DNA of 64,000 nt from positions 24,631-88,630 of the forward strand of contig CAVUBA010000005.1 in the NCBI GenBank assembly GCA_963739595.1. The letters are read 5' to 3'. Shown here one piece after another: positions 1 through 64,000 of the stretch. The DNA comes from an uncultured Thermoleophilia bacterium (lineage in GTDB: Bacteria > Actinomycetota > Thermoleophilia > UBA2241). The notes beneath the pieces are model-generated. The model was not told where the DNA came from. It worked only from the letters and a program-made list of their open reading frames with translations, and searched no databases. Made by a program: the position numbers and the translations under genes. Numbering within the stretch: the first letter of the stretch is position 1; every line of letters starts with the position of its first letter.

Positions 1-207
1 TACTGCGGCGAGATGAACGAGAAGTACTTCGGCAGGCTCATGCTCTACAAGGCGCTCTCGGCCATCTGGTGGGGAGTCTGGGCGATGATCCAGCACACGG
101 TGTCGCAGATCGACTTCGACTACATGGAGTGGGGGATGGAACGCGTCGGCCGCGCAGAAGGCGTCGTGAACGACCCCGACTACCAGCAGTGGCTGGCAGC
201 ACAGTGA
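1..207 (+). CDS. 3' end of an unidentified ORF (5' partial)
   Basis: Frame 1 is open from base 1 (YCGEMNEKYFGRLM...) to TGA at 205-207. Only about 68 codons fall inside the window and I recognise no family. Confidence 0.4.
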   Translation, partial: YCGEMNEKYFGRLMLYKALSAIWWGVWAMIQHTVSQIDFDYMEWGMERVGRAEGVVNDPDYQQWLAAQ

Positions 208-244
208 AACGGCGACCCGCGTACGCGGCGAAAGGGGGAACGGC

Positions 245-1192
245 GTGAAGGTAAGGCTCTTCTTCGCCACGGACGTCCATGGTTCGGAGGTCTGCTGGCG
301 TAAGTTCATCAACTCGGCCGCCCACTATGAGGCCGACGTCCTCATCCTCGGCGGCGACATGACCGGCAAGGCGATCGTGCCGATCACGCAGACGGCGCCC
401 GAGCACTGGCGCTATCACATGCTCGACATCACCCATGAGCTCGAGGGCGCCGACGAGCTCGCCAAGGGCGAGCGCCTCATCAAGGATCACGGCTACTATC
501 CCGTGACGCTGACGCCCGAGGAGCGCGACGAATACACGAGCGACGAGGACAAGCTGGAGGAGCTGTTCCACGAGCAGATGCGCAAGACCGTGGAGAGCTG
601 GGTCGAGTGGGCGGACGCGAAGCTCGAGAGCATGAACATCCAGTGCATCGTGTGCCCGGGCAACGACGACCGCTTCGACATCGACGACATCCTCAAGACT
701 TCCAAGCACATCATGGTCGGCGAGGGCAACGTCCTCGATCTTCCCGAAGGGTATCAGCTCGCCTCGAGCGGCTGGACCAACCTGACGCCCTGGGACACCC
801 CGCGCGAGGAGGACGAGCCCAAGCTCAAGCAGCGCATCCTCGAAATCGTCAAGCAGGCGACCGTGCCGCCCGAGCGCCTCGTGCTCGGCTTGCACGCCCC
901 GCCCTACGACACGCAGCTCGACGTAGCTCCGAAGATCGACTGGGACACGCTCACCGTCCAGGGTCAGGACTCGGCGCACGTCGGCTCCACCGCCGTACGG
1001 GAGGTGATCGAAGAGGTCCAGCCCATCCTTTCGCTGCACGGGCACATCCACGAGAGCCGCGCCGCGGTGCGCATCGGCCGCACGCTGGCCATCAACCCCG
1101 GCAGCTCCTACACCGAGGGCATGGTCGCGGGCTGTGTCGTCGACCTCGATGGCAAGAGCAAGCTGAAGCGCTACAGGCTGACGTCCGGGTGA
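245..1192 (+). CDS. calcineurin-like metallophosphoesterase
   Basis: Intact 315-aa ORF with GTG start preceded by GGGGGA. Carries the motif series DVHGS, GGDMTGK, GNDD and HGHIHE typical of metallophosphoesterases. Confidence 0.8.
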   Translation: MKVRLFFATDVHGSEVCWRKFINSAAHYEADVLILGGDMTGKAIVPITQTAPEHWRYHMLDITHELEGADELAKGERLIKDHGYYPVTLTPEERDEYTSDEDKLEELFHEQMRKTVESWVEWADAKLESMNIQCIVCPGNDDRFDIDDILKTSKHIMVGEGNVLDLPEGYQLASSGWTNLTPWDTPREEDEPKLKQRILEIVKQATVPPERLVLGLHAPPYDTQLDVAPKIDWDTLTVQGQDSAHVGSTAVREVIEEVQPILSLHGHIHESRAAVRIGRTLAINPGSSYTEGMVAGCVVDLDGKSKLKRYRLTSG

Positions 1193-1272
1193 GGGTACCC
1201 GGAGTGACGGAGGGTCCCGGCGGGCGCGTCACGCGCCGTCCGGGCAGCAACGACAAAAGGGGGACTTAGCTG

Positions 1273-2901
1273 ATGGCGACTGACGCCGGCAAGCCAGCCG
1301 AGCAGACTCTGTTCGTCCGCAAGGCGAGCGGTCTGGTCAAGGGCTGGTCGACGGGAGACGGGTTCAGGTACTCGTTCTTCTCGACCAACATCTTCCTGGG
1401 GATCTGGGGCTTTCTGTACGCCGTGTTCATCCCCGGCGGCAGCGTGTTCTGGTCCATCATCATCTGTACGCTGTTCGTGCTCCTCGAGGTCGTGGTCTAC
1501 GCGGGTCTGATCTCCGCGATGCCACGAGCAGGCGGCGACTACATCTGGCAGTCACGCGTGTTCCACAGCTCGGTCGGCTTCATCTTCGGGGCGACGGGCT
1601 GGTGGTTCATCCTGTGGCTCTGGATCCCGATCTACGCCGCCCTGTGCGTCAACTCGTTCATCAAGCCGATCCTGCGCATCGTCGGCGCCGGCGGCGCCGC
1701 CGACTGGCTCACGACCCAGTGGGGCATCTTCGTCGCCTCGCTGGCGACGATCGCCCTCGCGACCTACCTCGTCGCCGTCGGCATGAAGGCCTACGCCAAC
1801 TTCCAGAAGTGGGCCCTCTGGATCGGCCTCGCGGGTTGCGCCGTGGCCGCCATCCTGCTCCTCGTCACGACGAAGGCGCACTTCATCACCTCCTTCAACC
1901 GTGAGATGTTCGACCTCTACGGCGCCAAGGACGCCTACGCGACCACGATCAAGAACGCCGGCGAGGGCATGCCGTCGTCGATGTTCGCCGGCACCTTCAA
2001 GGACACGTTCAAGCTCCTCCCGGTCATGGCCTTCTGGCTTCTGTGGCCGGTGTGGGGCGCCACGCTGTACGGCGAAGTCCGCGGCGCCAAGGACTTCCGC
2101 AAGAACATCTACCAGATGGCCGGCGGCCTGCTCGCCGCCGTCGCCATCGTCATCGCGTTCCTGTTCCTCGTCACCAAGACGATGGGCTGGACCTTCTTCG
2201 AGGCCAGCGCCAACGGCTACATGGGCGCCCTGTACGCGTACATCGACCCCACGAAGCTCCCGGCCGGCAGCGACTACCTCTCGCCGACCGCCATGACCTC
2301 CTGGATCGTCAACAACAGCGTCTTCCAGGTCATCCTCATCGCCGTGATCTCCCTGATCGTGTTCGGCTGGTGGGGCACGGTGTTCCTGAGCTCGACGCGC
2401 ATGATCTTCGCGTCGGCGTTCGACCGCATCCTGCCCGAGAGCGTCGCCAAGGTGACGTCGGGCGGCGTGCCGGTCAACGCGCTGCTGCTCATGGCCATCC
2501 CGTCGGTCATCGTGTCCGCGTTCTACGCGTTCCAGCCGTCGTTCGTGCAGCTCACCTACGACGCCACCCTGGTGATCGCGGTCATGTTCTTCGTCACCGG
2601 CTGCGCGTTCGTGGCCATGCCGTTCCGCGCCAAGGCCATCTGGCAGAACTCGGCGCTGCCCAAGGGCCCGATCCTCCCGATCGTCGGGATCATCTACGTG
2701 CTCTTCATGGCGGGCATGCTGATCGCCTGGTTCTACGACAAGCTCAACGTCTACGGCGTCGGCTACAAGAACAAGAACTCCATGATCTTCATGGCGATCC
2801 TGTACGTGGCCGCCATCGTCATCTGGATCGCCGCGTGGGCGATCCGCAAGCGTCAGGGCATGGAGCTCGAGGCCGTCGCCAAGGAGATCCCGGTCGAGTA
2901 A
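1273..2901 (+). CDS. APC-superfamily (amino acid/polyamine/organocation) permease
   Basis: Intact 542-aa ORF that is hydrophobic throughout, with about 12 membrane-spanning stretches and APC-like sequence character. Ends TAA. Confidence 0.8.
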   Translation: MATDAGKPAEQTLFVRKASGLVKGWSTGDGFRYSFFSTNIFLGIWGFLYAVFIPGGSVFWSIIICTLFVLLEVVVYAGLISAMPRAGGDYIWQSRVFHSSVGFIFGATGWWFILWLWIPIYAALCVNSFIKPILRIVGAGGAADWLTTQWGIFVASLATIALATYLVAVGMKAYANFQKWALWIGLAGCAVAAILLLVTTKAHFITSFNREMFDLYGAKDAYATTIKNAGEGMPSSMFAGTFKDTFKLLPVMAFWLLWPVWGATLYGEVRGAKDFRKNIYQMAGGLLAAVAIVIAFLFLVTKTMGWTFFEASANGYMGALYAYIDPTKLPAGSDYLSPTAMTSWIVNNSVFQVILIAVISLIVFGWWGTVFLSSTRMIFASAFDRILPESVAKVTSGGVPVNALLLMAIPSVIVSAFYAFQPSFVQLTYDATLVIAVMFFVTGCAFVAMPFRAKAIWQNSALPKGPILPIVGIIYVLFMAGMLIAWFYDKLNVYGVGYKNKNSMIFMAILYVAAIVIWIAAWAIRKRQGMELEAVAKEIPVE

Positions 2902-2929
2902 CGGGATTCGCCTGGACGGCGTGAAGACC

Positions 2930-2965
2930 GGCGCCGGCGGCGGCCACAGGGCCGCCGCCGGCGCC
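2930..2965 (+). terminator. perfect GC hairpin after the permease gene
   Basis: Arm GGCGCCGGCGGCGGCC (2930-2945), loop ACAG, and exact complementary arm (2950-2965). No U-tract follows. Confidence 0.55.
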
Positions 2966-3060
2966 CTCACGAAGACGAACACGCAGAGCAGACAAGCACA
3001 GCGAAACCCCCGGGACGGCCTGGGACTTCTGACAGCGACACAGTGGAGGGCCGTAGTGAT

Positions 3061-4468
3061 ATGACGAAGATCCTGACGAGAATGGGTGACAACTCGAACG
3101 TCGAGTTCACCAGGGACGAGCTCCGCCAGGAGTTCATCGACGGGTCGGAGTTCGCGGCCAAGAAGGCCAAGGTTCCGCCTCTGACCGAGAACGAGATCGA
3201 CTGGCTGGTCGACATGTTCGCTGCCCCGACGCGCATCTGGGGAGTGGAGCGTGGCCACGAGGTCGTCATGACCAAGGACGGGTGCGTCAACGCGCTGAAC
3301 TCGTCGCAGATGTCCAGCGGCGTGGTCGCGCCGGTCAACCGTGAGGTCGGCGTGCGTCTCTTCGAGTCGATGCTCGGCTTCGACTCCATGGAGATCTCGC
3401 ACAACGACTACTCGGTGAAGCCGCAGCGCTTCCTCAAGAAGCTCGAGATGCTCCATGTCGAGATCCTGCAGGAGACCACGATCTTCCCGCTGCTCTACGG
3501 GTTCATGCCGAACCTCGGGCCTGTACTTCAAGACCGACGGTCCCTTCGACAACCCCTACGACCTCATGCAGCAGGGCAAGATCAAGGAGTCGCAGGAGAC
3601 GCAGGAGGCGGCCGGCGCCAAGTGCCTCGAAGACTGCATCGAGATGAGCGACTGCATGGTCGAGATGGGCGCCGACGGCATCGACTACGACACCGTGGCG
3701 TCCACCGGCGACGGTGAGTTCGCTGCGGTACTCAAGAGCACCGAGCACGTCGCCAAGGAGACCGGCATGCCGGTCGAGATCGGCATGTCGACCGAGATGG
3801 TGACCGGCATCCACGGCACCATCGAGTACAACGGCAAGAGACTGGCCGGCATGTGGCCGCATCAGCAGCTGCAGGTGTGCGAGGAGGCCGGCGTCGCGAT
3901 CTTCGGCCCGGTCAGCACGACCAACACCAAGAAGTCCACGCCGTGGAACCTCGGCAAGGCGCTGGTGTTCGTCAAGTCGTGCACCGACATCGCCAAGGTG
4001 CCGATCCACCCGAACGTGGGCATGGGCGTCGGCGGCGTGCCGATGTTCGAGACCCCGGCGGTCGACGTCGTGACCCGCTGCAGCGCGGCCATGATCGAGA
4101 TCGGCAAGGCCGACGGGTTGTAGGTGGGTACTGGTGACCCCGCCGGCATGCACATGGCGCATCTGTTGGCCTCGTCCATGGGCGGCATCAGGGCAGCGGG
4201 AGATCTCGTTGCTCGTATGCAGCTCAGCAAGAAGATGAGGATCGACGAAGCCAAGAAGTACGTCGCCGACAAGCTCCACGTGACCCCGCGGGACCTCAGT
4301 GATCCCTACACGATGCGGCTTCTCAGGGAGGAGCTCGACATCGGGACGATCACGGGCGTCCCCGGCGTGGCCAAGGGCATCGCCGCCAAGGCGCGCATCG
4401 CCCAGCTGCTCGACATCGAGATCAACTGCGTCGAGCAGTTCAAGAACAAGACCGGACTGCACTACTGA
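3061..4468 (+). CDS. mtbB: dimethylamine:corrinoid methyltransferase MtbB homologue with in-frame TAG (putative pyrrolysine) and one 1-nt insertion
   Basis: ATG 3061 lies 10 nt after GGAGGG. Three ORF pieces (3043.., 3455..4123, 4124..4468) join into about 468 aa collinear with MtbB (...[24 protein letters not shown]..., ...[13 protein letters not shown]..., ...[23 protein letters not shown]...AAGDLVARM...). An extra C at about 3520 shifts the frame. TAG 4121-4123 is in frame. Confidence 0.85.
4121..4123 (+). other. in-frame amber codon, candidate pyrrolysine codon
   Basis: ORF 3455..4123 and ORF 4124..4468 share one frame and are separated only by this TAG. MtbB-like conservation continues for 114 codons after it. 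Confidence 0.8.
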
Positions 4469-4476
4469 GTCTGTGA

Positions 4477-4516
4477 GGGGGCCCGGCCGGCCGCGTCAGC
4501 GGCCGGCCGGGCCCCC
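4477..4516 (+). terminator. perfect 18-bp GC hairpin after mtbB
   Basis: GGGGGCCCGGCCGGCCGC (4477-4494), loop GTCA, then GCGGCCGGCCGGGCCCCC (4499-4516), followed by the T-containing run GTCTTCTTCC. Confidence 0.65.
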
Positions 4517-4537
4517 GTCTTCTTCCCGATCGCGAGG

Positions 4538-5209
4538 ATGGCCGTGGACCAGGACCGCCGAGAGCTCGTCATGTTCGACTTCGACGGCGTGATCGTCGAC
4601 TCGCTCGACGTGTTCAGCACCGCCTTCATCGACGCCTGCACCGCGGCCGGCGTCCCCGGCTTCGCCACGACGGACGACCTGCTGGCGGTCATGGAGGACA
4701 ACTTCTACGCCGGCATGCGCGCGCGGGGCGTGGACGACGCGCGCGTCGCGGACGTGCTGCACCGGCTCGGCGACGCGCTGATCCGCGCCCGCCACTGGCT
4801 CAAGCCGTTCCCGCTCGTGCCGCAGGTGATCGAGGATCTGGCCGACGCGCGCACCGTCGTCATCGTCACGTCGAGCCCGACCGAGGTCGTGGAGGGCTGG
4901 CTGCGCACGCACGAGGTCCACGGCGTGGCCGAGGTGGCCGGCGCCGAGACGGCGCGCAGCAAGGTCGACAAGATCGACGCGCTCCTGGCCCGGTTCCCCG
5001 GCCAGGAGGTCTACTGGTACGTCGGCGACACGGCCGGCGACATCCGCGAGGCGCGCGAGGCCGGCGTGACGCCGCTCGGCGTCTCCTGGGGCTGGCACGA
5101 GCCGGAGATGCTCATGGAGGCCGGCGCGGAGCGCGTCGCCTACTCGCCGGCCGAGCTGCTCACGATCATCGCGCCGGAGCTCGCCGGCGACTTCTTCGGC
5201 GCCGGCTGA
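4538..5209 (+). CDS. HAD-superfamily hydrolase (phosphoglycolate phosphatase-like)
   Basis: Intact 223-aa ORF with the N-terminal FDFDGVIVDS motif, a later VTSS motif and the YVGDTAGD motif. An alternative ATG start lies at 4571. Confidence 0.8.
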   Translation: MAVDQDRRELVMFDFDGVIVDSLDVFSTAFIDACTAAGVPGFATTDDLLAVMEDNFYAGMRARGVDDARVADVLHRLGDALIRARHWLKPFPLVPQVIEDLADARTVVIVTSSPTEVVEGWLRTHEVHGVAEVAGAETARSKVDKIDALLARFPGQEVYWYVGDTAGDIREAREAGVTPLGVSWGWHEPEMLMEAGAERVAYSPAELLTIIAPELAGDFFGAG

Positions 5210-5284
5210 GGGCGGCGCGGGGCGGTAGTCGCTTCGGTGGACGTGCGCGCTGCTTTCAGGCGCGCCTGCTTCGTGCCGAGCGCC

Positions 5285-5730
5285 TCATCCCTCACGGCTC
5301 TCGAGCGCGGCGGCGGCCGCCGGCCAGGCGTTCCGCCGTCTTCCTCGCTGAACCCGCCCGAGTCCGCGAACGCGACCACTCCGGCGGCGTCGAGCAGCAC
5401 GACCTGCGTGCGCCAGCCGCCGCCGTCGCCGATGAACGTCCGCGCTCGCGTGCCGTCGTCGTACAGGGTCACGACGCGCGCCCAGAGGCTCGGCGGCACG
5501 CCGCCGCGCATGCCGCCGTCGATCCAGCCCTGCAGCGGCCGCCACAGGCGCGAGGAGATGATGGGAAGCTCGTAGACGACGAGGTCCGGCAGCCGTCGCG
5601 CGGCGAACGCAGCCCAGCGGTCGACGTCCTCCTGCGTCCCGCGCCGGTAGGCGCAGAGCAGCAGCGCCGGCGCGCCGGCGAGGTCCTCGGGAAGGCGCAC
5701 GACCTCGCCCGAGAGGGCTCTCCCGGCCAC
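5285..5730 (-). CDS. hypothetical protein (probable frame break near 5330)
   Basis: GTG start at 5730. The first 130 or so codons look protein-like. The ORF-track tail (to 5140) is Pro/Arg-rich and overlaps the HAD gene, whereas an alternative frame ends ...AWPAAAAALESREG at 5285. No family recognised. Confidence 0.4.
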
Positions 5731-5769
5731 CGACGGGAAGCGGCGCCCGATGATGCTCGTCGATCACGG

Positions 5770-6009
5770 TCATGGCTCTCTTCGTCTCTCCTCTTCCTCC
5801 GGCAGCGGCCGCCCGTCGGGTCCCAGGCCCATCTCGCGCCAGGCCCTGCGCCGCCGCGCCCGCAGCGGTATCGTGGCCGCCCAGAGGAGGAGCAGGAAGG
5901 CGGCCATGCCGGCGGCCCAGAAGAGCGCGAGCTTCACGCCGCTCGACCACACCAGCAGGAAGATGAAGAGCGCCGTGAAGGCGATGGCGGCGATGCGCCA
6001 GTAGAGCAC
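5770..6009 (-). CDS. small membrane protein
   Basis: GTG at 6009 is preceded by GAGGAGG and lies 4 nt after the upstream stop. It has two hydrophobic helices (RIAAIAFTALFIFLLVW, LALFWAAGMAAFLLLLWAA) and a charged tail. Confidence 0.45.
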   Translation of the reverse strand: MLYWRIAAIAFTALFIFLLVWSSGVKLALFWAAGMAAFLLLLWAATIPLRARRRRAWREMGLGPDGRPLPEEEERRREP

Positions 6010-6013
6010 GGCC

Positions 6014-7226
6014 TCAGGCCTCCTCAGCGGCGGCGCGGCGAGCGGAAGGCGGCGAGGTCGCCCGGCCGTGGCACCTCGTCGTCGCCGCGGGGCGTCGGGA
6101 GAGCCCCGCCGCGCGCCAGGTCGCCGCGGGACCGCCGTCCCCGGCGGCATCGTTCGAACCACGCAGGCCGTAGCGGCCGTGTCCCAGCTCGGTGACGATC
6201 GGAGAGTACGCGATGCGGTTGTTGAAGCTGGAGAGCTTCATGCCGGCGGCCAGGCAGGCGCGCTCGAGCTCGTGCCGGTCAGCCTCTCCGCCGGCCTCGG
6301 TGAGCGCGCGCAGCAGGGTGAGCTCCGTGGTCTCGAGGACGTCCTCGGCGCGCTGCCGGGTCTCCGCCACGACGAGGTCGCCGGCGACGGTCACTCCGGG
6401 GAGCCGCTCGCAGAGCTCCGCCAGGATGTACTCGGGCATCACGAACTCGCGCATGCGCTCGTCGCGGCGGATGCCGGCGTGCAGGTCGTGCAGGCGCACC
6501 GCGCCGGTGATGCTGAGCACCTTGGCGACGCGCGACGCCACGGCGTTCTTGGCGACCGACGGCAGGAAGAACCAGCCCGTGCGCCGTTCGAGCCAGACGA
6601 AGTCCGCGGGCTCGGAGACGACCGCCGTGACCAGCTCGTCGTCGACCCAGACGGCGAGGTCGGCGGCGACGCGGCCCGTGACTTCTCCGACGCGGGCCGC
6701 GCCCGACCGGCGCACGATGGCGCGGGCGGTGTCGGCGACGGCGGCGATGACGGCCACCGTGTCGTTCCCCGGGTCCGGCGGGTCGGGCAGGACCACGGTG
6801 ACGTCCTTGACCGTCTCGAGGGTGAAGGTGGGGTCGCGGCGGAGGACGGCGGCGGCCGTGAGCAGGCCCGCCGGGTCGAACGGCCGCGCCGAGATGTGCT
6901 CGTCGGCGAGGCGGCGGGCCAGGTCGTGCGCCGTCGTCGGCGCCGCGTGCGCGGCGAGGACGAGCGCGCGGTCGAGCGCCGGCGTCGGCTCCTGCTCCGG
7001 CGCGGAGCCGCTGCGACAGCCGTTCGCACAGCTGGCGCACTCGCTCGCGGGTGATCTCGCCGAACTCGCGGCCGGTGACCTCCAGCGTGGCGCCGCCGCG
7101 TCCGTCCCAGCCCCAGTGACGCACGGCGAGCTGCGCCGTGCGGCCGGGTTCGGCTCGTTCGGCGATATCGGCCAGTTCGGCCTCGAGAGGACGATCGGAC
7201 AGCTCCACGGGGGTCTCCACTTCCAC
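6014..7226 (-). CDS. hypothetical DNA-binding protein with sigma-70 region-4-like HTH (frame break near 7020)
   Basis: The N-terminus is in the frame of ORF 6279..7328 (...TLEVTGREFGEITRERVRQLCERL...), then homology-free but protein-like sequence continues in the frame of ORF 6014..8185. The start codon (GTG 7226 or 7220) is uncertain. Confidence 0.5.
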
Positions 7227-7389
7227 GCTGCTCGCTTGTCGAGAGGATACACCAGGCAGCCCCGGCGAGCGTGGGTGAAGAACCTCGTCAGTGGGCAGAA
7301 TCGCCACGTGGGGGCGGCGTACTCCCACGCCTCAGCGGCCTGCACTATGATGTGGCGGACCGCCCAAGCCCGCGTCTGAGGGGAGCTCG

Positions 7390-8272
7390 ATGGCCGACAA
7401 GGCGAAGGACAAGAAGAAGGCCGACGCTGTCGAGACGACGTCCGGGCCGCTGCCGGACATGAGCACGCCGCCCGCCGAGAAGGCGCGGGCACCACAAGAA
7501 GATCGACCGCGAGACGTACGAGGCCGAGATCGAGAAGCTCCAGGTCGAGCTCGTCAAGCTCCAGGAGTGGATCAAGCACGCCGGGCTGCGCGTCGCGGTG
7601 ATCTTCGAGGGCCGCGACGCCGCCGGCAAGGGCGGCACGATCAAGCGCGTCACCGAGCACCTCAACCCGCGCGTCGTGCGCATCGCCGCCCTCGCCACGC
7701 CGACCGAGCGCGAGCGCACGGAGTGGTACTTCCAGCGCTACGTGGAGCACCTGCCGGCGGCCGGCGAGATGGTCCTCTTCGACCGCTCCTGGTACAACCG
7801 GCCCGGCGTCGAGCGCGTGATGGGCTTCTGCACCGAGGACGAGGTGTGGGAGTTCTTCCGCACCTGCCCCGAGTTCGAGCGCATGCTCATCCGCAGCGGG
7901 ATCATCCTGCTCAAGTACTGGTTCAGCGTCAGCGACGAGGAGCAGGAGAAGCGGTTCCAGGCGCGCCTCAAGGACCCGCTCAAGGTCTGGAAGCTCAGCC
8001 CGATGGACCTGGCGAGCCGCATGCGCTGGATCGAGTACTCGCAGGCCAAGGACGAGATGTTCAGCTACACCGACACCAAGGACTCGCCCTGGTGGGTGGT
8101 CAACGCCGACGACAAGCGCCGCGCGCGGCTGAACATGATCCACCACCTGCTCAGCCAGATCCCGTACGAGGACGTGACGCACCACGACCTCAAGCTCGAT
8201 GAGCGGCCGCCGGACAAGGGGTATGTGCGGCCGCCGATCGACAGCCAGACGTTCGTGCCCGAGCTGTACTGA
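7390..8272 (+). CDS. ppk2: polyphosphate kinase 2 (frame break near 7485-7492)
   Basis: Contains GRDAAGKGG (Walker A) and the ...FDRSWYNR... and ...LLKYWFSVS..EQ..RF.. motifs of PPK2. The Lys-rich N-terminus from ATG 7390 is in another frame. The PPK2 frame has a stop at 7460-7462 and no start codon before 7598. Confidence 0.85.
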
Positions 8273-8323
8273 ACCTCTCCGGCGGTCGATCGCACGCGCC
8301 CGCGTGCGGCCAGGCGCTGGTCC

Positions 8324-10751
8324 CTAGCGCACGGTGACGATGGTGCGCGCCGTGCCGCCTTCGTGGTTGCCGCCGAGGTCGACGGCGCTGTAGGTCACCG
8401 TGAAGACGCCGCGCGACGCCGGTCTCCAGGTGACGCTCAGCGACTGGCCGATGGGCTGCCAGCCGGGATGGCCTGAGGCGACGCGGCGGCCCTTCGCGTC
8501 GGTCACGACGTAGCTCACGTCGACTTTGGCGCTGTAGGGATCGACGGCTTTGAAGCTGAGCTTGGTGGCGGCTCCCGCCGCTATGGCTTTGCCGGCCGGG
8601 GCGTACAGCCTGGGTCGGTAGAGGTCGACGACCAGGTTCTTGCCGGCGCTGCTCTCGCCGAGGGAGGAGACCGCGGTGACGGTGAACGTCGGCCGGCCGC
8701 TGGCGAGGTACTCGCCCGAGCCGGCCCGGCCGTCCCACGTCGCCGTGCGGGCTCCGGCTGCGAGCACGCCCAGGGCGAGCTTGCGCACGACCTTGTCGCC
8801 GTCGAAGACGCGCACCGTGACGGTGGCCTTGCGCGTCAGCGTGAATCCCAGCTTGGTGACGTCACGGACGCCGTCGCCGTTGGGGGAGATGGTGACCGGG
8901 GTGGCCACTGGGAAGCCGAGCGTCTTGTCGAGCTTGACCTTGACTCCCTGACGGGCGATGTTGCCCGCCTCGTCGCGGCGCTCCACGTCGAAGCGGTAGA
9001 GGCCCTCGGGGGCGGCGGCGAGGCCGCCGCCGGAGGTGATGCGGCCGTCCCAGGTGACGGAGTACGACCGCGTGTCCTGCGCCCGCCAGCCCTGGAGCCA
9101 GCGCACGACGTCGCCGGACGCGTCCAGCACGCCGACGCGGACGTCGCAGGCCTCGGCGGGACTGTAGGTGACCGCGGCCGTCTCGGCCTGGCCGTCGCCG
9201 TTGGGGCTGAAGGACGCCGGCGAGACGGCGGCGCCGGCGAGGCGGGGCGCCGTCGTGTCCACGGTGATCTGTGTCGAGGCGCTGGTCGCGTCGCCGCTCG
9301 CGGAGGTGGCGGTGAGCTCGGCCGTGTAGACGCCGTCGGGCACGTCCGAGCCGTTCGACGTCCCGCTTCCAGGTGACGGCGGCCGTGGCGCCCTGGCCGC
9401 TCCACGACGCCACGGTGTGCCCGCCGGCGTCCTTGAGCGCGAGGCGCCAGTCGGCGACGGCTGTGATGCCGACGGTCAGGTCGGTGGAGTCGAGCACGCC
9501 GTCTCCGTTGGGGCTGATGAGCGGGGCGCTCGCGTTCACCGTCGCTCCCAGGCTGGTGCCGATGCGTCTGGCGACGTCGGCACGGATCGCCGGCAGGAGC
9601 GCGTAGAAGGCGTCGCCGGGACACTCCGTGTAGTTGGCCTGTCGGTGACCGGCGACGACCGGCAGCGTCACCGTGGCGCCCTTGGTGTACTTGTCCGTGG
9701 CGCCGCAGACGAGCTGAGCCGTTCCGGACGGGTCGAGCCCGCAGATGGCGAGCTTCCAGGCCAGGAGGCGCTCGAGGGCCGCCACAGCCTCGGCGGGCGG
9801 CGCCTCGTCGATGAACGTGCCGATGACCGAGATCCCCGTGCTGCCGGTATTGAAGCCGTACACGTGGGCGCCGACGACGCCACGGGTGACGCCACCGTAC
9901 CGGCCCTCGTAGATGGTCCCGAAACGGTCGACGAGGAAGTTGTAGGCGATGTCGTTCCAGTGCAGGCTCTGCGTATGGTAGGCGTAGATGCCGCGCACCA
10001 GTGCGGGCGCGTCCGCGCGGGAGTAGAGGTTGCCGCTCGCGGTGTGGTGGATGATCGCCACCTTGACGGGAGCGTAGGAAGGCTCCGCCGACCGCAGGCT
10101 CTCGTCTGCGCCCCATTCCGAACGGGTGACGATGACCGGGGCCGACGAGGCGGCTGACGCCGGCGGCACGACGCTGATGCCGGCCACAGTGGCCGCCAGG
10201 CGACGCACGGCCCCGGTGAATCGCGCCGCGACGCTGCCATCTCCCGTGGGGTCGATGGCGACGACGTGGACGCCGGTGAGAGCGGCCGCTCCGCGGGAGC
10301 CGCCGCCGGCCGTCACCTGCACGTAGCGGGCGGTGCCGGTCCAGAGCGGGTCGGTGTACGCCGTGGCCGTGCTGCCCTCTCCGGCGATCTCGAGCGGAGC
10401 CTCGAGCCACGGGCCCCAGGCGGTGCCGTCGATGCTGGTGCGCAGACTGAGAGTAACGCCGCCGCGGGCGGGCGCGTCGCAGGTGACGCCGGCCATGGTG
10501 AAGCTCTCGCCGGCGTCCAGGGTTACGGGGGCCTCGGCGTCGCCGACCGCCGCGCGCGCGACCGCGAGCCGGCCGTCGCCGGGGACGCGCAGCGTCTGCA
10601 GGCGCACAGACGGCGCGCGCATCCAGGCGGCGGCTGCGCCGCTCGCGCGCGGCGCGGTCCAGACCGCGAGGAGCAGCGCGGCGAGGGCGACCATGCCCGT
10701 CGCGAGGGCGCGCGTGAGGCCGGGGTGCCTTGCCGTGAACGAGCGTGTCAT
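8324..10751 (-). CDS. secreted N-acetylmuramoyl-L-alanine amidase (PGRP/amidase_2 type) with C-terminal FlgD-Ig-like repeats (frame break near 9385)
   Basis: ATG 10751 followed by a signal-like segment (MVALAALLLAVWTAPRASG). The amidase core reads IIHHTAS...WNDIAYNFLVDRFGTIYEGR...GHRQANYTECPG. Several SPNGDG-containing Ig-like modules follow. The two ORF pieces (8862..11123 and 8324..9343) join across one indel. Confidence 0.8.
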
Positions 10752-10950
10752 GTGGACGCCTGGTCTCCCGCCGGTCGGGTCGCTGCTCGGGCAACGCCGG
10801 CGCTGGAGTGACCTTGCGCCGGAGAAGGAGAGCATGCCTTGCTTCAACGGGGTCGGCCGCCCCCCTCGCTTCCTTGAGCAAGAAGTGGGGTCGGGCAGGC
10901 GGCTCGCCCTGCCTGCGGCGCGAAAGCAGCCGTGGCGGGCCAGTCGCGCG

Positions 10951-11358
10951 TCAGTCCGTGCCCTCCTCGCCGCCGAAGGGCTCACCGACGAAGGGGAGGT
11001 CCGGCAGGTCGTCGAGGTAGCCGGCGACTGCCCGGGCGGCCGCGTCGACCAGTTCCGCATCGATGAATGCCGTCTCCAGCGCTCGGCCGTCGGCGACGGC
11101 CAACTCCTGCGCGAGCCGGACACAGAGATGGACGAGCGCCGCGGGTGAGGGCGCCCGCACCGCGCCCAGAGGCACCGACGGGACGTCGGTGACCCAGACG
11201 AGGTCGTCGTCTACCGCGACGGCGGCGACCGGCCGGCCTCGCGGACCGGGGGAGGGCGCGCAGGCGGAGACCGGGAGGGCAAGGCCGCCTTCGGCCGGGG
11301 TGGTGGCGAGAGTCGGCGAGCCGACGACGAGGCCGAACGGTGCGTCTGGGCGGGGCAT
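10951..11358 (-). CDS. hypothetical protein
   Basis: 135-aa ORF with ATG 5 nt after GAGGAG and an acidic C-terminus. No family recognised. Confidence 0.5.
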   Translation of the reverse strand: MPRPDAPFGLVVGSPTLATTPAEGGLALPVSACAPSPGPRGRPVAAVAVDDDLVWVTDVPSVPLGAVRAPSPAALVHLCVRLAQELAVADGRALETAFIDAELVDAAARAVAGYLDDLPDLPFVGEPFGGEEGTD

Positions 11359-11597
11359 GGCGGCTCCTCACGGCTCGCTGGCGGGAAAGTGGAACGCCGC
11401 CACAGGACCAGACGATGCTGTGTCTGCAGCGACCGCATCGTTGGCCGGCCGCCGGAGCAGCCGGGGCCTGCGGCGGCGTTCGCGATCGAGGCTAGCAGGC
11501 GGGGCGGACAGATGTTCGTGCCGGAGGGGTTCCCATTCGGCCGGTTCCGGCTAAGATACGTCACCAGCTCTTGACCACCCCAAGCGAAGGAGTCGCC

Positions 11598-11813
11598 ATG
11601 TCGGACAGCGTGTACCGCGTGATGGAAGTGATCGGCTCGAGCTCCGAGTCGTGGGAACAGGCAGCGAAGAACGCCGTGGAGAAGGCAGGGATCCATCGCG
11701 AGGACCTGCGCATCGCCGAGGCCGTCGAGTTCGACATGAAGATCGAGGGCAAGGCGATCGTCGCCTACCGCACGAAGGTGAAGATCTCGTACAAATACCA
11801 CGAGATGGTGTGA
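11598..11813 (+). CDS. dodecin-family flavin-binding protein
   Basis: ATG 11598 is preceded by GAAGGAG. The 71-aa product (MSDSVYRVMEVIGSSSESWEQAAKNAV...KVKISYKY) matches the dodecin pattern. Confidence 0.8.
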   Translation: MSDSVYRVMEVIGSSSESWEQAAKNAVEKAGIHREDLRIAEAVEFDMKIEGKAIVAYRTKVKISYKYHEMV

Positions 11814-11850
11814 CGCGGCGGCCGCGCGAAGCGCGGCTGGCGGTGTGAAC

Positions 11851-11893
11851 GACGCCGGGGGCGGCGGCGCGCAGCGCCGCCGCCCCCGGCGTC
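11851..11893. terminator. perfect 19-bp hairpin between convergent genes
   Basis: GACGCCGGGGGCGGCGGCG (11851-11869), loop CGCAG, then the exact complement (11875-11893). It sits between the dodecin stop and the stop of the minus-strand gene at 11894. Confidence 0.6.
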
Positions 11894-13208
11894 TCACCGG
11901 TCCTCCGGCTCCGGGTCGCGCCGATGGTGGCGCAGCTGGTCCAACCGGCGCCTCGAGGCGAACACGCAGTCGGTCTTGACGGCCTCGGCGGCGGCTACGT
12001 CCCTGGCGAGGACCGCGCACGACGGCGCGCCGCAGAGCCCACAGTCGTAGCCGGGCAGCGAAGCCGCGATTCGTTCGGCCTCCTTGTGGCGCCGCACCCG
12101 TTCGCGCAGATCGCCGACGACGACGCGTGCTCGCGTGGCAGGAAGGGGCGTTCGATGCCGAAGTCGGCCGCGGGATAGCGGCGGGCCACCTCGGCCTCCG
12201 TCAGCGGGTCGGTGTCCGGAAGCTCGGCCATCAGCAGTTGCAGCTTCGCCTGGGACACGTACACGTTGTCCACGGTGAGGTTGCCGTTGCAGCAGCCGCC
12301 CCAGCAGGCGTTCGCCTCCAGGAAGTCGATGTCGCGCAGCTTGCCCTTCTCGATGTCGTCGAACACGCGGATCACGTTGGGCAATCCGGTGACGGCCAGG
12401 TAGCGGTGATGCTTGAGAAGCTCGGCGAGTGGCCGGCGCGTGGACCAGCGCAGCATGATGGATGAGCGGACCGGGTGCTGAGCCGCGATGGGAATCGCGC
12501 CCTCCGCGGCCTCGCGGGCCGCGCTCAGCACGCTGTTGTACAGCTGGGGGATGCCGATGGCGCCGTCCAGGCAACTGCTGCCACCCTCGGCCGGCTGGAG
12601 GATCGACACGGTCCGCGCCTGGCACGGCGTGACGTAGATCGCGGCGATCTGCTCGGGATCGAGGCCGAGCTCTTCCGCATAGCGGCGCTTGACTTCGCGC
12701 CCTGCGACCTCGCGCGGCGGGCGGATGCGGATCGCCTGTTCGAGCATGCGCGGGTAGGAGACCTGCATGAGGCGCACCACGACCGGCGCAGGCGATGGAG
12801 ATCACCGGCCGCGGTCCGTCCCAGTGGTCCATGTAGTCGACGATGGCCTGCGCCACGAGTCGCGTGTCCACGCCGTAGTCCCACACCGCGTCGAAACCGA
12901 CGGCCAGCAGACCCTGGGCGATGTCCTCGGGCTTCACGTCCAGTGGGAACTGGCCGTACAGCACGGGAGACGGGATCGCGACCCTGAACGCGTATCCCTC
13001 GAAGTCCTCGAGCGTGCGCGTCGTAGGCGCGAACACTCCCCGCGTGCAGGCGGTGAGGCAGGAGCCGCAGTCGATGCACAGCTCCCGCTTGACCACGCGC
13101 CTTGCCATTCGTCACGCGGATCGCTTCGGTGGGGCAGACTCGCATGCAGGCGAGGCAGCCGTCGCAGCGCGACGCGTCCATGGTGAACCCGTGCGCGTAC
13201 TCAACCAT
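11894..13208 (-). pseudogene. [FeFe]-hydrogenase-like Fe-S protein (large-subunit C-terminal domain type), about 3 frame breaks
   Basis: N-terminal 4Fe-4S ferredoxin motifs (CDGCLACMRVCP, CIDCGSCLTAC), a hydrogenase-like core (...VTPCQAR..., ...LEANACWGGCCNG...) and a C-terminal CGLCGAPSC motif. Pieces lie in ORFs 12525..13208, 11894..13108 and 11995..12780, switching near 13105, 12780 and 12115. Confidence 0.65.
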
Positions 13209-13638
13209 CGCTGTCCAACCTGATTCGGCTCACGACGACGGTACCCCCGTTCACGTCGGAGCGGAGTTCGAAGCTGTCCGAGTTGCGCCGGATGTTCGGC
13301 AGGCCCATGCCGAAGCCGAACCCCATCTCGCGCATCTCGTCAGTGGCGGTGGACCAGCCCTCTTGCATGGCCAGGCCGATGTCGGGGATGCCCGGGCCGC
13401 GGTCGTCCATCTCGATGGTGATGTCCTCGTCGGTGATCGTGAGCGTGAGCTTGCCCTCGTCGGCGTACATCACCACGTTCATCTCGGCCTCGAACACGAC
13501 GACGACGGCGCGGCGGACGAGCGCCGGGTCGAGCTCGAGGCTCGTGAGCAGCGACTTCACCTCGGTGGACGTCTCGCCGCCCTTGTCGTAGTCGCGACCG
13601 TGGACCCGGAAGCAGCAGCCGAGCAGCTCTTCAGCCAC
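13201..13638 (-). CDS. GHKL/HATPase_c-type ATP-binding protein (anti-sigma-factor-kinase-like)
   Basis: GTG at 13638. Contains ...DDRGPGIPD... and ...GFGFGMGLPNI... motifs typical of histidine-kinase-like ATPases. This is the usual partner of DRTGG proteins in hydrogenase-type clusters. Confidence 0.65.
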   Translation of the reverse strand: MAEELLGCCFRVHGRDYDKGGETSTEVKSLLTSLELDPALVRRAVVVVFEAEMNVVMYADEGKLTLTITDEDITIEMDDRGPGIPDIGLAMQEGWSTATDEMREMGFGFGMGLPNIRRNSDSFELRSDVNGGTVVVSRIRLDSDG

Positions 13639-13639
13639 G

Positions 13640-13985
13640 CTACATCGCCCCCTTGAGGCCGGCCTGGTAGAGGATGCCACAGCAGTCGAACATCCCCAGG
13701 TCGGTCGCCGAGCACGGGGATCCCGCTGTCGTGGGCGAGCTGGAGGACGCGCTCCTGGGGGCGCTTGCCGCGTACGTAGACGATCGCGTGGACGTCGGCT
13801 ACGACGGCGGTGCGCACGGACTGGATGTTGGTGAGTCCGGTGAGCATGAGCGCGTGCGGGCAGTGGAACGCGAGGATCTCGCTCATGCCGTCAGAGGCGA
13901 CGACGGCCTCGACCTCCACCTCCGCGCCGTCGCCGCTGTCGAGCAGCTCGCAGCCGAGGGCGGCGGCCACCTCGTCGAGCCTCAT
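13640..13985 (-). CDS. DRTGG domain protein (frame break near 13710)
   Basis: ...ALMLTGLTNIQSVRTAVVADVHAIVYVRGKRP... After one indel the frame continues TDLGMFDCCGILYQAGLKGAM to TAG at 13640-13642. Confidence 0.6.
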
Positions 13986-13991
13986 GGCCGC

Positions 13992-16256
<2,265 letters not shown>

Positions 16257-16273
<17 letters not shown>

Positions 16274-18779
16274 GGTCCTCCAGTCGGGAGCGTACCGGAC
16301 CGTCTGCGGCCGTCACACGCACACGCAGCGGCCTGGCCGGCAAGCGCGCGAGCGCGTCGAGGCGCTCACCTGCGGCCAACCCGCCCCAGGCCGCTACGCG
16401 GACCGCATAGACCGCTCCTCGGGGGCAGGCTGGATCGGGCCGCACGGGCGCGACCACGAGGTCGCCGCCCAGATGGATGCCCACGTCGCCGTCCGGCCCG
16501 ATGCCCAGCCGGTCGAGGTCGCGGGGGTGCATGCGCACGCCGCGTTCCAGGTCGAGTTCAGCGAGACCCTCGACGACGGCGCTCAGGTCCGTGCCACGAT
16601 GGCGGAACGCCGCGCGCTCGGGGACCAGCGTGAAGCGGCCCCTGCCGGGAGCCGCCGTCTCAGCCGGTCGGCGTCGTCGTGGCAGCGGTGTCATGCGCCG
16701 TCGCGCCCGGTCCCCCCCGCGCGGAAAGGCGGGCGCCTCGGCGCGGATCGCGCGCCGCACCGCCTCGGCGTCCGCGTAGCTGAGGTCCGCGCGGCCGAGG
16801 CGATGCGCGATCCCGGACAGGATCGCCCAGTCCGGCAGCGGACCATCGTGCCCGGCGCTTGCCGCGGAGTGCTCGACCGGGCGCAGTTCCTGCACGCGGC
16901 CTTCAAGGTTCGTCAAGGTGCCTCCGTCCTCGGCGAACGAGGCGGCCGGCAGGAACGCGTCGACCGGGAACGGCGGCAGGTACAGGTCCTGGGCGATCAG
17001 GTAGTCGCAGGGGGGGCGTTCGGCGAACGGCGCCTCGCCGATGAGGTAGAGCACGGCGGGTCGTCGGCCGGCCCGGAGGCTCGCCAGGTCGAACGGCCTC
17101 CGCCGCGCTGCGGGCTCCCAGCGGGGGCCCGGCAGCACGCCGGCCAGCGCCCCGAGCTCGAGCGCGCCGCGCGCGTTGGCGGCGTGCGTCAGCGGCACGA
17201 TCGTGATGGCTGAGTCCCTTGCCAGGAGCTCGAGCTCGGCCAGGAGTCCATCGGCGCCGGCGCAGTCGAAGGTGCGCGGCCCGAGCACGATCGCCGGAGC
17301 CTGCGCCCGCCGGAGTTCGGAGGCCGCCGCGACGACGGCGTCGTCGCGGCCGTCAAGGGGCCGGCGCGAGTCCCGCCGGCGAGCGCGTCCGCAGCAGGCG
17401 CGCGAGCGCTGCGGCCTCCTCACCGGGCGGTGGGCGCAAGTCATGGTCGGCCACTCGGGACAGGGTCGTCTCGCGAGCGTCGACGGTCACCAGCCGCGCC
17501 CCCCGGCGCAAGGCGCGGCGCACCTGCACGCCTGCGACGGAGAACGCGTAGCGTGGGTCGAGGCCCGCGACGATGGCGAGGTCGCAGGTGGCGACGCCCT
17601 CGATCGACACGGGCAGGGCGAAGAGTCGCGACCAGGCTCCCGGCCCGCCCGGCAGGTCGTCGCGTACGGTCGAGTCGACGCCGCGCGCCGAGAGCCCCTC
17701 GCGAGCCAGCCGCTGCGCGGCGAAGAGCGCCTCGTTGGGCAGGTCGCCGCCCACGAGCACGAGGACGTCCTCCGGGCGCGCGCTCATCAGCTGCGCGCTC
17801 ACCGCGGCGAGCGCCTCGTCCCAGTCGACGATGCGGTCGTATCGCCCCTTGCGCAGCATCGGGTCGGCGCGCCCTCGACGGATGCTGCGTCGTCTCGGGC
17901 AGGCAGAACCGGCCGCGCAGGCACAGCTGTCCGTCGTTGAGCTCCGGGTCACGGGCGCCGCTGGACGGAGGAGAGCCGGCCCCCTGCATGCGCCAGTTCG
18001 ACTTGACAGCCGAGGGGGCAGAGAGGGCAGGTCGAGACGGCGACGCCGTCGGGCGCGCCGTCCCACTTGGACACCTTGTCGGCGAGCGCGCCGGTGGGGC
18101 AGACGGACACGCAGGCCCCGCAGAACTCGCACCCGGCCGCCTCGTGCGACCTGCCGAAGGCGGGGCCGATGAGGGTCCGCGGCCCCCGGTCGATGAAGGC
18201 GAGCACGCCGGCGCCTCGCACCTCAGCGCACATGCGCACGCAGCGGCCGCAGAGGATGCAGAGGTTGTAGTCGCGGTCGTAGAACGGCTCGTCGTGTTCG
18301 GGCTCGAGTCCCCGGTAGGCGACCGGGTGACCGGCCCACTCGACGCCGACCGACTCCGCCACCTGCTGCAATTCGCAGGCGCCGTCGCGCGGACAGGTCC
18401 GGCAGCCGGTCGCGACGCCGGCCTTGCGGATGGTCTGCTGCGTGCGCCGGCAGTCGTCCTGTTCGCCGCACACGAGGCAACTCGAGGGGTGCTGGGAGAG
18501 GAGGAGCCCGAGGATCTGACGGCGTTGCTCGCGCAACCCTGCCGTGTCCGTGATGACGCGCATGCCCTCGGTCACGGCCGTGCTGCAGGCGAGCGGGTAC
18601 GGCTTCGTCCCTTCGATCTCGACGGCGCAGAGCCGGCAGCCGCCGAACGGTGTCAGCTCCGGGTGCGAGCAGAGCGCCGGCACGCCGACGCCGGCAGCTT
18701 CCGCCGCACGCAGCACGGTGGTGCCGGCGGGCACCACCACGGCGTGGCGGTCGATCTCCAGGCGCACGTCAGGCGACAT
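16257..18779 (-). pseudogene. NuoG / formate-dehydrogenase-alpha-like Fe-S and molybdopterin-oxidoreductase-family subunit, about 3 frame breaks
   Basis: The N-terminus has a 2Fe-2S motif ([19 protein letters not shown]) and 4Fe-4S motifs (CILCGRCVRMC, CEFCGACVSVCP, CPLCPLGC). It is followed by NDGQLCLRGRF and molybdopterin-oxidoreductase-like sequence in ORFs 17441..17989, 17353..18132 and 16257..17444. Confidence 0.7.
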
Positions 18780-20700
18780 GGTCGGCTCCCGAGGCGATCA
18801 CGATGGCGTCGCCGGCGATCGCGTCGAACCGGCAGACCTCGTAGCAGGAGCGGCACTTGATGCATTTCTCCGGATCGAGGTTGTGGGCCTCGGCGCGCGG
18901 GCCGGTGATGGCGCCCGTCGGGCAGACCTGGACGCAGCGCTGACAACCGGTGCACCTGCCCGGGATGATGCGGTAGGTGACGAGATCGCGGCAGACGGCT
19001 GCCCGGCAGCGGCGGTCGACGATGTGCTCGACGAACTCGCTGCGGAAGTACTTGAGCGCGGTCAGCACCGGGTTGGGGGCCGTCTGGCCCAGCCCGCACA
19101 GCGAGCTGCGTTTCACCACGCGAGCGAGCGTCTCCAGCTTGTCGAGGTCGGCGAGCTCGGCCTTGCCCCCGCAGATGGCGTCGAGGATCTCGACGAGGTG
19201 GCCGGTGCCGATGCGGCAGGGCGCGCACTTGCCGCACGACTCGTCCTGGGTGAAGCGGAGGAAGTAGCGTGCCGTGTCGACGATACAGGTGTCCTGGTCG
19301 AGGACGATGAGGCCGCCGGAGCCGAGGATGGAGCCGGCGGCCGCCAGGTTCTCGTAGTCCAGCGGGGTGTCGAGGAACTCCTCGCCGAGGCAGCCGCCGG
19401 AGGGCCCCCCCGTCTGCACCGCCTTGAAGCCCTTGGCGACGCCGCCGCCGATGTCCTCGATGACGCGGCGGAGCGTCGTGCCGAACGGCACCTCGATCAG
19501 CCCGGTCCTGCGGACCTTGCCGACGAGGCTGAACGTCTTGGTCCCCCGCGAGGTCTCGGTGCCGCGGGTCGCGTACTGCTCCGCGCCGCCGTTCACGATC
19601 ACCGGGAGGGTCGCGAGGGTCTCGACGTTGTCGATGATCGTCGGCATCCCCCAGAGACCGGACTCGGCGGGGAAGGGCGGCCGCGTACGCGGCATGCCGC
19701 GCCGCCCCTCCAGGCTGGCGATCAGCGCCGTCTCCTCGCCGCAGACGAAGGCGCCGGCGCCCTGCTTGACGGCGAGGTCGAAGGAGAAGCCGCTGCCGAG
19801 GACTGTCTTCGCCAAGGAGGCCGAGGCGCCTCATCGCGACGATCGCCGTGCGCAGGCGGCGGATCGCCAGCGGGTACTCGGCGCGGATGTAGATGAATCC
19901 CTGCTCCGCGCCGATCGCGTAGGCGGCGATCAGCATGCCCTCGAGGACGGCGTGCGGATCGCCCTCGATGAGCGAGCGGTTCATGAAGGCGCCCGGATCG
20001 CCCTCATCGGCGTTGCAGATGAGGTACCGCCGGGCGCCCTCCGCCTCGCGGCAGGCCTGCCACTTCCGCCAGGTGGGGAAGCCGCGCCGCCGCGACCGCG
20101 AAGCCCGGCGATCTTGACGAGGTCGACTACGTCACCCGGCGACAGCGCGAGGCAGCGCTCAAAGGCGAGGTAGCCGCCGCGCGCCAGGTAGTGGTCCACG
20201 ACCTCGGGGTCGACGAGGCCGCAGTCGCGAAGCACGAGACGGGTCTGCGGCGCCAGCATCGGGTGGTCGGCGAAGCGGGCGACCGTGGCCGGCGGCTCGG
20301 CGCCGTCCTCGCCCGGCTCGTCCCGGCCCCCGAGGGCGTCACGGTCGAGGGAGCCGACAAAGTGACTCGACGGCGTCTCGCCGGCCAGGAGCGCGTCGAG
20401 CGTCTTCACGGCCAGCTCGGGAGTCATGTTCGCGTAGCTCAGCCGGGGACGCCCCGGCAGCTGCACGTCCAGCAGCGGCTCGAGGTAGCAGGGGCCGATG
20501 CAGCCGACGGTGACCACGCGGGCCTTGACGTCGCGGGCGGCCAGGTGGGCGCGTGCGGCGCTGAGCACCTCGCCGGCGCCGGCCGCCAGACCACAGGAGC
20601 CGAGTCCTACGTACACCACCGGCGTCCGCCCCGCGTGCAGGGCTTGCCAGCGCCGTCCGGCGAGGCGGCGGCGGCGCTCAAGAGTGCGCGTCGCGGGCAT
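18769..20700 (-). pseudogene. NuoF-like NADH-binding flavoprotein subunit (HydB/BfuB-like), about 2 frame breaks
   Basis: [16 protein letters not shown] (one G missing near 20095), ...[25 protein letters not shown]..., ...[19 protein letters not shown]..., ...[10 protein letters not shown]..., and C-terminal 2x4Fe-4S motifs ([23 protein letters not shown]). The second break is near 19812. Confidence 0.8.
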
Positions 20701-21139
20701 CCAGGAGCTCCTGCAGCTTGAGGACGCTCATCTGGCCGTAGATGGCCTCGTCCAGCGTGAACACGGGCGCGAGGGCACAGCACCCGAGACAGGCCACTCG
20801 CTCCAGGTCGTACTCGCCGTCGGGCGTCGTCTCGCCGGCACCTATGCCGAGCCGCCGTTCGAGCGTCTCCATCATCTGCACGCCGCCCTGGACGTGGCAG
20901 GCGGTGCCGAGGCAGAGGCGCAGCCTGTGGCGACCCGGTGGCGTGAAGCGGAACTGCGCGTAGAAGGTCGCCACGCCGAAGACCTCGTTCTCCGTGAGCC
21001 GGAGGTCATCGGCGATGCGACCAACCGCCTCCGGCGACAGATAGCCGAGGGTCGCCTGGGCGCGCTGCAGCGCCGGCACGAGATCGGACCGGTCGCGGCG
21101 CACGCCTCTCGGGGTGCCCGGCCGGAGATCGGCCGCCAC
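20678..21139 (-). CDS. NuoE-like 2Fe-2S thioredoxin-like subunit (HydC/BfuC-like)
   Basis: Intact 153-aa ORF: ...ALQRAQATLGYLS..., ...FYAQFRF...CLGTACHV..., ...VACLGCCALAP... Confidence 0.85.
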   Translation of the reverse strand: MAADLRPGTPRGVRRDRSDLVPALQRAQATLGYLSPEAVGRIADDLRLTENEVFGVATFYAQFRFTPPGRHRLRLCLGTACHVQGGVQMMETLERRLGIGAGETTPDGEYDLERVACLGCCALAPVFTLDEAIYGQMSVLKLQELLDARDAHS

Positions 21140-21151
21140 CGGGACCTCCCG

Positions 21152-21481
21152 TCACCTCATGCCGAGGTCGAAGAGCTTGAGGGCATAGGCCCAGGTGTCG
21201 TCGCCGGTGCAGAACAGCGGGATGTTCACCCGTCCGGCCAGGTCGAGCACGTCGTCCGCGGGGCGCTTGCCGTGACCGAACACGATCATCCCCGCGTCGA
21301 CGACGTTGGCGGCCGCGATGAGGTTCTTGTGTGTCTGCAGCGTGAGCAGCAGGCATCCCGCCGGGGCGCCGGTGATGATGTCCGAGGCCATGTCCGAGAC
21401 GTACACCCCGGGGATGTCCCCGTCCTCCCAGGCGCCCAGCGCCTTGAGTCCGGTCTTCTCGACGATCTCGGCCATGTTCAC
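21152..21481 (-). CDS. DRTGG domain protein
   Basis: Intact 109-aa ORF: ...CLLLTLQTHKNLIAAANVVDAGMIVFGHGKRP... It is a paralogue of the gene at 13640-13985. Confidence 0.7.
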   Translation of the reverse strand: MNMAEIVEKTGLKALGAWEDGDIPGVYVSDMASDIITGAPAGCLLLTLQTHKNLIAAANVVDAGMIVFGHGKRPADDVLDLAGRVNIPLFCTGDDTWAYALKLFDLGMR

Positions 21482-21518
21482 GGCTTCTCCCCCCTCGTGA
21501 GGTCTCGTGGGCGCCCGT

Positions 21519-22059
21519 TCACAACTCGATCAGGCCGGCGTCGCTGATCACGATCCCGCGGCAGCAGTCCGCGTCGCTGCGCATGCGGCACGGCACGACG
21601 ACGATCCGTCCTGCGTCCCGGGCGCCGGCCCTGGTTGAAGTACTCCTCAAGCGCGGCGACCCCGTCGTCGCTGACGCAGCGCCCCGACTCGTGGGTCGAA
21701 TCGCCGCACAACGCCACGTAGATGGAGGCCTGGTCACCCAGCCGGAGCGCGAGCCCTCCGACCTGGCACTCGGGATCGGCGCAGAGGGACATCATCAGGC
21801 CGGTCATGGCACTCAGGTCGGCCGCCCGGCCGCACGTGTCGCAGCGCAGGCCGAACTGGACCGCTTGATCCCCGGACAGGTACTCCCAGATGTGCGGGCC
21901 GTCGCGGTACTCGTCGATGGGCGCGACGGGCTCGGTGGAGAAGAATGAGCTGCGGGCACCGCAGTGGTAGCAGCCCTCGACGACGAGGAATCCGCCGTGT
22001 ACGTCGGTCATCGACCAGTAGTGGTCGCAGGTGCTCTCGGATCGCGGCCTCTGATCCAC
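21519..22059 (-). CDS. Cys-rich hypothetical protein, first gene of the redox cluster (frame break near 21600)
   Basis: Zinc-ribbon-like pairs (CDHYW..CYHCG, CDTCG). The C-terminus continues in the frame of ORF 21519..21737 (...VVVPCRMRSDADCCRGIVISDAGLIEL). Confidence 0.45.
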
Positions 22060-22165
22060 GTCTCCGGCTCCCCGATGGCCCCGGACCCGCCCCTGCGGGT
22101 GAGGGTGCTACTGACAGAGTAGCCCACGGCGGGCGGATTGGAACCTGGAATCGCCGTTGGTCGAA

Positions 22166-22196
22166 GGGGCGGCGGCGCCCTCTGCGCCGCCGCCCC
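22166..22196 (-). terminator. GC hairpin downstream of the XRE/ImmA-like gene
   Basis: GGGGCGGCGGCGC (22166-22178), loop CCTCT, then GCGCCGCCGCCCC (22184-22196). It lies between the stop at 22301 and the next minus-strand start at 22059. Confidence 0.45.
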
Positions 22197-22300
22197 GGCG
22201 TCGTTGCATGAGGCACGGCTCGGTCGGGAGCCGGCGGGCCTCCTCCTTCAGGGTCCTATCTTCTTGAGTTGCCCGTCGGTGCCGCTCCCCCGGCCGGTGG

Positions 22301-23852
22301 CTACTCGAGGCCGAGGCGCGCGAGCTGCACCGCGAGGGCGCCGGTCTCGAGGTGGAGCATGGCGGCCGCCTCCTCGAGGCTCAGGCGGCCGCCGCGCAGG
22401 GCTGCGAGCGCCCAGGCGCGCATGGCGGCCGGCACGCGCAGCACCGCCGGCCCTCCGTACTCTCCCGGCGGGAGGGCCTCGCCCGGCGTCAGGTGGGCCA
22501 GCGTGTCGCGCAGGCCGCCGAGATACGCCTGGCGCGGCAGCACCTCCCACTCGTGTCGCTGGAGCTCTCCCCGCAGGAGCTGGAACTGCTTGGCGTGCAG
22601 CCGGTCCGCAGCCCGGGAGCGGTAGAGCGCGGACCAGGCGCTGATGCCGAAGGCGTTGCCGAGGGCGAGCAGGTCGTCCACGTCGACGGGCCGCGGCGCC
22701 GGACCTCGGCGCTCGTACCAGCGCTGCACGGCGCGCACCGGCGCCAGCAACTCTTCCGCGAAGTCGTTGGCGGCCGCCTCGGGCGGGACGTTGCGGCTCC
22801 ACTCGACGCGCTCGTCGACCACGTCGCCGTGTCCCAGCACCAGGTGCGCGAACGCGTGTGCGAGCGCGAAGCGCTGCAGGATCACGGGCCGCGCGGCGTT
22901 GACGAAGACGAAGGGGATGCCGGCGGCGGTGAATGCAGCGGCGACCGGCCGGTCGGAGACGGGACGTTCGCCGGAGCGCGCGACGCGGGCGACGACGATC
23001 TGCGCCCCGTAGCCGTCCTCGAGCAGCGGCACGAGGTCGGGGAGCGGGCCGTCATCGGGGTCGACGTGGAGTTCGCTGCGCCAGAAGCGGGCGACGCGGT
23101 CGAACAGGACGTCGCCCGCCGCGGGGCCGGGGCGCAGGGAAGAGGCCGTGTGCGCGACGCGCTCCGGCTTGCCCTCCGCCGAGTGGCCGGTGCTCCAGCG
23201 CTGTGCCGGCTCGGTGGCCCGGGCCAGTCCGCGCAGCGCGAACCAGTCACGTGCGACGCCGGCCACGTCATCGGGCAGGCCGGCGATCAGGTGGAGACCG
23301 GACGGCGCGGACGCGCTCCTGCTCGCGGCCGGCGCCGCACGGTCTGCTCCCGGGTGCGCGGCGGATGGAGCGGCTGCGCGCAGCCATGGCGGGGGCGAAC
23401 GCCTCGTCCTGCATGCGGAGCAAGGAGCGCTGGTCGGGAGCATCCTGCGCGATGTAGTCGGCCCGAGGTCGCTCGAGGTCGAGAGTGATGGGCTCGGCGC
23501 CGGAGGACGAGTCCTCAGCGAGATCGTCGGACAGGCGGGAGAAGGCCGCGCTGCGCCGCGGGGTGACAGGCTCGTCGAGCGACCGGTGCCTTGCCGGTGA
23601 CGGCATCCGCGGTCCCGCCGCGCCGACCGGAGCCTCGCCGGCGCCCTTGAGCAGCACGTCTGCCGAGACGTGCAGCGCGTCGGCGAAGCGCTGAAGCTCG
23701 TCGGCGGAGAGACGGCGTCGCCCGGCCTCGATGCGGCTGACGGCGGACTGGTCGATGCCCACCCACTTGGCCAGGGCGCGCTGGCTCCAGCCCTGCTCCT
23801 CACGCAGCTGCGCGATCAGGCTGCCTATGCTCGCGTGATGCTCTTCGCGCAT
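22301..23852 (-). CDS. XRE-family HTH fused to an ImmA/IrrE-like (M78) domain (frame break near 23300-23400)
   Basis: ATG 23852 follows GGAGGAG. The HTH reads IGSLIAQLREEQGWSQRALAKWVGIDQSAVSRIEAGRR. The C-terminal region reads ...RFALAHAFAHLVLGH..., an M78-like metal motif with Ala in place of the catalytic Glu. Confidence 0.7.
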
Positions 23853-23931
23853 CGTTTCCGTCTCCTCCGCCGAGTACACTGCTGCATCACTGTACGCCAC
23901 AGTATGCCCGCCTTCCTGCATCGGCTCACAC

Positions 23932-23959
23932 TTGCAGGGCTTGCAGATGATGTTATAAT
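23932..23959 (+). promoter_or_regulatory. candidate sigma-70-type promoter for the 24086 operon, overlapped by an inverted repeat
   Basis: TTGCAG (23932-23937), a 16-nt spacer, then a consensus TATAAT (23954-23959) in the only AT-rich patch of this intergenic region. ATGATG (23947-23952) and CATCAT (23962-23967) bracket the -10 box. Confidence 0.45.
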
Positions 23960-24085
23960 AGCATCATATGAGTGGGAGAATGGGAACTACGACGATGACT
24001 TGGCGTCATCGGGACGGGATCTGCAGGAGGAGTCGCTCGCCGGCCGGGCCGGGCCGGCGAGCGGCCACGGAGACGGAGGTGCGTC

Positions 24086-25135
24086 ATGACGGAACAGAAC
24101 GAAGCACTGGGAGGCGCGGCGCTCGTGGAGGCGCTGCAGCTGGGAGAACGGCAGGCCCACGGGCCGCTGGCGGTCTTCCCGCTGCGGATGCCGGGCGGCC
24201 CCGGTCCGGCCTACATCACGCTGCGTGAGGCCATCGCACAGCAGATCGCGGTCGTCACCGAGGTGAGCGAGGGCGGGTCGGTGCCGGAGCTGCGCGTCGT
24301 CAACAAGGGGGACGCGCGGATCCTCGTGCTCGACGGCGAGGAGCTGCGCGGCGCCAAGCAGAACCGCGTGCTCAACACCAGCATCCTGATCGGCAAGCAC
24401 AGCAGCCTGGTCGTCCCGGTGAGCTGCACCGAGCAGGGCCGCTGGTCCTACGCTTCGCGCGAGTTCGGCGAGAGCGAGATCGTGGCCGACCGGCAGGTGC
24501 GCTACGCGATGAAGGACAGCATCAACGCGTCGCTGGCCTCCGGCGCCGGCCACCGCTCAGACCAGGGCCGCGTGTGGCACGAGGTCGGCGCGCTGCACGA
24601 GCGCCACGGGACGATGTCGCCGACGTCCGCCATGCGCGACGCGTACCAGACGCGCAAGGGCGACCTCGACGCCGTTCTCGCCGCGTTCCCGCTGCAGGAC
24701 GGCCAGCAGGGGATGCTGGTGCTGCACGGCGCGCGCGTGGTCGGTCTCGACCTCGTCTCGCGCGCGCCGCAGTACGCCGAGCTGCACGACAAGCTGCTGC
24801 GCAGCTACGCCTTCGAGGCGCTGGTGAGGGACGGGGAGCCGGGCGACAGGGCCGTCGCCGACGCCTTTCTCGAGCGGATCGCCGACCTGCCCGGGCGCCG
24901 GTACAAGAGCCCGGGCCTCGGCTGGGACGTGCGCTACGAGGGCGGCGGCGTGCTCGGGTCCGCCCTCACCTATCGCGGCAGCGCGGTGCACGCCGCGTTC
25001 TTCGACGTCGGCGGCGTGCGCGGCGCGTCCGGTGACGGCACGACGGGCGGCGAGCCGCAGGGCCAGCGCCGCCCGCGCCCGGACTGGCGCATCGCCGACG
25101 CGCGCGAGCGCGCCCGCCGGCGGCAGGCGCGCTGA
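24086..25135 (+). CDS. conserved hypothetical protein (resembles the DUF6569-type family, from memory)
   Basis: Intact 349-aa ORF with ATG 6 nt after GGAGG. Contains ...PLAVFPL...LREAIAQQIAVVTEVSEGGSVPELRVVNKGDARILVLDGEELRGAKQNRVLNTSIL...VSCTEQGRW... Confidence 0.6.
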   Translation: MTEQNEALGGAALVEALQLGERQAHGPLAVFPLRMPGGPGPAYITLREAIAQQIAVVTEVSEGGSVPELRVVNKGDARILVLDGEELRGAKQNRVLNTSILIGKHSSLVVPVSCTEQGRWSYASREFGESEIVADRQVRYAMKDSINASLASGAGHRSDQGRVWHEVGALHERHGTMSPTSAMRDAYQTRKGDLDAVLAAFPLQDGQQGMLVLHGARVVGLDLVSRAPQYAELHDKLLRSYAFEALVRDGEPGDRAVADAFLERIADLPGRRYKSPGLGWDVRYEGGGVLGSALTYRGSAVHAAFFDVGGVRGASGDGTTGGEPQGQRRPRPDWRIADARERARRRQAR

Positions 25136-25176
25136 GCCGGCGCCCTGCCCGACAGAGACTGACGAAGGAGCACACC

Positions 25177-26023
25177 ATGGACAAGGACAAGCGCGACAGG
25201 GCCTACAAGGCCGCCGCCACCATCACCCGCGAGCAGCTTCGCCGCGACGCGCCCGAGCGTGCGCGCGCCCTCGACGACGTCCAGGCCAGCGACGTGGTCG
25301 TGGTCGCGGGCTGCTACGACCACGTCGAGTCCGTGCTCGGCGCCCTCGAGGTGCCGCACGTGCTCGTCCAGCCGGAGCAGGTCGATCGCCTCGATCTCCG
25401 GCCCGAGCAGCTGCTCATCGTCAACTGCCCGGGCCAGGTCTCGGCTGCGGCGATCGCCCGCATCCGCCGCTTCGTCGAGGCCGGCGGCAGCCTGTTCACC
25501 ACCGACTGGGCGCTCAAGCACGTCGTCGAGCCGGCCTTCCCGGGCGTGCTCGCGTTCAGCAAGCGGCCGACGCCCGACGACGTGGTGCGCATCGAGGTCC
25601 GGGACCACGACAACCTCTACCTGCAGGGCGTGCTCGACGGCCAGGACGACCCGCAGTGGTGGCTGGAGGGCTCCTCGTACCCCATCACCGTGGTCGACGA
25701 GGAGCGCGTGCAGGTGCTCATCACCAGCCGCGAGCTCGAGGAGAAGTACGGCGAGGCGCCGGTGGCGGTGTGGTTCCGCTGGGGCGAAGGCGACGTGTTC
25801 CACATGATCAGCCACTACTACCTGCAGCGGACCGAGCTGCGCACGCGAGCGCCATGCCGGCGCCGCGGCGACCTACTTCGCCGAGAAGGGCGTCGAGGTG
25901 AGCGCGGCGATGGAGCAGGACCTGGGCGACCTGTCGCTCGCGGACGTCGAGTCGGCCAAGCCGTCGGCCGCGTTCATGGCCAACATCATCATCGACAAGA
26001 AGAGCCGGCAGCGGCAGGAGTGA
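25177..26023 (+). CDS. conserved hypothetical protein, partner of 24086-25135 (frame break near 25850)
   Basis: ATG follows AAGGAG. Protein-like sequence runs to ...FHMISHYYLQRTELRT, then continues in another frame (...AGAAATYFAEKGVEVSAAMEQDLGDLSLADVESAKPSAAFMANIIIDKKSRQRQE) to TGA at 26021-26023. Confidence 0.5.
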
Positions 26024-26094
26024 GGCCGGGGCGGCGGCCGGGCGGTCGAGCGCCGACGCCCGGCCGGCCGCTCGCCTTGGGGTAGGCTGAAGGC

Positions 26095-27688
26095 ATGTCC
26101 GCCTGGTCGCCACTCCAGTACCGCGTGTACCGGATGCTGTGGATCGCCCTCCTCGCGTCCAACATCGGCACCTGGATGCAGGCCGTGGGCGCCGCCTGGA
26201 TGATGGTCCAGCTGAACGCCTCGCCGGCGATCGTGGCGCTGGTGCAGACGGCGACCTACCTGCCGGTCGTCTTCGTCGGCGTCCTGGCCGGCGCCGCCGC
26301 CGACATGGTCGAACGGCGGCGCCTGCTCCTGATCACCCAGGGGTTCATGTTCGCGGCGGCCGGCGGGCTGGCCGTGTTCGCGGCGCTGGACGCCGTCACC
26401 CCGCTGCTGCTGCTCGGCTTCACGTTCGCGCTGGGGCTGGGGGCGACGTTCAACTTCCCGGCGTGGCAGGCGATCCAGCCCGAGCTGGTGCCCGCGCACG
26501 AGCTCAAGCAGGCGGTGACGCTGGGCGGCGCCAACATCAACCTGGGCCGGGCGATCGGCCCGGCGATCGGCGGCCTGCTCATCGCCGCCGCCGGCCCCTG
26601 GCTCGTGTTCGCGCTGAACGCCGCGTCGTTCGCCTTCGTGCTCGTCGTGCTCTGGCGCTGGAAGCGACCGGTCGAGGAGGTCGTCGGACCGCCCGAACGC
26701 TTCGCCGGGGCGGTCCGCGCCGGCGTCCGCTACGCCATGTTCTCGCACATCCTGCGCGGTGTGCTGGTCCGCTCCTTCGCGTTCGGCGTGGCCAGCGCCG
26801 GCCTGATGTCGCTGCTGCCCGTCTACGCCAGCCAGGTGCTCGGCTGGGGCTCGGGCGGCCTCGGCCTGCTGTTCGCGGCCATGGGCGCCGGGGCGGTCGC
26901 GACCGCCGCGGTGATCCCCCGGGTGCGCGAGCACCTCAGCGCCGACTGGGTGTTCGCGGTCGGCAGCGTGCTCGTGGCGGCGGCGCTGGTCGCGCTGGCG
27001 CTCGTGCACGCGCCGGCGCTCGCGGTGCTCGCCACGTTCGTGGCCGGGGTCGGCTGGCTGTTCTGCCTCTCGACGCTCAATGTCGCCTCCCAGGAGGTGC
27101 TGCCGGGCTGGGTGCGCGCCCGCGGGCTCGCTCTGTACCTGACGGCGATCTCCGCCGGCATCGCCCTCGGCAGCGCCCTGTGGGGCAAGCTGGCGACGTC
27201 GACCAGCGTGCCGGCCGCCTACGCGTGGAGCGCGCTCGTGATCGTCGTCACCGTCGCGCTGGCGTGGCACTGGCGGTTCGACCGCATCGCCGAGGTGGAC
27301 CTGCGGCCGGCGCCGATGGCGGCGCCGGAGGCGCGGCTGGTGGAGGACGAAGACGCCGACAGCCCGGCGCTGGTCGTCGTCGCCTACCAGATCCGGCCGG
27401 AGGTCGAGGACGAGTTCCTGCGCGCCCTTCGCCTGGTGGGCAGGGTGCGCCGGCGCACCGGCGCCACCGACTGGTCGGTGTACCGCGACGCGGACAAGCC
27501 CTACCGCTTCGTCGAGACGTTCGTGCTGCCGAGCTGGGACGAGCACCTGCGCCAGCACCAGCGGCGCACGGTCACCGACTTCGAGCTCCAGCAGGAACTG
27601 CCACCAGTTCCTTCAGGACGGGACGGAGCCGACGGCGAAGCACTACGTCGCGCCGCCCGAGCCGTCGATGCGGCTCTGGCTGCGCTGA
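26095..27688 (+). CDS. MFS transporter (EntS/MFS_3-like) with a C-terminal ABM-like domain (frame break near 27600)
   Basis: About 12 hydrophobic helices followed by a soluble tail (...VVVAYQIRPEVEDEFLRAL...YRFVETFVLPSWDEHLRQH...). The last 28 or so codons (HQFLQDGTEPTAKHYVAPPEPSMRLWLR) are in a shifted frame ending TGA at 27686-27688. Confidence 0.75.
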
Positions 27689-30409
27689 GCTGGAAGCGAC
27701 TCCGGGTAGAGCACCTCGATCTCGGTGACGCGGTCGGCGATGCGCTCGCGCAGCGCGCCGTCGGCCTCCTCGGCGAGCCAGGCGCTCAGCGTCTCGTGCT
27801 CGCCGGGGTCCGGCGGCTCGACCAGCTCGCGCAGGAACGGGTGGACGAAGCCGATCGAGGTGTCCACCGTGAACAGCACGGCGTCGCGGGCGCGGGTCAC
27901 GCCGACGTAGACGACCCGTCGCTCCTCCTCGATCTCGGCGGCGCTCCAGCGCGAGACGTCGCAGTCGTAGTCCGGGATGACGACCGAGTGGTACTCGCGG
28001 CCCTTGGCGGCGTGGATGGTGCCGATCACCACGCGGTCCTCCTCGGACTCCTCCCGCGCGAGCGTGTCGTCGGCGACGTCCTCGTGCGCCTCCTCGTCGG
28101 CGCGCAGGCGGTCCCACGTGCGCAGGTAGGTCGCCGGGTCCGGATAGGTCTCGGCGAGGAGGAGGAGCGAGTCGAAGACCTCGAGAGGGCCGGCGCCGTC
28201 GGAGCCCGCGCCGGCCGCGGCCGCGTCGGCCTCCGCGGCCCAGTGGTCGTCGAGCCCGAAGGCCTCGACGACCGTCCACACGAAGTCCTCTGACATGAGG
28301 GCCGGGTCGGCGAGCTCGGACCTCAGCGTCGACGCGAGCTCGACGAGCGCGGTGAGGGGCCGCGGCCCGGCCGGAGGCTCCTTGGCCGCAGCCGCCCTCA
28401 GGTGCGCCCACGGCCGTTTGGCTGCGCCCGCCGCTTCGACCGCTGCGGCGTTCGCCCGCCGGTCGGGCCGGCCAAGCACGGCCGCGAGACCCGCGGCGGG
28501 CAGCTCGTCCGGCGCGCGCACCAGACACAGGTAGGCGCGCAGGAGCCTCGCCGCCGGATGCGTGAACAGCTTGCAGCCGAGCGCCGGCGTCCGCGGCACC
28601 TCGCCGGCATCCAGCGCGAGCGCGACCAGCAGCTGCTGCGAGCGGTAGCGACAGAGCACGGCGAGGTCGCGCCAGTCGCAGGCGAGCCGCGCCCTCTCCG
28701 CGCGCAGGAAGGCGCAGATGGCCCCGGCGCGCTCCGGCCAGGACGGCGCGCCGAAGAACCTCACGGCGCCGTCCTGCGCCCCGGCGCGCGGCCGGATGTC
28801 CTTGGCCTCGCGCACGCGGTTGTTGGCGACCAGCCGGGCGCCGGTCTCCACCACCGCCCGCGAGCAGCGGTAGTTGGTGCACAGCGTGTAGGTGGCCGAC
28901 CACGGCTTGGGGGGCATCCGCCGGTGGAACTCGAGGATGCCGCGCGGGTCGGCCTGCCGCCAGCCGTAGATGAGCTGGTCGTCGTCACCGACGACGAACA
29001 GGCGGCGGTGCGGCCGCGAGAGCAGGTCCACGAGGGCCAGCTGCGCTCCGTTGAGGTCCTGGAACTCGTCCACCAGCACGTGGTCGAACCGGCCCTGGAT
29101 GAAGCCACGATGCGCAGGATCGGCGAGCATGTCGGCCACGGCGAAGTAGATCTGGTCGTCGAAGGACTGCAGCCCGGTGGCGGCCTGAGCGCGAGCGTAC
29201 TGTGCGTGGGTGGCCGCGAAGGGGATGGTGACGATCGGCGTCTCGGTGACGCACTCGATCCTGGACCTCGACCTCGGCGACGGGCTCGAGGGCGGCGCGC
29301 ACGCGCGTGAGGCCGTTCATGAAGGCGCCGACCGGGTCGCTGCCGCGGCGCGGCTTGAGGTCGCGGAGCGACACTCCGGCGGTCTCCATGGCCCGGGCCA
29401 TGAGCGCGCGAAGCGAGCGGCCGTCGTGGTCGAGCGAAAAGCGCGCCCGCAGGACCTCGCGCTGATATCGGTAGCCGAAGGCATTGAAGGTGGCGCAGTG
29501 GACGCCGGGCGGACGCTCGTCGCCGGCGCCGGGCGAATGCTCGGGGGATGCCGGACGCGCAGGCCGACGCCGGCGGGCGACGCGGGCGTCCGGCGGCGAG
29601 CCGAGGCGCCGGGTGGTGGCGATGCCCAGCGCTGCCAGCCGCTCCTCCAGCTGCTCGGCGGCCTTGCGGTTGAAGGCGAGCATGAGGATGCCGGCCGGGT
29701 CGGCGCCGCGGTCGACCAGCTCGACGACGCGGCTCACGAGTGTCTTGGTCTTGCCCGAGCCCGCGGGGGCCAGGACGCGCGCCGGTCCGCGCGCGTGCCG
29801 GACGGCTGCGAGCTGGGCGTCGTCCAGTCGCGTCGCGTCGGGGCCGTTCGCGGGCCGGTGCGGGGACCCCGGGCCCGCGGGAGCAGCCGGCGCCGGAACG
29901 GCCAGTGGAGGAGCGCAGGGGCGCGGAGCGGGGAACGACGGCGAGAGCGGCGAGGCAGAGGCTGGGCCGCGGGCCGCCGCGCGCAGCAGGCGGCCGATGT
30001 CCTCGAGGTCCAGCGCGGCCGCCTCGCCGACGCCGAGGCTGCGCGGCTCCAGCACTTCTGCGCCGAAGGAGAAGCCGAGGCAGAACGGAAGGTCGCGGGC
30101 GACCAACGGATGGACGAAGCCCAGCAGGACGTCGGCGGCCTGCGCGGCGAACTCCTCGGCCGCGCCCTTCCAGTGCCAGAGGCCGACCGGCGGGTCGCCG
30201 CCGAGCAGAGAACGACCGGGCTCGCCCGGGTCCTCGGTCCACGAGCGGCGGGTGGCGAACCGGACGCCCGGCGCGGCCGCCGCCGCTCGCTGCGCGAGGT
30301 CGCGGCGGCCCAGCACGTCGAAGAACAGGAGCCGGGGTCCGGTGGGCGCCGCGATCGGAAGCGCTGCGGCGTGCCCCTGGTCGGATCGCTTGTCGGTGAC
30401 GGTGCTCAT
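27643..30409 (-). CDS. UvrD/PcrA-type SF1 helicase with an unrecognised N-terminal extension of about 230 aa (frame break near 29255)
   Basis: Walker A (APAGSGKTKTLVSRV), HVLVDEFQDLN, VVGDDDQLIYGWRQA, TNYRC, TIHAAKGREY and VYVGVTRAR motifs. The pieces lie in ORFs 28985..30451 and 27643..29139. Confidence 0.8.
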
Positions 30410-30547
30410 GGGAGTGCCGGCCGGGTCTGCGTGCTTCGCCCGGCCGGCCACCGACGCTAGCAGGCCGGCGCGTGCGCTTCGAGGGTGACGAGAGTGGACG
30501 TTCGCGGCGGCGGGTGACGCGAGCGGCCGGCGAGAAACCGCCGCCGG

Positions 30548-31165
30548 TCAGCCCAGTTCGGCGTACAGCGCGGCGGCGAACGGAATGAGCTCGATGGTCG
30601 CCTCGTGGCGCAGCTGCCGCGGGTCGGCGCACTCGCCGAACCCGAGGCGGACGCGGTCCAGAGCATCCGCGTCCTTCAGCAGCCAGAGGACGCAGAGAGC
30701 TCGCTCCGGCTCCGCCAGCCGGCGCGCCGGGTCGTCGCCGGCTGCCAGTTCGGCGGCCAGTCCGGGGGCTCCGCCGTCTCGCAGTGAGTGGCGCAGGATG
30801 GCGAAGCGCACCACGGCGGCGTCGCCAGGTGCGAGGTCTGCGATGAGGCCGAGCTCGTCCACCCGCTCCACGCTGCTCGCGCCGTGCCCCGGTTCGACGC
30901 CGTCGCCGAGGCGCCCGACGTCGTGCAAGAGCGCCGCGCGCAGAACGAGCTCGCGGTCGGCCGCGCTCCAGGCCGACTGCTCGAGCAGCCGCTGCGCGTG
31001 GACGTGCACCCGCTGCGTGTGCGTGATGCCGTGCAGGCTCGAGAAGCGCCGGAACCAGTCCTGCTCGACGTCAGGCCGTCGCGCCAGCCAGGCGCGAGCC
31101 TCGACTCGCAGGGCCTCAGCCGCATCGTCGCCGCCGGGAACCGCGGCATCAAAAGGAGGAGTCAT
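30548..31165 (-). CDS. HD-domain metal-dependent phosphohydrolase
   Basis: Intact 205-aa ORF with H...HD signature ([19 protein letters not shown]) and a distal [11 protein letters not shown] motif. Confidence 0.7.
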
Positions 31166-31272
31166 GCGCTCAGCATAGCGGGCGCGCCGGACGGCCGGCG
31201 GCCGGCGTGGATGACCGCGCCGTCGACAGTCGGCCGAGTCCCGGCGCCGTTCTCCTCTGGTACTCTCGGTTC

Positions 31273-32022
31273 ATGGACGAGACCGGCATCGATCCGGCTG
31301 TGCGCGCCCGGATGACGGTGGTCGTGGGCGACATCACCGCGCTCGATGTGGACGCCATCGTCAACGCCGCCAACAGCTCGCTGCTCGGCGGGGGTGGCGT
31401 GGATGGCGCCATCCATCGCGCCGCCGGCCCGGGGCTGCTCTCCGAGTGCCGCACGCTCGGGGGCTGTCCGACCGGAGAGGCGCGCATCACCGGCGGCTAC
31501 GACCTCCCGGCGCGGCACGTGATCCACACGGTCGGACCGGTCTACGATCGTCAGCCGCCCGCTGAGGCCGAGCGCCTGTTGCGCTCGTGCTACCTGGAGT
31601 CGCTGCGGCTGGCGGCCGAGGCCGGCTTGGAGACGATTGCGTTCCCCGGCATCTCGACCGGTGTCTACGGCTATCCCAAGGCAGACGCGTGCGCGGCCGC
31701 CGTGAGCGCCGTCGCCGGCTGGCTCGCGGCGCACGAGCTGCCGCGCGTCGTCACCTTCTGCTGCTTCAGCGCCGTGGACGCGGCGCTGTACCGGGCGCGG
31801 CTCGGACGTCGCCGGCTGAGCGGGCGAACTGCCCCGGGCCCAAGGGCGGCCGCACGCGATGAGCATCCTCCGGCATCCGTCGACGTTGCGCCTACTAGGC
31901 GAGCCACTGACAGGCGCGTAGACTCAGGAAGAGCCCGCAGGACGCGGGCAAGATCGTGTCGTGCATCGCACGGCCGGTGCGGCGGTCACCACGCCGCGAA
32001 AGGGGGAGGTGGACGAACGTGA
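31273..32022 (+). CDS. macro domain protein (O-acetyl-ADP-ribose deacetylase, YmdB-like)
   Basis: [37 protein letters not shown]...VIHTVGP...[14 protein letters not shown]. Homology ends near 31810. The Arg-rich ORF tail to 32022 overlaps the next gene's start and is probably not native. Alternative start ATG 31312. Confidence 0.75.
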
Positions 32023-33050
32023 GCGTTCTCCATTCATTGACCAGACGGCGGGGCGCCGCGAAGGTCCTTTTGGTACTGGCGGGCATCGTTGCGCTCGCAG
32101 CGCTGGCCGCTGGGTGCGGGAGCTCCAGCTCCAGCACCAGCTCGAGTGCGAGCCCGACTGTGTCCACCAGCGGATCGCCTGCCGCGACCTGGACGTCAGC
32201 CGACCTCGCCAACGTCACGACCGACCCGTCGATCCACGCGATGTTGCCGACCAGTCTTCAGAGCACTATCAAGTGCATAAGCGACATTCCCTATCCGCCG
32301 TGGGAGTACTTCGACCCGCCGACGAGCAACAACCCGGCCGGCTTCGACTACGACTTGTCGCAGGCGCTCGCCAAGAAGATGGGCGTCACGATCACGTTCA
32401 CGAAGAAGCCGTTCGACGCCGCCCTCCTGGCCATCGTCGGCAACACCGTCCCCATGATGATGTCGGGCATGTACGACAGCGCCGAGCGCCAGAAGAGCGG
32501 CATCAGCTTCGTCGACTACACCACCGACGGCACCGCCATCCTGACGCTGAAGGGCAATCCCAACGGGATCACCAACCTCGAGAGCCTGGCGGGGAAGGCG
32601 GTGACCTGCGAGCGGGGTACGACGCAGCAGGCGTTCCTGACAAGCCTGAACCAGCAGTTCCAGACCCAGGGCAAAGCACAGATGAGTATCATCGTGGTCA
32701 CGACCCAGCCTGATGCGCTCCTGAAGGTCCAGGGCAACACGGCCGTCGCCGATCTGACCGACTACTCCACCGCCCTGGATGTCGCAAAGAAGACTCCCGC
32801 CTTCGAGGTGGTCCCGGACCCGGCGGCTCCCTACGATCCGCAGATGGACGGGATCGGCACGAACCACGTCAACACGCAGCTCCTTTCCGCCATACAGAAG
32901 GCGCTGCAGTCACTGATGGATGCCGGCCAGTACCAGCAGCTGTGCGCTGCGTGGGGCTTCAAGACGCTCCCGAAGGCCACGATCAACGCTGGCCCCGCAT
33001 ACGCCGCAAGCCATGCGATCGGCGCGGCCAGTCCCTCGCCCTCGCCGTGA
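32019..33050 (+). CDS. ABC transporter substrate-binding lipoprotein (polar amino acid, family 3)
   Basis: GTG 32019 follows GGGGGAGG. Signal peptide plus lipobox (LAALAAGC), then family-3 SBP-like sequence. Confidence 0.8.
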
Positions 33051-33054
33051 CGCC

Positions 33055-34027
33055 ATGACCATTGGGGATTCCTCCAGTCACAGTCAGGGGGAGTTGACGG
33101 CCGCCGGGGCGGGTCTTCCCGCCCCGGCGGCCGGGCGCCCCGAGGCGATCAAGGCCATACCGATCCGTCACTGGGGCCGCTGGATCGGCGCGGCGGTCGT
33201 CGTCTATCTCGTTGTGGCTCTTGTCTTCTCGTTCATCAAGAACCCCAACGTGGATTGGCCGGTGGTCTGGGACTACCTGTTCAAGCCGCTGACGCTGCAC
33301 GCCGTATGGGTCACGCTCGAACTGACGTTCCTCTCCATGGTCATCGGCGCAGCCGGTGGGGTCCTTCTGGCCGTCATGCGGCTCTCGGACAACCCGGTCC
33401 TTTCCTGGATCGCCTGGGTCTACATCTGGTTCTTCCGCGGCACCCCGGTGTACGTGCAGATCATCATCTGGGCCAGCCTGGGCGTGTTCTATCCCAACGT
33501 CTTCGCGGGCCTGCCGTTCACGGGTATCGTCTTCGGCTCGACGCCCGCCGGTCCGCTCGTGGCGCACATCATCATCCCCGCGCTGCTCGCCCTCGGCCTG
33601 AACGAGGCTGCCTACGCCGCTGAGCTGGTACGGGCCGGCATCATCTCCGTCGAGGCGGGCCAGACCGAGGCGGCGCTCTCGCTCGGCATGTCGCCCACGC
33701 TCACCATGCGCCGGGTCGTGCTGCCGCAGGCGATGCGCGTGATCATCCCGACGTTCGGCAACGAGACGATCAGCATGCTCAAGACCACCTCGCTGATCGC
33801 CGCCATCGGCGGCCTCGAGCTGTTCGGCCGGCTGCAGCAGATCTACGCGCAGACGTACCAGATCATCCCGCTGCTCGTCGTGGCGTGCATCTGGTACCTG
33901 TTCATCACGTCGCTCCTGACGATCGGGCAGAGCTACCTCGAGGCTTACTTCGGCAAGGGCTTCGGTGAGAAGGAGGCGGAGGCGGCAGAGAAGCGGGCCG
34001 CCAAGCGAGCGGCAAAGGCGGCGCCAC

Positions 34028-34035
<8 letters not shown>
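33055..34035 (+). CDS. amino acid ABC transporter permease
   Basis: Intact ORF with multiple TM helices and the EAA-type loop (...[32 protein letters not shown]...). The TAG stop overlaps the next start (ATGTCTAG). Confidence 0.85.
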
Positions 34036-34849
<814 letters not shown>

Positions 34850-35039
34850 TCAGAGCAGACAACGGCGCGAGAACGCGACGGGCGCGGGCGGCGGCATCGC
34901 CTCCCGCGCCCGCTTCACGTACGGGCCGGGCCGATCTTCGCCGCCGGGCGGCGAACGCCGGGACAATCGCGTACCCTTGGCTCAGGGATCCCGCGCGCCC
35001 CAGCGCGCGGCGGGAAACGAGCGAGAGACGGAGGCGGCC

Positions 35040-36251
35040 TTGGCCGGTGTCACGTGGAACGACTTCGGCAGTATCTGGAAGACCATCCGTGAGGTCGATG
35101 TCACGGCCATTCGCCGTGAGGCGGAACACGACGTCGTCCTCGCTTGCGTCGGCGACCGCGAGGCCCTGACGCAGGCCCACGAGCTGCTGCTCGATGGGCC
35201 GGACCTGTACCCGTCGCCTTTCGCCGCCGTGGGGTTCGTGCCGCTCGACCTGGTGCGCGAGCGCGAGCGGCTCGTCAGCGAGGCCGACCTGCTGGTCGTG
35301 ATGCTCCACGCCGACGCGACGCTGGATCCCGCCGAGGTCACCGGGCTCGAGCGGCTGGAGGCTCTCTCGCCGCGGCGGCGGCTGCTCGTGCTCGTCGGCG
35401 AGCCGGCCGCGCCCGGGCGGAGCGTGCTGCGGCGACTCGACGAAGGCCGGACGCTCGTCCTGCGGCCGCGAGCCGCGGATGCGCGGGACCGGCTTGCGGG
35501 GGCAGTGCTCGACGCTCTTCCGCCCGACCGCCGCCTCGCCGCGACGCGCCGCATCCCCGGCCTGCGGCCCCACTACGCGCACAGGCTGACCACCGAGGTC
35601 TCGCTTTCCAACGGAGCGTTCGCGGTCGCCTCGGGCCTGCCGTCGCTGGTGCCCGTCCTCAACATCCCCATCGCCGTTGGCGACACCGTGGTGCTGACCA
35701 AGAACCAGGTGATGATGGTCTACCGGCTCGCGCTCGCCTTTGGTGCGCCGCCGGAGTTCCAGCGGCGGATGATGGAGATCACCCCCGTCATCGGCGCCGC
35801 CGTGATGTGGCGACAGGTGGCCGGCGGGCTGGTCGGGCTCATCCCCGGCTATGGCATCGTGCCCAAGACGGCCGTGGCGTTCGCCGGCACCTGGATCACC
35901 GGCCGCGCCGCCGAGCTCTACTACTCCACGGGGTTCGTCTCGAAGGACGACCTGCGGCGGTTCTCGGAAGAGGCCATGGCCAGGGCCAAGGCGATGGCCG
36001 GCGAGATGGCGCGCCGTGCCCGCGAGGCGCGCGACGGCGCGCGCAAGGCAGCTGCGGGCGCGCGCAGAGTCCGGGACGGCGCGCGCCGGGTGGGCGACGG
36101 CGCCCGCAGGGCCGGCCGCAAGACCGCGCAAGTGCGCGAGAGCGCCAGGCGGCTCACGCGCGGGCGCTCGGCCGGGACGGACGCCTCGGAGGCCGGCGGC
36201 GCGCAGGCCGAGTTCCCGAGCGCGCCACCGGCTCCGCCCGAGCGGCAGTAG
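35040..36251 (+). CDS. hypothetical protein with a DUF697-like membrane-associated region and an Arg-rich repetitive tail
   Basis: Likely TTG start at 35040, 5 nt after GGAGG (the ORF track starts at 34977). Contains ...IPIAVGDTVVLTKNQVMMVYRLALAFG...GLIPGYGIVPKTAVAFAGTW... The C-terminus carries DGARR-type repeats. Confidence 0.5.
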   Translation: MAGVTWNDFGSIWKTIREVDVTAIRREAEHDVVLACVGDREALTQAHELLLDGPDLYPSPFAAVGFVPLDLVRERERLVSEADLLVVMLHADATLDPAEVTGLERLEALSPRRRLLVLVGEPAAPGRSVLRRLDEGRTLVLRPRAADARDRLAGAVLDALPPDRRLAATRRIPGLRPHYAHRLTTEVSLSNGAFAVASGLPSLVPVLNIPIAVGDTVVLTKNQVMMVYRLALAFGAPPEFQRRMMEITPVIGAAVMWRQVAGGLVGLIPGYGIVPKTAVAFAGTWITGRAAELYYSTGFVSKDDLRRFSEEAMARAKAMAGEMARRAREARDGARKAAAGARRVRDGARRVGDGARRAGRKTAQVRESARRLTRGRSAGTDASEAGGAQAEFPSAPPAPPERQ

Positions 36252-36283
36252 GCGTACCGCGCGGATGCGCAGCGGGAGCGGGG

Positions 36284-36662
36284 TCAGTCGGGCTTGAGGA
36301 GGCCGCGGCGGGCGTAGACCTCCGCGGCCTCACGCACGAGCGCGGCGCACAGTGGCGCGTCCGCTGCCTCGAGGCGGGCGGCGATGGTCTCGAGGCCGGC
36401 GGCCGTCGACCTGCCCGGCCGGAGCGCCTCGTAGATCGCCAGTAGCTCGTCGTCGGCCGGCGCGGTCAGCTCCGCCGCGCGCCTCAGATTCTCGCCGAGC
36501 TGAGGGTTGCCGTGTGCCTCGGCGACCTCGGCCTGGTAGCGCAGCGTGTCCGGATGGACGCGCAGGTCGGCGGGGGAGAGGTCGCCGCGCACGGCCGCCT
36601 CCAGCGTGAGCTCCTCGATCGGCCGGCCGCTCAGGGCACGGGTGGAGAACGCTGCCGCTCAT
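36284..36662 (-). CDS. diol/glycerol dehydratase small (gamma) subunit, PduE/PddC-like (probable frame break near 36648)
   Basis: ...DLRVHPDTLRYQAEVAEAHGNPQLGENLRRAAELTA..DDELLAIYEALRPGRST...REAAEVYARRGLL matches the small subunit. Homology (FSTRALSGRPIEELTLEAAV) extends upstream of the GTG at 36592 toward ATG 36662, which overlaps the upstream stop (ATGA). Confidence 0.75.
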
Positions 36663-39154
36663 CGCTCCACCTCCAGGTCCACCGGCGGCGCGCCGGGCAC
36701 GCTTTCGCCGCGCTCGATCGCGATCAGCGCGACGACCTCGGCGTGGTAGCGCGCCTCGATGGCCTGGTCCGTGTACGGGTTGCGCACCGGCGCCGGCCGC
36801 CGGCCCTTGGCGTGCCGGCCGGCGTTGACGCCGAGTTCCCGGTACATCTCGGCCGTCAGGAGCGGCGCGATCGAGAGGAGCTCAAGGCAGGCGAGCGGCG
36901 CGAGCCCCTTCTGGTGGATGAGCGCCGTGCCCTTCGCCTGCAGGCCGACGGCGACACCGGAGCCGGCGAGTTCCGCAGCGGTGAGTCCGATCACCCCGAG
37001 GTCGACCGTGGACGGCACGCGCACGATGCGGGCCACGCACCCCTCGGACTCGATACCCTCGATGATGGCCGCGAGCGCGTGTCCGACCGGCAGTCCGGAC
37101 ATCGTGAACCAGAGCTTGGTGCCGAGGGCTGGCGAGACGCCGATGCAGACCTCGCGCCGGTCGGTACCCGGCCGCGCGGCGCCGCGGGCGACCAGCCTGA
37201 GCGCCGCAGGCGGTGGGACGTGTGTGCGGCGGCGAGTGGCATCACGTGTGGCGCCACTGGTGGGGTCATCCGGGTGGCCGCTGGTGGCGCCGTGGGTGTC
37301 GCCATGAGCGTCGCCACGGGCGTCGCCAGTCGTGGGAGGTTCAGGTGCCCCGGCGGCGTGACGCGCCAGCAGGTCCGCGCGCGAGCGCTGCTGGCGGATG
37401 GCGGCGATCTGCTCCAGCCGCGCCGCCGGGACCTCGTAGCCGGTGCCGGGGCCCTGGTAGTCGTTCGGGTCGGTGACCTTGGAGAGGCAGTTCATCTGCT
37501 CGTCGAAGATCGCCGCCGTCTGCAGGTAGTCGCCGGCGATGCGGGCGCGGCCCATGGCGAGCACGCGCCTCGCCTCCTCCTCGTAGCCCGTCGCCCAGAG
37601 CGCTCGGACGACGTCGAGGATCCCGAGCTGCCGGTCCATGATGGCGTCCGACGCCGCCGGGATCGCCTGCGGGTCTGGCGGCGTCACGTCCTTGGAGCCC
37701 TCGGCGTAGACGACCTCATCGACGTGGTCATCGGTGAAGTCAGCCAGTCCGAGCTCGCGGTAGACGGCCAGGCACGCGCGAGCGGCGCGCTCGCGCACGG
37801 CGCGCACCTGGTCTTCGGTGACCGGGCGCAAGGCGCCGTCGACGCCCCAGTCGCGCTGGAGCACCAGGTAGTCGTCCAGGTCTTCGGCGTTGAAGTTGCT
37901 GGGGCCGAACATGTTGTCGTAGCGCGGGACCGAGCCGAAGCCGGAGAAGAGGAAGTCCGAGCCGGCGAGGAACAGCGGGACGGTGTGGGCGGTGCGGCGC
38001 ATGTCCGACTCGGAGACGAGCGCGTCGTTGCCCGAGCACGACTCGAGGTCGCGGAGCATGACCAGCAGGTTCTCGGCGAGGAGCTCGCGCATGCCGTCCG
38101 GGACGCAGCCGACGACGCTGGCGCCGTCGATGCCGCCGTTCTGGACGCCCTGGGCGCCCATGGCGCGCGCGAGCGCGACGCAGCGCGACTCGAGGCTGAA
38201 CATCGAGCGGCCCTCGGCGGCGCCCATGAGGGCCTCCGCGCCGCCGCCGCTGGTCACCCGCATCTTCAGGCCGCGCGAGGCGTAGGCGGAGCAGAGGAAC
38301 GCCTTGGACCAGGGCGTGTCGTCGCCGTCCATGAAGACCTTCTCGGTGCCGTAGAGGCTCACGGTCTCGGCGTAGGTGGTCAGCCCCCTGAGCCCGAGGT
38401 CGAGCTCGAGGGCCTCCTCGACCGAGCACTGCGTGAGCGCGCCGGCGGCGCCGACCTGCGAGCCGATGAGCACGGCGAGGGCGTTGGACGGCGCGTCGGC
38501 GTTGACCGGCACGGTGGTCTCGACCTCGCGGAAGCCGTAGGCGACCGCGGTGGCCGCGTCGGCGGCGAGCAGCAGCGGGTCGTCGAGCCGGTTGGTGACG
38601 TGCGCCTGGTTGCTGGGCGTGCGCCGCACGCGGAGCTTGCTGATCGCCATCTGGAGCTCGACCGGGCGCAGGAGCGCGACGACGCGGGCGAGCTTCTCGG
38701 GCGTGGCGCCCCCGGCGAGGCGGACGACGTCCGCGCGCGGCGCGGCGGGGTCGACGATCAGGCGGGCGAACGCGATGTCGTCGAGGGCGTTCGCCTCCTC
38801 GGCCACGTCGGCGTCGAGGCCGCGCGCGGCGATGAAGGCGTCGATGAGGTCGAACTCGGCGGCCGCGCGACCGTCGAGCTCGGTGACGCGGCCGTCCGCG
38901 TCGAGCGCGACGGAAGGCTCGGGATCGTTCGCCGAGGCGAACGCGACGAGCCCCGCCTCGTCGTCCCGCTCGGCGAAGCCGTCGAGGTTGACCGGCCGCG
39001 CGTCGAGGCCGGTGAAGCGGCCCAGCCGGCGCGGACCAACGTCCGGATGATCCCGTTGGCGCCCTAGGTCCGTCACGGCCTCTCCGGCTGCATCCACGCC
39101 CATCGTCGTCTCTCCGGCGTGGTCTGGTTCGGGTGTCACAGGCGTCTCAGTCAC
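36659..39154 (-). CDS. B12-dependent diol/glycerol dehydratase, large (PduC-like) and medium (PduD-like) subunits in one 831-aa ORF
   Basis: GTG 39154 follows GGGGAG. Collinear with the large subunit (RPVNLDGF...RRTPSNQAHVTN...LTQCSVEEA...DDTPWSKAF...SRGLKMRVTSG...NDALVSESDMRRTA...YDNMF..SN..AEDLDDY). A Gly/Asp/His/Thr-rich linker follows, then the medium subunit (EVCIGVSPA...EGCVARIVRV...GSGVAVGLQAKGTALIHQKGL.PL..LEL...). No in-frame stop lies between them. Confidence 0.85.
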   Translation of the reverse strand: MTETPVTPEPDHAGETTMGVDAAGEAVTDLGRQRDHPDVGPRRLGRFTGLDARPVNLDGFAERDDEAGLVAFASANDPEPSVALDADGRVTELDGRAAAEFDLIDAFIAARGLDADVAEEANALDDIAFARLIVDPAAPRADVVRLAGGATPEKLARVVALLRPVELQMAISKLRVRRTPSNQAHVTNRLDDPLLLAADAATAVAYGFREVETTVPVNADAPSNALAVLIGSQVGAAGALTQCSVEEALELDLGLRGLTTYAETVSLYGTEKVFMDGDDTPWSKAFLCSAYASRGLKMRVTSGGGAEALMGAAEGRSMFSLESRCVALARAMGAQGVQNGGIDGASVVGCVPDGMRELLAENLLVMLRDLESCSGNDALVSESDMRRTAHTVPLFLAGSDFLFSGFGSVPRYDNMFGPSNFNAEDLDDYLVLQRDWGVDGALRPVTEDQVRAVRERAARACLAVYRELGLADFTDDHVDEVVYAEGSKDVTPPDPQAIPAASDAIMDRQLGILDVVRALWATGYEEEARRVLAMGRARIAGDYLQTAAIFDEQMNCLSKVTDPNDYQGPGTGYEVPAARLEQIAAIRQQRSRADLLARHAAGAPEPPTTGDARGDAHGDTHGATSGHPDDPTSGATRDATRRRTHVPPPAALRLVARGAARPGTDRREVCIGVSPALGTKLWFTMSGLPVGHALAAIIEGIESEGCVARIVRVPSTVDLGVIGLTAAELAGSGVAVGLQAKGTALIHQKGLAPLACLELLSIAPLLTAEMYRELGVNAGRHAKGRRPAPVRNPYTDQAIEARYHAEVVALIAIERGESVPGAPPVDLEVER

Positions 39155-39237
39155 CTCAGTGCTCCCCTACCCGGTGCGTCTACGAGAGCGGCGCCGCGAG
39201 TCTGTGCACGACCGTGTCGAGGGCTGGGCTTCGTGCG

Positions 39238-39762
39238 TCACCCTTTGACGCGCCGCCCCAGGTCGACGGTGAAGTAGCGTCTGCCGTCGTTGCTGACGGC
39301 GATGCCCACCCCGATGTCGCGCAGCCGCGCGGTGAGCAGGACGGCCCGATGCGTCGGGCTCGACATCCAGAGCATGACGATCGCCTGCGGCGTCGCGGCG
39401 ACTGAGTCTATCGTCGCCCTGGCCAGGGTCTCGCCCGCCGTCCACCGCGTGCAGCCGCTTGTCGTGTAGCCGAAGTGGCGCACGCGCGAGCCGACAGTCC
39501 AGCCGATGGCGCTGACATGGCTGAGGAGCCTGCGCTGCGCCAGCTCGCTCGCGTGCGAGCGGGCCGCGCGTGTCAGGGAGGCATGGAAGGAAACTCCGGC
39601 GAGCCCCCTCACGCTGCGTTCATGGTTCACGGCCGCGATGACGAGGCGCTCGCTCTCGGTCGGCGTGGTGGCCGCCTCCGCCACGACCGGCAGCAGCGCG
39701 CAAGTCAGCGCCGGCACGCCCAGGGCGAGGGCAAGAAGGATGATGACGAGGGCCTTTCTCAT
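39238..39762 (-). CDS. secreted CAP/SCP (PR-1-like) domain protein
   Basis: ATG 39762 follows GGGAGG. Signal peptide (MRKALVIILLALALG...), then ...AAVNHERSVRG.....SHASELAQRRLLSH....MLWMSSPTHRAVLL....IGVGIA... Confidence 0.7.
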   Translation of the reverse strand: MRKALVIILLALALGVPALTCALLPVVAEAATTPTESERLVIAAVNHERSVRGLAGVSFHASLTRAARSHASELAQRRLLSHVSAIGWTVGSRVRHFGYTTSGCTRWTAGETLARATIDSVAATPQAIVMLWMSSPTHRAVLLTARLRDIGVGIAVSNDGRRYFTVDLGRRVKG

Positions 39763-39977
39763 GGGCGCCTCCCGATGGTCGCTTGCCGTGACGCGGCACG
39801 CCACGACCGTGCCTTGGGTGTCCTTGAGAGGGGAGAAGTAGCCGGGACCGTCCCCTGACGGCAGCGGTTTCGGGGCACGCTACACGCCGGCCGGCCTGTT
39901 GTCTACCCGGGGGACGGAGAATGGACGAGGGGCTGCCGCGACGTACACTCTGGGTGACAGCGACCCAGGAGCAAGGC

Positions 39978-40679
39978 ATGACCCAGGACCAGGACGTGAC
40001 GCCGGCGGAGCGTCTGCCGGAGGACTTTCACGTGTACGTCGACTCGCGCTTCGGCTTCAGCGTGGCGATGCCCAAGCGCTTCGAGATCCTCCCGGACACC
40101 ATCGACCCTCTCGCGCGCACCATGCGCAGCCTCCACGATCTGACGACGGAAGAGGAAGTGGAGCAGCAGTCCCAGTGGCCGATCGGCTTCTGGGACCCGG
40201 ACGTGCTCGGCGAGATGGAGGATGGGAGCCTGCAGCCGCTCCGCCTGTTCGAGTTCGAGGCCATCCGCGGGCGCGACGAGCCGCTCAGCGACGAGCAGGC
40301 CGAGCGCATGTGGATCGACATCCAGGGGTTCATGCCGGAGACCCTGGCGAGCGGGGAACTGCCGGGCTACGAGTACCTCGGGGCGAGCGAGGTGCTGCTG
40401 GGCGACCTGCCCGCGCTGGCGTTCGACTACCGCTGGGACGGAGTGCGCCCGGGCTCCTTCGGCGGCGACCGCGCGCGCATCGTCTGGTCGCTGGGGCCGA
40501 TGACCATCTACCACGTGTACCACCACTGCTCGGGTGAGGAGTGGGAGGCGCGCCAGCCGGAACTCGACGCGATCCTCGCGTCGTTCGAGCTGCTGCAGCA
40601 GGGTGAGGGCGGGGAAGAGGCGGCGCCGGGCGAAGACGAGGCGCCCGACGGAGACGAGGCGCCGCCGAGCGCAGACTGA
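39978..40679 (+). CDS. hypothetical acidic protein
   Basis: ATG 39978 lies 6 nt after AGGAG. 233-aa product with an acidic low-complexity C-terminus. No family recognised. Confidence 0.5.
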   Translation: MTQDQDVTPAERLPEDFHVYVDSRFGFSVAMPKRFEILPDTIDPLARTMRSLHDLTTEEEVEQQSQWPIGFWDPDVLGEMEDGSLQPLRLFEFEAIRGRDEPLSDEQAERMWIDIQGFMPETLASGELPGYEYLGASEVLLGDLPALAFDYRWDGVRPGSFGGDRARIVWSLGPMTIYHVYHHCSGEEWEARQPELDAILASFELLQQGEGGEEAAPGEDEAPDGDEAPPSAD

Positions 40680-40695
40680 GCGGCGGCGGCCGGGA

Positions 40696-42417
40696 CTACG
40701 CGGTCGCGCCGCGCAGGAAGGCGTCGACGCCGGCCGCGACGGTGTCGTAGAAGCGGTCCTCGCCGACCAGGCGCATGATGCCGTTGCGCTCGAAGTCGTG
40801 GATGAGGGGAGTCGTGGCTCTGGCGAACGCGATCTCGACGCCGGCCTCGTGGAGTTCGGGGATCAGCTCCTTGAGCATCGCCGCCGCGGTGGTGTCCATG
40901 CGAGGCACCGCGCCGACGTGCACCAGCAGCTCGCGCACCGGTGGCGACTGGTCGAGCGCCAGCGCGCGGACCGTCTCGCGGAACCAGCGCGCGTTGGCGA
41001 AGAAGAGCTCCCCGTCGGTGCGCAGGATCACGAGTCCGGGGAACGTCTCGCAGTCGGGATGGTCTTCGATGCCCCGGTAGCGCAGGCGCTCGTCGTCGAC
41101 CGCTCCGGGCGCCCGGCCCAGCACGGCGCTGGTGGGCCGGTAGGCGCGATAGACCAAGGCCAGCATCGAGATGATCACCGCTATGGCCAGCCCCATGAGC
41201 AGCCCGAACACCAGGACCCCGGCGAAGCAGAGGATGGCGAGCACGAAATCGGTCGGGTCGGACCGGCGCAGACGGCGCAGCGCCCCAACGTCGACCAGAT
41301 GGGAGACTGCGGCGATGACGATCGCCCCCAGCACGGCCTCCGGCAAGTCGTGGAACAGCGGCATCAGGAACAGCATCGTCACCACGAGGAAGCAGAACAG
41401 GACGATATTCGAGAGCTGCGTCTTGACGCCCGACGAGTCGGCCACCGCCGAGCGTGAGAGGCTCGCGTCGACGGTGAACCCCTGCAGCAGCCCGGCCCCG
41501 AGGTTGGCGACGCCGAGCGCGATGAGCTCCTGGTCGGCGTCCACCTCGTAGTGGTGCCTGGCGGCGATGGCGCGCGCGCCGGCGACCGACTCCGCGAAGC
41601 AGATCAGCGCAAGGGCGAACGCGTCGGGCAGCAGGTCGATCACGTCCGAGAGTCTGAAGCTCGGGAACGTGAGCGACGGCAGGCCGTCGGTCATCGTGCC
41701 CACGATCGCCACGCCGTGGTCCTGCAGGTCGAAGATGGCGACCACGGCGATCCCGAGCACGACCACGACCAGCATGGCCGGCACCTTGGGCGCGTACGCG
41801 CGCAGCACGAAGATGATCGCCAGCGCCGCGACGCCGATGACCAGCGTCAGCAGGCTGGCGCCGCCGAGCTCGGGGATCAGGGCGCCGAGCTTGCCGAAGA
41901 ACCCGGTGCCGCCGCCCTCCACGCCCAGCAGCTTGGACAGCTGCCCGACGCCGATGACCAGGGCGAGGCCGGCGACGAAGCCGGTGAGCACCGGGCGCGC
42001 GAAGAAGTCGGCGACGAACCCGGCGCGCGCGAGTCCCGCGGCCAGCAGCAGCGCGCCGACCAGCAGGGCGAGCAGCGCGGAGAGGGCGATGAAGCGGGTG
42101 GAGTCGCCGAGCGCGACCTGCGCGACCGCGGCCGCCGAGTACGCGGCGACCGCCGAGCTCGGGCCGACCGTGAGCTGCCGGCAGGTGCCGAACACCGCGT
42201 ACGCGAGCAGCGGCGCCAGGGCGGCGAACAGGCCGGTCGCCGGCGGCAGGCCCGCGAGCGAGGCATAGGCGATGCCCTCGGGCACGAGCACGGCCCAGAC
42301 GGCGGCCGCCGCGATGACGTCCGGCCGCAGCCAGCGCCGCTCGTAGCGCGGCAGCCAGTGGCGGATGGGCAGCGACGGCGGCTCCAGCCGGTACCAGGTC
42401 ACGAACCGTCTCGCCAC
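40696..42417 (-). CDS. SulP-family anion transporter with C-terminal STAS domain
   Basis: Intact 573-aa ORF. SulP-like N-terminus (...GIAYASLAGLPP..GL...), many TM helices and a STAS-like tail (...ELLVHVGAVPRMDTTAAAMLKEL..EL...GVEIAFA...). Confidence 0.9.
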   Translation of the reverse strand: MARRFVTWYRLEPPSLPIRHWLPRYERRWLRPDVIAAAAVWAVLVPEGIAYASLAGLPPATGLFAALAPLLAYAVFGTCRQLTVGPSSAVAAYSAAAVAQVALGDSTRFIALSALLALLVGALLLAAGLARAGFVADFFARPVLTGFVAGLALVIGVGQLSKLLGVEGGGTGFFGKLGALIPELGGASLLTLVIGVAALAIIFVLRAYAPKVPAMLVVVVLGIAVVAIFDLQDHGVAIVGTMTDGLPSLTFPSFRLSDVIDLLPDAFALALICFAESVAGARAIAARHHYEVDADQELIALGVANLGAGLLQGFTVDASLSRSAVADSSGVKTQLSNIVLFCFLVVTMLFLMPLFHDLPEAVLGAIVIAAVSHLVDVGALRRLRRSDPTDFVLAILCFAGVLVFGLLMGLAIAVIISMLALVYRAYRPTSAVLGRAPGAVDDERLRYRGIEDHPDCETFPGLVILRTDGELFFANARWFRETVRALALDQSPPVRELLVHVGAVPRMDTTAAAMLKELIPELHEAGVEIAFARATTPLIHDFERNGIMRLVGEDRFYDTVAAGVDAFLRGATA

Positions 42418-42794
42418 GCTTACGTCCTCCTCGTCGTTCTACGGGTGGGGAGGGCCCCCGGCGGCATTCTACGTCGCGCGGTGCGTCTAGCGGTGCACCA
42501 TGGTGATCACGGCGTCCGATTCCGCGGAGCTCGGGTTCCATGCGAGGCCGGGGATGGCGAGGCCGCCGCCGCAGGCGGCGAGACTCTTGCCGGAGAGAGA
42601 ACGACCCACCTGCATCTGCACCTGCTCCCAGCGGAGGCCGCCGGAGCGGCTCACGCGCGCTGCATACAACCCGCCGATGCCGCCGGGGCTGCCGTTGGCG
42701 AAGGAGTAGGTGCCCCCTGCCCAGCAGCCGCCGGCTTGATCGGCGACGACACCCTGGAAGCAGGCCCCGTTCGCGTCTGCATCGGCGCGCAGCG

Positions 42795-43739
42795 CTACGC
42801 GCAGACCGGCGCGAAGTTGCACGTGCGGCAGAGTCCGCTCTCGAAGCGCTCGAAGGCCGCCATCTCGAGCGGGATGTTCTGCTCCGGGTCGGCCAGCAGC
42901 GCGCGCATCTGGGCGACGCCGACGCGCACGGTCTCGGCGGCCTGCTCGCGGAAGCCGGCGACGGCCTCGACCGGGTGGGACTGGCCCGCGGCCACGTACT
43001 CCAGGTGGCCGCGGATCTCGAGGCTGCCGTCCGCGGCCGCCTGCGCCAGCTCGGGATAGGTCTCGAGGGCCCACCACATCTGCAACAGGACCTGCGTCGT
43101 CTGAGTATCGTCCGCGCGGCCGGTCTTCCAGTCGATGACGTGCAGGGCGCCCTCGTGGACGTACGCGAGGTCGGGCGCCGCGAACACCTTCACGCCGCCG
43201 TGAGGGAAGCTCGCGAAGTCCGGCACCTCGACCTGCCCGGCGTCGCCGCACGCGCGCAGCCGCTCCCAGTGGGAGGTCGCCAGCAGGCCCTGCATGCTCG
43301 GGCCTGCCTTCTGGTTCAGACGGTCGGTCTCGGCCAGCGTGTCCTGGTCCATGTAGAGAGAGCGGAGCATGGTGACCCTGTTCGGGCGGGCCTCGAAGGC
43401 GGCCCGGCCGGACTTGGAGCGCGTCCACAGCTGCCGCAGGGCATCACGCGTCCGCGTCTCGAGCTCGTCCGCCTCGGGCAGCACCGCGCCGGTGCGGGCG
43501 GCCGCCTCGAGCTCCCGCGCCCGCACGTCGACCTGTTGTCCGAGCAGCGCGTCGAGCGAGGTGAGCTTGCCCAGGCGGTACGCCACGCGCGTCTCTGTGG
43601 GCGCGGCGTCCAGCCAGCCGTTCCAACCGAGGTAGTACGTGTAGAAGTACGCGCGCGGGCACTGGTCGAGCTTGCGCTGCCGGCTGATCGACCAGGCGAA
43701 CTCCGGGTAGGGCTTGATCTCGAACGTCATCACGCGCAC
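42795..43739 (-). CDS. PD-(D/E)XK nuclease, Cas4/RecB-like, with a 4-Cys cluster
   Basis: N-terminal Cys (QCPRAYFY), core ...DLAYVHEGALHVIDWKTG..., C-terminal CRTCNFAPVC. Possible starts are GTG 43739, GTG 43733 or ATG 43730, downstream of GGAGG. TAG stop. Confidence 0.75.
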   Translation of the reverse strand: MRVMTFEIKPYPEFAWSISRQRKLDQCPRAYFYTYYLGWNGWLDAAPTETRVAYRLGKLTSLDALLGQQVDVRARELEAAARTGAVLPEADELETRTRDALRQLWTRSKSGRAAFEARPNRVTMLRSLYMDQDTLAETDRLNQKAGPSMQGLLATSHWERLRACGDAGQVEVPDFASFPHGGVKVFAAPDLAYVHEGALHVIDWKTGRADDTQTTQVLLQMWWALETYPELAQAAADGSLEIRGHLEYVAAGQSHPVEAVAGFREQAAETVRVGVAQMRALLADPEQNIPLEMAAFERFESGLCRTCNFAPVCA

Positions 43740-44217
43740 ACCTCCTCGGGCCTCTCAGTCTCCGCCTCTTCGGGGACCGGGGCCAGCGCCTCGATCCACT
43801 CCATGTCCGGCCAGATGGTGTCGGCGGCCAGACCGGTCGGCAGGGAGACGACCCGCGTCACCCTGTCTGCAGGGAAGAGCTGTAGAGCCAAAGGCACCTC
43901 GGGTGGTTGACTGCGCGGGCGCGAGAGCCGGCTCGCAGGGCGCACCCGGCGCCGCGAGCCAGTCGGTGATGGATACGTGAGTGTAGGGGATGGGTCGGAC
44001 GGACGAAACGGGCCGACGATGCTCGGCTCGGCTCCGGCCGCGACCTTGACCGCGCGCACCGTTGGGTCGCTGCCGTCCAGGCGCCCGAGAGTGAACCGGG
44101 CGGGCGTCTTGCGCAAGATACCGGACTTCTTCGGCGTGTCGCCGACGCCGCCGCCGGAAGCGCAAGCAGCAGGATGCTCGCCGAGAGCGCGAACGCGGTC
44201 GTGACCCTGATCCTCAT
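43730..44217 (-). CDS. hypothetical secreted protein (frame break near 44130; weak call)
   Basis: ATG 44217 with a signal-like MRIRVTTAFALSASILLLALPAAASA. The remainder is only readable in the frame of ORF 43730..44116, and its stop overlaps the nuclease start region. Low-complexity stretches make the reconstruction uncertain. Confidence 0.3.
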
Positions 44218-44288
44218 GGCCTCTCCCTGGGCCACCGATTGACCCGAGTGTACGCCCGCGCGCTGCCGATCACAGGTAGGATGCAGTC

Positions 44289-45007
44289 ATGGACACAGAC
44301 ATGGGACTGACACAGTCCGGCGACGAGCCGGCGCAAGACGGCGACGAGACGGCTCTGATCGACGCCGGCGCCCCGCAGCCCGAGGCCCCGCAACCGATCG
44401 ACGACGCGCCCAAGGGACCGCCGTGGGAAGAGCGCGACGCCTGGATGGCTCTCGACGACCTCGACGCCTCGCCAATGCTCGTGCCGGCGAGCGAGTGGCC
44501 GGCCGGCGCAGGAGGCCTGGACGCGACCGGGGCTCTTCGCTCTGTGGGTCGACGAGACCGGGGCCACCGAGCTCTCCCGTGGCCTCGAACTGCCGCTCGA
44601 GGCCGGGCGAATCTACGTGGGGCAGGCCGGAGCCACGAAGTGGCCCATCCGGCCGCGCCAACACCGACACGCTCGGCGACCGCATCGCCCGGACCCATCT
44701 GACGGGCAAGGTCCGCAGCTCCAACGTCCGCCTCACCCTTGCGGCCATCCTCTTCGCCCAACTCCAACTCGTCGTGCAGGCGTCCGCGCTGCTGCAGGCC
44801 TCAGCCGAGCAGGCCCTGAGCGACTGGATGAGCGCGCACCTCTCCGTGGCCGTGCATCCGCACGACGACCGCGACACCCTCGCCGGCCTCGAGCAGGCCG
44901 TCGCCCAGCGCCTCGATCCGCCGCTGAACATCGAGGAGCACCTTCCGCTGACACCGGAGCGCGAGCGCGTCGTCGCCTTGCGCAGGAGGATCAGCCGGGA
45001 GGGCTGA
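44289..45007 (+). pseudogene. GIY-YIG-superfamily-like protein, about 2 frame breaks
   Basis: An acidic N-terminus (frame of ORF 44289) is followed by RPGLFALWVDETG...GRIYVGQAGATK (frame of ORF 44617), then ...DTLGDRIARTHL...LEQAVAQRLDPPLNIEE (frame of ORF 44423). The GxF/Y...YVG...R...E..PLN spacing resembles GIY-YIG. Confidence 0.4.
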
Positions 45008-45037
45008 GACCGTCGCCTGCGGAGCGGGCGGCGCCTT

Positions 45038-46075
45038 CTACAGCAGAGCGGCCGGCGGCGTGGACCGGGAGCCGTTCTGCGCCAGCTTGAACGACGTCCT
45101 CGAGTAGGCGAAGAGGATGATGCAGACGACCACGAACGCCCCAAGGGCCAGCCACTGCCCTGTTGCGCCTCGGGCCACGAGGATGAGCCCCGTTGCGACC
45201 TCTCCGATCACGGCCAGCATGACCAGCCAGCCGGCCACCATCAGCCCACGGTAGGTCGGCTTGTCGTCCTTGCACATCGCCTGGTAGACCAAGCCGGCCA
45301 CCGCGATCACGCTGAGATACAGGAGGCTGAACCCCGTGAACACGCCGGTGGAACGGCCCGGCACCACCTCGGACAGGAATCCCGACGCGTCGAGCACGGT
45401 GGCGAGGAACGCGCCCAGGGCGACGATGTTCGTCGCCCAGCTGTCCTGGAAGCTCCATGTCGCGCGCTTCGACAGCTGGTTCTTGCTGATGCGCTCGTCG
45501 TGTGTGAACGTCGGGCGAACGCCGAGCATGATGAAGAAGGCGATGATGGCGGCCAGTACGAGAACCCCCGCCAGGGCCTGTGCCGAGATCGCGTCCACGA
45601 CCCGGAACGGAACCGTGACCGGTGGGCCCGAGGAGGGGCGGAGGACCACCCAGCCCGCGGTGGCATCGGTCTCGTCCCAAGTGAAGGAGAGAGCCTGCTG
45701 GCTGGGCTCATTGGCAGGCACGTTGATGGTTTGGCCCGCGGTCGTCGTTGGATCGGTCCCCCAGACGATCGACACCGTGCCGTCGGGGGAGTAGCCGCTG
45801 AGGTGGATGTCGTTCGCCGGTTGCTCGCCGGCGTTTGTGAGGAGCACATGGCCTACGGCTGGGCCGCTGGTCGATGGGATGTCCCACACGTTGCGAGTGC
45901 GCACCTCCAGGCTGATGGGGTCGGGGGTGGCAGCCAACGCCGGCGTCGAGGACGTCGTCGGTGTGGGGGACGGCGTCGCCGCCGGGGACGACTCCGCCCA
46001 GGCCGGTGGCGACAGCGCGCACGCAGACGCAATCGCGAGGACGAGGATCGTGACGAGACCCACTGGATACCGCAT
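45038..46075 (-). CDS. membrane protein with secreted N-terminal domain
   Basis: ATG 46075 immediately follows GGGAGGGGAGC. Signal peptide, Ser/Thr/Pro-rich linker, a beta-rich-looking domain, then about 5 TM helices. Intact. Confidence 0.6.
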   Translation of the reverse strand: MRYPVGLVTILVLAIASACALSPPAWAESSPAATPSPTPTTSSTPALAATPDPISLEVRTRNVWDIPSTSGPAVGHVLLTNAGEQPANDIHLSGYSPDGTVSIVWGTDPTTTAGQTINVPANEPSQQALSFTWDETDATAGWVVLRPSSGPPVTVPFRVVDAISAQALAGVLVLAAIIAFFIMLGVRPTFTHDERISKNQLSKRATWSFQDSWATNIVALGAFLATVLDASGFLSEVVPGRSTGVFTGFSLLYLSVIAVAGLVYQAMCKDDKPTYRGLMVAGWLVMLAVIGEVATGLILVARGATGQWLALGAFVVVCIILFAYSRTSFKLAQNGSRSTPPAALL

Positions 46076-46440
46076 GCTCCCCTCCCAAAGACGCTCACGG
46101 CCGGCCGACGCGTCCACCATTACGAAGGACGTCGTCCTAGTCAATACCTAGAAAGACTGAAGCGCGCCGGCGCCCTCCTCTCATCACGCGTACTTGGCCT
46201 GGACGCCGGCGCGCAGGTCGCCGACCAGCCCCGCGAGCGCCGCGATCTCGTCGCGCCCCGCTTGGTTCGTTCACTACGGGCACGTGCGCGACGGTCGAGC
46301 GTTCGGCTGACGGCTGCTCTGTGCATCGGCCTCCGGGCTGCGCGGGCCCTGATGGGCGGGGACATCGGTCGATGGTTTTGCATCCGGGTCCCCGGGCACC
46401 CATCTACCACGACAACGACTGACGGCACCAGGGGGACCCC

Positions 46441-47322
46441 GTGGATACCACGCGCATCGATCTAAGGGCGGAGCAGCAGGCCACCTTGGCCAGACCGCGC
46501 TACGACTACTCGTCCGTGACCCGGGCGATGGTCCGCGGCATGGACAGGATCGCCGGCGAAGAGGACACCGTGTTCAAGGCACGGATCGTCGAGACCCTCG
46601 CGCCGATCCCGTACCGGGCGTGGGAGAACCGCGAGTACGGCCGGCTCTCCCGGCACTTCGGCGACGACGCGCTGGTGCGCGAGGCCGATGCCGTGCTGCG
46701 CTGGGGGAGGGAGGCGCAGGACACCGAGTACCAGCACCTGCGCGTCATCGGCGCCAAGCTCAGAGAGGACGGGGAGCGTGGCCCACGCCGCCTCTCCCGT
46801 CCGGTACCCGACCTGATGGCCGGGTCGTGGGCGCTCGCGTCGCGCACGCTGGCGCGAGCGTCGATGCGCCGCTCGTTCCTCCTGAACGCCGAGGCCGAGG
46901 ACCACGCCGAGCACTACTACGCCGAGCTGGTCCAGGCGCATCCGGAGTGGGAGGACATGCCCGTGACCAGCGACGTGGTGCGCGGCTACGGGGAGTTCCG
47001 CTGCTGGGCCGACGTCTTCCGCCGCATCGGCCTCGACGAGCGCGACCACCGCAACGCGAGCTTCGCGTTCGCCGGCATGCCCGAGTTCGTCGCGCCCTAC
47101 GAGGGCATGCCGGAGACGCCGGGGCTGGACGCAGTTGGCGGCCTGAACGTCACCCCGGCGGTCCCGGCCGTGGCGGCGGGCGAAGGCAGGGCGGCGCGGC
47201 GGGCGAACGCTGGCCCCGCCCGCCGCGTCTCGCAGACGAGTAGACTGGACTCCCGACGTCCCGCGCGACGTGTCGCTCGGCGTCTCAGGCCAGACGCCCG
47301 CACGGAGGATCGCCCGCGTTGA
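46441..47322 (+). CDS. alternative-oxidase-like di-iron carboxylate protein
   Basis: Four-helix di-iron pattern resembling AOX/PTOX: ...IVETLAPIPY..., ...EAQDTEYQHL..., ...LNAEAEDHAEHYY..., ...DERDHRN... The TGA stop overlaps the next TTG start (TTGA). Confidence 0.6.
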   Translation: MDTTRIDLRAEQQATLARPRYDYSSVTRAMVRGMDRIAGEEDTVFKARIVETLAPIPYRAWENREYGRLSRHFGDDALVREADAVLRWGREAQDTEYQHLRVIGAKLREDGERGPRRLSRPVPDLMAGSWALASRTLARASMRRSFLLNAEAEDHAEHYYAELVQAHPEWEDMPVTSDVVRGYGEFRCWADVFRRIGLDERDHRNASFAFAGMPEFVAPYEGMPETPGLDAVGGLNVTPAVPAVAAGEGRAARRANAGPARRVSQTSRLDSRRPARRVARRLRPDARTEDRPR

Positions 47323-48315
47323 CTCGTAACTTCCGCCGCACCCATCCCCTGGCAGCACTCGTCACGGCCGGCGCGCTCGCCCTCGCGGCGCTCGCCGGCG
47401 TCTCAGCGGTCGCGGCGGCGTCGGCGTCCGCCGGCCCGTACGTCAATCCCTCGCCGGCCGACATCCGCGCCAAGTTGAGCGCCGTAGCCGTCGCGCACGG
47501 CATCCCGCCCAGGATCCTCTATGCCATCGCCTACCAGGAGAGCACCTGGCGCCAGTACGACGCCAACGGCGACCCGCTCATCAGCAACGACGGCGGCATC
47601 GGCATCATGCAAGTGACCACGGCCCCACCTGGCGTCGACGTCGCGCGCCTCGAGACCGACATCGACTACAACATCGGGGTGGGCGCCGACATCCTCGTCG
47701 CCAAGTGGGGGTACGCGCCGTCGGTCTTCGCGGTGATCGGCGACGGGAACCAGCGCTGCTACGAGGACTGGTTCTTCGCGGTGTGGGCCTACAACGGCCT
47801 GAAGGCGGACAACCCGTATCCGTACCAGGTCTGGGACCACATCAGGGACGGCCGCGGTCTCTGGACCGGTCTCGCCGTGACCCCGCTGCCGGCGGCGTGG
47901 CTGGTCGACGGCCTCCCGCCGAACGTCGGGACCCGTCGCGACGCCGCAGCCCGAGCACTGGTGGAGTCCCACGCCGCTGCCCAAGCCCGTGCTGAGCGCG
48001 CCGCGCGCACCGAAGAGGGTCGCGGTCGGCGCCCGGTTCACCGTCTCCGGTACGCTCTCGCCGAAGCATCCGGCCGGCGCGCACTCGGTGGAGCTGCGCC
48101 TCTCGCGCTGGAACGGGTCCAGCTGGGTGCTGCGCCGCACGGTGCTGACGACGAACCGCGATTCCGGCGACACCACCCGCTGGGCGGCCGCCTTCGCGCT
48201 CGGCAAGACCGGCCGCTGGAAGATCGTCGCCGCGGCGCTCGCCGACATCGACCACGCCGCCGTCACGTCGACCCCGGCCTACGTCACCGTCCTCGGCCTG
48301 GGTCGCATCTCGTGA
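47319..48315 (+). CDS. secreted lytic transglycosylase (SLT domain) with C-terminal Ig-like region (frame break near 47932)
   Basis: Signal peptide, then ...LYAIAYQESTWRQ...GGIGIMQV... The C-terminal part (PVATPQPEHWWSPTP...RFTVSGTLSPKHPAG...) is in the frame of ORF 47989..48315. Confidence 0.75.
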
Positions 48316-48781
48316 GCGCGGAGCACCAGCTACCACGGAAGAAGGCGAAGGGGTCGGAGGACGACTTCGCCTCCTACGCCTGGCGGCTGATCGGGACGCT
48401 CCGGACGGCGGCCGGCTGGCTCGACCTGACGGCCGGCCGCCTCCGCTTCTCCACGGTCGCGGAGGTCGTGTTCGACGTCCCGCTCGCCGAGGTCACCGAC
48501 ATCATCTGGCCCTGGTACTACTTCGGTGGCGGCGTGAAGCTGTCGGTCGAAGGCACGCAGTACCGTTTCTCGTTCGTGCTCCCCAACGGGGCCGAGTACC
48601 CGACGGCGCGGCAGGCGGCCGAGGTCGGCGATCCGGCCGCACTGGCGATCGTGTGGCAGAAGGCGGACGACATCGGCGCCGGGCGCAACGTGGGCAAGGA
48701 GTGGCGGCGGCGGCTCGATGCCGCCGCCACCGCCCGCCGGCCCTGCCGGCGATCTCCGCGCCCGGGCCCGCCTCTGGCTGA
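48312..48781 (+). CDS. hypothetical protein (3' end uncertain)
   Basis: GTG 48312 overlaps the upstream TGA (GTGA). Protein-like sequence runs to about 48700 (...LDLTAGRLRFSTVAEVVFDVPLAEVTDIIWPWYYFGGGVKLSVEGTQYRFSF...). The long ORF-track continuation to 49403 is antisense to the next gene. Confidence 0.35.
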
Positions 48782-48782
48782 G

Positions 48783-49413
48783 TCAGCGTGCGGCGAGGTC
48801 CTCGAGGTCGCCAACCGTCAGGCGCTGCGACCTCACCTGCTGGTGGCCGGTGCGGACCCTGCCCTCGCGCTCGATCGGCAGGAGGAAGAACCCGTCCATG
48901 ATCTCCTGGAGGCGCTCCACCCACGGCCCCTCGTCGCCGCGCGGGATCACGAGGAGCGACGAGAAGGTCTGCTCGGGCGTGTACAGCATGCCGAGCAGCT
49001 GGAGTGGCGCCGCCGGGTCGACGGCGGGCGGCTCCAGCACCGCCAGCTGCAGTACCGGGAACCCACGCCAGTACACGGCGGTGGTCTCGAGCTCCTCGGC
49101 GCCGGAGCGCTGCATGAAGGCGCGCGCCTCGCGACGCGTGATCTGGTCCCACTCCCACCTGCCCAGGACCCCGGGCTCCAGCCGCTCGCGGTCTGTGGTC
49201 AGCAGGAGGCTGGGGGCGAGGCCGCGGGCGATGCCGTCGATGTCCGTGTCACGGGTCGTGAACAGGACCTCGGCGGCGATCTTCGTCGGGATGAGCGCGC
49301 TCCACGCGGCGCGCAGCCGCAGGTCGGCGGCGTCGTCGGTCTGGGTGATCAGTTCGTCGTCGTAGGTGACGCCGAAGCCGAGAGTTCGGATTGGTGTAGG
49401 TGACCATGGCCAT
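48783..49413 (-). CDS. hypothetical protein (frame break near 49380)
   Basis: ATG 49413 (MAMVTYTNPNS), then after one indel GFGVTYDDELITQTDDAADLRLRAAWSALIPTKIAAEVLFTTRDTDIDGIARG... is continuous with ORF 48783..49115. Confidence 0.5.
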
Positions 49414-49583
49414 GGTGCGTTCCAGTCTGCGGCGGGGACTCAGCATACTTGAGACGGCGCTCGGCCGCTCCGCGTTCGCCGGCTGGACGGAGGTACCTCG
49501 GCCCGACGCGTACCACGACTTCACGGTCAGGGAGAAGCCTACGCTCGCACCCGTCGCCGCGGCGTTGGGATACGCTTGAGGGC

Positions 49584-50390
49584 GTGCGGATCGCTCTGTT
49601 CATCACGTGTGTCGCCGACACGCTGTTCCCGGAGACGGGCGTCGCCATCGTGCGCGTGCTCGAGCGGCTGGGGCACGAGGTCGTCTTCCCGGCCGGGCAG
49701 ACGTGCTGCGGGCAGATGCACGTCAACAGCGGCTACCGTGACGATGCGCTGCGCCTGGCGCGGCGGTTCGTCGATGAGATGAGCCGTGACGGCGGCGTGG
49801 ACGCGGTCGTCTCGCCGTCGTCGTCGTGCGTGGGCTGGGTCCGCGAGCTGCTGCCGGGGGTGGCGCGCGAGGCCGGGGATGAGCGACTCGCGCGCGACGC
49901 CGAGGCGCTCGGCGCCAGGCTCTTCGAACTCTCCGAGTTCCTCGTCCGCCGCCTCGGCGTGGAAGACGTCGGCGCCGCGTATGCGCGGCGCGTCACGCTG
50001 CACCCCACGTGCCACTCGCAGCGCGTGACGCGCATCGGCGACGCGCCGCTGCGCCTGCTCGCGCAGGTGCGCGGGCTCGAGCTGCTGGAACTGCCGGAGG
50101 CCGCCGAGTGTTGCGGCTTCGGCGGCACGTTCTCGATCAAGAACGCGGATGTCTCGCTGGCCATGCTCGCCGACAAGTGCGCGAACATCCTGGCCACGGG
50201 CGCCGAGGTCGTGACCGCCGTCGATCCCTCCTGCCTGCTGCACATCGGCGGCGGGCTGAGCCGGCTGGCGCCGCCGGCGCCCGTCGGCGGCCCGTCGGTC
50301 CGCGCCGTGCACCTGGCGCAGATCCTGGCGGCGGAGGAGCCGCCGGCGGCGATCCGGCCGCGGCCGACAGGCGCGGAGACGGCTTCGTGA
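49584..50390 (+). CDS. lutA: L-lactate utilisation protein LutA ((Fe-S)-binding, CCG domains)
   Basis: GTG 49584. VRIALFITCVADTLFPETGVAIVRVLERLGHEVVFPAGQTCCGQ... plus a second CCG repeat (...CHSQR..., ...ECCGFGGTF...). Confidence 0.85.
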   Translation: MRIALFITCVADTLFPETGVAIVRVLERLGHEVVFPAGQTCCGQMHVNSGYRDDALRLARRFVDEMSRDGGVDAVVSPSSSCVGWVRELLPGVAREAGDERLARDAEALGARLFELSEFLVRRLGVEDVGAAYARRVTLHPTCHSQRVTRIGDAPLRLLAQVRGLELLELPEAAECCGFGGTFSIKNADVSLAMLADKCANILATGAEVVTAVDPSCLLHIGGGLSRLAPPAPVGGPSVRAVHLAQILAAEEPPAAIRPRPTGAETAS

Positions 50391-51881
50391 GCCGCGCCCA
50401 CTCGCACGACTTCCCGGCCGCGGCTCGCGAGGCGCTCGCCGACGCACAGCTGCGCGCCAACTTGCGCGGGGCCACGCAGACGATCCGCGCCCGCCGCGCC
50501 GCAGCCATCGCGGAGCTGCCGGACTTCGAGGAGCTCCGCGAGCAGGCGCGGCGCGTCAAGGACGACGCGCTCGACCGGCTCGACGAGCTGCTGGACGAGT
50601 TCCAGGCGGCCGCCGAGGCCGCCGGCGCGCGCGTGCACCGCGCGCCGGACGCGGCCGCCGCCAACGACATCGTCGCCGGCATCGCCCGCGACCACGGCGT
50701 CACTGAGCTCGTCAAGATGAAGTCGCTGGCCACCGACGAGATCGGCCTCGACGCCGCGCTCGCGGCGGCCGGCGTCGAGGCCGTCGAGACCGACCTGGCC
50801 GAGCTCATCGTGCAGCTGGCCGGCGACACTGCATCGCACATCCTGGTGCCGGCCGTCCACTACAGCCGCGGCCAGGTCCGCGACCTCTTCCTGCGCACCA
50901 TCGCGCGCGGGCAGGAGCTCTCCGACGACCCGCACGTGCTCGCCGAGGTCTCCCGCCTCTATCTGCGCGAGCGCTTCCTGCGTGCCGGGATGGGCGTCAC
51001 CGGCGCCAACGTCGGCGTCGCCGAGACCGGCACGGTCTGCGTGGTCGAGAACGAGGGCAACGGTCGCATGTGCACCACGCTGCCGCCGCTGCTGGTCACC
51101 GTCATGGGCATCGAGAAGGTCGTGCCGACGCTGGACGATCTCGCGTTGCTGCTCCGCCTCCTTCCTCGCTCGGCGACCGGCGAGCGCATGAGCTCCTACG
51201 CCTCGCTGCTCACCGGGGTGACGCCGGGCGACGGGCCGCAGGAGTACCACATCGTGCTGCTCGACAACGGCCGGACGAACGCGCTGGCCGACCCCGTCGG
51301 GCGCCAGGCGCTCTGCTGCATCCGCTGCAGCGCCTGCCTCAACGTGTGCCCGGTCTACACGCGCGTGGGCGGGCACGCGTATGGATCGATCTATCCCGGG
51401 CCGATCGGCGCCATCCTGACGCCGCAGCTGTGGGGGATGGAGCGGTACGCCAAGCTGCCGTTCGCGTCGTCGCTCTGCGGAGCCTGCGCCGAGGTCTGCC
51501 CGGTCGGCATCGACATCCCCGAGGTGCTGCTGTCACCTGCGGGCGCGGGCCGTGCGCGAGCAGGCGCCCGCGCCCGAGAAGGCCGCGTTCGGGGTCGCGG
51601 GGTGGGTCTTCGGCTCGCCGCGGCGCTTCGCCGCCGCGCAGAAGGCGGGGAGGGCCGCCGAGCTGCCGCTCGAACGCGGCGGCCTCGTGCGCCGCCTGCC
51701 CGGCCCGTTCGCGGGCTGGACGCAGGGGCGCGACCTGCGCCCGGTGGCGCGCGAGACGTTCCGCGAGTGGTGGGCGCGGGAGCGCGGCGCCGGCCCGGGC
51801 GTGGCCTGCGCGGCGGACGGCGCTTGCGAGAGCGGCCCGGCCGTGGATGACGCTCGCGAGCGTGGGGAGGAGGCGCCGTGA
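50387..51881 (+). CDS. lutB: L-lactate utilisation protein LutB (4Fe-4S, DUF162) (frame break near 51531)
   Basis: GTG overlaps the lutA stop (GTGA). ...GVTGANVGVAETGTVCVVENEGNGR..., CIRCSACLNVCPVY and CGACAEVCPVGIDIP motifs. The tail (HLRARAVREQAPAPEK...) is in the frame of ORF 51552..51881 after an inserted T. Confidence 0.85.
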
Positions 51882-52417
51882 CCGCGGTCGTCGACCTGTT
51901 CGTGGAGCGGCTCCAGCTTCACCACGTCGAGGTCCGCCGCGTCGCCGCGGCTGACGTCGTGACGCAGGTCGCCGCAGTCTGCGCCGAGCGCGGCGTGCGC
52001 AGGCTCGGCGTCCCGCCGGCGCTACCGTCCGAGTGGCGTCCGGCCGGCGTGGACGTGGTCGAGGACCACGAGCTCCCGTCGTCCGAACTTGACGCCCTCG
52101 ACGCCGCGCTCACCGGCTGCACGCTCGCGATCGCGGACACAGGCTCACTCGTGCTCGCCGCCGGCCCTGCCGACGGGCGGCGAGCCCTCTCGCTCGTCCC
52201 GGACATCTACCTCTGCGTCGTCACCGAGGACCAGGTCGAGCCGGACCTGCCGGCGGCGATGCCGCGCATCGCCGGCCTCATCCGTAGAGAGGGCCGGCCG
52301 GTGGTCTTCGTCTCCGGCCCGTCCGCCACGTCCGACATCGAGCTCCAGCGCGTCGAGGGCGTCCACGGCCCGCGGCAGCTCGTCGTGCTGCTGGTCTCCC
52401 CGGCTGACGAGGGCTGA
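51878..52417 (+). CDS. lutC: L-lactate utilisation protein LutC
   Basis: GTG overlaps the lutB stop. Intact 179-aa ORF: ...AIADTGSLVLAAGP...RALSLVPDIYLCVV...FVSGPSATSDIE... Confidence 0.8.
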   Translation: MTAVVDLFVERLQLHHVEVRRVAAADVVTQVAAVCAERGVRRLGVPPALPSEWRPAGVDVVEDHELPSSELDALDAALTGCTLAIADTGSLVLAAGPADGRRALSLVPDIYLCVVTEDQVEPDLPAAMPRIAGLIRREGRPVVFVSGPSATSDIELQRVEGVHGPRQLVVLLVSPADEG

Positions 52418-52490
52418 CGCGGGGCCTCCAAGGGCGTGCGACGCTTGCGCTGCCGGTTGCCCGGCCGCGCTGCCGGGTACCAACCCGCCC

Positions 52491-53115
52491 ATGACCAGCA
52501 ACCGCCTCGAGGCCTTCAGCGACGGCGTCATCGCCATCCTCATCACCATCATGGTGCTGGAGCTCACGATCCCGCACGCCCACCACGACCAGCTCGCCGA
52601 CCTCTGGCACCTGCGCCACATCTTCCTCAGCTACGTGGTCAGCTTCGTCTACCTCGCGATCTACTGGAACAACCACCACCACGTGCTGTACCTGACCGAG
52701 CGCGTCACCGGCGGCGTCCTCTGGGCCAACATGCACCTGCTCTTCTGGCTCTCGCTGGTCCCGTTCGCGACCGGCTGGATGGGGGAGAACAGCTTCGCCT
52801 CCACGCCCGACGGCCGTGTACGGCGTCGTCCTGCTGATGGCGGCCGTCGCGTACTTCATCCTCGTGCGCGCGATCATCCGCAGCCAGGGTACGGATTCCC
52901 TCCTCGCGCAGGCCATCGGCCGCGACCGCAAGGGTAAGCTCTCGGTGGTCTTCTACGCCGCGGCCATCCCGCTGGCACTGGTCGCGCCGTGGGCGTCGCT
53001 GGGCATCTACATGCTGGTCGCCGCCATCTGGCTGGTCCCCGACCGGCGCATCGAGACCGTCGTGCTCGACTGCGAGAACGGGGTCGGCGTGGACTGCCAG
53101 GTCGACGACGGGTGA
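52491..53115 (+). CDS. TMEM175-like (DUF1211) potassium channel family protein (frame break near 52808)
   Basis: MTSNRLEAFSDGVIAILITIMVLEL...YWNNHH... The second half (AVYGVVLLMAAVAYFILVRAI...) is in the frame of ORF 52816..53115, with an extra C in a C-run. Confidence 0.75.
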
Positions 53116-53352
53116 AGGCCCGGGCGGCGCTCAGTCTGCGCCGCGCGCCCTGCCAGCCGGGTCCAGCTCACTCGACACGTCGGCCCGCAGCGGCGCCCCG
53201 CAAGAGGTCAGGTGCTCACTCGGCTCGGGACCGTCGTCGAGTGGCAGAAGTGGACCGTTTCACTCCAGGATGACGCGGGTACCGTCACCGCCAGCAGTGA
53301 AGACACGGGCCGGCGGCGAAGCGTCTCCGGCCTTTCGCGACAAAGGAGCGTC

Positions 53353-53868
53353 ATGGCAGTCCAGGTAGGTCAGCCCGCACCCGATTTCGCCCTCAAGGGC
53401 GTCGTGGACGGCGAGTTCGTCGACGTGAAGCTCAGCGACTACCGCGGCAAGTGGGTGGTGCTGTTCTTCTATCCTCTCGACTTCACCTTCGTGTGCCCCA
53501 CGGAGATCCAGGGCTTCGCCGGGCGCAACGACGAGTTCGTGCAGCTCGGCGCCCAGGTCCTCGGCGCCAGCGTGGACAGCGAGCACAGCCACAAGGCGTG
53601 GATCGAGCGGGACTTCGGCTCCCTGCCGTTCCCGCTGCTCAGCGACATCAAGCGTGAGGCGACGGACGCCTACGGCGTCCTCCTGCCCGACGGCATCGCG
53701 CTTCGCGGCACCTTCATCATCGACCCCGAGGGCACGCTCAAGTACGCCGTCGTGCACTCCAACAACATCGGCCGCAACACCGATGAGACGCTGCGCGTCC
53801 TCCAGGCGCTGCAGACCGGCGAGCTCTGCCCGGTCGACTGGCGCCCCGGTCAGGCCACCCTGAGCTAG
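53353..53868 (+). CDS. 2-Cys peroxiredoxin (AhpC/TSA family)
   Basis: ATG 53353 follows AAAGGAG. ...GKWVVLFFYPLDFTFVCPTEI... and a resolving-Cys region ...TGELCPVDW... TAG stop. Confidence 0.9.
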   Translation: MAVQVGQPAPDFALKGVVDGEFVDVKLSDYRGKWVVLFFYPLDFTFVCPTEIQGFAGRNDEFVQLGAQVLGASVDSEHSHKAWIERDFGSLPFPLLSDIKREATDAYGVLLPDGIALRGTFIIDPEGTLKYAVVHSNNIGRNTDETLRVLQALQTGELCPVDWRPGQATLS

Positions 53869-53907
53869 GGTAGAGTCTGAAGACCGTCGCAGGCGAAAGG
53901 GAGAGAC

Positions 53908-54210
53908 ATGGCGACCATCGATGACTGGTTCAACGAGGCCACTCTTATGGAGCTCGTGCCCATCGACGTCTACGTCCGCGGCGCGTCGGCGGTCGAGGCC
54001 GGCGCGGTGCGGGTCGTCAAGCGCGACGGCGCGCAGTTGCTGACCTCGGTCGACGCCGGCGAGGACGTCGTCGGCGCGGAGTGGAGCCTCGACGGCGAGC
54101 AGCTCACCTTCTCGTGCACCTGCGGCGACGCGGAGGAGCGCCCGTGCGAGCACCTCATCGCCTCGGCGCTGGCCACGTGGCCCGGCGAGGCGCCCGCCGA
54201 AGACGAATGA
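53908..54210 (+). CDS. SWIM zinc-finger domain protein
   Basis: ATG follows GGGAGAG. 100-aa product with a CxC-x(n)-CxH signature (FSCTCGDAEERPCEH). Confidence 0.6.
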   Translation: MATIDDWFNEATLMELVPIDVYVRGASAVEAGAVRVVKRDGAQLLTSVDAGEDVVGAEWSLDGEQLTFSCTCGDAEERPCEHLIASALATWPGEAPAEDE

Positions 54211-54240
54211 AGGTAGCACCGACCTGACGGGGTGATCGCG

Positions 54241-55269
54241 ATGCAGTTCCGCAACCTCGGCAGCAGCGGCCTCAAGGTCTCCGAGCTCTGCCTCGGCACG
54301 ATGACGTTCGGCAGCGGCTTCATGGGTATCGGCGTCGTGGACCAGGCCGGCGCAGACGCCATCGTGCGCCGCGCGCTGGACGCCGGCGTCAACTTCTTCG
54401 ACACCGCCGACGTGTACTCGCGCGGCCAGTCCGAGCAGATCCTCGGCCGCGCGCTCAAGAGCTCCGGCGTGCCGCGCGCGTCGGTCGTCGTCGCCACCAA
54501 GGTGCGCGGCACGATGAGCGATGCCGCCAACGACGGCACCGGCGACGTGAACAACCGCGGCCTCGGCCGCAAGCACGTCCTCGAGAGCATCGACGCCAGC
54601 CTGCGCCGGCTCGGCCTGGACTACGTCGACCTCTACCAGATCCACGGGATCGACCCGACGACGCCCATCGAAGAGACGCTGGAGGCCCTCAACGACGTCG
54701 TGCGCATGGGCAAGGCGCTGTACATCGGCGTCTCCAACCTGGCCGCCTGGCAGATCGAGAAGGCGCTCGGCATCTCCGAGCGGCGCGCCTGGGCGAAGTT
54801 CGTGAGCGTGCAGGCCTACTACTCGCTGGTGGCGCGCGACCTCGAGGTGGAAGTCCTGCCGATGGCGCGCGAGGAGGGCCTCGGCGTGCTCACGTGGTCC
54901 CCGCTGTCGGGCGGCTACGTCTCGGGCAAGTACCGCGCCGGCTCACCGGAGGTCGGCCGGCGCAACCACTTCGACTTCCCGCAGGTCTCTCCGCACGGCG
55001 GGGAGGCGCTCGCCGCGCTCGGAGAAGTCGCCCGCGAGCGCGGCGCCAGCATGGCGCGCGTGGCGCTCGCGTGGCTGCGGCACCAGCCCGGCGTCTCCTC
55101 GGTCATCGTCGGCGTCCGCGACGTCGCGCAGCTGGAGGACGACCTCGGCGCCGCCGACCTGCAGCTCACGTCCGACGAGCTGAGCCGCCTGGGCGCGGCG
55201 ACCGAACCCGAGTTGCCGTATCCGCAGTGGATGATCGCGCGCCAGACCGGCGGCCCTCAGACGCGCTGA
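54241..55269 (+). CDS. aldo/keto reductase
   Basis: MQFRNLGSSGLKVSELCLGTMTFG...FFDTADVYS.GQSE..LG...DLYQIHG... are typical AKR motifs. An alternative GTG start lies at 54232. Confidence 0.85.
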   Translation: MQFRNLGSSGLKVSELCLGTMTFGSGFMGIGVVDQAGADAIVRRALDAGVNFFDTADVYSRGQSEQILGRALKSSGVPRASVVVATKVRGTMSDAANDGTGDVNNRGLGRKHVLESIDASLRRLGLDYVDLYQIHGIDPTTPIEETLEALNDVVRMGKALYIGVSNLAAWQIEKALGISERRAWAKFVSVQAYYSLVARDLEVEVLPMAREEGLGVLTWSPLSGGYVSGKYRAGSPEVGRRNHFDFPQVSPHGGEALAALGEVARERGASMARVALAWLRHQPGVSSVIVGVRDVAQLEDDLGAADLQLTSDELSRLGAATEPELPYPQWMIARQTGGPQTR

Positions 55270-55324
55270 CCAAGAGGCGGGGGCCGGGTGACGGTCGAGA
55301 GGCGGCATGCCGTACAATCCCGGC

Positions 55325-55552
55325 ATGCCTCTCTATGAATTCCAGTGCGTCGCCTGCGGCGAGCGCTTCGAGTTCCTGTCCAGTCTCGCCGAGCGCGATG
55401 ACAAGGCCGTCTGCCCGTCGTGCGGCGGCCGTGACGTCTCGCAGGTCCTGGGCGGCTTCACGGTGGGTATCTCGCGCACCAAGCTGAATCCCGGCGTGTT
55501 CGAGCGCAAGAAGGGCCAGGCGCCCACGTACAAGCCGCCGGCCGGCGGCTGA
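55325..55552 (+). CDS. FmdB-family zinc-ribbon protein
   Basis: MPLYEFQCVACGERFE....CPSCGG is the characteristic N-terminal double CxxC. The ORF track starts at 55307. Confidence 0.7.
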   Translation: MPLYEFQCVACGERFEFLSSLAERDDKAVCPSCGGRDVSQVLGGFTVGISRTKLNPGVFERKKGQAPTYKPPAGG

Positions 55553-55593
55553 GGCTTCGCCTCCGCCGGCTCCGGGTCGTCCCGCTGTATACG

Positions 55594-55647
55594 ACGACGC
55601 CGCGGTGAGGGCCGGAGGCACTGGGCCGGCCCTCACCGCGGCGTCGT
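55594..55647 (+). terminator. perfect 22-bp hairpin
   Basis: ACGACGCCGCGGTGAGGGCCGG (55594-55615), a 10-nt loop, then the exact complement (55626-55647). It lies 42 nt after the FmdB-like stop. Confidence 0.65.
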
Positions 55648-55858
55648 TCTGACCCGGCGAGATCGCGCGTCGCGGCGCACGCCGGGGGGTCCGAGACGTG
55701 CGGCACGTCGGCGCGCGGTCCCGCCGGGTCGTGTTGTTGTTTCCCCCGCTCCGGCACGTCCATGCCGTTGACGCCGTCGCGGCACGCTCCTCCTCGTCGG
55801 CCGGTGCTCGTGCCTGCCCCCTGCGCCCGAAAGTCATCTCACGGCAGGCGCCCGCCGA

Positions 55859-56089
55859 GCTGGCTACCCTGCCGGCCTGGAGGACGGCGACATCGGCGAG
55901 TTCGGGCGCATCATCGCGGTGGCCGACGTGGTCGAGGCGATGTCGTCGGACCGGCCGTACCGGCCGGCCATCGGCATCGAGGCGGCCCTCGAAGAGATCG
56001 AGCATGGCCGTGGCCTGCGCTTCGACGAGCGCGTGGTCGACGCGTGCCTGCACCTCTTCCGGGACGAGGGGTTCTCCTTCACGGAGTGA
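55859..56089 (+). pseudogene. C-terminal remnant of an HD-GYP phosphodiesterase
   Basis: Start-less frame reading AGYPAGLEDGDIGEFGRIIAVADVVEAMSSDRPYRPAIGIEAALEEIEHGRGLRFDERVVDACLHLF...TE to TGA 56087-56089. None of the three upstream frames shows the HD/HHE part. Confidence 0.55.
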
Positions 56090-57138
56090 GCGGGCGCGCG
56101 CACGCGCAGCGCTGCGCGCGCGACACCGGCCCTGACCGGGACGTCCCCGATCGCGTCGCCGTCGACGTCGAGGGGGAAGAGGCCGGCGCGCGGCCGGCGT
56201 CCCGCCGGCGGGCTCGCCGGCCGCAGCTCCACCTCACGGCAGGTGAAGTGGTCCACGCCCGCCTCGAGGAGGTGCCTCCCCGAGTAGATCGTCCTGAATC
56301 GGCCGACCAGGCGCCAGCGGGTCCTGGTCTGGAACGCGATGACCTCCAGGAGGCCGTCGTCGAGCCGCGCCATCGGGGCGATGTTCATGCCGCCGCCGAA
56401 GGTCCTCCCGTTGCAGACGGCGACGGCGTGCGCGTCCAGCGGCAGTTCGCGGCGCAGGCCTTGCGCGTCCACGAAGCTGCAGGCGAGCTTGACCCGCCGG
56501 CAGGTGACGATGGCGCGCAAGGTCGCCTGCGCATAGGCGAGGCGGCCGCCGACGAACGCCGGCGCGGCCGCCGTGTACCTGTCCACGAGGCCGCCGAGGC
56601 CCGCCGAGAGCACGTTGATCCAGTACCGCTCGACCAGGTGGCCGTCGAGATCGGGGAACCGCGCCCAGCCCACATCCACGACACGCTCCGCGCCGCCGGC
56701 GAGGGCGGCGAGGTAGGCGTCGAGCTCGTGGGGGATGCCCAGGGAACGGCCGTAGTCGCCGCCGGTGCCGGTGCCGACGATGCCGAGCGCGGGAAGGGAG
56801 GCGGCGTCCCGGCCGGGGCTCCCGGCCTCCGCGCCGCTCGTCCCGGCTCGCGCGCCGAGCGCCGGCGGCGTCGCGAGCAGGCCGTTGACGATCTCGTCGA
56901 GCGTGCCGTCGCCGCCCAGACCGATGACCAGCGGGCGGTGGTCGCGGGCGGCCGCGGCCGCCAGTGCGGTCGCGTCGCCGCGGCGACCCGTCTCGGCCAC
57001 GTCGAGATCCCCGACGGCGTCGCGGACCGCGGCGATGAACCGCGAGAGGCCGCGGCCGGTGCGGCCGCCGCCGGAGGCCGGGTTGGCGATGATGAGCGGC
57101 CGGGTCTCGGCGCCTGGGACGTGGACGGGATCGGGCAT
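55864..57138 (-). CDS. diacylglycerol/lipid kinase family protein (YegS/BmrU-like); 3' end uncertain
   Basis: ATG 57138. ...LIIANPASGGGR..., ...VIGLGGDGTLDEIVNGL..., ...LGIVGTGTGGDYGR... Family-like sequence ends near 56090 (...AALRVRAP). The last 75 or so codons of the ORF are antisense to the HD-GYP remnant and may result from an indel. Confidence 0.7.
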   Translation of the reverse strand: MPDPVHVPGAETRPLIIANPASGGGRTGRGLSRFIAAVRDAVGDLDVAETGRRGDATALAAAAARDHRPLVIGLGGDGTLDEIVNGLLATPPALGARAGTSGAEAGSPGRDAASLPALGIVGTGTGGDYGRSLGIPHELDAYLAALAGGAERVVDVGWARFPDLDGHLVERYWINVLSAGLGGLVDRYTAAAPAFVGGRLAYAQATLRAIVTCRRVKLACSFVDAQGLRRELPLDAHAVAVCNGRTFGGGMNIAPMARLDDGLLEVIAFQTRTRWRLVGRFRTIYSGRHLLEAGVDHFTCREVELRPASPPAGRRPRAGLFPLDVDGDAIGDVPVRAGVARAALRVRAPAHSVKENPSSRKRCRHASTTRSSKRRPRPCSISSRAASMPMAGRYGRSDDIASTTSATAMMRPNSPMSPSSRPAG

Positions 57139-57287
57139 GCCGAAACCGTACCAGACGCCCCTCCCCGGGCGCGAGGTCGCACGTACCTGGCCGGGAGGCG
57201 GTGGCCTCGCGCGAACTTCGCCCAACCTCGGGCGAAACGCCCGCAAGGATTGCCTATCTGGTGACGCGGGCGCTCCGTCTGGTATGA

Positions 57288-58769
57288 ATGGCCGAGAGCG
57301 ACCGGGAGGCGTGCGTGGCAGCCATGGACAGACCGCCGATCGAGCCTATCGAGCCGGCGTTCACGTGCGCCTATCACTCGGCGGAGCAGCTCGACCGTCT
57401 CAAGCAGGCCACACTGGACATCCTCGAGACGGTGGGCGTCCGCTTCCAGAGCGCGAAGGCGCTGGACCTGCTCGAGCAGGCCGGGGCCACCGTGGACAGG
57501 GCGACCGAGGTCGCCAGGCTGTCGCCGGCCCTGGTGCTCGAGGCCATGGCGACGGCGCCGCGGCGCTTCGCCCTCGGCGCCCGCGACGCGAGCTGCGACA
57601 TCGCCGTGGGCGACGGCCGCACCTACTGCACCACGGACGGGTGCGGCGTCGAGATCGTCGACTTCGAGACGCGGGAGCGCCGCCAGTCCACCAAGGCGGA
57701 CCTGGCCGACGTGACGCGCCTGCAGGATGCGCTCTCCAGCATCTCGTTCTGGTGGCCGACGCTGAGCGCCGGCGACTGCGGCGAGACGGCGCAACTGCAT
57801 GAGCTCGACGCCGGCTGGAACAACACCGTCAAGCACCTGCAGGGGATGGTGAACGGCGAGCGCGAAGCCCGCTACGCCGTGGAGATGGCCACCGTGATCG
57901 CCGGCAGCGCCGAGGAGCTGCGTCGCCGGCCGGTGCTGAGCGACCTCATCGGCACGATCTCGCCGCTCGTCGTCGACAAGGACGCGATCGAGGCGGCGCT
58001 CGTCTTCGCCGCCGCCGGCGTGCCGGTCACGTGGGTGACCATGCCGACCCTCGGGACCACGGCGCCGGCGACCAAGGCCGGCGCGTACGCGATCGGCTCG
58101 GCCGAGCTCGTGGCCGCCACGGTCGTGCTGCAGCTCGCCAGCCCCGGCGCGCCGGTCCTGCACTCGACCATGCAGAGCTGGGCCGACCCACGCACCGGGA
58201 ACTTCGTGAGCTTCCCGCTCGACGGCCGCACGCGAGCCCTGGGCACGGAGCTCGCGCACCACTGGGGCGTGCCCGCCGAGTCGGCCGCCTGCGGCACCGA
58301 CTCGCCGGTCCCGGGCACCTGGCAGGCCGGCGTCGAGGAGGCGCTCGACTTCGTGCAGGCGGCGCAGGAGGGCTCGGAGCTGCTGCCCAGCATCGGCCTC
58401 GTCAACGTGTACACGCTCTTCTACCCGGAGCACCTGCTCCTCGGCGACGACATCTACCAGCGCGCCCGGCACGCCGTCATGGACATCGAGCTCGACGACG
58501 AGTCGGTGGCGCTCGAGGCGATCGCCGAGGTCGGGCCCGGCGGCCACTTCCTCGGCAACAGGCACACGCGGCGCCACATGCGCGAGGCCGTCAAGCCGGC
58601 GATCACGCACCAGACGGGGCCGGACGGCGCCTACCGTGACCCGGTCGCGGTGGCGCGCGAGCGGGCGGAGGGGCTGTGGCGCGACTACCGGCCGGAGCCC
58701 CTCGAGGAGGACAAGGCGGCCGAGCTCGCGAGGATCCTCGCGGCGGCCGACGCCGAGCTGCGCCGCTAG
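57288..58769 (+). CDS. MttB-superfamily methyltransferase without pyrrolysine codon (quaternary-amine type, e.g. glycine betaine/proline betaine/carnitine class)
   Basis: Intact 493-aa ORF with no internal TAG. MttB-like features along the whole length (...LKQATLDILETVGVRF...A..LL..AGA.VD..., ...GGHFLG..HT....). Substrate not assignable from sequence. TAG stop. Confidence 0.8.
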   Translation: MAESDREACVAAMDRPPIEPIEPAFTCAYHSAEQLDRLKQATLDILETVGVRFQSAKALDLLEQAGATVDRATEVARLSPALVLEAMATAPRRFALGARDASCDIAVGDGRTYCTTDGCGVEIVDFETRERRQSTKADLADVTRLQDALSSISFWWPTLSAGDCGETAQLHELDAGWNNTVKHLQGMVNGEREARYAVEMATVIAGSAEELRRRPVLSDLIGTISPLVVDKDAIEAALVFAAAGVPVTWVTMPTLGTTAPATKAGAYAIGSAELVAATVVLQLASPGAPVLHSTMQSWADPRTGNFVSFPLDGRTRALGTELAHHWGVPAESAACGTDSPVPGTWQAGVEEALDFVQAAQEGSELLPSIGLVNVYTLFYPEHLLLGDDIYQRARHAVMDIELDDESVALEAIAEVGPGGHFLGNRHTRRHMREAVKPAITHQTGPDGAYRDPVAVARERAEGLWRDYRPEPLEEDKAAELARILAAADAELRR

Positions 58770-58845
58770 GCTGCGCCCTTACGACCGCATGCGTAGTCAC
58801 CGCCCAGGCGTGGAAAGCTCCTCTGGACGACCAAGGAGGAGCACC

Positions 58846-59376
58846 ATGGACGAGAACGGGAACGCCCCACAGGCCGGTGCGGAAGGCACGGAAGTCCGGC
58901 ACGGACTGATCGGCTTGGTGCGAGCCGACGACGTGCACATCCAGCAGAGCGCCTCGGTGCTCACCACCGCCAGGGGGGGCGCCGACCTCCACCAGAGCGC
59001 TGGCGTCGCACTCGTGTCCGGCGGCGACACCAGCATGAAGATGTCGGCCGCCGTCGCCGTGCCGACGCTCGGCGACCTGCACATCGAGAAGGGCGGCGCC
59101 CAGTGGGCGATCGCCGCCGGTGACGTCAGCTTCGAGAAGGGCGGATGCGCCGTAGCCGTCGCGCCGAGCGTGCGCGTGGACCGCGGCGGCGTCGGCGTGG
59201 CGCTCGGCTGGCACGTGGACGTCGGCGAGAGCAGCCGCGTCATGTTCGGGCCGCTGGCCGCCGTGGCGCTCGGTCTCGCCTTCGGCGCCGGGATGGGCCT
59301 GGCCATGGCCGTCAGCGCCGGGTACGCCGCGAACAAGGCCTTGAAGAACATGCCAAGGCTCCCCTGGCGGTCATGA
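58846..59376 (+). CDS. hypothetical protein with C-terminal membrane anchor
   Basis: ATG follows AAGGAGGAG. Gly/Val/Ala-rich repetitive beta-like body and a hydrophobic tail (FGPLAAVALGLAFGAGMGLAMAVSAG). Confidence 0.5.
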   Translation: MDENGNAPQAGAEGTEVRHGLIGLVRADDVHIQQSASVLTTARGGADLHQSAGVALVSGGDTSMKMSAAVAVPTLGDLHIEKGGAQWAIAAGDVSFEKGGCAVAVAPSVRVDRGGVGVALGWHVDVGESSRVMFGPLAAVALGLAFGAGMGLAMAVSAGYAANKALKNMPRLPWRS

Positions 59377-59699
59377 TCTTCGTCCGGCACTCTACGGTGA
59401 TCGACGAGCCGGTCGCGCGGGCGGGGTTCCTCTGGGCCGACTTCGTGCAACACCGCATCTCGGACCGCAACTTCGTGCCCGACGAGTGGCTCGAGGTGGA
59501 CGACGCCTGCGGCGTGATGGGCGCCGGCGACGTCCACTTCGAGGCGGTGAGCGTGTCGCGGACACGGGTCACGCTCAGCGTGCAACTCGACCTGCAACCG
59601 TCGGATCCCGAGACCGGTCCCGAGGTGGAAGGGACGTTCCACCGGGCCGTCGCCCACCTGGACCGCTTCCACGACTTCGTCGACGCGCGCGCCGGCTAG
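59373..59699 (+). CDS. small SRPBCC-like (polyketide cyclase/dehydrase fold) protein
   Basis: ATG overlaps the upstream stop (ATGA). 108-aa product. The assignment rests on general sequence character only. TAG stop. Confidence 0.45.
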   Translation: MIFVRHSTVIDEPVARAGFLWADFVQHRISDRNFVPDEWLEVDDACGVMGAGDVHFEAVSVSRTRVTLSVQLDLQPSDPETGPEVEGTFHRAVAHLDRFHDFVDARAG

Positions 59700-59700
59700 C

Positions 59701-60454
59701 GTGGGTGCGCCAGCCGACGGCCGGGACGCGGCCGCACGAGCCGATCAGGTCCTGGCCGAGCTCGCGTCGCTCGGGAGTGAGGAGGCGCGCGCCGGCATGG
59801 CGCGCTACGGCATCAACACCGCCGACGCGTTCGGCGTCTCCGTCTACGTGCTGCAGGCCGATGGCCAAGAAGCTGGGCAGCGACCACGACCTCGCCCTCG
59901 CTCTGTGGGCGACCGGCAACCACGAGGCGCGCCTCCTGGCGAGCATGGTCGACGACCCGGCGCAGGTGACCGAGCAGCAGATGGACGCCTGGGCGGCGGC
60001 GTTCGACTCCTGGGACGTCTGCGATCAGGTGACATCCAACCTCTTCGACAAGACGCCCTACGCGTACGCGAAGGTGCACGAGTGGAGCGCGGCCGACGAC
60101 GAGTGGATCAAGCGGGCGGCGTTCGCGACGGCGGCCGCCCTGGCCGTGCAGGACAAGAAGGCGACCGACGAACCCTTCTTCGAGATCCTCGAGCTGGTCC
60201 GCCGCGAGGCCGGGGACGACCGCAACTTCGTGAAGAAGGCGGTCAACTGGGCCCTGCGCAACATCGGCAAGCGGGACCTGCGGCTGCACGCGGCGGCGAT
60301 GGCCACGGCTGAGGCCATCCTGGCCGCGGCCGAGGAGCGCGCCGCCGTCGACCGCAAGGACCCTGCCGCGCGCAGCGGACGCTGGATCGCGCGCGACGCG
60401 CTGCGCGAGCTGCGCAGCGACAAGGTCATCGAGCGGGTACGCCGCCGCGGATGA
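59701..60454 (+). CDS. DNA alkylation repair protein (AlkD-like HEAT repeats) (frame break near 59855)
   Basis: GTG 59701 ...GSEEARAGMARYGINTADAFGVSVYVL, then after an inserted A ...PMAKKLGSDHDLALALWATGNHEARLLA...FVKKAVNWALRNIGKR... (frame of ORF 59486..60454). Confidence 0.75.
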
Positions 60455-60565
60455 GCCGCGGTGGCGGCGCGCGTAGTGCCGCTGGTGAGCTCGGTCTCAT
60501 GGCGCAGCCGAGCCTGAGGTAGTAACGTACAGGTCTGCGCGGGCGCATCCCAGTCAGCGAGGGCC

Positions 60566-63220
60566 ATGGGGGGTCTGATGCCGGTCACCGAGACCAACGC
60601 CTCGTTCGACGCCGTCCGTCGCCGACATCCGCGTCTGCTCGCGGCATCTCCTGGCTGCGTTCTCATCCCGTTCTCTGCGGCATCGCCGGCGCGATCGGCA
60701 TCGCCGTCGTGTTCTTCTTCGACATGTCGGTCGACGGGCGATCCTGCTCACCGGCTTCTACCTGGTCCCGCTGTTCTTCCTCGCGCTCGCGGTGAACTGG
60801 CGTGCGGTCGCGTTCGCCGTCGTCGTCTGCCTCGCGCTCTCCGCCTTCGTGTTCGTGTGGGAGGACTCGATCGACACCGACCGCTGGCTGATCCTCGCCT
60901 ACGGGGCCATGATCGGAGTCGCGCTCGTCATGCTCTCGTACCTCATCAAGCGGCTGTCGACGATGACGGAGTACGCCGAGCTGCGCGCCCAGCTCTCCGA
61001 GGCGGGCGCGGACATCCTCGGCAGCGGGCGCTCGGTGGACGACCTCGACGAGCTGCTCGAGTACGCGCTGGAACGTCTGGGCGAGCAGCTCGACGCGACC
61101 AACGGCGTCCTGCTGCTGCTGGAGGACGGCGACTGGCTCGGCAGGGCCGGCTTCGGGCTCGGCGTCGACGCCCGCCAGGTCGCCGCCGGCTACGCCGAGC
61201 TGCCGATGGCCGCGCAGGCGTTGCGCGTCGACGCCGCCGTCTCCAGGGACTTCACCGGCGGCGACCCGTCGCCGCTGGCGCCGCTCGCCGCCCACGTGCG
61301 GCTCGAGCGTTCGCTCGTCATCCCCATGCGCTCGCTCGAGCGCGAGGTCGGCGTCCTGTTCTTCAACCGGCCCCAGGACGCGGGCGAGTACAGCGGCGAG
61401 CAGGTGGCGCTCGCCGAGGGCCTCGCCCGCTACATCGGCGTGACGGTGGACAACGTGCGCCTCCTCTTCGAGCTCAACACGCGGCGGCGCGACCTCGAGC
61501 TCGTCCGCGACTCGAGCCTGGACTTCGCCCAGAGCATCGACATGGACGAGGTGCTCGAGGCGGTCGTCACGCGGCTTGTCGGCGCCCTGGACATGCACGC
61601 CTGCGACATCTACGAGGTGGACGTCGAGGCCGGCGTCATGCGCAACCTCGTCAGCTACGACGACGGCGGGTTCGACACCAGCGAGTGGCTGGGCAAGGAG
61701 TACTCCATCGAGTACTTCGCCACCAGCGCGATGGCCATCCGCAGCCGCCGGCCCGTGGTGGTCACGTCCCTGGAGGACCCCCGGCTCAACTACGCCGAGC
61801 GTGACCTCATGAAGCGCTGGGGACACAACACCCAGCTCATCATCCCGCTGCGCATCCGCGAGCAGGTCATCGCCCTGGTCGAGCTGTTCGACGACCGCGA
61901 GGGACGGGACTTCTCGGACGAGGAGATCGAGCTGGCGCGCAGCATCTGCCGCTTCGCCGCTCTGGCGATCGACAAGGCGCGCCTGTTCGACCAGCAGCGC
62001 GCCACGGTGGAGAAGCGCGACCGGCTGGCGCGCCGCCTGCAGCGCCTGCAGTCGTTCGCGGTCGAGCTCAACCAGCGGCTCGACCGCGCCGACCTGCAGG
62101 AGGTGCTCGACCAGGTCACCAGCGCCGCCGTCGACCTGCTGCACGTGCGCTCGGCGGCGGTCGTGGCCGGCAGCGGCGACTACATCGCCGTGCGCTCGCT
62201 CGCCGTCGCCGGCGCCGCGCCGCCGAGCGTCCTCGCGGCGGCCGAGGCCGACCTGCTCGAGCGCTGCCTGCCCGGGATGACGCCGGCCGGCGAGGACTTC
62301 GCCGGGGCCGACAGCTTCACGGTCACGCCCCGGCGACGACGCAGTCGCTGCTCTTCGCGCCGCTCGAGGGTGAGACGGCGCCGCAGCCGTCCGTCCTCGT
62401 CGTCGCCGACAAGCAGCAGGGCGAGTTCGACGACGAGGACAGGATGCTGCTGGCCACGCTCGCGGCGCAGCTCAACGCGAGCATGCACAACGCGATCGCC
62501 TACCAGCGCGAGCACGTCATCGCCGAGACGTTCCAGCAGGCGCTGCTCATGGAGCCGCCGGCGATCCCCGGCATCGAAGTCGGCGTCCACTACCGCGCCG
62601 CCACCGACTCGGCGCGCGTGGGCGGCGACTTCTACGACCTGGTCTCGCTCGGACCCGGCAAGCTGATGGTCATCGTCGGTGACGTGTGCGGCAAGAGCCT
62701 TGCGGCGGCCGCCCAGTCCGCCGTCGTGCGCTACATGCTCCGCGCCTACGCCGCCGAGAGCTCCCCGGGAGAGGCGCTCTCCCGGCTCAACTCGGCGGTG
62801 ATCACGCAGACGCCCAACCAGCCGTTCGTGACGCTCGTGGTGGCCTACGTGGACGTGGCCCGCCACATGTTCGAGTACGCGGTGGCGGGCCACCCGCGTC
62901 CGATCGTGCTCGCCGGCCACGCCGAGTTCCCCATGCCCGGCGAGGGCAACGTGCCCGTCGGCATCTTCCGCGGCGCGACCTACCCGACCAACCGCGCCGT
63001 GCTGCCGGACGATTCGTGCATCGTCCTCTACACGGACGGCATCACCGACGCGCGCCGCGACGGCGTCCTCTTCGGCGAGGAGCGGCTGCACCAGGCGGTG
63101 CGCGCCAACCTGCCGCTGGACGCCCAGGCGCTCGCGGACACTCTGCTGGAGACGGTCAAGGAGTACTCAGGCGGCGTGCTCGCCGACGACTGCGCGGTGG
63201 TCGCGATCAAGCTGCCGTAG
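60566..63220 (+). pseudogene. membrane-anchored GAF-domain PP2C (SpoIIE-type) phosphatase, at least 2 frame breaks; start uncertain
   Basis: TM helices around 60660-60960 (frame change near 60735). GAF-like repeats run from 61000 to 62400. After a break near 62325 the PP2C domain follows (...RVGGDFYD...VIVGDVCGKSLAAA...LYTDGITDAR...DDCAVVAIKL). Confidence 0.7.
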
Positions 63221-64000
63221 GCGGCGTCACGCCGCCGTGCGCGGACGCCGAGACGCCCGGGCGTCGCGTGCGCGCCGCGTTGAAGAAGCGCACGAACGCG
63301 TCGGCGTCGATGAAGCCGAGCAGGCGTCCGCCCTCGTCCACGACCACGGCCCGGTCCGTCGCTCCGTCGCGCAGCAGCCGCAGGACGTCGGCCGCCTTGG
63401 TCTCCGGGGTGACCGCCGGCAACTTGAGCGCCGGCGTCATGACGTCGCGCACGCGGTCGTTGGCGGAGCGCTCGTTCGCGGTCCGCTGCAGGTCGCGCAC
63501 GCACATCAGGCCGCCGTACTCGGCCGCCGGGTCCTCGGACGCCACCGGCAGGCAGCGTGTCTCCCAGTCGAGCAACCTGTCCTTGGCGGCCCAGTCCAGG
63601 GTCGTGTACGGCGAGAGCCAGCTCTCGCGCCGTCGTCATGAGCCGCGCCACCGTCACCCCGGTGAGCAGGTGATCCATCTCCGTCTGCCGGGAGGTGGCG
63701 CGCGCCGCCTGGATCAGCAGCCACCCGACGAAGATCAGGAAGATGCCTCCGAGGCCGCGGGCCAGCACCAGCTGCGCGGCCCCCAGGGCGATGAAGCCCC
63801 AGGCGAAGACCTGGCCGACCACCGCGGCCCGCCGCGTGGCGCGCACCACATCGTGCGAGATCCGCCAGAGGAGGGCGCGAAGCACCCGGCCGCCGTCGAG
63901 CGGGAAGCCGGGGAGGAGGTTGAACACGACCAGGGCGAGGTTGGTGACGCCGAGGTAGGCGAGCACGGCGACGACCGGCTGCGGCCCCGGCAGGACGTAG
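63207..64000 (-). CDS. site-2 (M50) metalloprotease with CBS pair, 5' partial (frame break near 63620)
   Basis: ...NLALVVFNLLPGFPLDGGRVLRALLW... (the M50 NxxPxxxLDG motif) and a TM segment, then CBS-like ...VRDVMTPALKLPAVTPETKAADVLRLL....RAVVVDEGGRLLGFI... in the frame of ORF 63207..63575. The N-terminus lies beyond the window. Confidence 0.7.

Follow-up and report, generated by a model that had tools for sequence, protein, structure and literature searches.

Pyrrolysine (Pyl) use is regarded as rare and is known largely from methanogens, with some Firmicutes and some Deltaproteobacteria. MtbB1-3 of Methanosarcina barkeri and M. acetivorans are characterised, Pyl-containing dimethylamine:corrinoid methyltransferases. 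The Pyl bacteria with a split synthetase, such as Desulfitobacterium hafniense, Acetohalobium arabaticum, Bilophila and marine Deltaproteobacteria, carry separate pylSc and pylSn genes, pylT(CUA) and pylBCD; UAG is still a common stop codon in them, and competitive or regulated decoding is expected. The MttB superfamily also has members that do not use Pyl, for example the glycine betaine methyltransferase MtgB. Pyl genes in Actinobacteria are already known from the literature and from NCBI annotation. PylRS genes were reported in two Actinobacteria in 2022 (Guo et al., PMC9630628). A 2023 study described the expression of Pyl-type mtbB and mttB by Actinobacteriota MAGs (Ellenbogen et al., PMC10805028) and inferred Pyl from truncation at the amber codon. 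NCBI annotation already includes a 'pyrrolysine--tRNA(Pyl) ligase large subunit [Thermoleophilia bacterium]'.

We analysed a 64-kb window (the whole stretch of DNA under study) from an uncultured soil or peat member of the high-GC Actinomycetota, class Thermoleophilia, with ~71% GC. The first-pass annotation had proposed an unusual or undescribed high-GC Actinomycetota host; the Thermoleophilia affiliation agrees with this, but 'undescribed lineage' was overstated, given the earlier reports and the NCBI annotation. It had also named an mtbB homologue, an identification that held up with a score above the NCBI equivalog cutoff. The frameshift-corrected product, on which both of the following profile scores were computed, is 468 aa long and matched PF09505 with 589.9 bits (cutoff 25; E = 3.8e-177) over residues 5-463, on profile positions 4-463 of 463, and the TIGR02368 equivalog with 480 bits (cutoff 369.1). 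Judged by its sequence, the locus is a genuine dimethylamine:corrinoid methyltransferase gene, mtbB, the substrate of which would be dimethylamine. Like the Methanosarcina enzymes, the product is collinear over its full length and above the equivalog cutoff, and its gene has a single in-frame UAG, in the same column (as assigned via the Rfam model), within the motif DG(L/I)-O-(V/I)G-GDP. No solved structure of a relative turned up when the PDB was searched with the MtbB sequence. The parts of the gene are as follows.

3045-3049, + strand: Shine-Dalgarno-like GGAGG, 11 nt 5′ of the mtbB ATG (read off the sequence).
3061-3519, + strand: mtbB segment 1, codons 1-153 (ending FMPNLG), frame 1 (translation).
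3517-3521, + strand: frameshift site GGGCC, one base more than in relatives (GGCC in locus L001, GGGC in L024), a probable assembly indel (alignments).
3521-4120, + strand: mtbB segment 2, codons 154-353 (LYFKTDGPF...EIGKADGL), frame 2, the last codon being the rare Leu codon TTG (translation, tblastn).
4121-4123, + strand: in-frame TAG, codon 354, predicted pyrrolysine codon (Rfam RF02509 alignment; orthologue conservation).
4124-4468, + strand: mtbB segment 3, codons 355-468 (ending KTGLHY) and the TGA stop (PF09505 and TIGR02368 matches to the profile ends; dN/dS).

Direct reading of the sequence confirmed the in-frame TAG noted earlier: an ORF at 3455-4123 is closed by TAG 4121-4123, and an ORF at 4124-4468 in the same frame is closed by TGA 4466-4468. 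The annotation had further described a joined product of ~468 aa, collinear with MtbB and continuous from 3061 to the stop. The full-length PF09505 match supports the collinearity; the continuity, however, failed in the window as given, as a +1 frameshift at ~3520 had been missed. The ATG at 3061 lies in frame 1 and 3455-4468 in frame 2, and the length of 3061-4468, 1408 nt, is not divisible by 3. Residues 1-165 of the L001 protein matched 3061-3555 in frame 1 (tblastn), and codons 1-153 (3061-3519) join the rest of mtbB only after one base of GGGCC at 3517-3521 is dropped. In alignments, the window reads CTCGGGCCTG at this site, versus CTCGGCCTG or CTCGGGCTG in relatives.

The extra base in the window sequence as given would be expected if mtbB were a pseudogene in this strain, with a real frameshift at ~3520 and no enzyme made, the gene being functional in relatives. 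We consider this improbable. Compared with the L001 proteins, the reading frame breaks at least 7 times within ~11 kb of the window, in conserved genes (counted as tblastn frame changes, blastn with low gap penalties being too noisy for counting indels), and because of this abundance the break in mtbB is most likely an assembly error. The other breaks, at least 6 in number, fall in an Fe-hydrogenase (three times), an amidase, a DRTGG-domain protein and a 404-aa protein, which fits sequencing error and not a selective decay of mtbB; in addition, the indel lies in a G/C run. The extra base aside, window mtbB and that of L001 share 98% nucleotide identity and differ mostly by synonymous changes, and in a first estimate that assumed ungapped alignment the post-TAG dN of window mtbB was ~0 versus L002 and 0.008 versus L007, two of the closest relatives, which also include L024. 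Programmed +1 frameshifting at ~3520 was rejected, the frame being uninterrupted there in nearly all orthologues; among the other orthologous loci a frame break inside the N-terminal mtbB ORF occurs only in L056, from an MFD-series MAG.

The proposal that the TAG occupies the Pyl column was upheld by alignment. The column was assigned via RF02509 (PYLIS_2), the first three model positions of which (UAG) align to 4121-4123, and via database homologues. Among the best 120 of these, most are 343-356 aa long with ~75% query cover and have, therefore, been cut by gene callers at the same codon; full-length relatives among these matches end at the TAG column. We found orthologous mtbB in 61 species-level genomes, almost all of them MAGs with Thermoleophilia, Actinomycetes or Actinomycetota in the title. 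The codon is TAG at each of the 60 evaluable loci, with no instance of TAA, TGA or any sense codon, and the open frame continues past it for 112-121 codons. Because the PF09505 match is full-length and the TAG is kept in 60/60 orthologous loci, the in-frame TAG in this MtbB gene is far more than chance. In window mtbB, GC3 past the TAG is 0.87. In codon alignments of 61 sequences, dN/dS was 0.169 past the TAG and 0.238 ahead of it, whereas a crude +1-frame control, from the ungapped first estimate, gave 1.08. These ratios indicate that the post-TAG codons are under purifying selection (dN/dS 0.17), in line with the earlier view that the tail is still translated rather than dead; neutral evolution was not seen in related genomes.

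The codon 5′ of the TAG is TTG in 57/60 loci and TTA in 3/60, and the codon 3′ of it is GTG, a possible start, in 55/60. Together with the use of UAG as a normal stop in the window genome, the latter would suit a split gene, in which translation stops at the UAG (353 aa) and restarts at the adjacent GUG (114 aa), the two chains assembling without Pyl. Against this, the TAG is followed in the remaining 5/60 loci by GTC, GTT or GTA, none of them a start codon; the stop is TAG without exception, not TAA or TGA, though TGA is the commonest stop here; and no Shine-Dalgarno-like sequence was found 5′ of the GTG. Furthermore, the complete pylTSBCD set, for which we know of no other use, is present in the same assemblies as orthologous mtbB, and the catalytic Pyl of characterised MtbB stands at this position. 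A split gene is thus very improbable.

The mRNA around and beyond the UAG contains further features.

4121-4220, + strand: match to Rfam PYLIS_2, the pyrrolysine insertion sequence of mtbB, 60.3 bits versus a gathering threshold of 36, E = 5.1e-12, a score that owes much to conserved coding sequence.
4193-4212, + strand: conserved mRNA hairpin GCAGCGGG-AGAT-CTCGTTGC, helix 2 of PYLIS_2, 72 nt 3′ of the UAG.
4477-4526, + strand: intrinsic-terminator-like site, an 18-bp stem made up of GC pairs only and then GTCTTCTTCC, 9 nt 3′ of the TGA.

Helix 2 was paired in 99.5% of cells across 55 distinct sequences, versus 29-44% in slid controls, and two of its pairs covary at synonymous third positions (CG/AU/UA/UG and GC/CG/UG/UA). 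Helix 1, in contrast, was 65.8% paired, and 3 of its 11 pairs never form in this lineage. The locus is thus similar to Methanosarcina mtbB in that the downstream mRNA matches PYLIS_2 with a conserved second helix, and differs in that helix 1 appears not to be conserved. The predicted hairpin 72 nt downstream and the UUG-UAG-GUG context, both conserved, may help decoding. No terminator-like site was found on the + strand in the TAG-to-TGA interval; the position of the terminator after the TGA, and not after the TAG, counts in favour of read-through by Pyl.

The 64-kb window itself contains no detectable pyl genes. For pylT, ARAGORN found 0 tRNAs, Rfam gave no tRNA at E < 1 and blastn with the pylT of the lineage was empty; the negative is meaningful because ARAGORN does recover the lineage's pylT in L066, L068 and L069. 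For pylS, pylB, pylC and pylD, no match was found in the window by tblastn with M. mazei PylRS (a query validated against PDB 2Q7E) or with PylSc, PylSn, PylB, PylC and PylD of the lineage, or by Pfam scans of the ORFs. A database search with the M. mazei PylRS catalytic domain returned Methanosarcina sequences only, and the high-GC PylSc was reached by exhaustive representative search. A pattern search for pylT (anticodon loop and acceptor stem) gave no match, including at a first set of pylSc loci; ARAGORN found pylT at further loci with the pyl cluster. The lineage consensus is GGGGGGTCGATCGGAAGGATCAGCGTGGGCTCTAAACCCACGTAGGCGGGTGTGACTCCCGCACTCCCCGCCA.

The relatives do carry the machinery. 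On L069 (JAAZAR010000071.1) we found pylSc (TIGR02367, 319.7 bits, cutoff 178), pylSn (TIGR03912, 126.6 bits, cutoff 51), pylD (TIGR03911, 212 bits, cutoff 150), pylC (TIGR03909, 336.9 bits, cutoff 248), pylB (TIGR03910, 444.4 bits, cutoff 348) and a tRNA-Pyl with anticodon cta (ARAGORN). Locus L013 (JAAZAR010000112.1) of the same assembly encodes an MtbB 95% identical to that of the window, and by these profile matches a complete pyl set is present in a genome (assembly JAAZAR01) carrying orthologous mtbB(UAG). In assembly JBAZPK01, pylSc lies on L065 (JBAZPK010000196.1) and mtbB on L047 (JBAZPK010000098.1); the pairing in both assemblies is by metagenomic binning. On L063, a 1.14-Mb contig, pylSc adjoins a second TAG-split mtbB. 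In the loci examined, pylSc shares 4 nt with the gene that precedes it, which encodes a cell-wall amidase (Amidase_3), and is 1.5-4 kb from pylT and from pylD-pylC-pylB on the opposite strand. Orthologous mtbB is >10 kb from pyl genes in 61 loci, the view around each match being 10 kb either side. The lineage is thus similar to the split-synthetase Pyl bacteria in its separate pylSc and pylSn, pylT(CUA) and pylBCD, and differs from them in its phylum (Actinomycetota, Thermoleophilia), the pylSc-amidase overlap and the distance of mtbB from the pyl genes. The earlier suggestion that the organism decodes UAG as Pyl is, therefore, strengthened by the presence of pylT, pylSc, pylSn, pylB, pylC and pylD in the lineage; for the window's own genome, which probably has them too, we infer both the genes and the decoding from these relatives.

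Reading of the UAG by a near-cognate or other suppressor tRNA, with insertion of a canonical amino acid, would agree with the lack of pyl genes in the window, and the hairpin, together with the codon context, could promote read-through of a generic kind. The lineage, however, encodes a dedicated tRNA(CUA), PylSc/PylSn and PylBCD, with proteins above equivalog cutoffs, and methylamine methyltransferases are the canonical Pyl clients, which makes such suppression extremely improbable. Genome-wide reassignment of UAG was rejected: 15 of the 51 confident window genes (29%) end in TAG, as does mtbB itself at its terminal stop in at least 8 relatives. Since UAG is an ordinary stop in 15/51 genes, it would have to be decoded competitively or conditionally, as other Pyl bacteria do, and read-through need not be efficient.

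We thus favour, with a probability of about 0.82, the reading that UAG at codon 354 of this Thermoleophilia mtbB is decoded as pyrrolysine, giving a 468-aa enzyme. The mRNA would run from ATG 3061 to TGA 4466-4468 and end at the strong terminator at 4477-4516. The UAG would most likely be read by tRNA-Pyl(CUA); the genes for this tRNA, for a split PylSc/PylSn synthetase and for PylBCD would lie in another part of the genome, following the pattern of relatives. In the predicted product, Pyl would be inserted at codon 354 and act as the catalytic residue; by analogy with Methanosarcina MtbB, it would bind dimethylamine and so allow transfer of the methyl group of this substrate to a Co(I) corrinoid protein. 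Judging by relatives, the corrinoid partner would be encoded ~5.5 kb upstream, outside the window.

The surroundings of mtbB are also conserved.

245-1192, + strand: metallophosphoesterase, conserved neighbour (domain match; 46 loci).
1273-2901, + strand: 542-aa APC-family permease directly 5′ of mtbB, conserved neighbour and candidate methylamine importer (PF13520, 76 bits; adjoins mtbB in 50 loci).
4538-5209, + strand: HAD-family hydrolase, conserved 3′ neighbour (domain match; 37 loci).

No corrinoid protein gene was found in the 64-kb window; in syntenic relatives, a gene for a B12-binding corrinoid protein lies ~5.5 kb upstream of mtbB, which here would be past the left edge of the window, and the pyl cluster of L069 includes a TIGR02370 corrinoid protein. 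The conserved cluster consists of genes for a DeoR regulator, an APH-family kinase, a non-Pyl MttB, the corrinoid protein, a non-Pyl MtmB, a choline/ethanolamine kinase, the phosphoesterase, the permease, Pyl-type MtbB and the HAD hydrolase. The locus differs from Methanosarcina in its bacterial host with 71% GC and in having no mtbC directly beside mtbB; its neighbours (APC permease, metallophosphoesterase, HAD hydrolase, choline/ethanolamine kinase) are presumably also unlike those of archaeal mtbB. The window has a non-Pyl MttB-superfamily gene at 57288-58769 (PF06253, 210 bits) and relatives have another upstream of mtbB. These genes have no in-frame stop, score below the TMA-enzyme cutoff (307.9 versus 525) and are distinct from mtbB.

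A wider interpretation, doubtful when all of its parts are taken together, would join these observations. A large clade of Thermoleophilia of soil, peat and digesters, with at least 61 species-level genomes, would use pyrrolysine. As ~29% of genes stop at UAG, recoding in mtbB would need two local signals, the rare Leu codon (UUG or UUA) that immediately precedes the UAG and the hairpin 72 nt downstream, the latter being maintained by compensatory synonymous changes and common to archaeal mtbB. The cluster, for which we found no earlier description of this role, may serve the stepwise demethylation of choline- or ethanolamine-derived methylamines.

Two of the 61 loci come from the Stordalen MAGs bog_752 and palsa_645 and, therefore, the clade is very probably the one in which PMC10805028 reported expression of 'Pyl-encoding mtbB'. 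The terms pylS and pylB are absent from the main text of that paper, and PMC9630628 and PMC10805028 document neither a pylTSBCD cluster with mtbB, nor the 61-genome breadth, nor the conserved hairpin. The Pyl clade looks broader than described in the papers found.

The locus belongs to a widespread, uncultured actinobacterial clade of soils, peat and digesters that has a Pyl-type MtbB under strong selection together with a full pyl set, which bears on which organisms consume methylamines, the precursors of methane, in wetlands. Gene calling and annotation are affected as well: in these MAGs, mtbB is routinely broken into two pieces. The 55 distinct sequences with hairpin covariation 3′ of the Pyl codon make a natural data set that bears on the unsettled question of PYLIS-like elements outside mtmB, and the high-GC PylRS/tRNA-Pyl pairs might serve genetic-code expansion.

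We read directly in the sequence of the window (71.3% GC) that a TAG at 4121-4123 closes the ORF 3455..4123, and that the ORF 4124..4468 continues in the same frame to a TGA, as the first-pass annotation had described. Its single product from position 3061, however, did not hold: the start at 3061 lies in another frame (3061..4468 is 1408 nt), frame 1 translates through ...FMPNLG and then leaves frame, and LYFKTDGPF... resumes in frame 2. Alignment revealed one surplus base in the window mtbB, which has CTCGGGCCTG where L001, the locus of the closest relative, has CTCGGCCTG and L024 reads CTCGGGCTG. Deletion of the surplus base gives a product of 468 aa in which TAG is codon 354; the annotated length was correct, but the one-base removal at 3517-3521 that it needs had been missed.

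Over its full length the corrected protein matched Pfam PF09505 (Dimeth_Pyl; 589.9 bits, E = 3.8e-177), and it scored 480 bits against TIGR02368 ([dimethylamine--corrinoid protein] Co-methyltransferase; NCBI equivalog cutoff 369.1), confirming the proposed homology to MtbB. The Rfam model PYLIS_2 (RF02509), which begins at the Pyl UAG of mtbB, scored 60.3 bits (gathering score 36) on 4121-4220, and its UAG fell on 4121-4123, placing the TAG in the Pyl column as had been suspected. In a collection of 5.8 billion proteins, 1260 reached E <= 1e-10. Among the best 120, the majority are 343-356 aa long with ~75% query coverage and are the same gene, ended by gene callers at the same codon. We found no solved structure related to MtbB by sequence.

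A scan of relatives, with one genome per GTDB species and the window's own genome not among them, returned 61 mtbB loci with amino-acid identities of 75-99%. By title, nearly all come from MAGs of Thermoleophilia, Actinomycetes or Actinomycetota, in agreement with the high-GC Actinomycetota-like host envisaged earlier; many belong to the MFD MAG series, and two, bog_752 and palsa_645, are from Stordalen Mire. The Pyl-column codon is TAG in 60 of 60 evaluable loci, and TAA, TGA or a sense codon in none. An open frame of 112-121 codons with the same 10-residue start follows it in all evaluable loci. In codon alignments, pairwise dN/dS had a median of 0.238 upstream of the TAG (56 sequences) and 0.169 downstream of it (61 sequences); in an earlier and rougher run, the +1 frame of the post-TAG region had come out at 1.08. 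Between the window and L001, five of the six differences past the TAG are synonymous. The TGA is followed, 9 nt on, by a strong terminator-like site (a GC stem of 18 bp and a T-rich tail); no such site follows the TAG. These results together show that the tail is translated, as the first-pass annotation had argued, and that the stop must specifically be UAG. Neutral evolution after the TAG in relatives, which that annotation had listed among the refuting outcomes, was not what we observed.

The codon 5′ of UAG is UUG in 57 of the 60 loci and UUA in three (window 4118-4126, same codons in L002-L062). These are rare Leu codons at 71% GC, yet they are used at this position in every locus. The Val codon on the 3′ side is GUG in 55/60. 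We then evaluated the PYLIS_2 structure on 55 distinct mtbB sequences from Thermoleophilia. Pairing in helix 2 (window 4193-4212, GCAGCGGG-AGAT-CTCGTTGC, 72 nt after UAG) reached 99.5%, versus 29-44% in slid controls. In two of the pairs both partners vary, at synonymous third positions and in a compensatory way (CG 27, AU 15, UA 8, UG 3 for the first; GC 19, CG 18, UG 12, UA 5 for the second). We found no support for helix 1 in these 55 sequences (65.8% paired, three pairs never form). From these results we read helix 2 as a real conserved hairpin with a putative role in UAG recoding.

The window has no tRNA of any kind. Nor did it yield pylS, pylB, pylC or pylD in Pfam scans of its ORFs, pylS by tblastn with M. 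mazei PylRS (query checked against PDB 2Q7E, 611.7 bits), or Pyl proteins by tblastn with the lineage's own sequences. No pylT or other pyl gene lay within 10 kb of mtbB in 61/61 loci. When 1.84 billion representatives were searched exhaustively with HMMER for the PylRS catalytic domain, Ala/Arg-rich PylSc representatives emerged. For one of them, P0310, there are 2878 relatives at E <= 1e-20, including proteins named by NCBI 'pyrrolysine--tRNA(Pyl) ligase large subunit [Thermoleophilia bacterium]' and '[Actinobacteria bacterium]'. One pylSc-bearing locus, L069 (GCA_012514235.1, JAAZAR010000071.1; 71.7% GC), encodes pylSc, a TIGR02370 corrinoid protein, pylSn, tRNA-Pyl(cta), pylD, pylC and pylB, with all proteins of the pyl cluster exceeding NCBIfam cutoffs. 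The same assembly carries the mtbB locus L013 (JAAZAR010000112.1), whose MtbB is 95% identical to that of the window. A second assembly likewise holds both pylSc (L065, JBAZPK010000196.1) and mtbB (L047, JBAZPK010000098.1), and on the 1.14-Mb contig L063 a second TAG-split mtbB (75.5 bits against PYLIS_2) adjoins pylSc. The layout pylSc ... pylSn ... pylT-pylD-pylC-pylB recurs in L066-L068. These contigs show that the lineage has a complete Pyl system, and we infer that the window's own genome has one too.

In the loci examined among L063-L069 (around 8919-10861), pylSc overlaps an upstream cell-wall amidase gene (Amidase_3, PG_binding_1) by 4 nt and sits 1.5-4 kb from pylT-pylD-pylC-pylB, on the opposite strand. 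We know of no description of this arrangement for a pyl locus.

Of 51 confident genes in the window, 15 stop at TAG, and in at least eight relatives (L016, L022, L032, L038, L040, L045, L053, L061) mtbB itself ends with TAG, which rules out genome-wide reassignment; UAG is therefore both a stop and, in mtbB, the presumed Pyl codon. A stop at UAG with a restart at the neighbouring GUG is disfavoured by the non-start Val codons of 5/60 loci, by the exclusive use of TAG and by the presence of pyl genes, and generic read-through of UAG by the dedicated tRNA(CUA)/PylS pair.

The mtbB frameshift has company: tblastn of L001 proteins against ~11 kb of the window gave at least seven frame changes, hitting mtbB, a 404-aa protein, an amidase, an Fe-hydrogenase (three) and a DRTGG-domain protein.

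3517-3521, ~7040, ~9366, ~12132, ~12787, ~13100, ~13700: isolated single-base frame breaks versus syntenic relatives
18772-20700 and 27646-30451: further split genes, NuoF-like and UvrD-like

So many breaks in conserved genes suggest an error-prone assembly, and the simplest reading of the mtbB frameshift is a residual indel error, for which uncorrected long reads would be our guess. It is very improbable that mtbB is a true pseudogene in this strain; one other MAG (L056, MFD series) has a broken mtbB N-terminus. ORF-based readings of the window should allow for such breaks.

Gene order around mtbB is conserved (metallophosphoesterase, APC permease, mtbB, HAD hydrolase, PPK2), and the best nucleotide match to the window, L024, is 90.8% identical over 14 kb. 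The mtbB nucleotides at 3040-4480 are 98% identical to L001 9980-11420, with flanks at 77-85%, reflecting either unusually constrained synonymous sites or recent exchange of the gene within the clade. Further upstream, past the window's left edge, relatives carry a DeoR regulator and, 4-8 kb from mtbB, an MtmB-family gene without in-frame stop, adjoining genes for a corrinoid protein, a non-Pyl MttB-family protein, a choline/ethanolamine kinase and an APH-family kinase. Because its frame contains no stop, the MtmB-family gene apparently encodes a non-Pyl monomethylamine methyltransferase homologue; it matched no NCBIfam model at E <= 1e-5.

L001 4549-5931, and 33 other loci (e.g. L048 4013-6046): MtmB-family gene (PF05369, 233 bits, profile positions 1-450 uninterrupted)
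57288-58769, + strand: non-Pyl MttB-superfamily gene, 493 aa (PF06253, 210 bits; TIGR02369, 307.9 bits, below the 525 cutoff); no in-frame stop, ends in TAG
57743-57778, - strand: sub-threshold CRISPR-DR20 Rfam match inside that gene (26.8 bits versus 42, E = 0.22), almost certainly chance
36284-39154, - strand: diol/glycerol dehydratase family genes (PF02286, 774 bits, and PF02288; PF02287)
11894-22059, - strand: cluster of [FeFe]-hydrogenase, NuoE-, NuoF- and NuoG-like, GltD-like oxidoreductase, DRTGG and HATPase genes

The large and medium dehydratase subunits are fused in an 831-aa ORF, with the small-subunit gene (PF02287) downstream. This family is B12-dependent; its genes may stand for another corrinoid-dependent function in the neighbourhood of the methyltransferases. 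The hydrogenase/Nuo-like cluster points to an anaerobic, possibly electron-bifurcating host.

In the mechanism we propose, the permease would import the amine, Pyl would be inserted at UAG354 to give full-length MtbB, and MtbB would demethylate dimethylamine and load the methyl group onto a Co(I) corrinoid protein, from which a second methyltransferase would hand it on; in other bacteria the acceptor is tetrahydrofolate. Insertion of Pyl would have to compete against termination at UAG and, as in other Pyl bacteria, may be conditional.

PylRS was reported in 'two Actinobacteria' by Guo et al. 2022 (PMC9630628), repeated in PMC11764691. Ellenbogen et al. 2023 (PMC10805028) described Actinobacteriota MAGs that express Pyl-type mtbB and mttB; the terms pylS and pylB are absent from their main text. 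One paper, on serpentine soils, has the words Thermoleophilia and pyrrolysine once each. Given such earlier reports, the host is unusual, as the first-pass annotation supposed, but not undescribed. What is added here is the extent of the clade (61 species-level genomes), the co-occurrence of mtbB(UAG) and complete pylTSBCD in the same assemblies, the covarying conserved hairpin and the conserved codon context of the UAG.

Follow-up and report, generated by a model that had tools for sequence, protein, structure and literature searches.

Dense frame breaks in a redox operon of a Thermoleophilia MAG probably reflect consensus errors of the assembly

The frame breaks that crowd a minus-strand redox gene cluster at 11894-22059 of the window, the 64,000-nucleotide stretch of an uncultured Thermoleophilia MAG analysed here, are very probably errors in the consensus of a noisy metagenome assembly, presumably built from long reads, in which the cluster occupies one of about 50 bad patches. 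Long-read assemblies are known to carry frameshift-causing consensus indels, fewer at higher coverage: Sereika et al. 2022 (PMC9262707) describe them in Nanopore and PacBio genome and MAG assemblies, and proovframe is a frameshift corrector aimed at such indels (bioRxiv 10.1101/2021.08.23.457338). Judging from the frame-corrected sequence, the organism's own operon is likely to be intact and functional, encoding a NuoEFG-like, NfnAB-like and hydrogenase-like flavin/Fe-S module.

Frame breaks were counted by homology with our own frameshift-aware protein-to-DNA dynamic programme, run against intact orthologues from the syntenic relatives G067 and G068; by construction, this aligner sets its skips at codon borders. 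It replaced plain tblastn HSP counting, which was unreliable because gapped HSPs cross shifted segments (nuoF appeared as one HSP). The true syntenic orthologues were located via the hydrogenase-like gene, and loci L011-L022, which had been chosen via a nuoF fragment, were left out as paralogous loci with different neighbours. A reference-free, six-frame Viterbi caller with a dicodon model trained on the same genome was used alongside. Since this caller wrongly reports breaks where neighbouring genes overlap (e.g. 16307 and 34006) and misses breaks soon ended by a stop (17385 and 17960), the comparison within the window rests on homology-based counts. Merged events needed the support of both references, or of one reference and a Viterbi call, and were normalised by aligned length.

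The alignment retrieved 20 solid single-base frame breaks in 11894-22059, 17 of them one-base insertions (+1). Viterbi decoding placed 17 frame-switch calls in the same interval and 26 in the remaining 53.8 kb of the window (1.67 versus 0.48 per kb), while the merged set comprises 19 events in 9.78 kb of the cluster and 14 in 37.5 kb outside it. All three counts lie close to the approximately 18 switches reported for the 10.2-kb cluster in a preliminary description. That description also estimated a fivefold enrichment, which a frameshift-aware aligner might have levelled; the merged densities are 1.94 versus 0.37 breaks per aligned kb (ratio 5.2, binomial p = 3.9e-6), and the cluster without nfnB still carries 1.44 per kb (p = 0.001). 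The earlier counts were made by hand and the power to detect breaks depends on recognisable homology, so that the excess might have stemmed from an ascertainment bias toward familiar redox proteins, or from chance clustering at a uniform rate. This is extremely unlikely, given that the reference-free caller and the length-normalised aligner both show a 3.5- to 5.2-fold excess, that the binomial p is so low, and that calls are overdispersed genome-wide (variance-to-mean ratio 2.8 at 10 kb), two rates describing them far better than one. The long genes listed earlier as intact elsewhere in the window, namely the APC permease, the fused diol dehydratase, SulP, MttB and the ABC operon, are indeed unbroken. 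Individual sites at 3520, ~20095, ~52808 and ~59855 were found again by Viterbi and alignment, and the site at ~51531, which no reference covers, by Viterbi alone.

All genes of the cluster lie on the minus strand. The [FeFe]-hydrogenase-like/Fe-S protein gene (11897-13214; ~438 aa once corrected) has breaks at 13095 (+1), 12787 (+1) and 12128 (-1 type). Relatives match its uncorrected ORF in three frame pieces; the corrected protein contains Fer4, Fe_hyd_lg_C and PF04060 (Pfam) and is 73-75% identical to the G067 and G068 orthologues. Next in coordinate order come a HATPase_c (histidine-kinase-like ATPase) gene (13204-13638, 145 aa), intact with no breaks in the alignment, and a gene with a Pfam DRTGG domain (13643-13988), broken at 13709 in the G068 alignment with a Viterbi call at 13703. 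The hot core is the nfnB/gltD-like gene of the NADPH-dependent glutamate-synthase small-chain family (13988-15435), which has eight one-base insertions (15195, 15182, 15007, 14913, 14810, 14716, 14559 and 14033); codon-level alignments with both relatives show a surplus G or C within otherwise conserved codons. Once corrected, NfnB shares 87% identity with G068 and 91% with its best match among database proteins. The nfnA-like gene for a PyrK/SudB-type FAD and Fe-S subunit (15441-16245; alignment, Pfam) is broken at 15841 and 15537.

Further along, the gene for a nuoG-like, molybdopterin-oxidoreductase-type subunit (16260-18797, ~845 aa) has breaks at 17960, 17860 and 17385, and its corrected protein shows Fer2_4, NADH-G_4Fe-4S_3, Molybdop_Fe4S4 and Molybdopterin domains (Pfam). 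The nuoF-like gene (18772-20727, ~650 aa) is broken at 20084 (-1 type) and 19804 (+1), and Complex1_51K is complete only once the frame is corrected. A nuoE-like 2Fe-2S thioredoxin-like ferredoxin gene (20696-21142) is intact, again with no breaks in the alignment. In the adjoining conserved 122-aa gene (21155-21520), matched by relatives' ORFs at 60-65% identity (tblastn), we detected neither a break nor a Pfam family. The Cys-rich protein gene (21522-22134) has one solid break, at 21609, and doubtful N-terminal events at 22072 and 22092. These per-gene counts agree with the earlier ones in every gene except nfnB, for which eight breaks replace about six. In general, Pfam domains that are fragmented in the raw ORFs become full-length in the corrected proteins, and the architecture of each subunit is complete; for NfnB, the names of its database homologues were considered as well. 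We take the cluster to combine a NuoEFG-like (HydABC/Hnd-type) NADH-ferredoxin module with an NfnAB-like transhydrogenase and HATPase/DRTGG/Fe-S accessory genes.

The enrichment in the cluster is not unique in this genome. The whole MAG (completeness 66.6%, contamination 0.6%) received 1,387 Viterbi calls, or 0.60 per kb, 80% of which are of the one-extra-base type. Calls hit 36% of its 2,226 genes, 28 of which carry at least five, and 3.2% of the genome's 10.2-kb windows contain 17 or more. A two-state Poisson HMM of the calls (rates 0.43 and 2.05 per kb) gains 112 log-likelihood units over a single rate, in line with the earlier remark that a uniform error process could not produce such a pattern. 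Its dense state comprises 51 segments with a median length of 2.5 kb, 7% of the genome, and one of these covers 11870-16370 of the window. FtsI/PBP2, ComEC and ABC1 kinase are among the most broken genes. So are enolase and FTHFS, each in one of its two copies, which lie on different contigs; these two affected copies and FtsI/PBP2 have 7-8 calls each.

Duplicated contigs that are 92-98% identical to each other amount to ~177 kb of the MAG (pairs include C32/C38, C1/C14, C3/C4, C23/C39 and C2/C24), and error-dense stretches alternate between the two copies (19 versus 4, 4 versus 19, 20 versus 5 and 8 versus 0 calls per copy). Dense copies reach 1.6-5 calls per kb, similar to the cluster, and clean copies resemble the flanks of the window. 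Because the 92-98% identical twin of a dense patch is clean, break density is a property of the assembly copy and not of the sequence or gene. The redox cluster has no second copy at ≥80% identity in the MAG, and the clean-twin argument therefore applies to it by analogy with the other patches. A search of 5.8 billion database proteins for a near-identical, intact NfnB from the same population reached 91% identity at best. Patches of this kind may arise where few reads, or reads from a minor co-assembled strain, lie behind the consensus, and low or mixed read support would be the specific cause. A technical origin fits all of the indirect evidence, that is, the genome-wide breaks, the patches in housekeeping genes and the patches specific to one copy.

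Consensus errors could instead be systematic, with homopolymers, extreme GC, a methylation motif or mis-recruited paralogue reads misleading the basecaller or polisher. Pointing this way, the same module is dense in breaks in two independent MAGs, the source MAG (G000) and G015, each of which holds several nuoF-like and nfnB-like paralogues, and genes in the top GC3 octile have a 1.5-fold call rate. Nevertheless, the homopolymer context at breaks is that of random sites: for 33 localised breaks, the longest run in the surrounding ±4 nt has a mean of 2.1-2.3, versus 2.33 at random (p = 0.89), and the link is absent genome-wide when Viterbi calls are compared with random positions. An earlier remark that some indels sit in short G or C runs does not generalise, since random positions lie at least as close to homopolymers as the breaks do. 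GC and 3-mer composition have hardly any predictive power (cross-validated Spearman 0.13-0.15); for the central bins of the cluster (36-44 kb of contig C5, on which the window spans 24631-88630), 1.2-1.4 calls per 2 kb were predicted versus up to 7 seen. Confusion with near-identical paralogues was rejected for both G000 and G015, where the paralogues share just 68-75% DNA identity, and break positions and types differ between the two MAGs. Together with the near-identical duplicates of which one copy is dense and the other clean, this leaves a systematic error quite unlikely. Distance to contig ends and low-GC3 or foreign codon usage were also tested as causes of the patchiness and rejected. 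Breaks without a tie to homopolymers, GC, 3-mers or contig ends fit the look of random, depth-dependent errors. An effect of the locus itself is hinted at by G015, which comes from another species and is 93% complete: its orthologous 6.5 kb (C3, 120-127 kb) contain 44 frameshifts, its background is ~0.17 calls per kb and the genes beside the module in the same operon are clean. The nfnB-nfnA-nuoG-nuoF-nuoE module could accordingly be a recurrent frameshift hot spot for reasons of locus biology, being strain-variable or mobile in Thermoleophilia populations or, less likely, repeatedly inactivated. We regard this as unlikely; if the module were strain-variable or mobile, assemblies would see it at low or mixed depth.

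Genuine decay was one of the two explanations offered in the preliminary description: the lineage would have lost the operon's function and be accumulating real frameshift mutations. The fivefold density relative to the flanks, over an extent that is roughly that of the operon, is what decay would predict too, with the first break (12128) and the last (21609) close to the operon borders. The operon is also patchy in the family (the hydrogenase-like gene occurs in 21 of 89 genomes) and could be dispensable, and the orthologous module in G015 is heavily broken as well. Real decay, however, introduces nonsense codons and deletions, relaxes dN/dS and erodes invariant residues. Over ~3,300 codons, the corrected proteins of the cluster are free of in-frame stops, which also rejects the idea that selenocysteine or pyrrolysine codons had mimicked breaks, and the cluster shows no larger deletions, only in-frame length differences of 3-12 nt from relatives. 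The test for relaxed selection proposed earlier gave dN/dS of 0.11-0.29 against G067 and G068, the same as for flanking genes and as low as between the intact relatives themselves (0.10-0.25 for the G067-G068 pair); nfnB, the most broken gene, is also the most constrained (0.13-0.15). Of 245 near-invariant columns (conserved in ≥97% of 120 homologues), corrected NfnB departs from the conserved residue in 1, as does the median intact homologue. A point against the consensus-error reading is that the branch leading to the cluster from G067 and G068 is somewhat long, at synonymous and non-synonymous sites alike. Bacterial gene decay is deletion-biased, whereas insertions dominate here. Comparison with related genomes, also suggested earlier, found that G067, G068 and G069 carry an intact orthologous cluster and that the one in G075 is almost intact, with a single break in nfnB and another in nfnA. 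Considering in addition that patches of equal density occur in FtsI, in ComEC and in one of the two copies of both enolase and FTHFS, and that patches are confined to one copy of duplicated contigs, pseudogenisation is very unlikely.

The main value of the consensus-error reading is a quality warning. Consensus errors disrupt about one-third of the genes of this MAG, patches with roughly 2 breaks per kb make up ~7% of the genome, and the bin mixes contigs from two populations that are 92-98% identical. Claims of gene loss, pseudogenes, recoding or odd domains in this genome need a prior check on frame-corrected sequence, and equal caution is due for low-completeness, few-contig MAGs of the same genus. 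The redox cluster itself should be annotated as intact and read through its frameshifts for functional analysis.

In gene content, the cluster resembles HydABC/Hnd-type modules in having NuoE, NuoF, a NuoG-like subunit with a molybdopterin domain, and GltD/NfnB-like and PyrK/NfnA-like proteins, as well as Fe_hyd_lg_C-containing, HATPase_c and DRTGG proteins; it differs in its large subunit, where a molybdopterin-oxidoreductase domain takes the place of an H-cluster domain. With the decaying operons of reductive genomes, such as that of the pseudogene-rich Mycobacterium leprae, it shares many breaks in one functional cluster, but it shows none of the marks of real decay named above. The MAG as a whole is similar to strain-redundant or mosaic bins with haplotig-like duplicates of co-assembled strains. 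It has ~177 kb of twin contigs, and its dense stretches switch between copies, as expected if a minor, low-depth strain feeds the consensus. Unlike such duplicates, the redox cluster lacks a twin in the bin, so that its place on a minor-strain path can only be inferred. Compared with the consensus indels described for long-read assemblies (PMC9262707), the breaks in this MAG are unusual in having no homopolymer link, in being 80% insertions and in their strong patchiness (0.43 versus 2.05 per kb, median patch 2.5 kb). In other respects they are alike: isolated one-base indels cut short otherwise conserved genes, they occur genome-wide and depress apparent completeness, they would be expected to drop with coverage, and reference proteins can correct them.

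The enrichment of frame breaks in the minus-strand redox cluster (window 11894-22059) is almost certainly a feature of assembly quality, not of biology. The window (C5:24631-88630) belongs to a MAG (G000) of 39 contigs, 2.31 Mb and 71% GC, rated 66.6% complete. Frame switches were called without references by a six-frame Viterbi caller, which used a dicodon model trained on the long, high-GC3 ORFs of G000 itself and penalized quitting a frame without a stop codon. It retrieved 17 switches in the cluster versus 26 in the other 53.8 kb of the window. In the raw ORFs of the cluster, Complex1_51K and Fer4_20 are each split over two ORFs in differing frames, and the molybdopterin domains are separated from one another.

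The relatives first fetched provided paralogous loci; syntenic orthologues were then found through a search with the hydrogenase-like ORF. Two relatives, G067 and G068 (GC 72-73%), are truly syntenic, carry an intact cluster and served as references. They share gene order with the window over approximately its first 31 kb, with rearranged blocks farther on. Because tblastn HSPs spanned shifted segments, proteins were aligned to the DNA with a purpose-built program that treats frameshifts as explicit moves. Against both sets of orthologues, it detected 20 solid breaks in the cluster: eight in nfnB, three each in the hydrogenase-like and nuoG-like genes, two each in nfnA and the nuoF-like gene, and one each in the DRTGG and Cys-rich genes; the HATPase and nuoE genes had no break. 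For a normalized count, only events that either both references or one of them together with the Viterbi caller supported were kept, and their number was divided by aligned length. This gave 19 events in 9.78 kb of the cluster versus 14 in 37.5 kb of the rest of the window (1.94 vs 0.37 per kb; ratio 5.2, binomial p = 3.9e-6), and the cluster still stood at 1.44 per kb with nfnB left out (p = 0.001). The preliminary description had placed the cluster at about five times the break density of its surroundings, an estimate that this ratio bears out. Its break counts agree with those of both methods, and the long genes it listed as intact and the individual break sites it quoted were confirmed.

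At the codon level, the alignments show one surplus G or C within codon strings conserved on either side, and 17 of the 20 cluster breaks are of the one-extra-base type. Break sites were no closer to homopolymer runs than random positions. Once the extra bases are skipped, no cluster protein contains an in-frame stop codon, and all gain complete Pfam domains (for example, Complex1_51K is covered over 1-149 of 150 positions and Molybdopterin over 1-340 of 353). The hydrogenase-like gene (window 11897-13214, minus strand) exemplifies how high GC conceals frameshifts from ORF-based annotation. Its raw ORF of 404 aa is open throughout, yet the middle 220 residues are in the wrong frame; relatives match it as three pieces in two frames, and Fe_hyd_lg_C (residues 77-308) was found only after frame correction. 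At the operon head, the genes for a 122-aa protein (window 21155-21520, minus strand) and a Cys-rich protein of about 200 aa (window 21522-22134, minus strand) are conserved among relatives and match no Pfam family.

Genuine decay of the operon, one of two explanations that the preliminary description had left open, was rejected on four independent tests. In a gene dead long enough to have fixed eight frameshifts, one would expect premature stop codons, deletions and substitutions at invariant positions; nfnB has none of these. The best among thousands of homologues matches corrected NfnB at 91% identity. Across 245 columns with a conservation of 97% or higher among 120 homologues, the corrected protein departs at one, which is the median for intact homologues, and this sole deviation adjoins a break site. 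The dN/dS of the corrected cluster genes against G067 and G068 is 0.11-0.29, compared with 0.10-0.25 between these two relatives, in which the same genes are intact; flanking genes are equal too. The most constrained gene is nfnB (0.13-0.15), despite its eight breaks. The orthologous cluster is intact in three relatives (G067, G068 and G069) and nearly intact in a fourth, G075. The redox operon is best regarded as intact.

Outside the cluster, protein identity to G067 and G068 is 98-100% over an mtbB/corrinoid-protein stretch (window 3061-4465), where dS is 0.05-0.11; for the genes next to it, identity is 53-90% and dS 0.3-0.6. This suggests a recent exchange of a pyrrolysine-type methyltransferase cassette among these species.

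Across G000, the Viterbi caller detected 1,387 frame switches (0.60 per kb), 80% of them of the one-extra-base type. Calls fall in 36% of the 2,226 genes, 28 of which carry at least five. Among the most broken are the genes for FtsI/PBP2 (7 calls), ComEC (10) and an ABC1 kinase (6), and one copy each of the enolase and formate-tetrahydrofolate ligase (FTHFS) genes (8 each), both of which have a second copy on a different contig. Calls are over-dispersed (variance-to-mean ratio 2.8 at 10 kb), and their autocorrelation vanished by 5 kb. A two-state Poisson HMM (0.43 and 2.05 per kb) fitted far better than one rate (log-likelihood gain 112), its dense state comprising 51 segments (median 2.5 kb) that together amount to 7% of the genome. 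Window 11870-16370 is one of these segments, and the cluster is therefore one of many such patches; by Viterbi calls, 3.2% of all 10.2-kb windows in G000 equal or exceed it in density. As causes of the patches, homopolymers were excluded by the context of break sites, GC and 3-mer composition by a cross-validated Spearman of only 0.13-0.15, and atypical codon usage by the native GC3 of dense genes (0.93-0.99); contig ends were also excluded.

In a self-comparison of G000, approximately 177 kb proved to lie in paired contigs with a nucleotide identity of 92-98% (C32/C38, C3/C4, C23/C39, C1:23584-31486/C14:58152-66076 and C2:26244-27823/C24:56993-58556), C38 and C4 being almost wholly duplicated on other contigs. 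This duplication explains the two copies each of enolase (8 vs 0 calls) and FTHFS (8 vs 2). A stretch dense in one copy is clean in its twin (19 vs 4, 4 vs 19, 20 vs 5 and 8 vs 0 calls); the density therefore belongs to a particular consensus piece, not to the gene or its sequence. The rates in the dense copies (1.6-5 per kb) correspond to that of the cluster, and those in the clean copies (0.3-0.6 per kb) to that of its flanks. No twin of the cluster at 80% identity or more was found in the bin. Two close populations seem to have been binned together, though contamination is rated at 0.6%. On the simplest reading of the pairs, co-assembly of these populations would have left portions of contigs supported by few reads or by minor-strain reads. 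Random errors without a homopolymer link are of the kind that depth removes (PMC9262707). Local low read support, the other explanation initially proposed, is what we infer to account best for the cluster breaks. Two outcomes are useful: a warning about the quality of this MAG and the reading of the redox operon as intact.

The same module is also broken in G015, an independent MAG (93% complete, 7 contigs) from another species of the genus. Its nfnB-nfnA-nuoG-nuoF-nuoE module contains 44 frameshifts in about 6.5 kb (C3:~120290-126800; L039 4789-11300), distributed as 6, 5, 15, 16 and 2, against a background of 1-6 Viterbi calls per 20 kb over eleven control stretches (about 0.17 per kb). The module could be strain-variable in nature. 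However, the hot stretch starts within nfnB and ends within nuoE, a placement of its borders that looks technical. The genes adjoining the module (hydrogenase-like, HATPase and Cys-rich) are clean. No near-identical second copy of the module was found in G015. With about eight cluster-bearing MAGs looked at, and with dense patches making up several per cent of such genomes, one coincidence is not improbable. The frameshifts of G015 lie at positions other than those of G000 and are mostly of the one-missing-base type, unlike the one-extra-base majority in G000, a difference suggesting that the two assemblies were not sequenced or polished in the same way. Among other relatives of the genus (G011, G012, G013, G016, G064, G074 and others), several few-contig MAGs are only 64-72% complete and have nuoF homologues divided over frames. 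Frameshift-rich assemblies therefore seem common among the public genomes of this genus.
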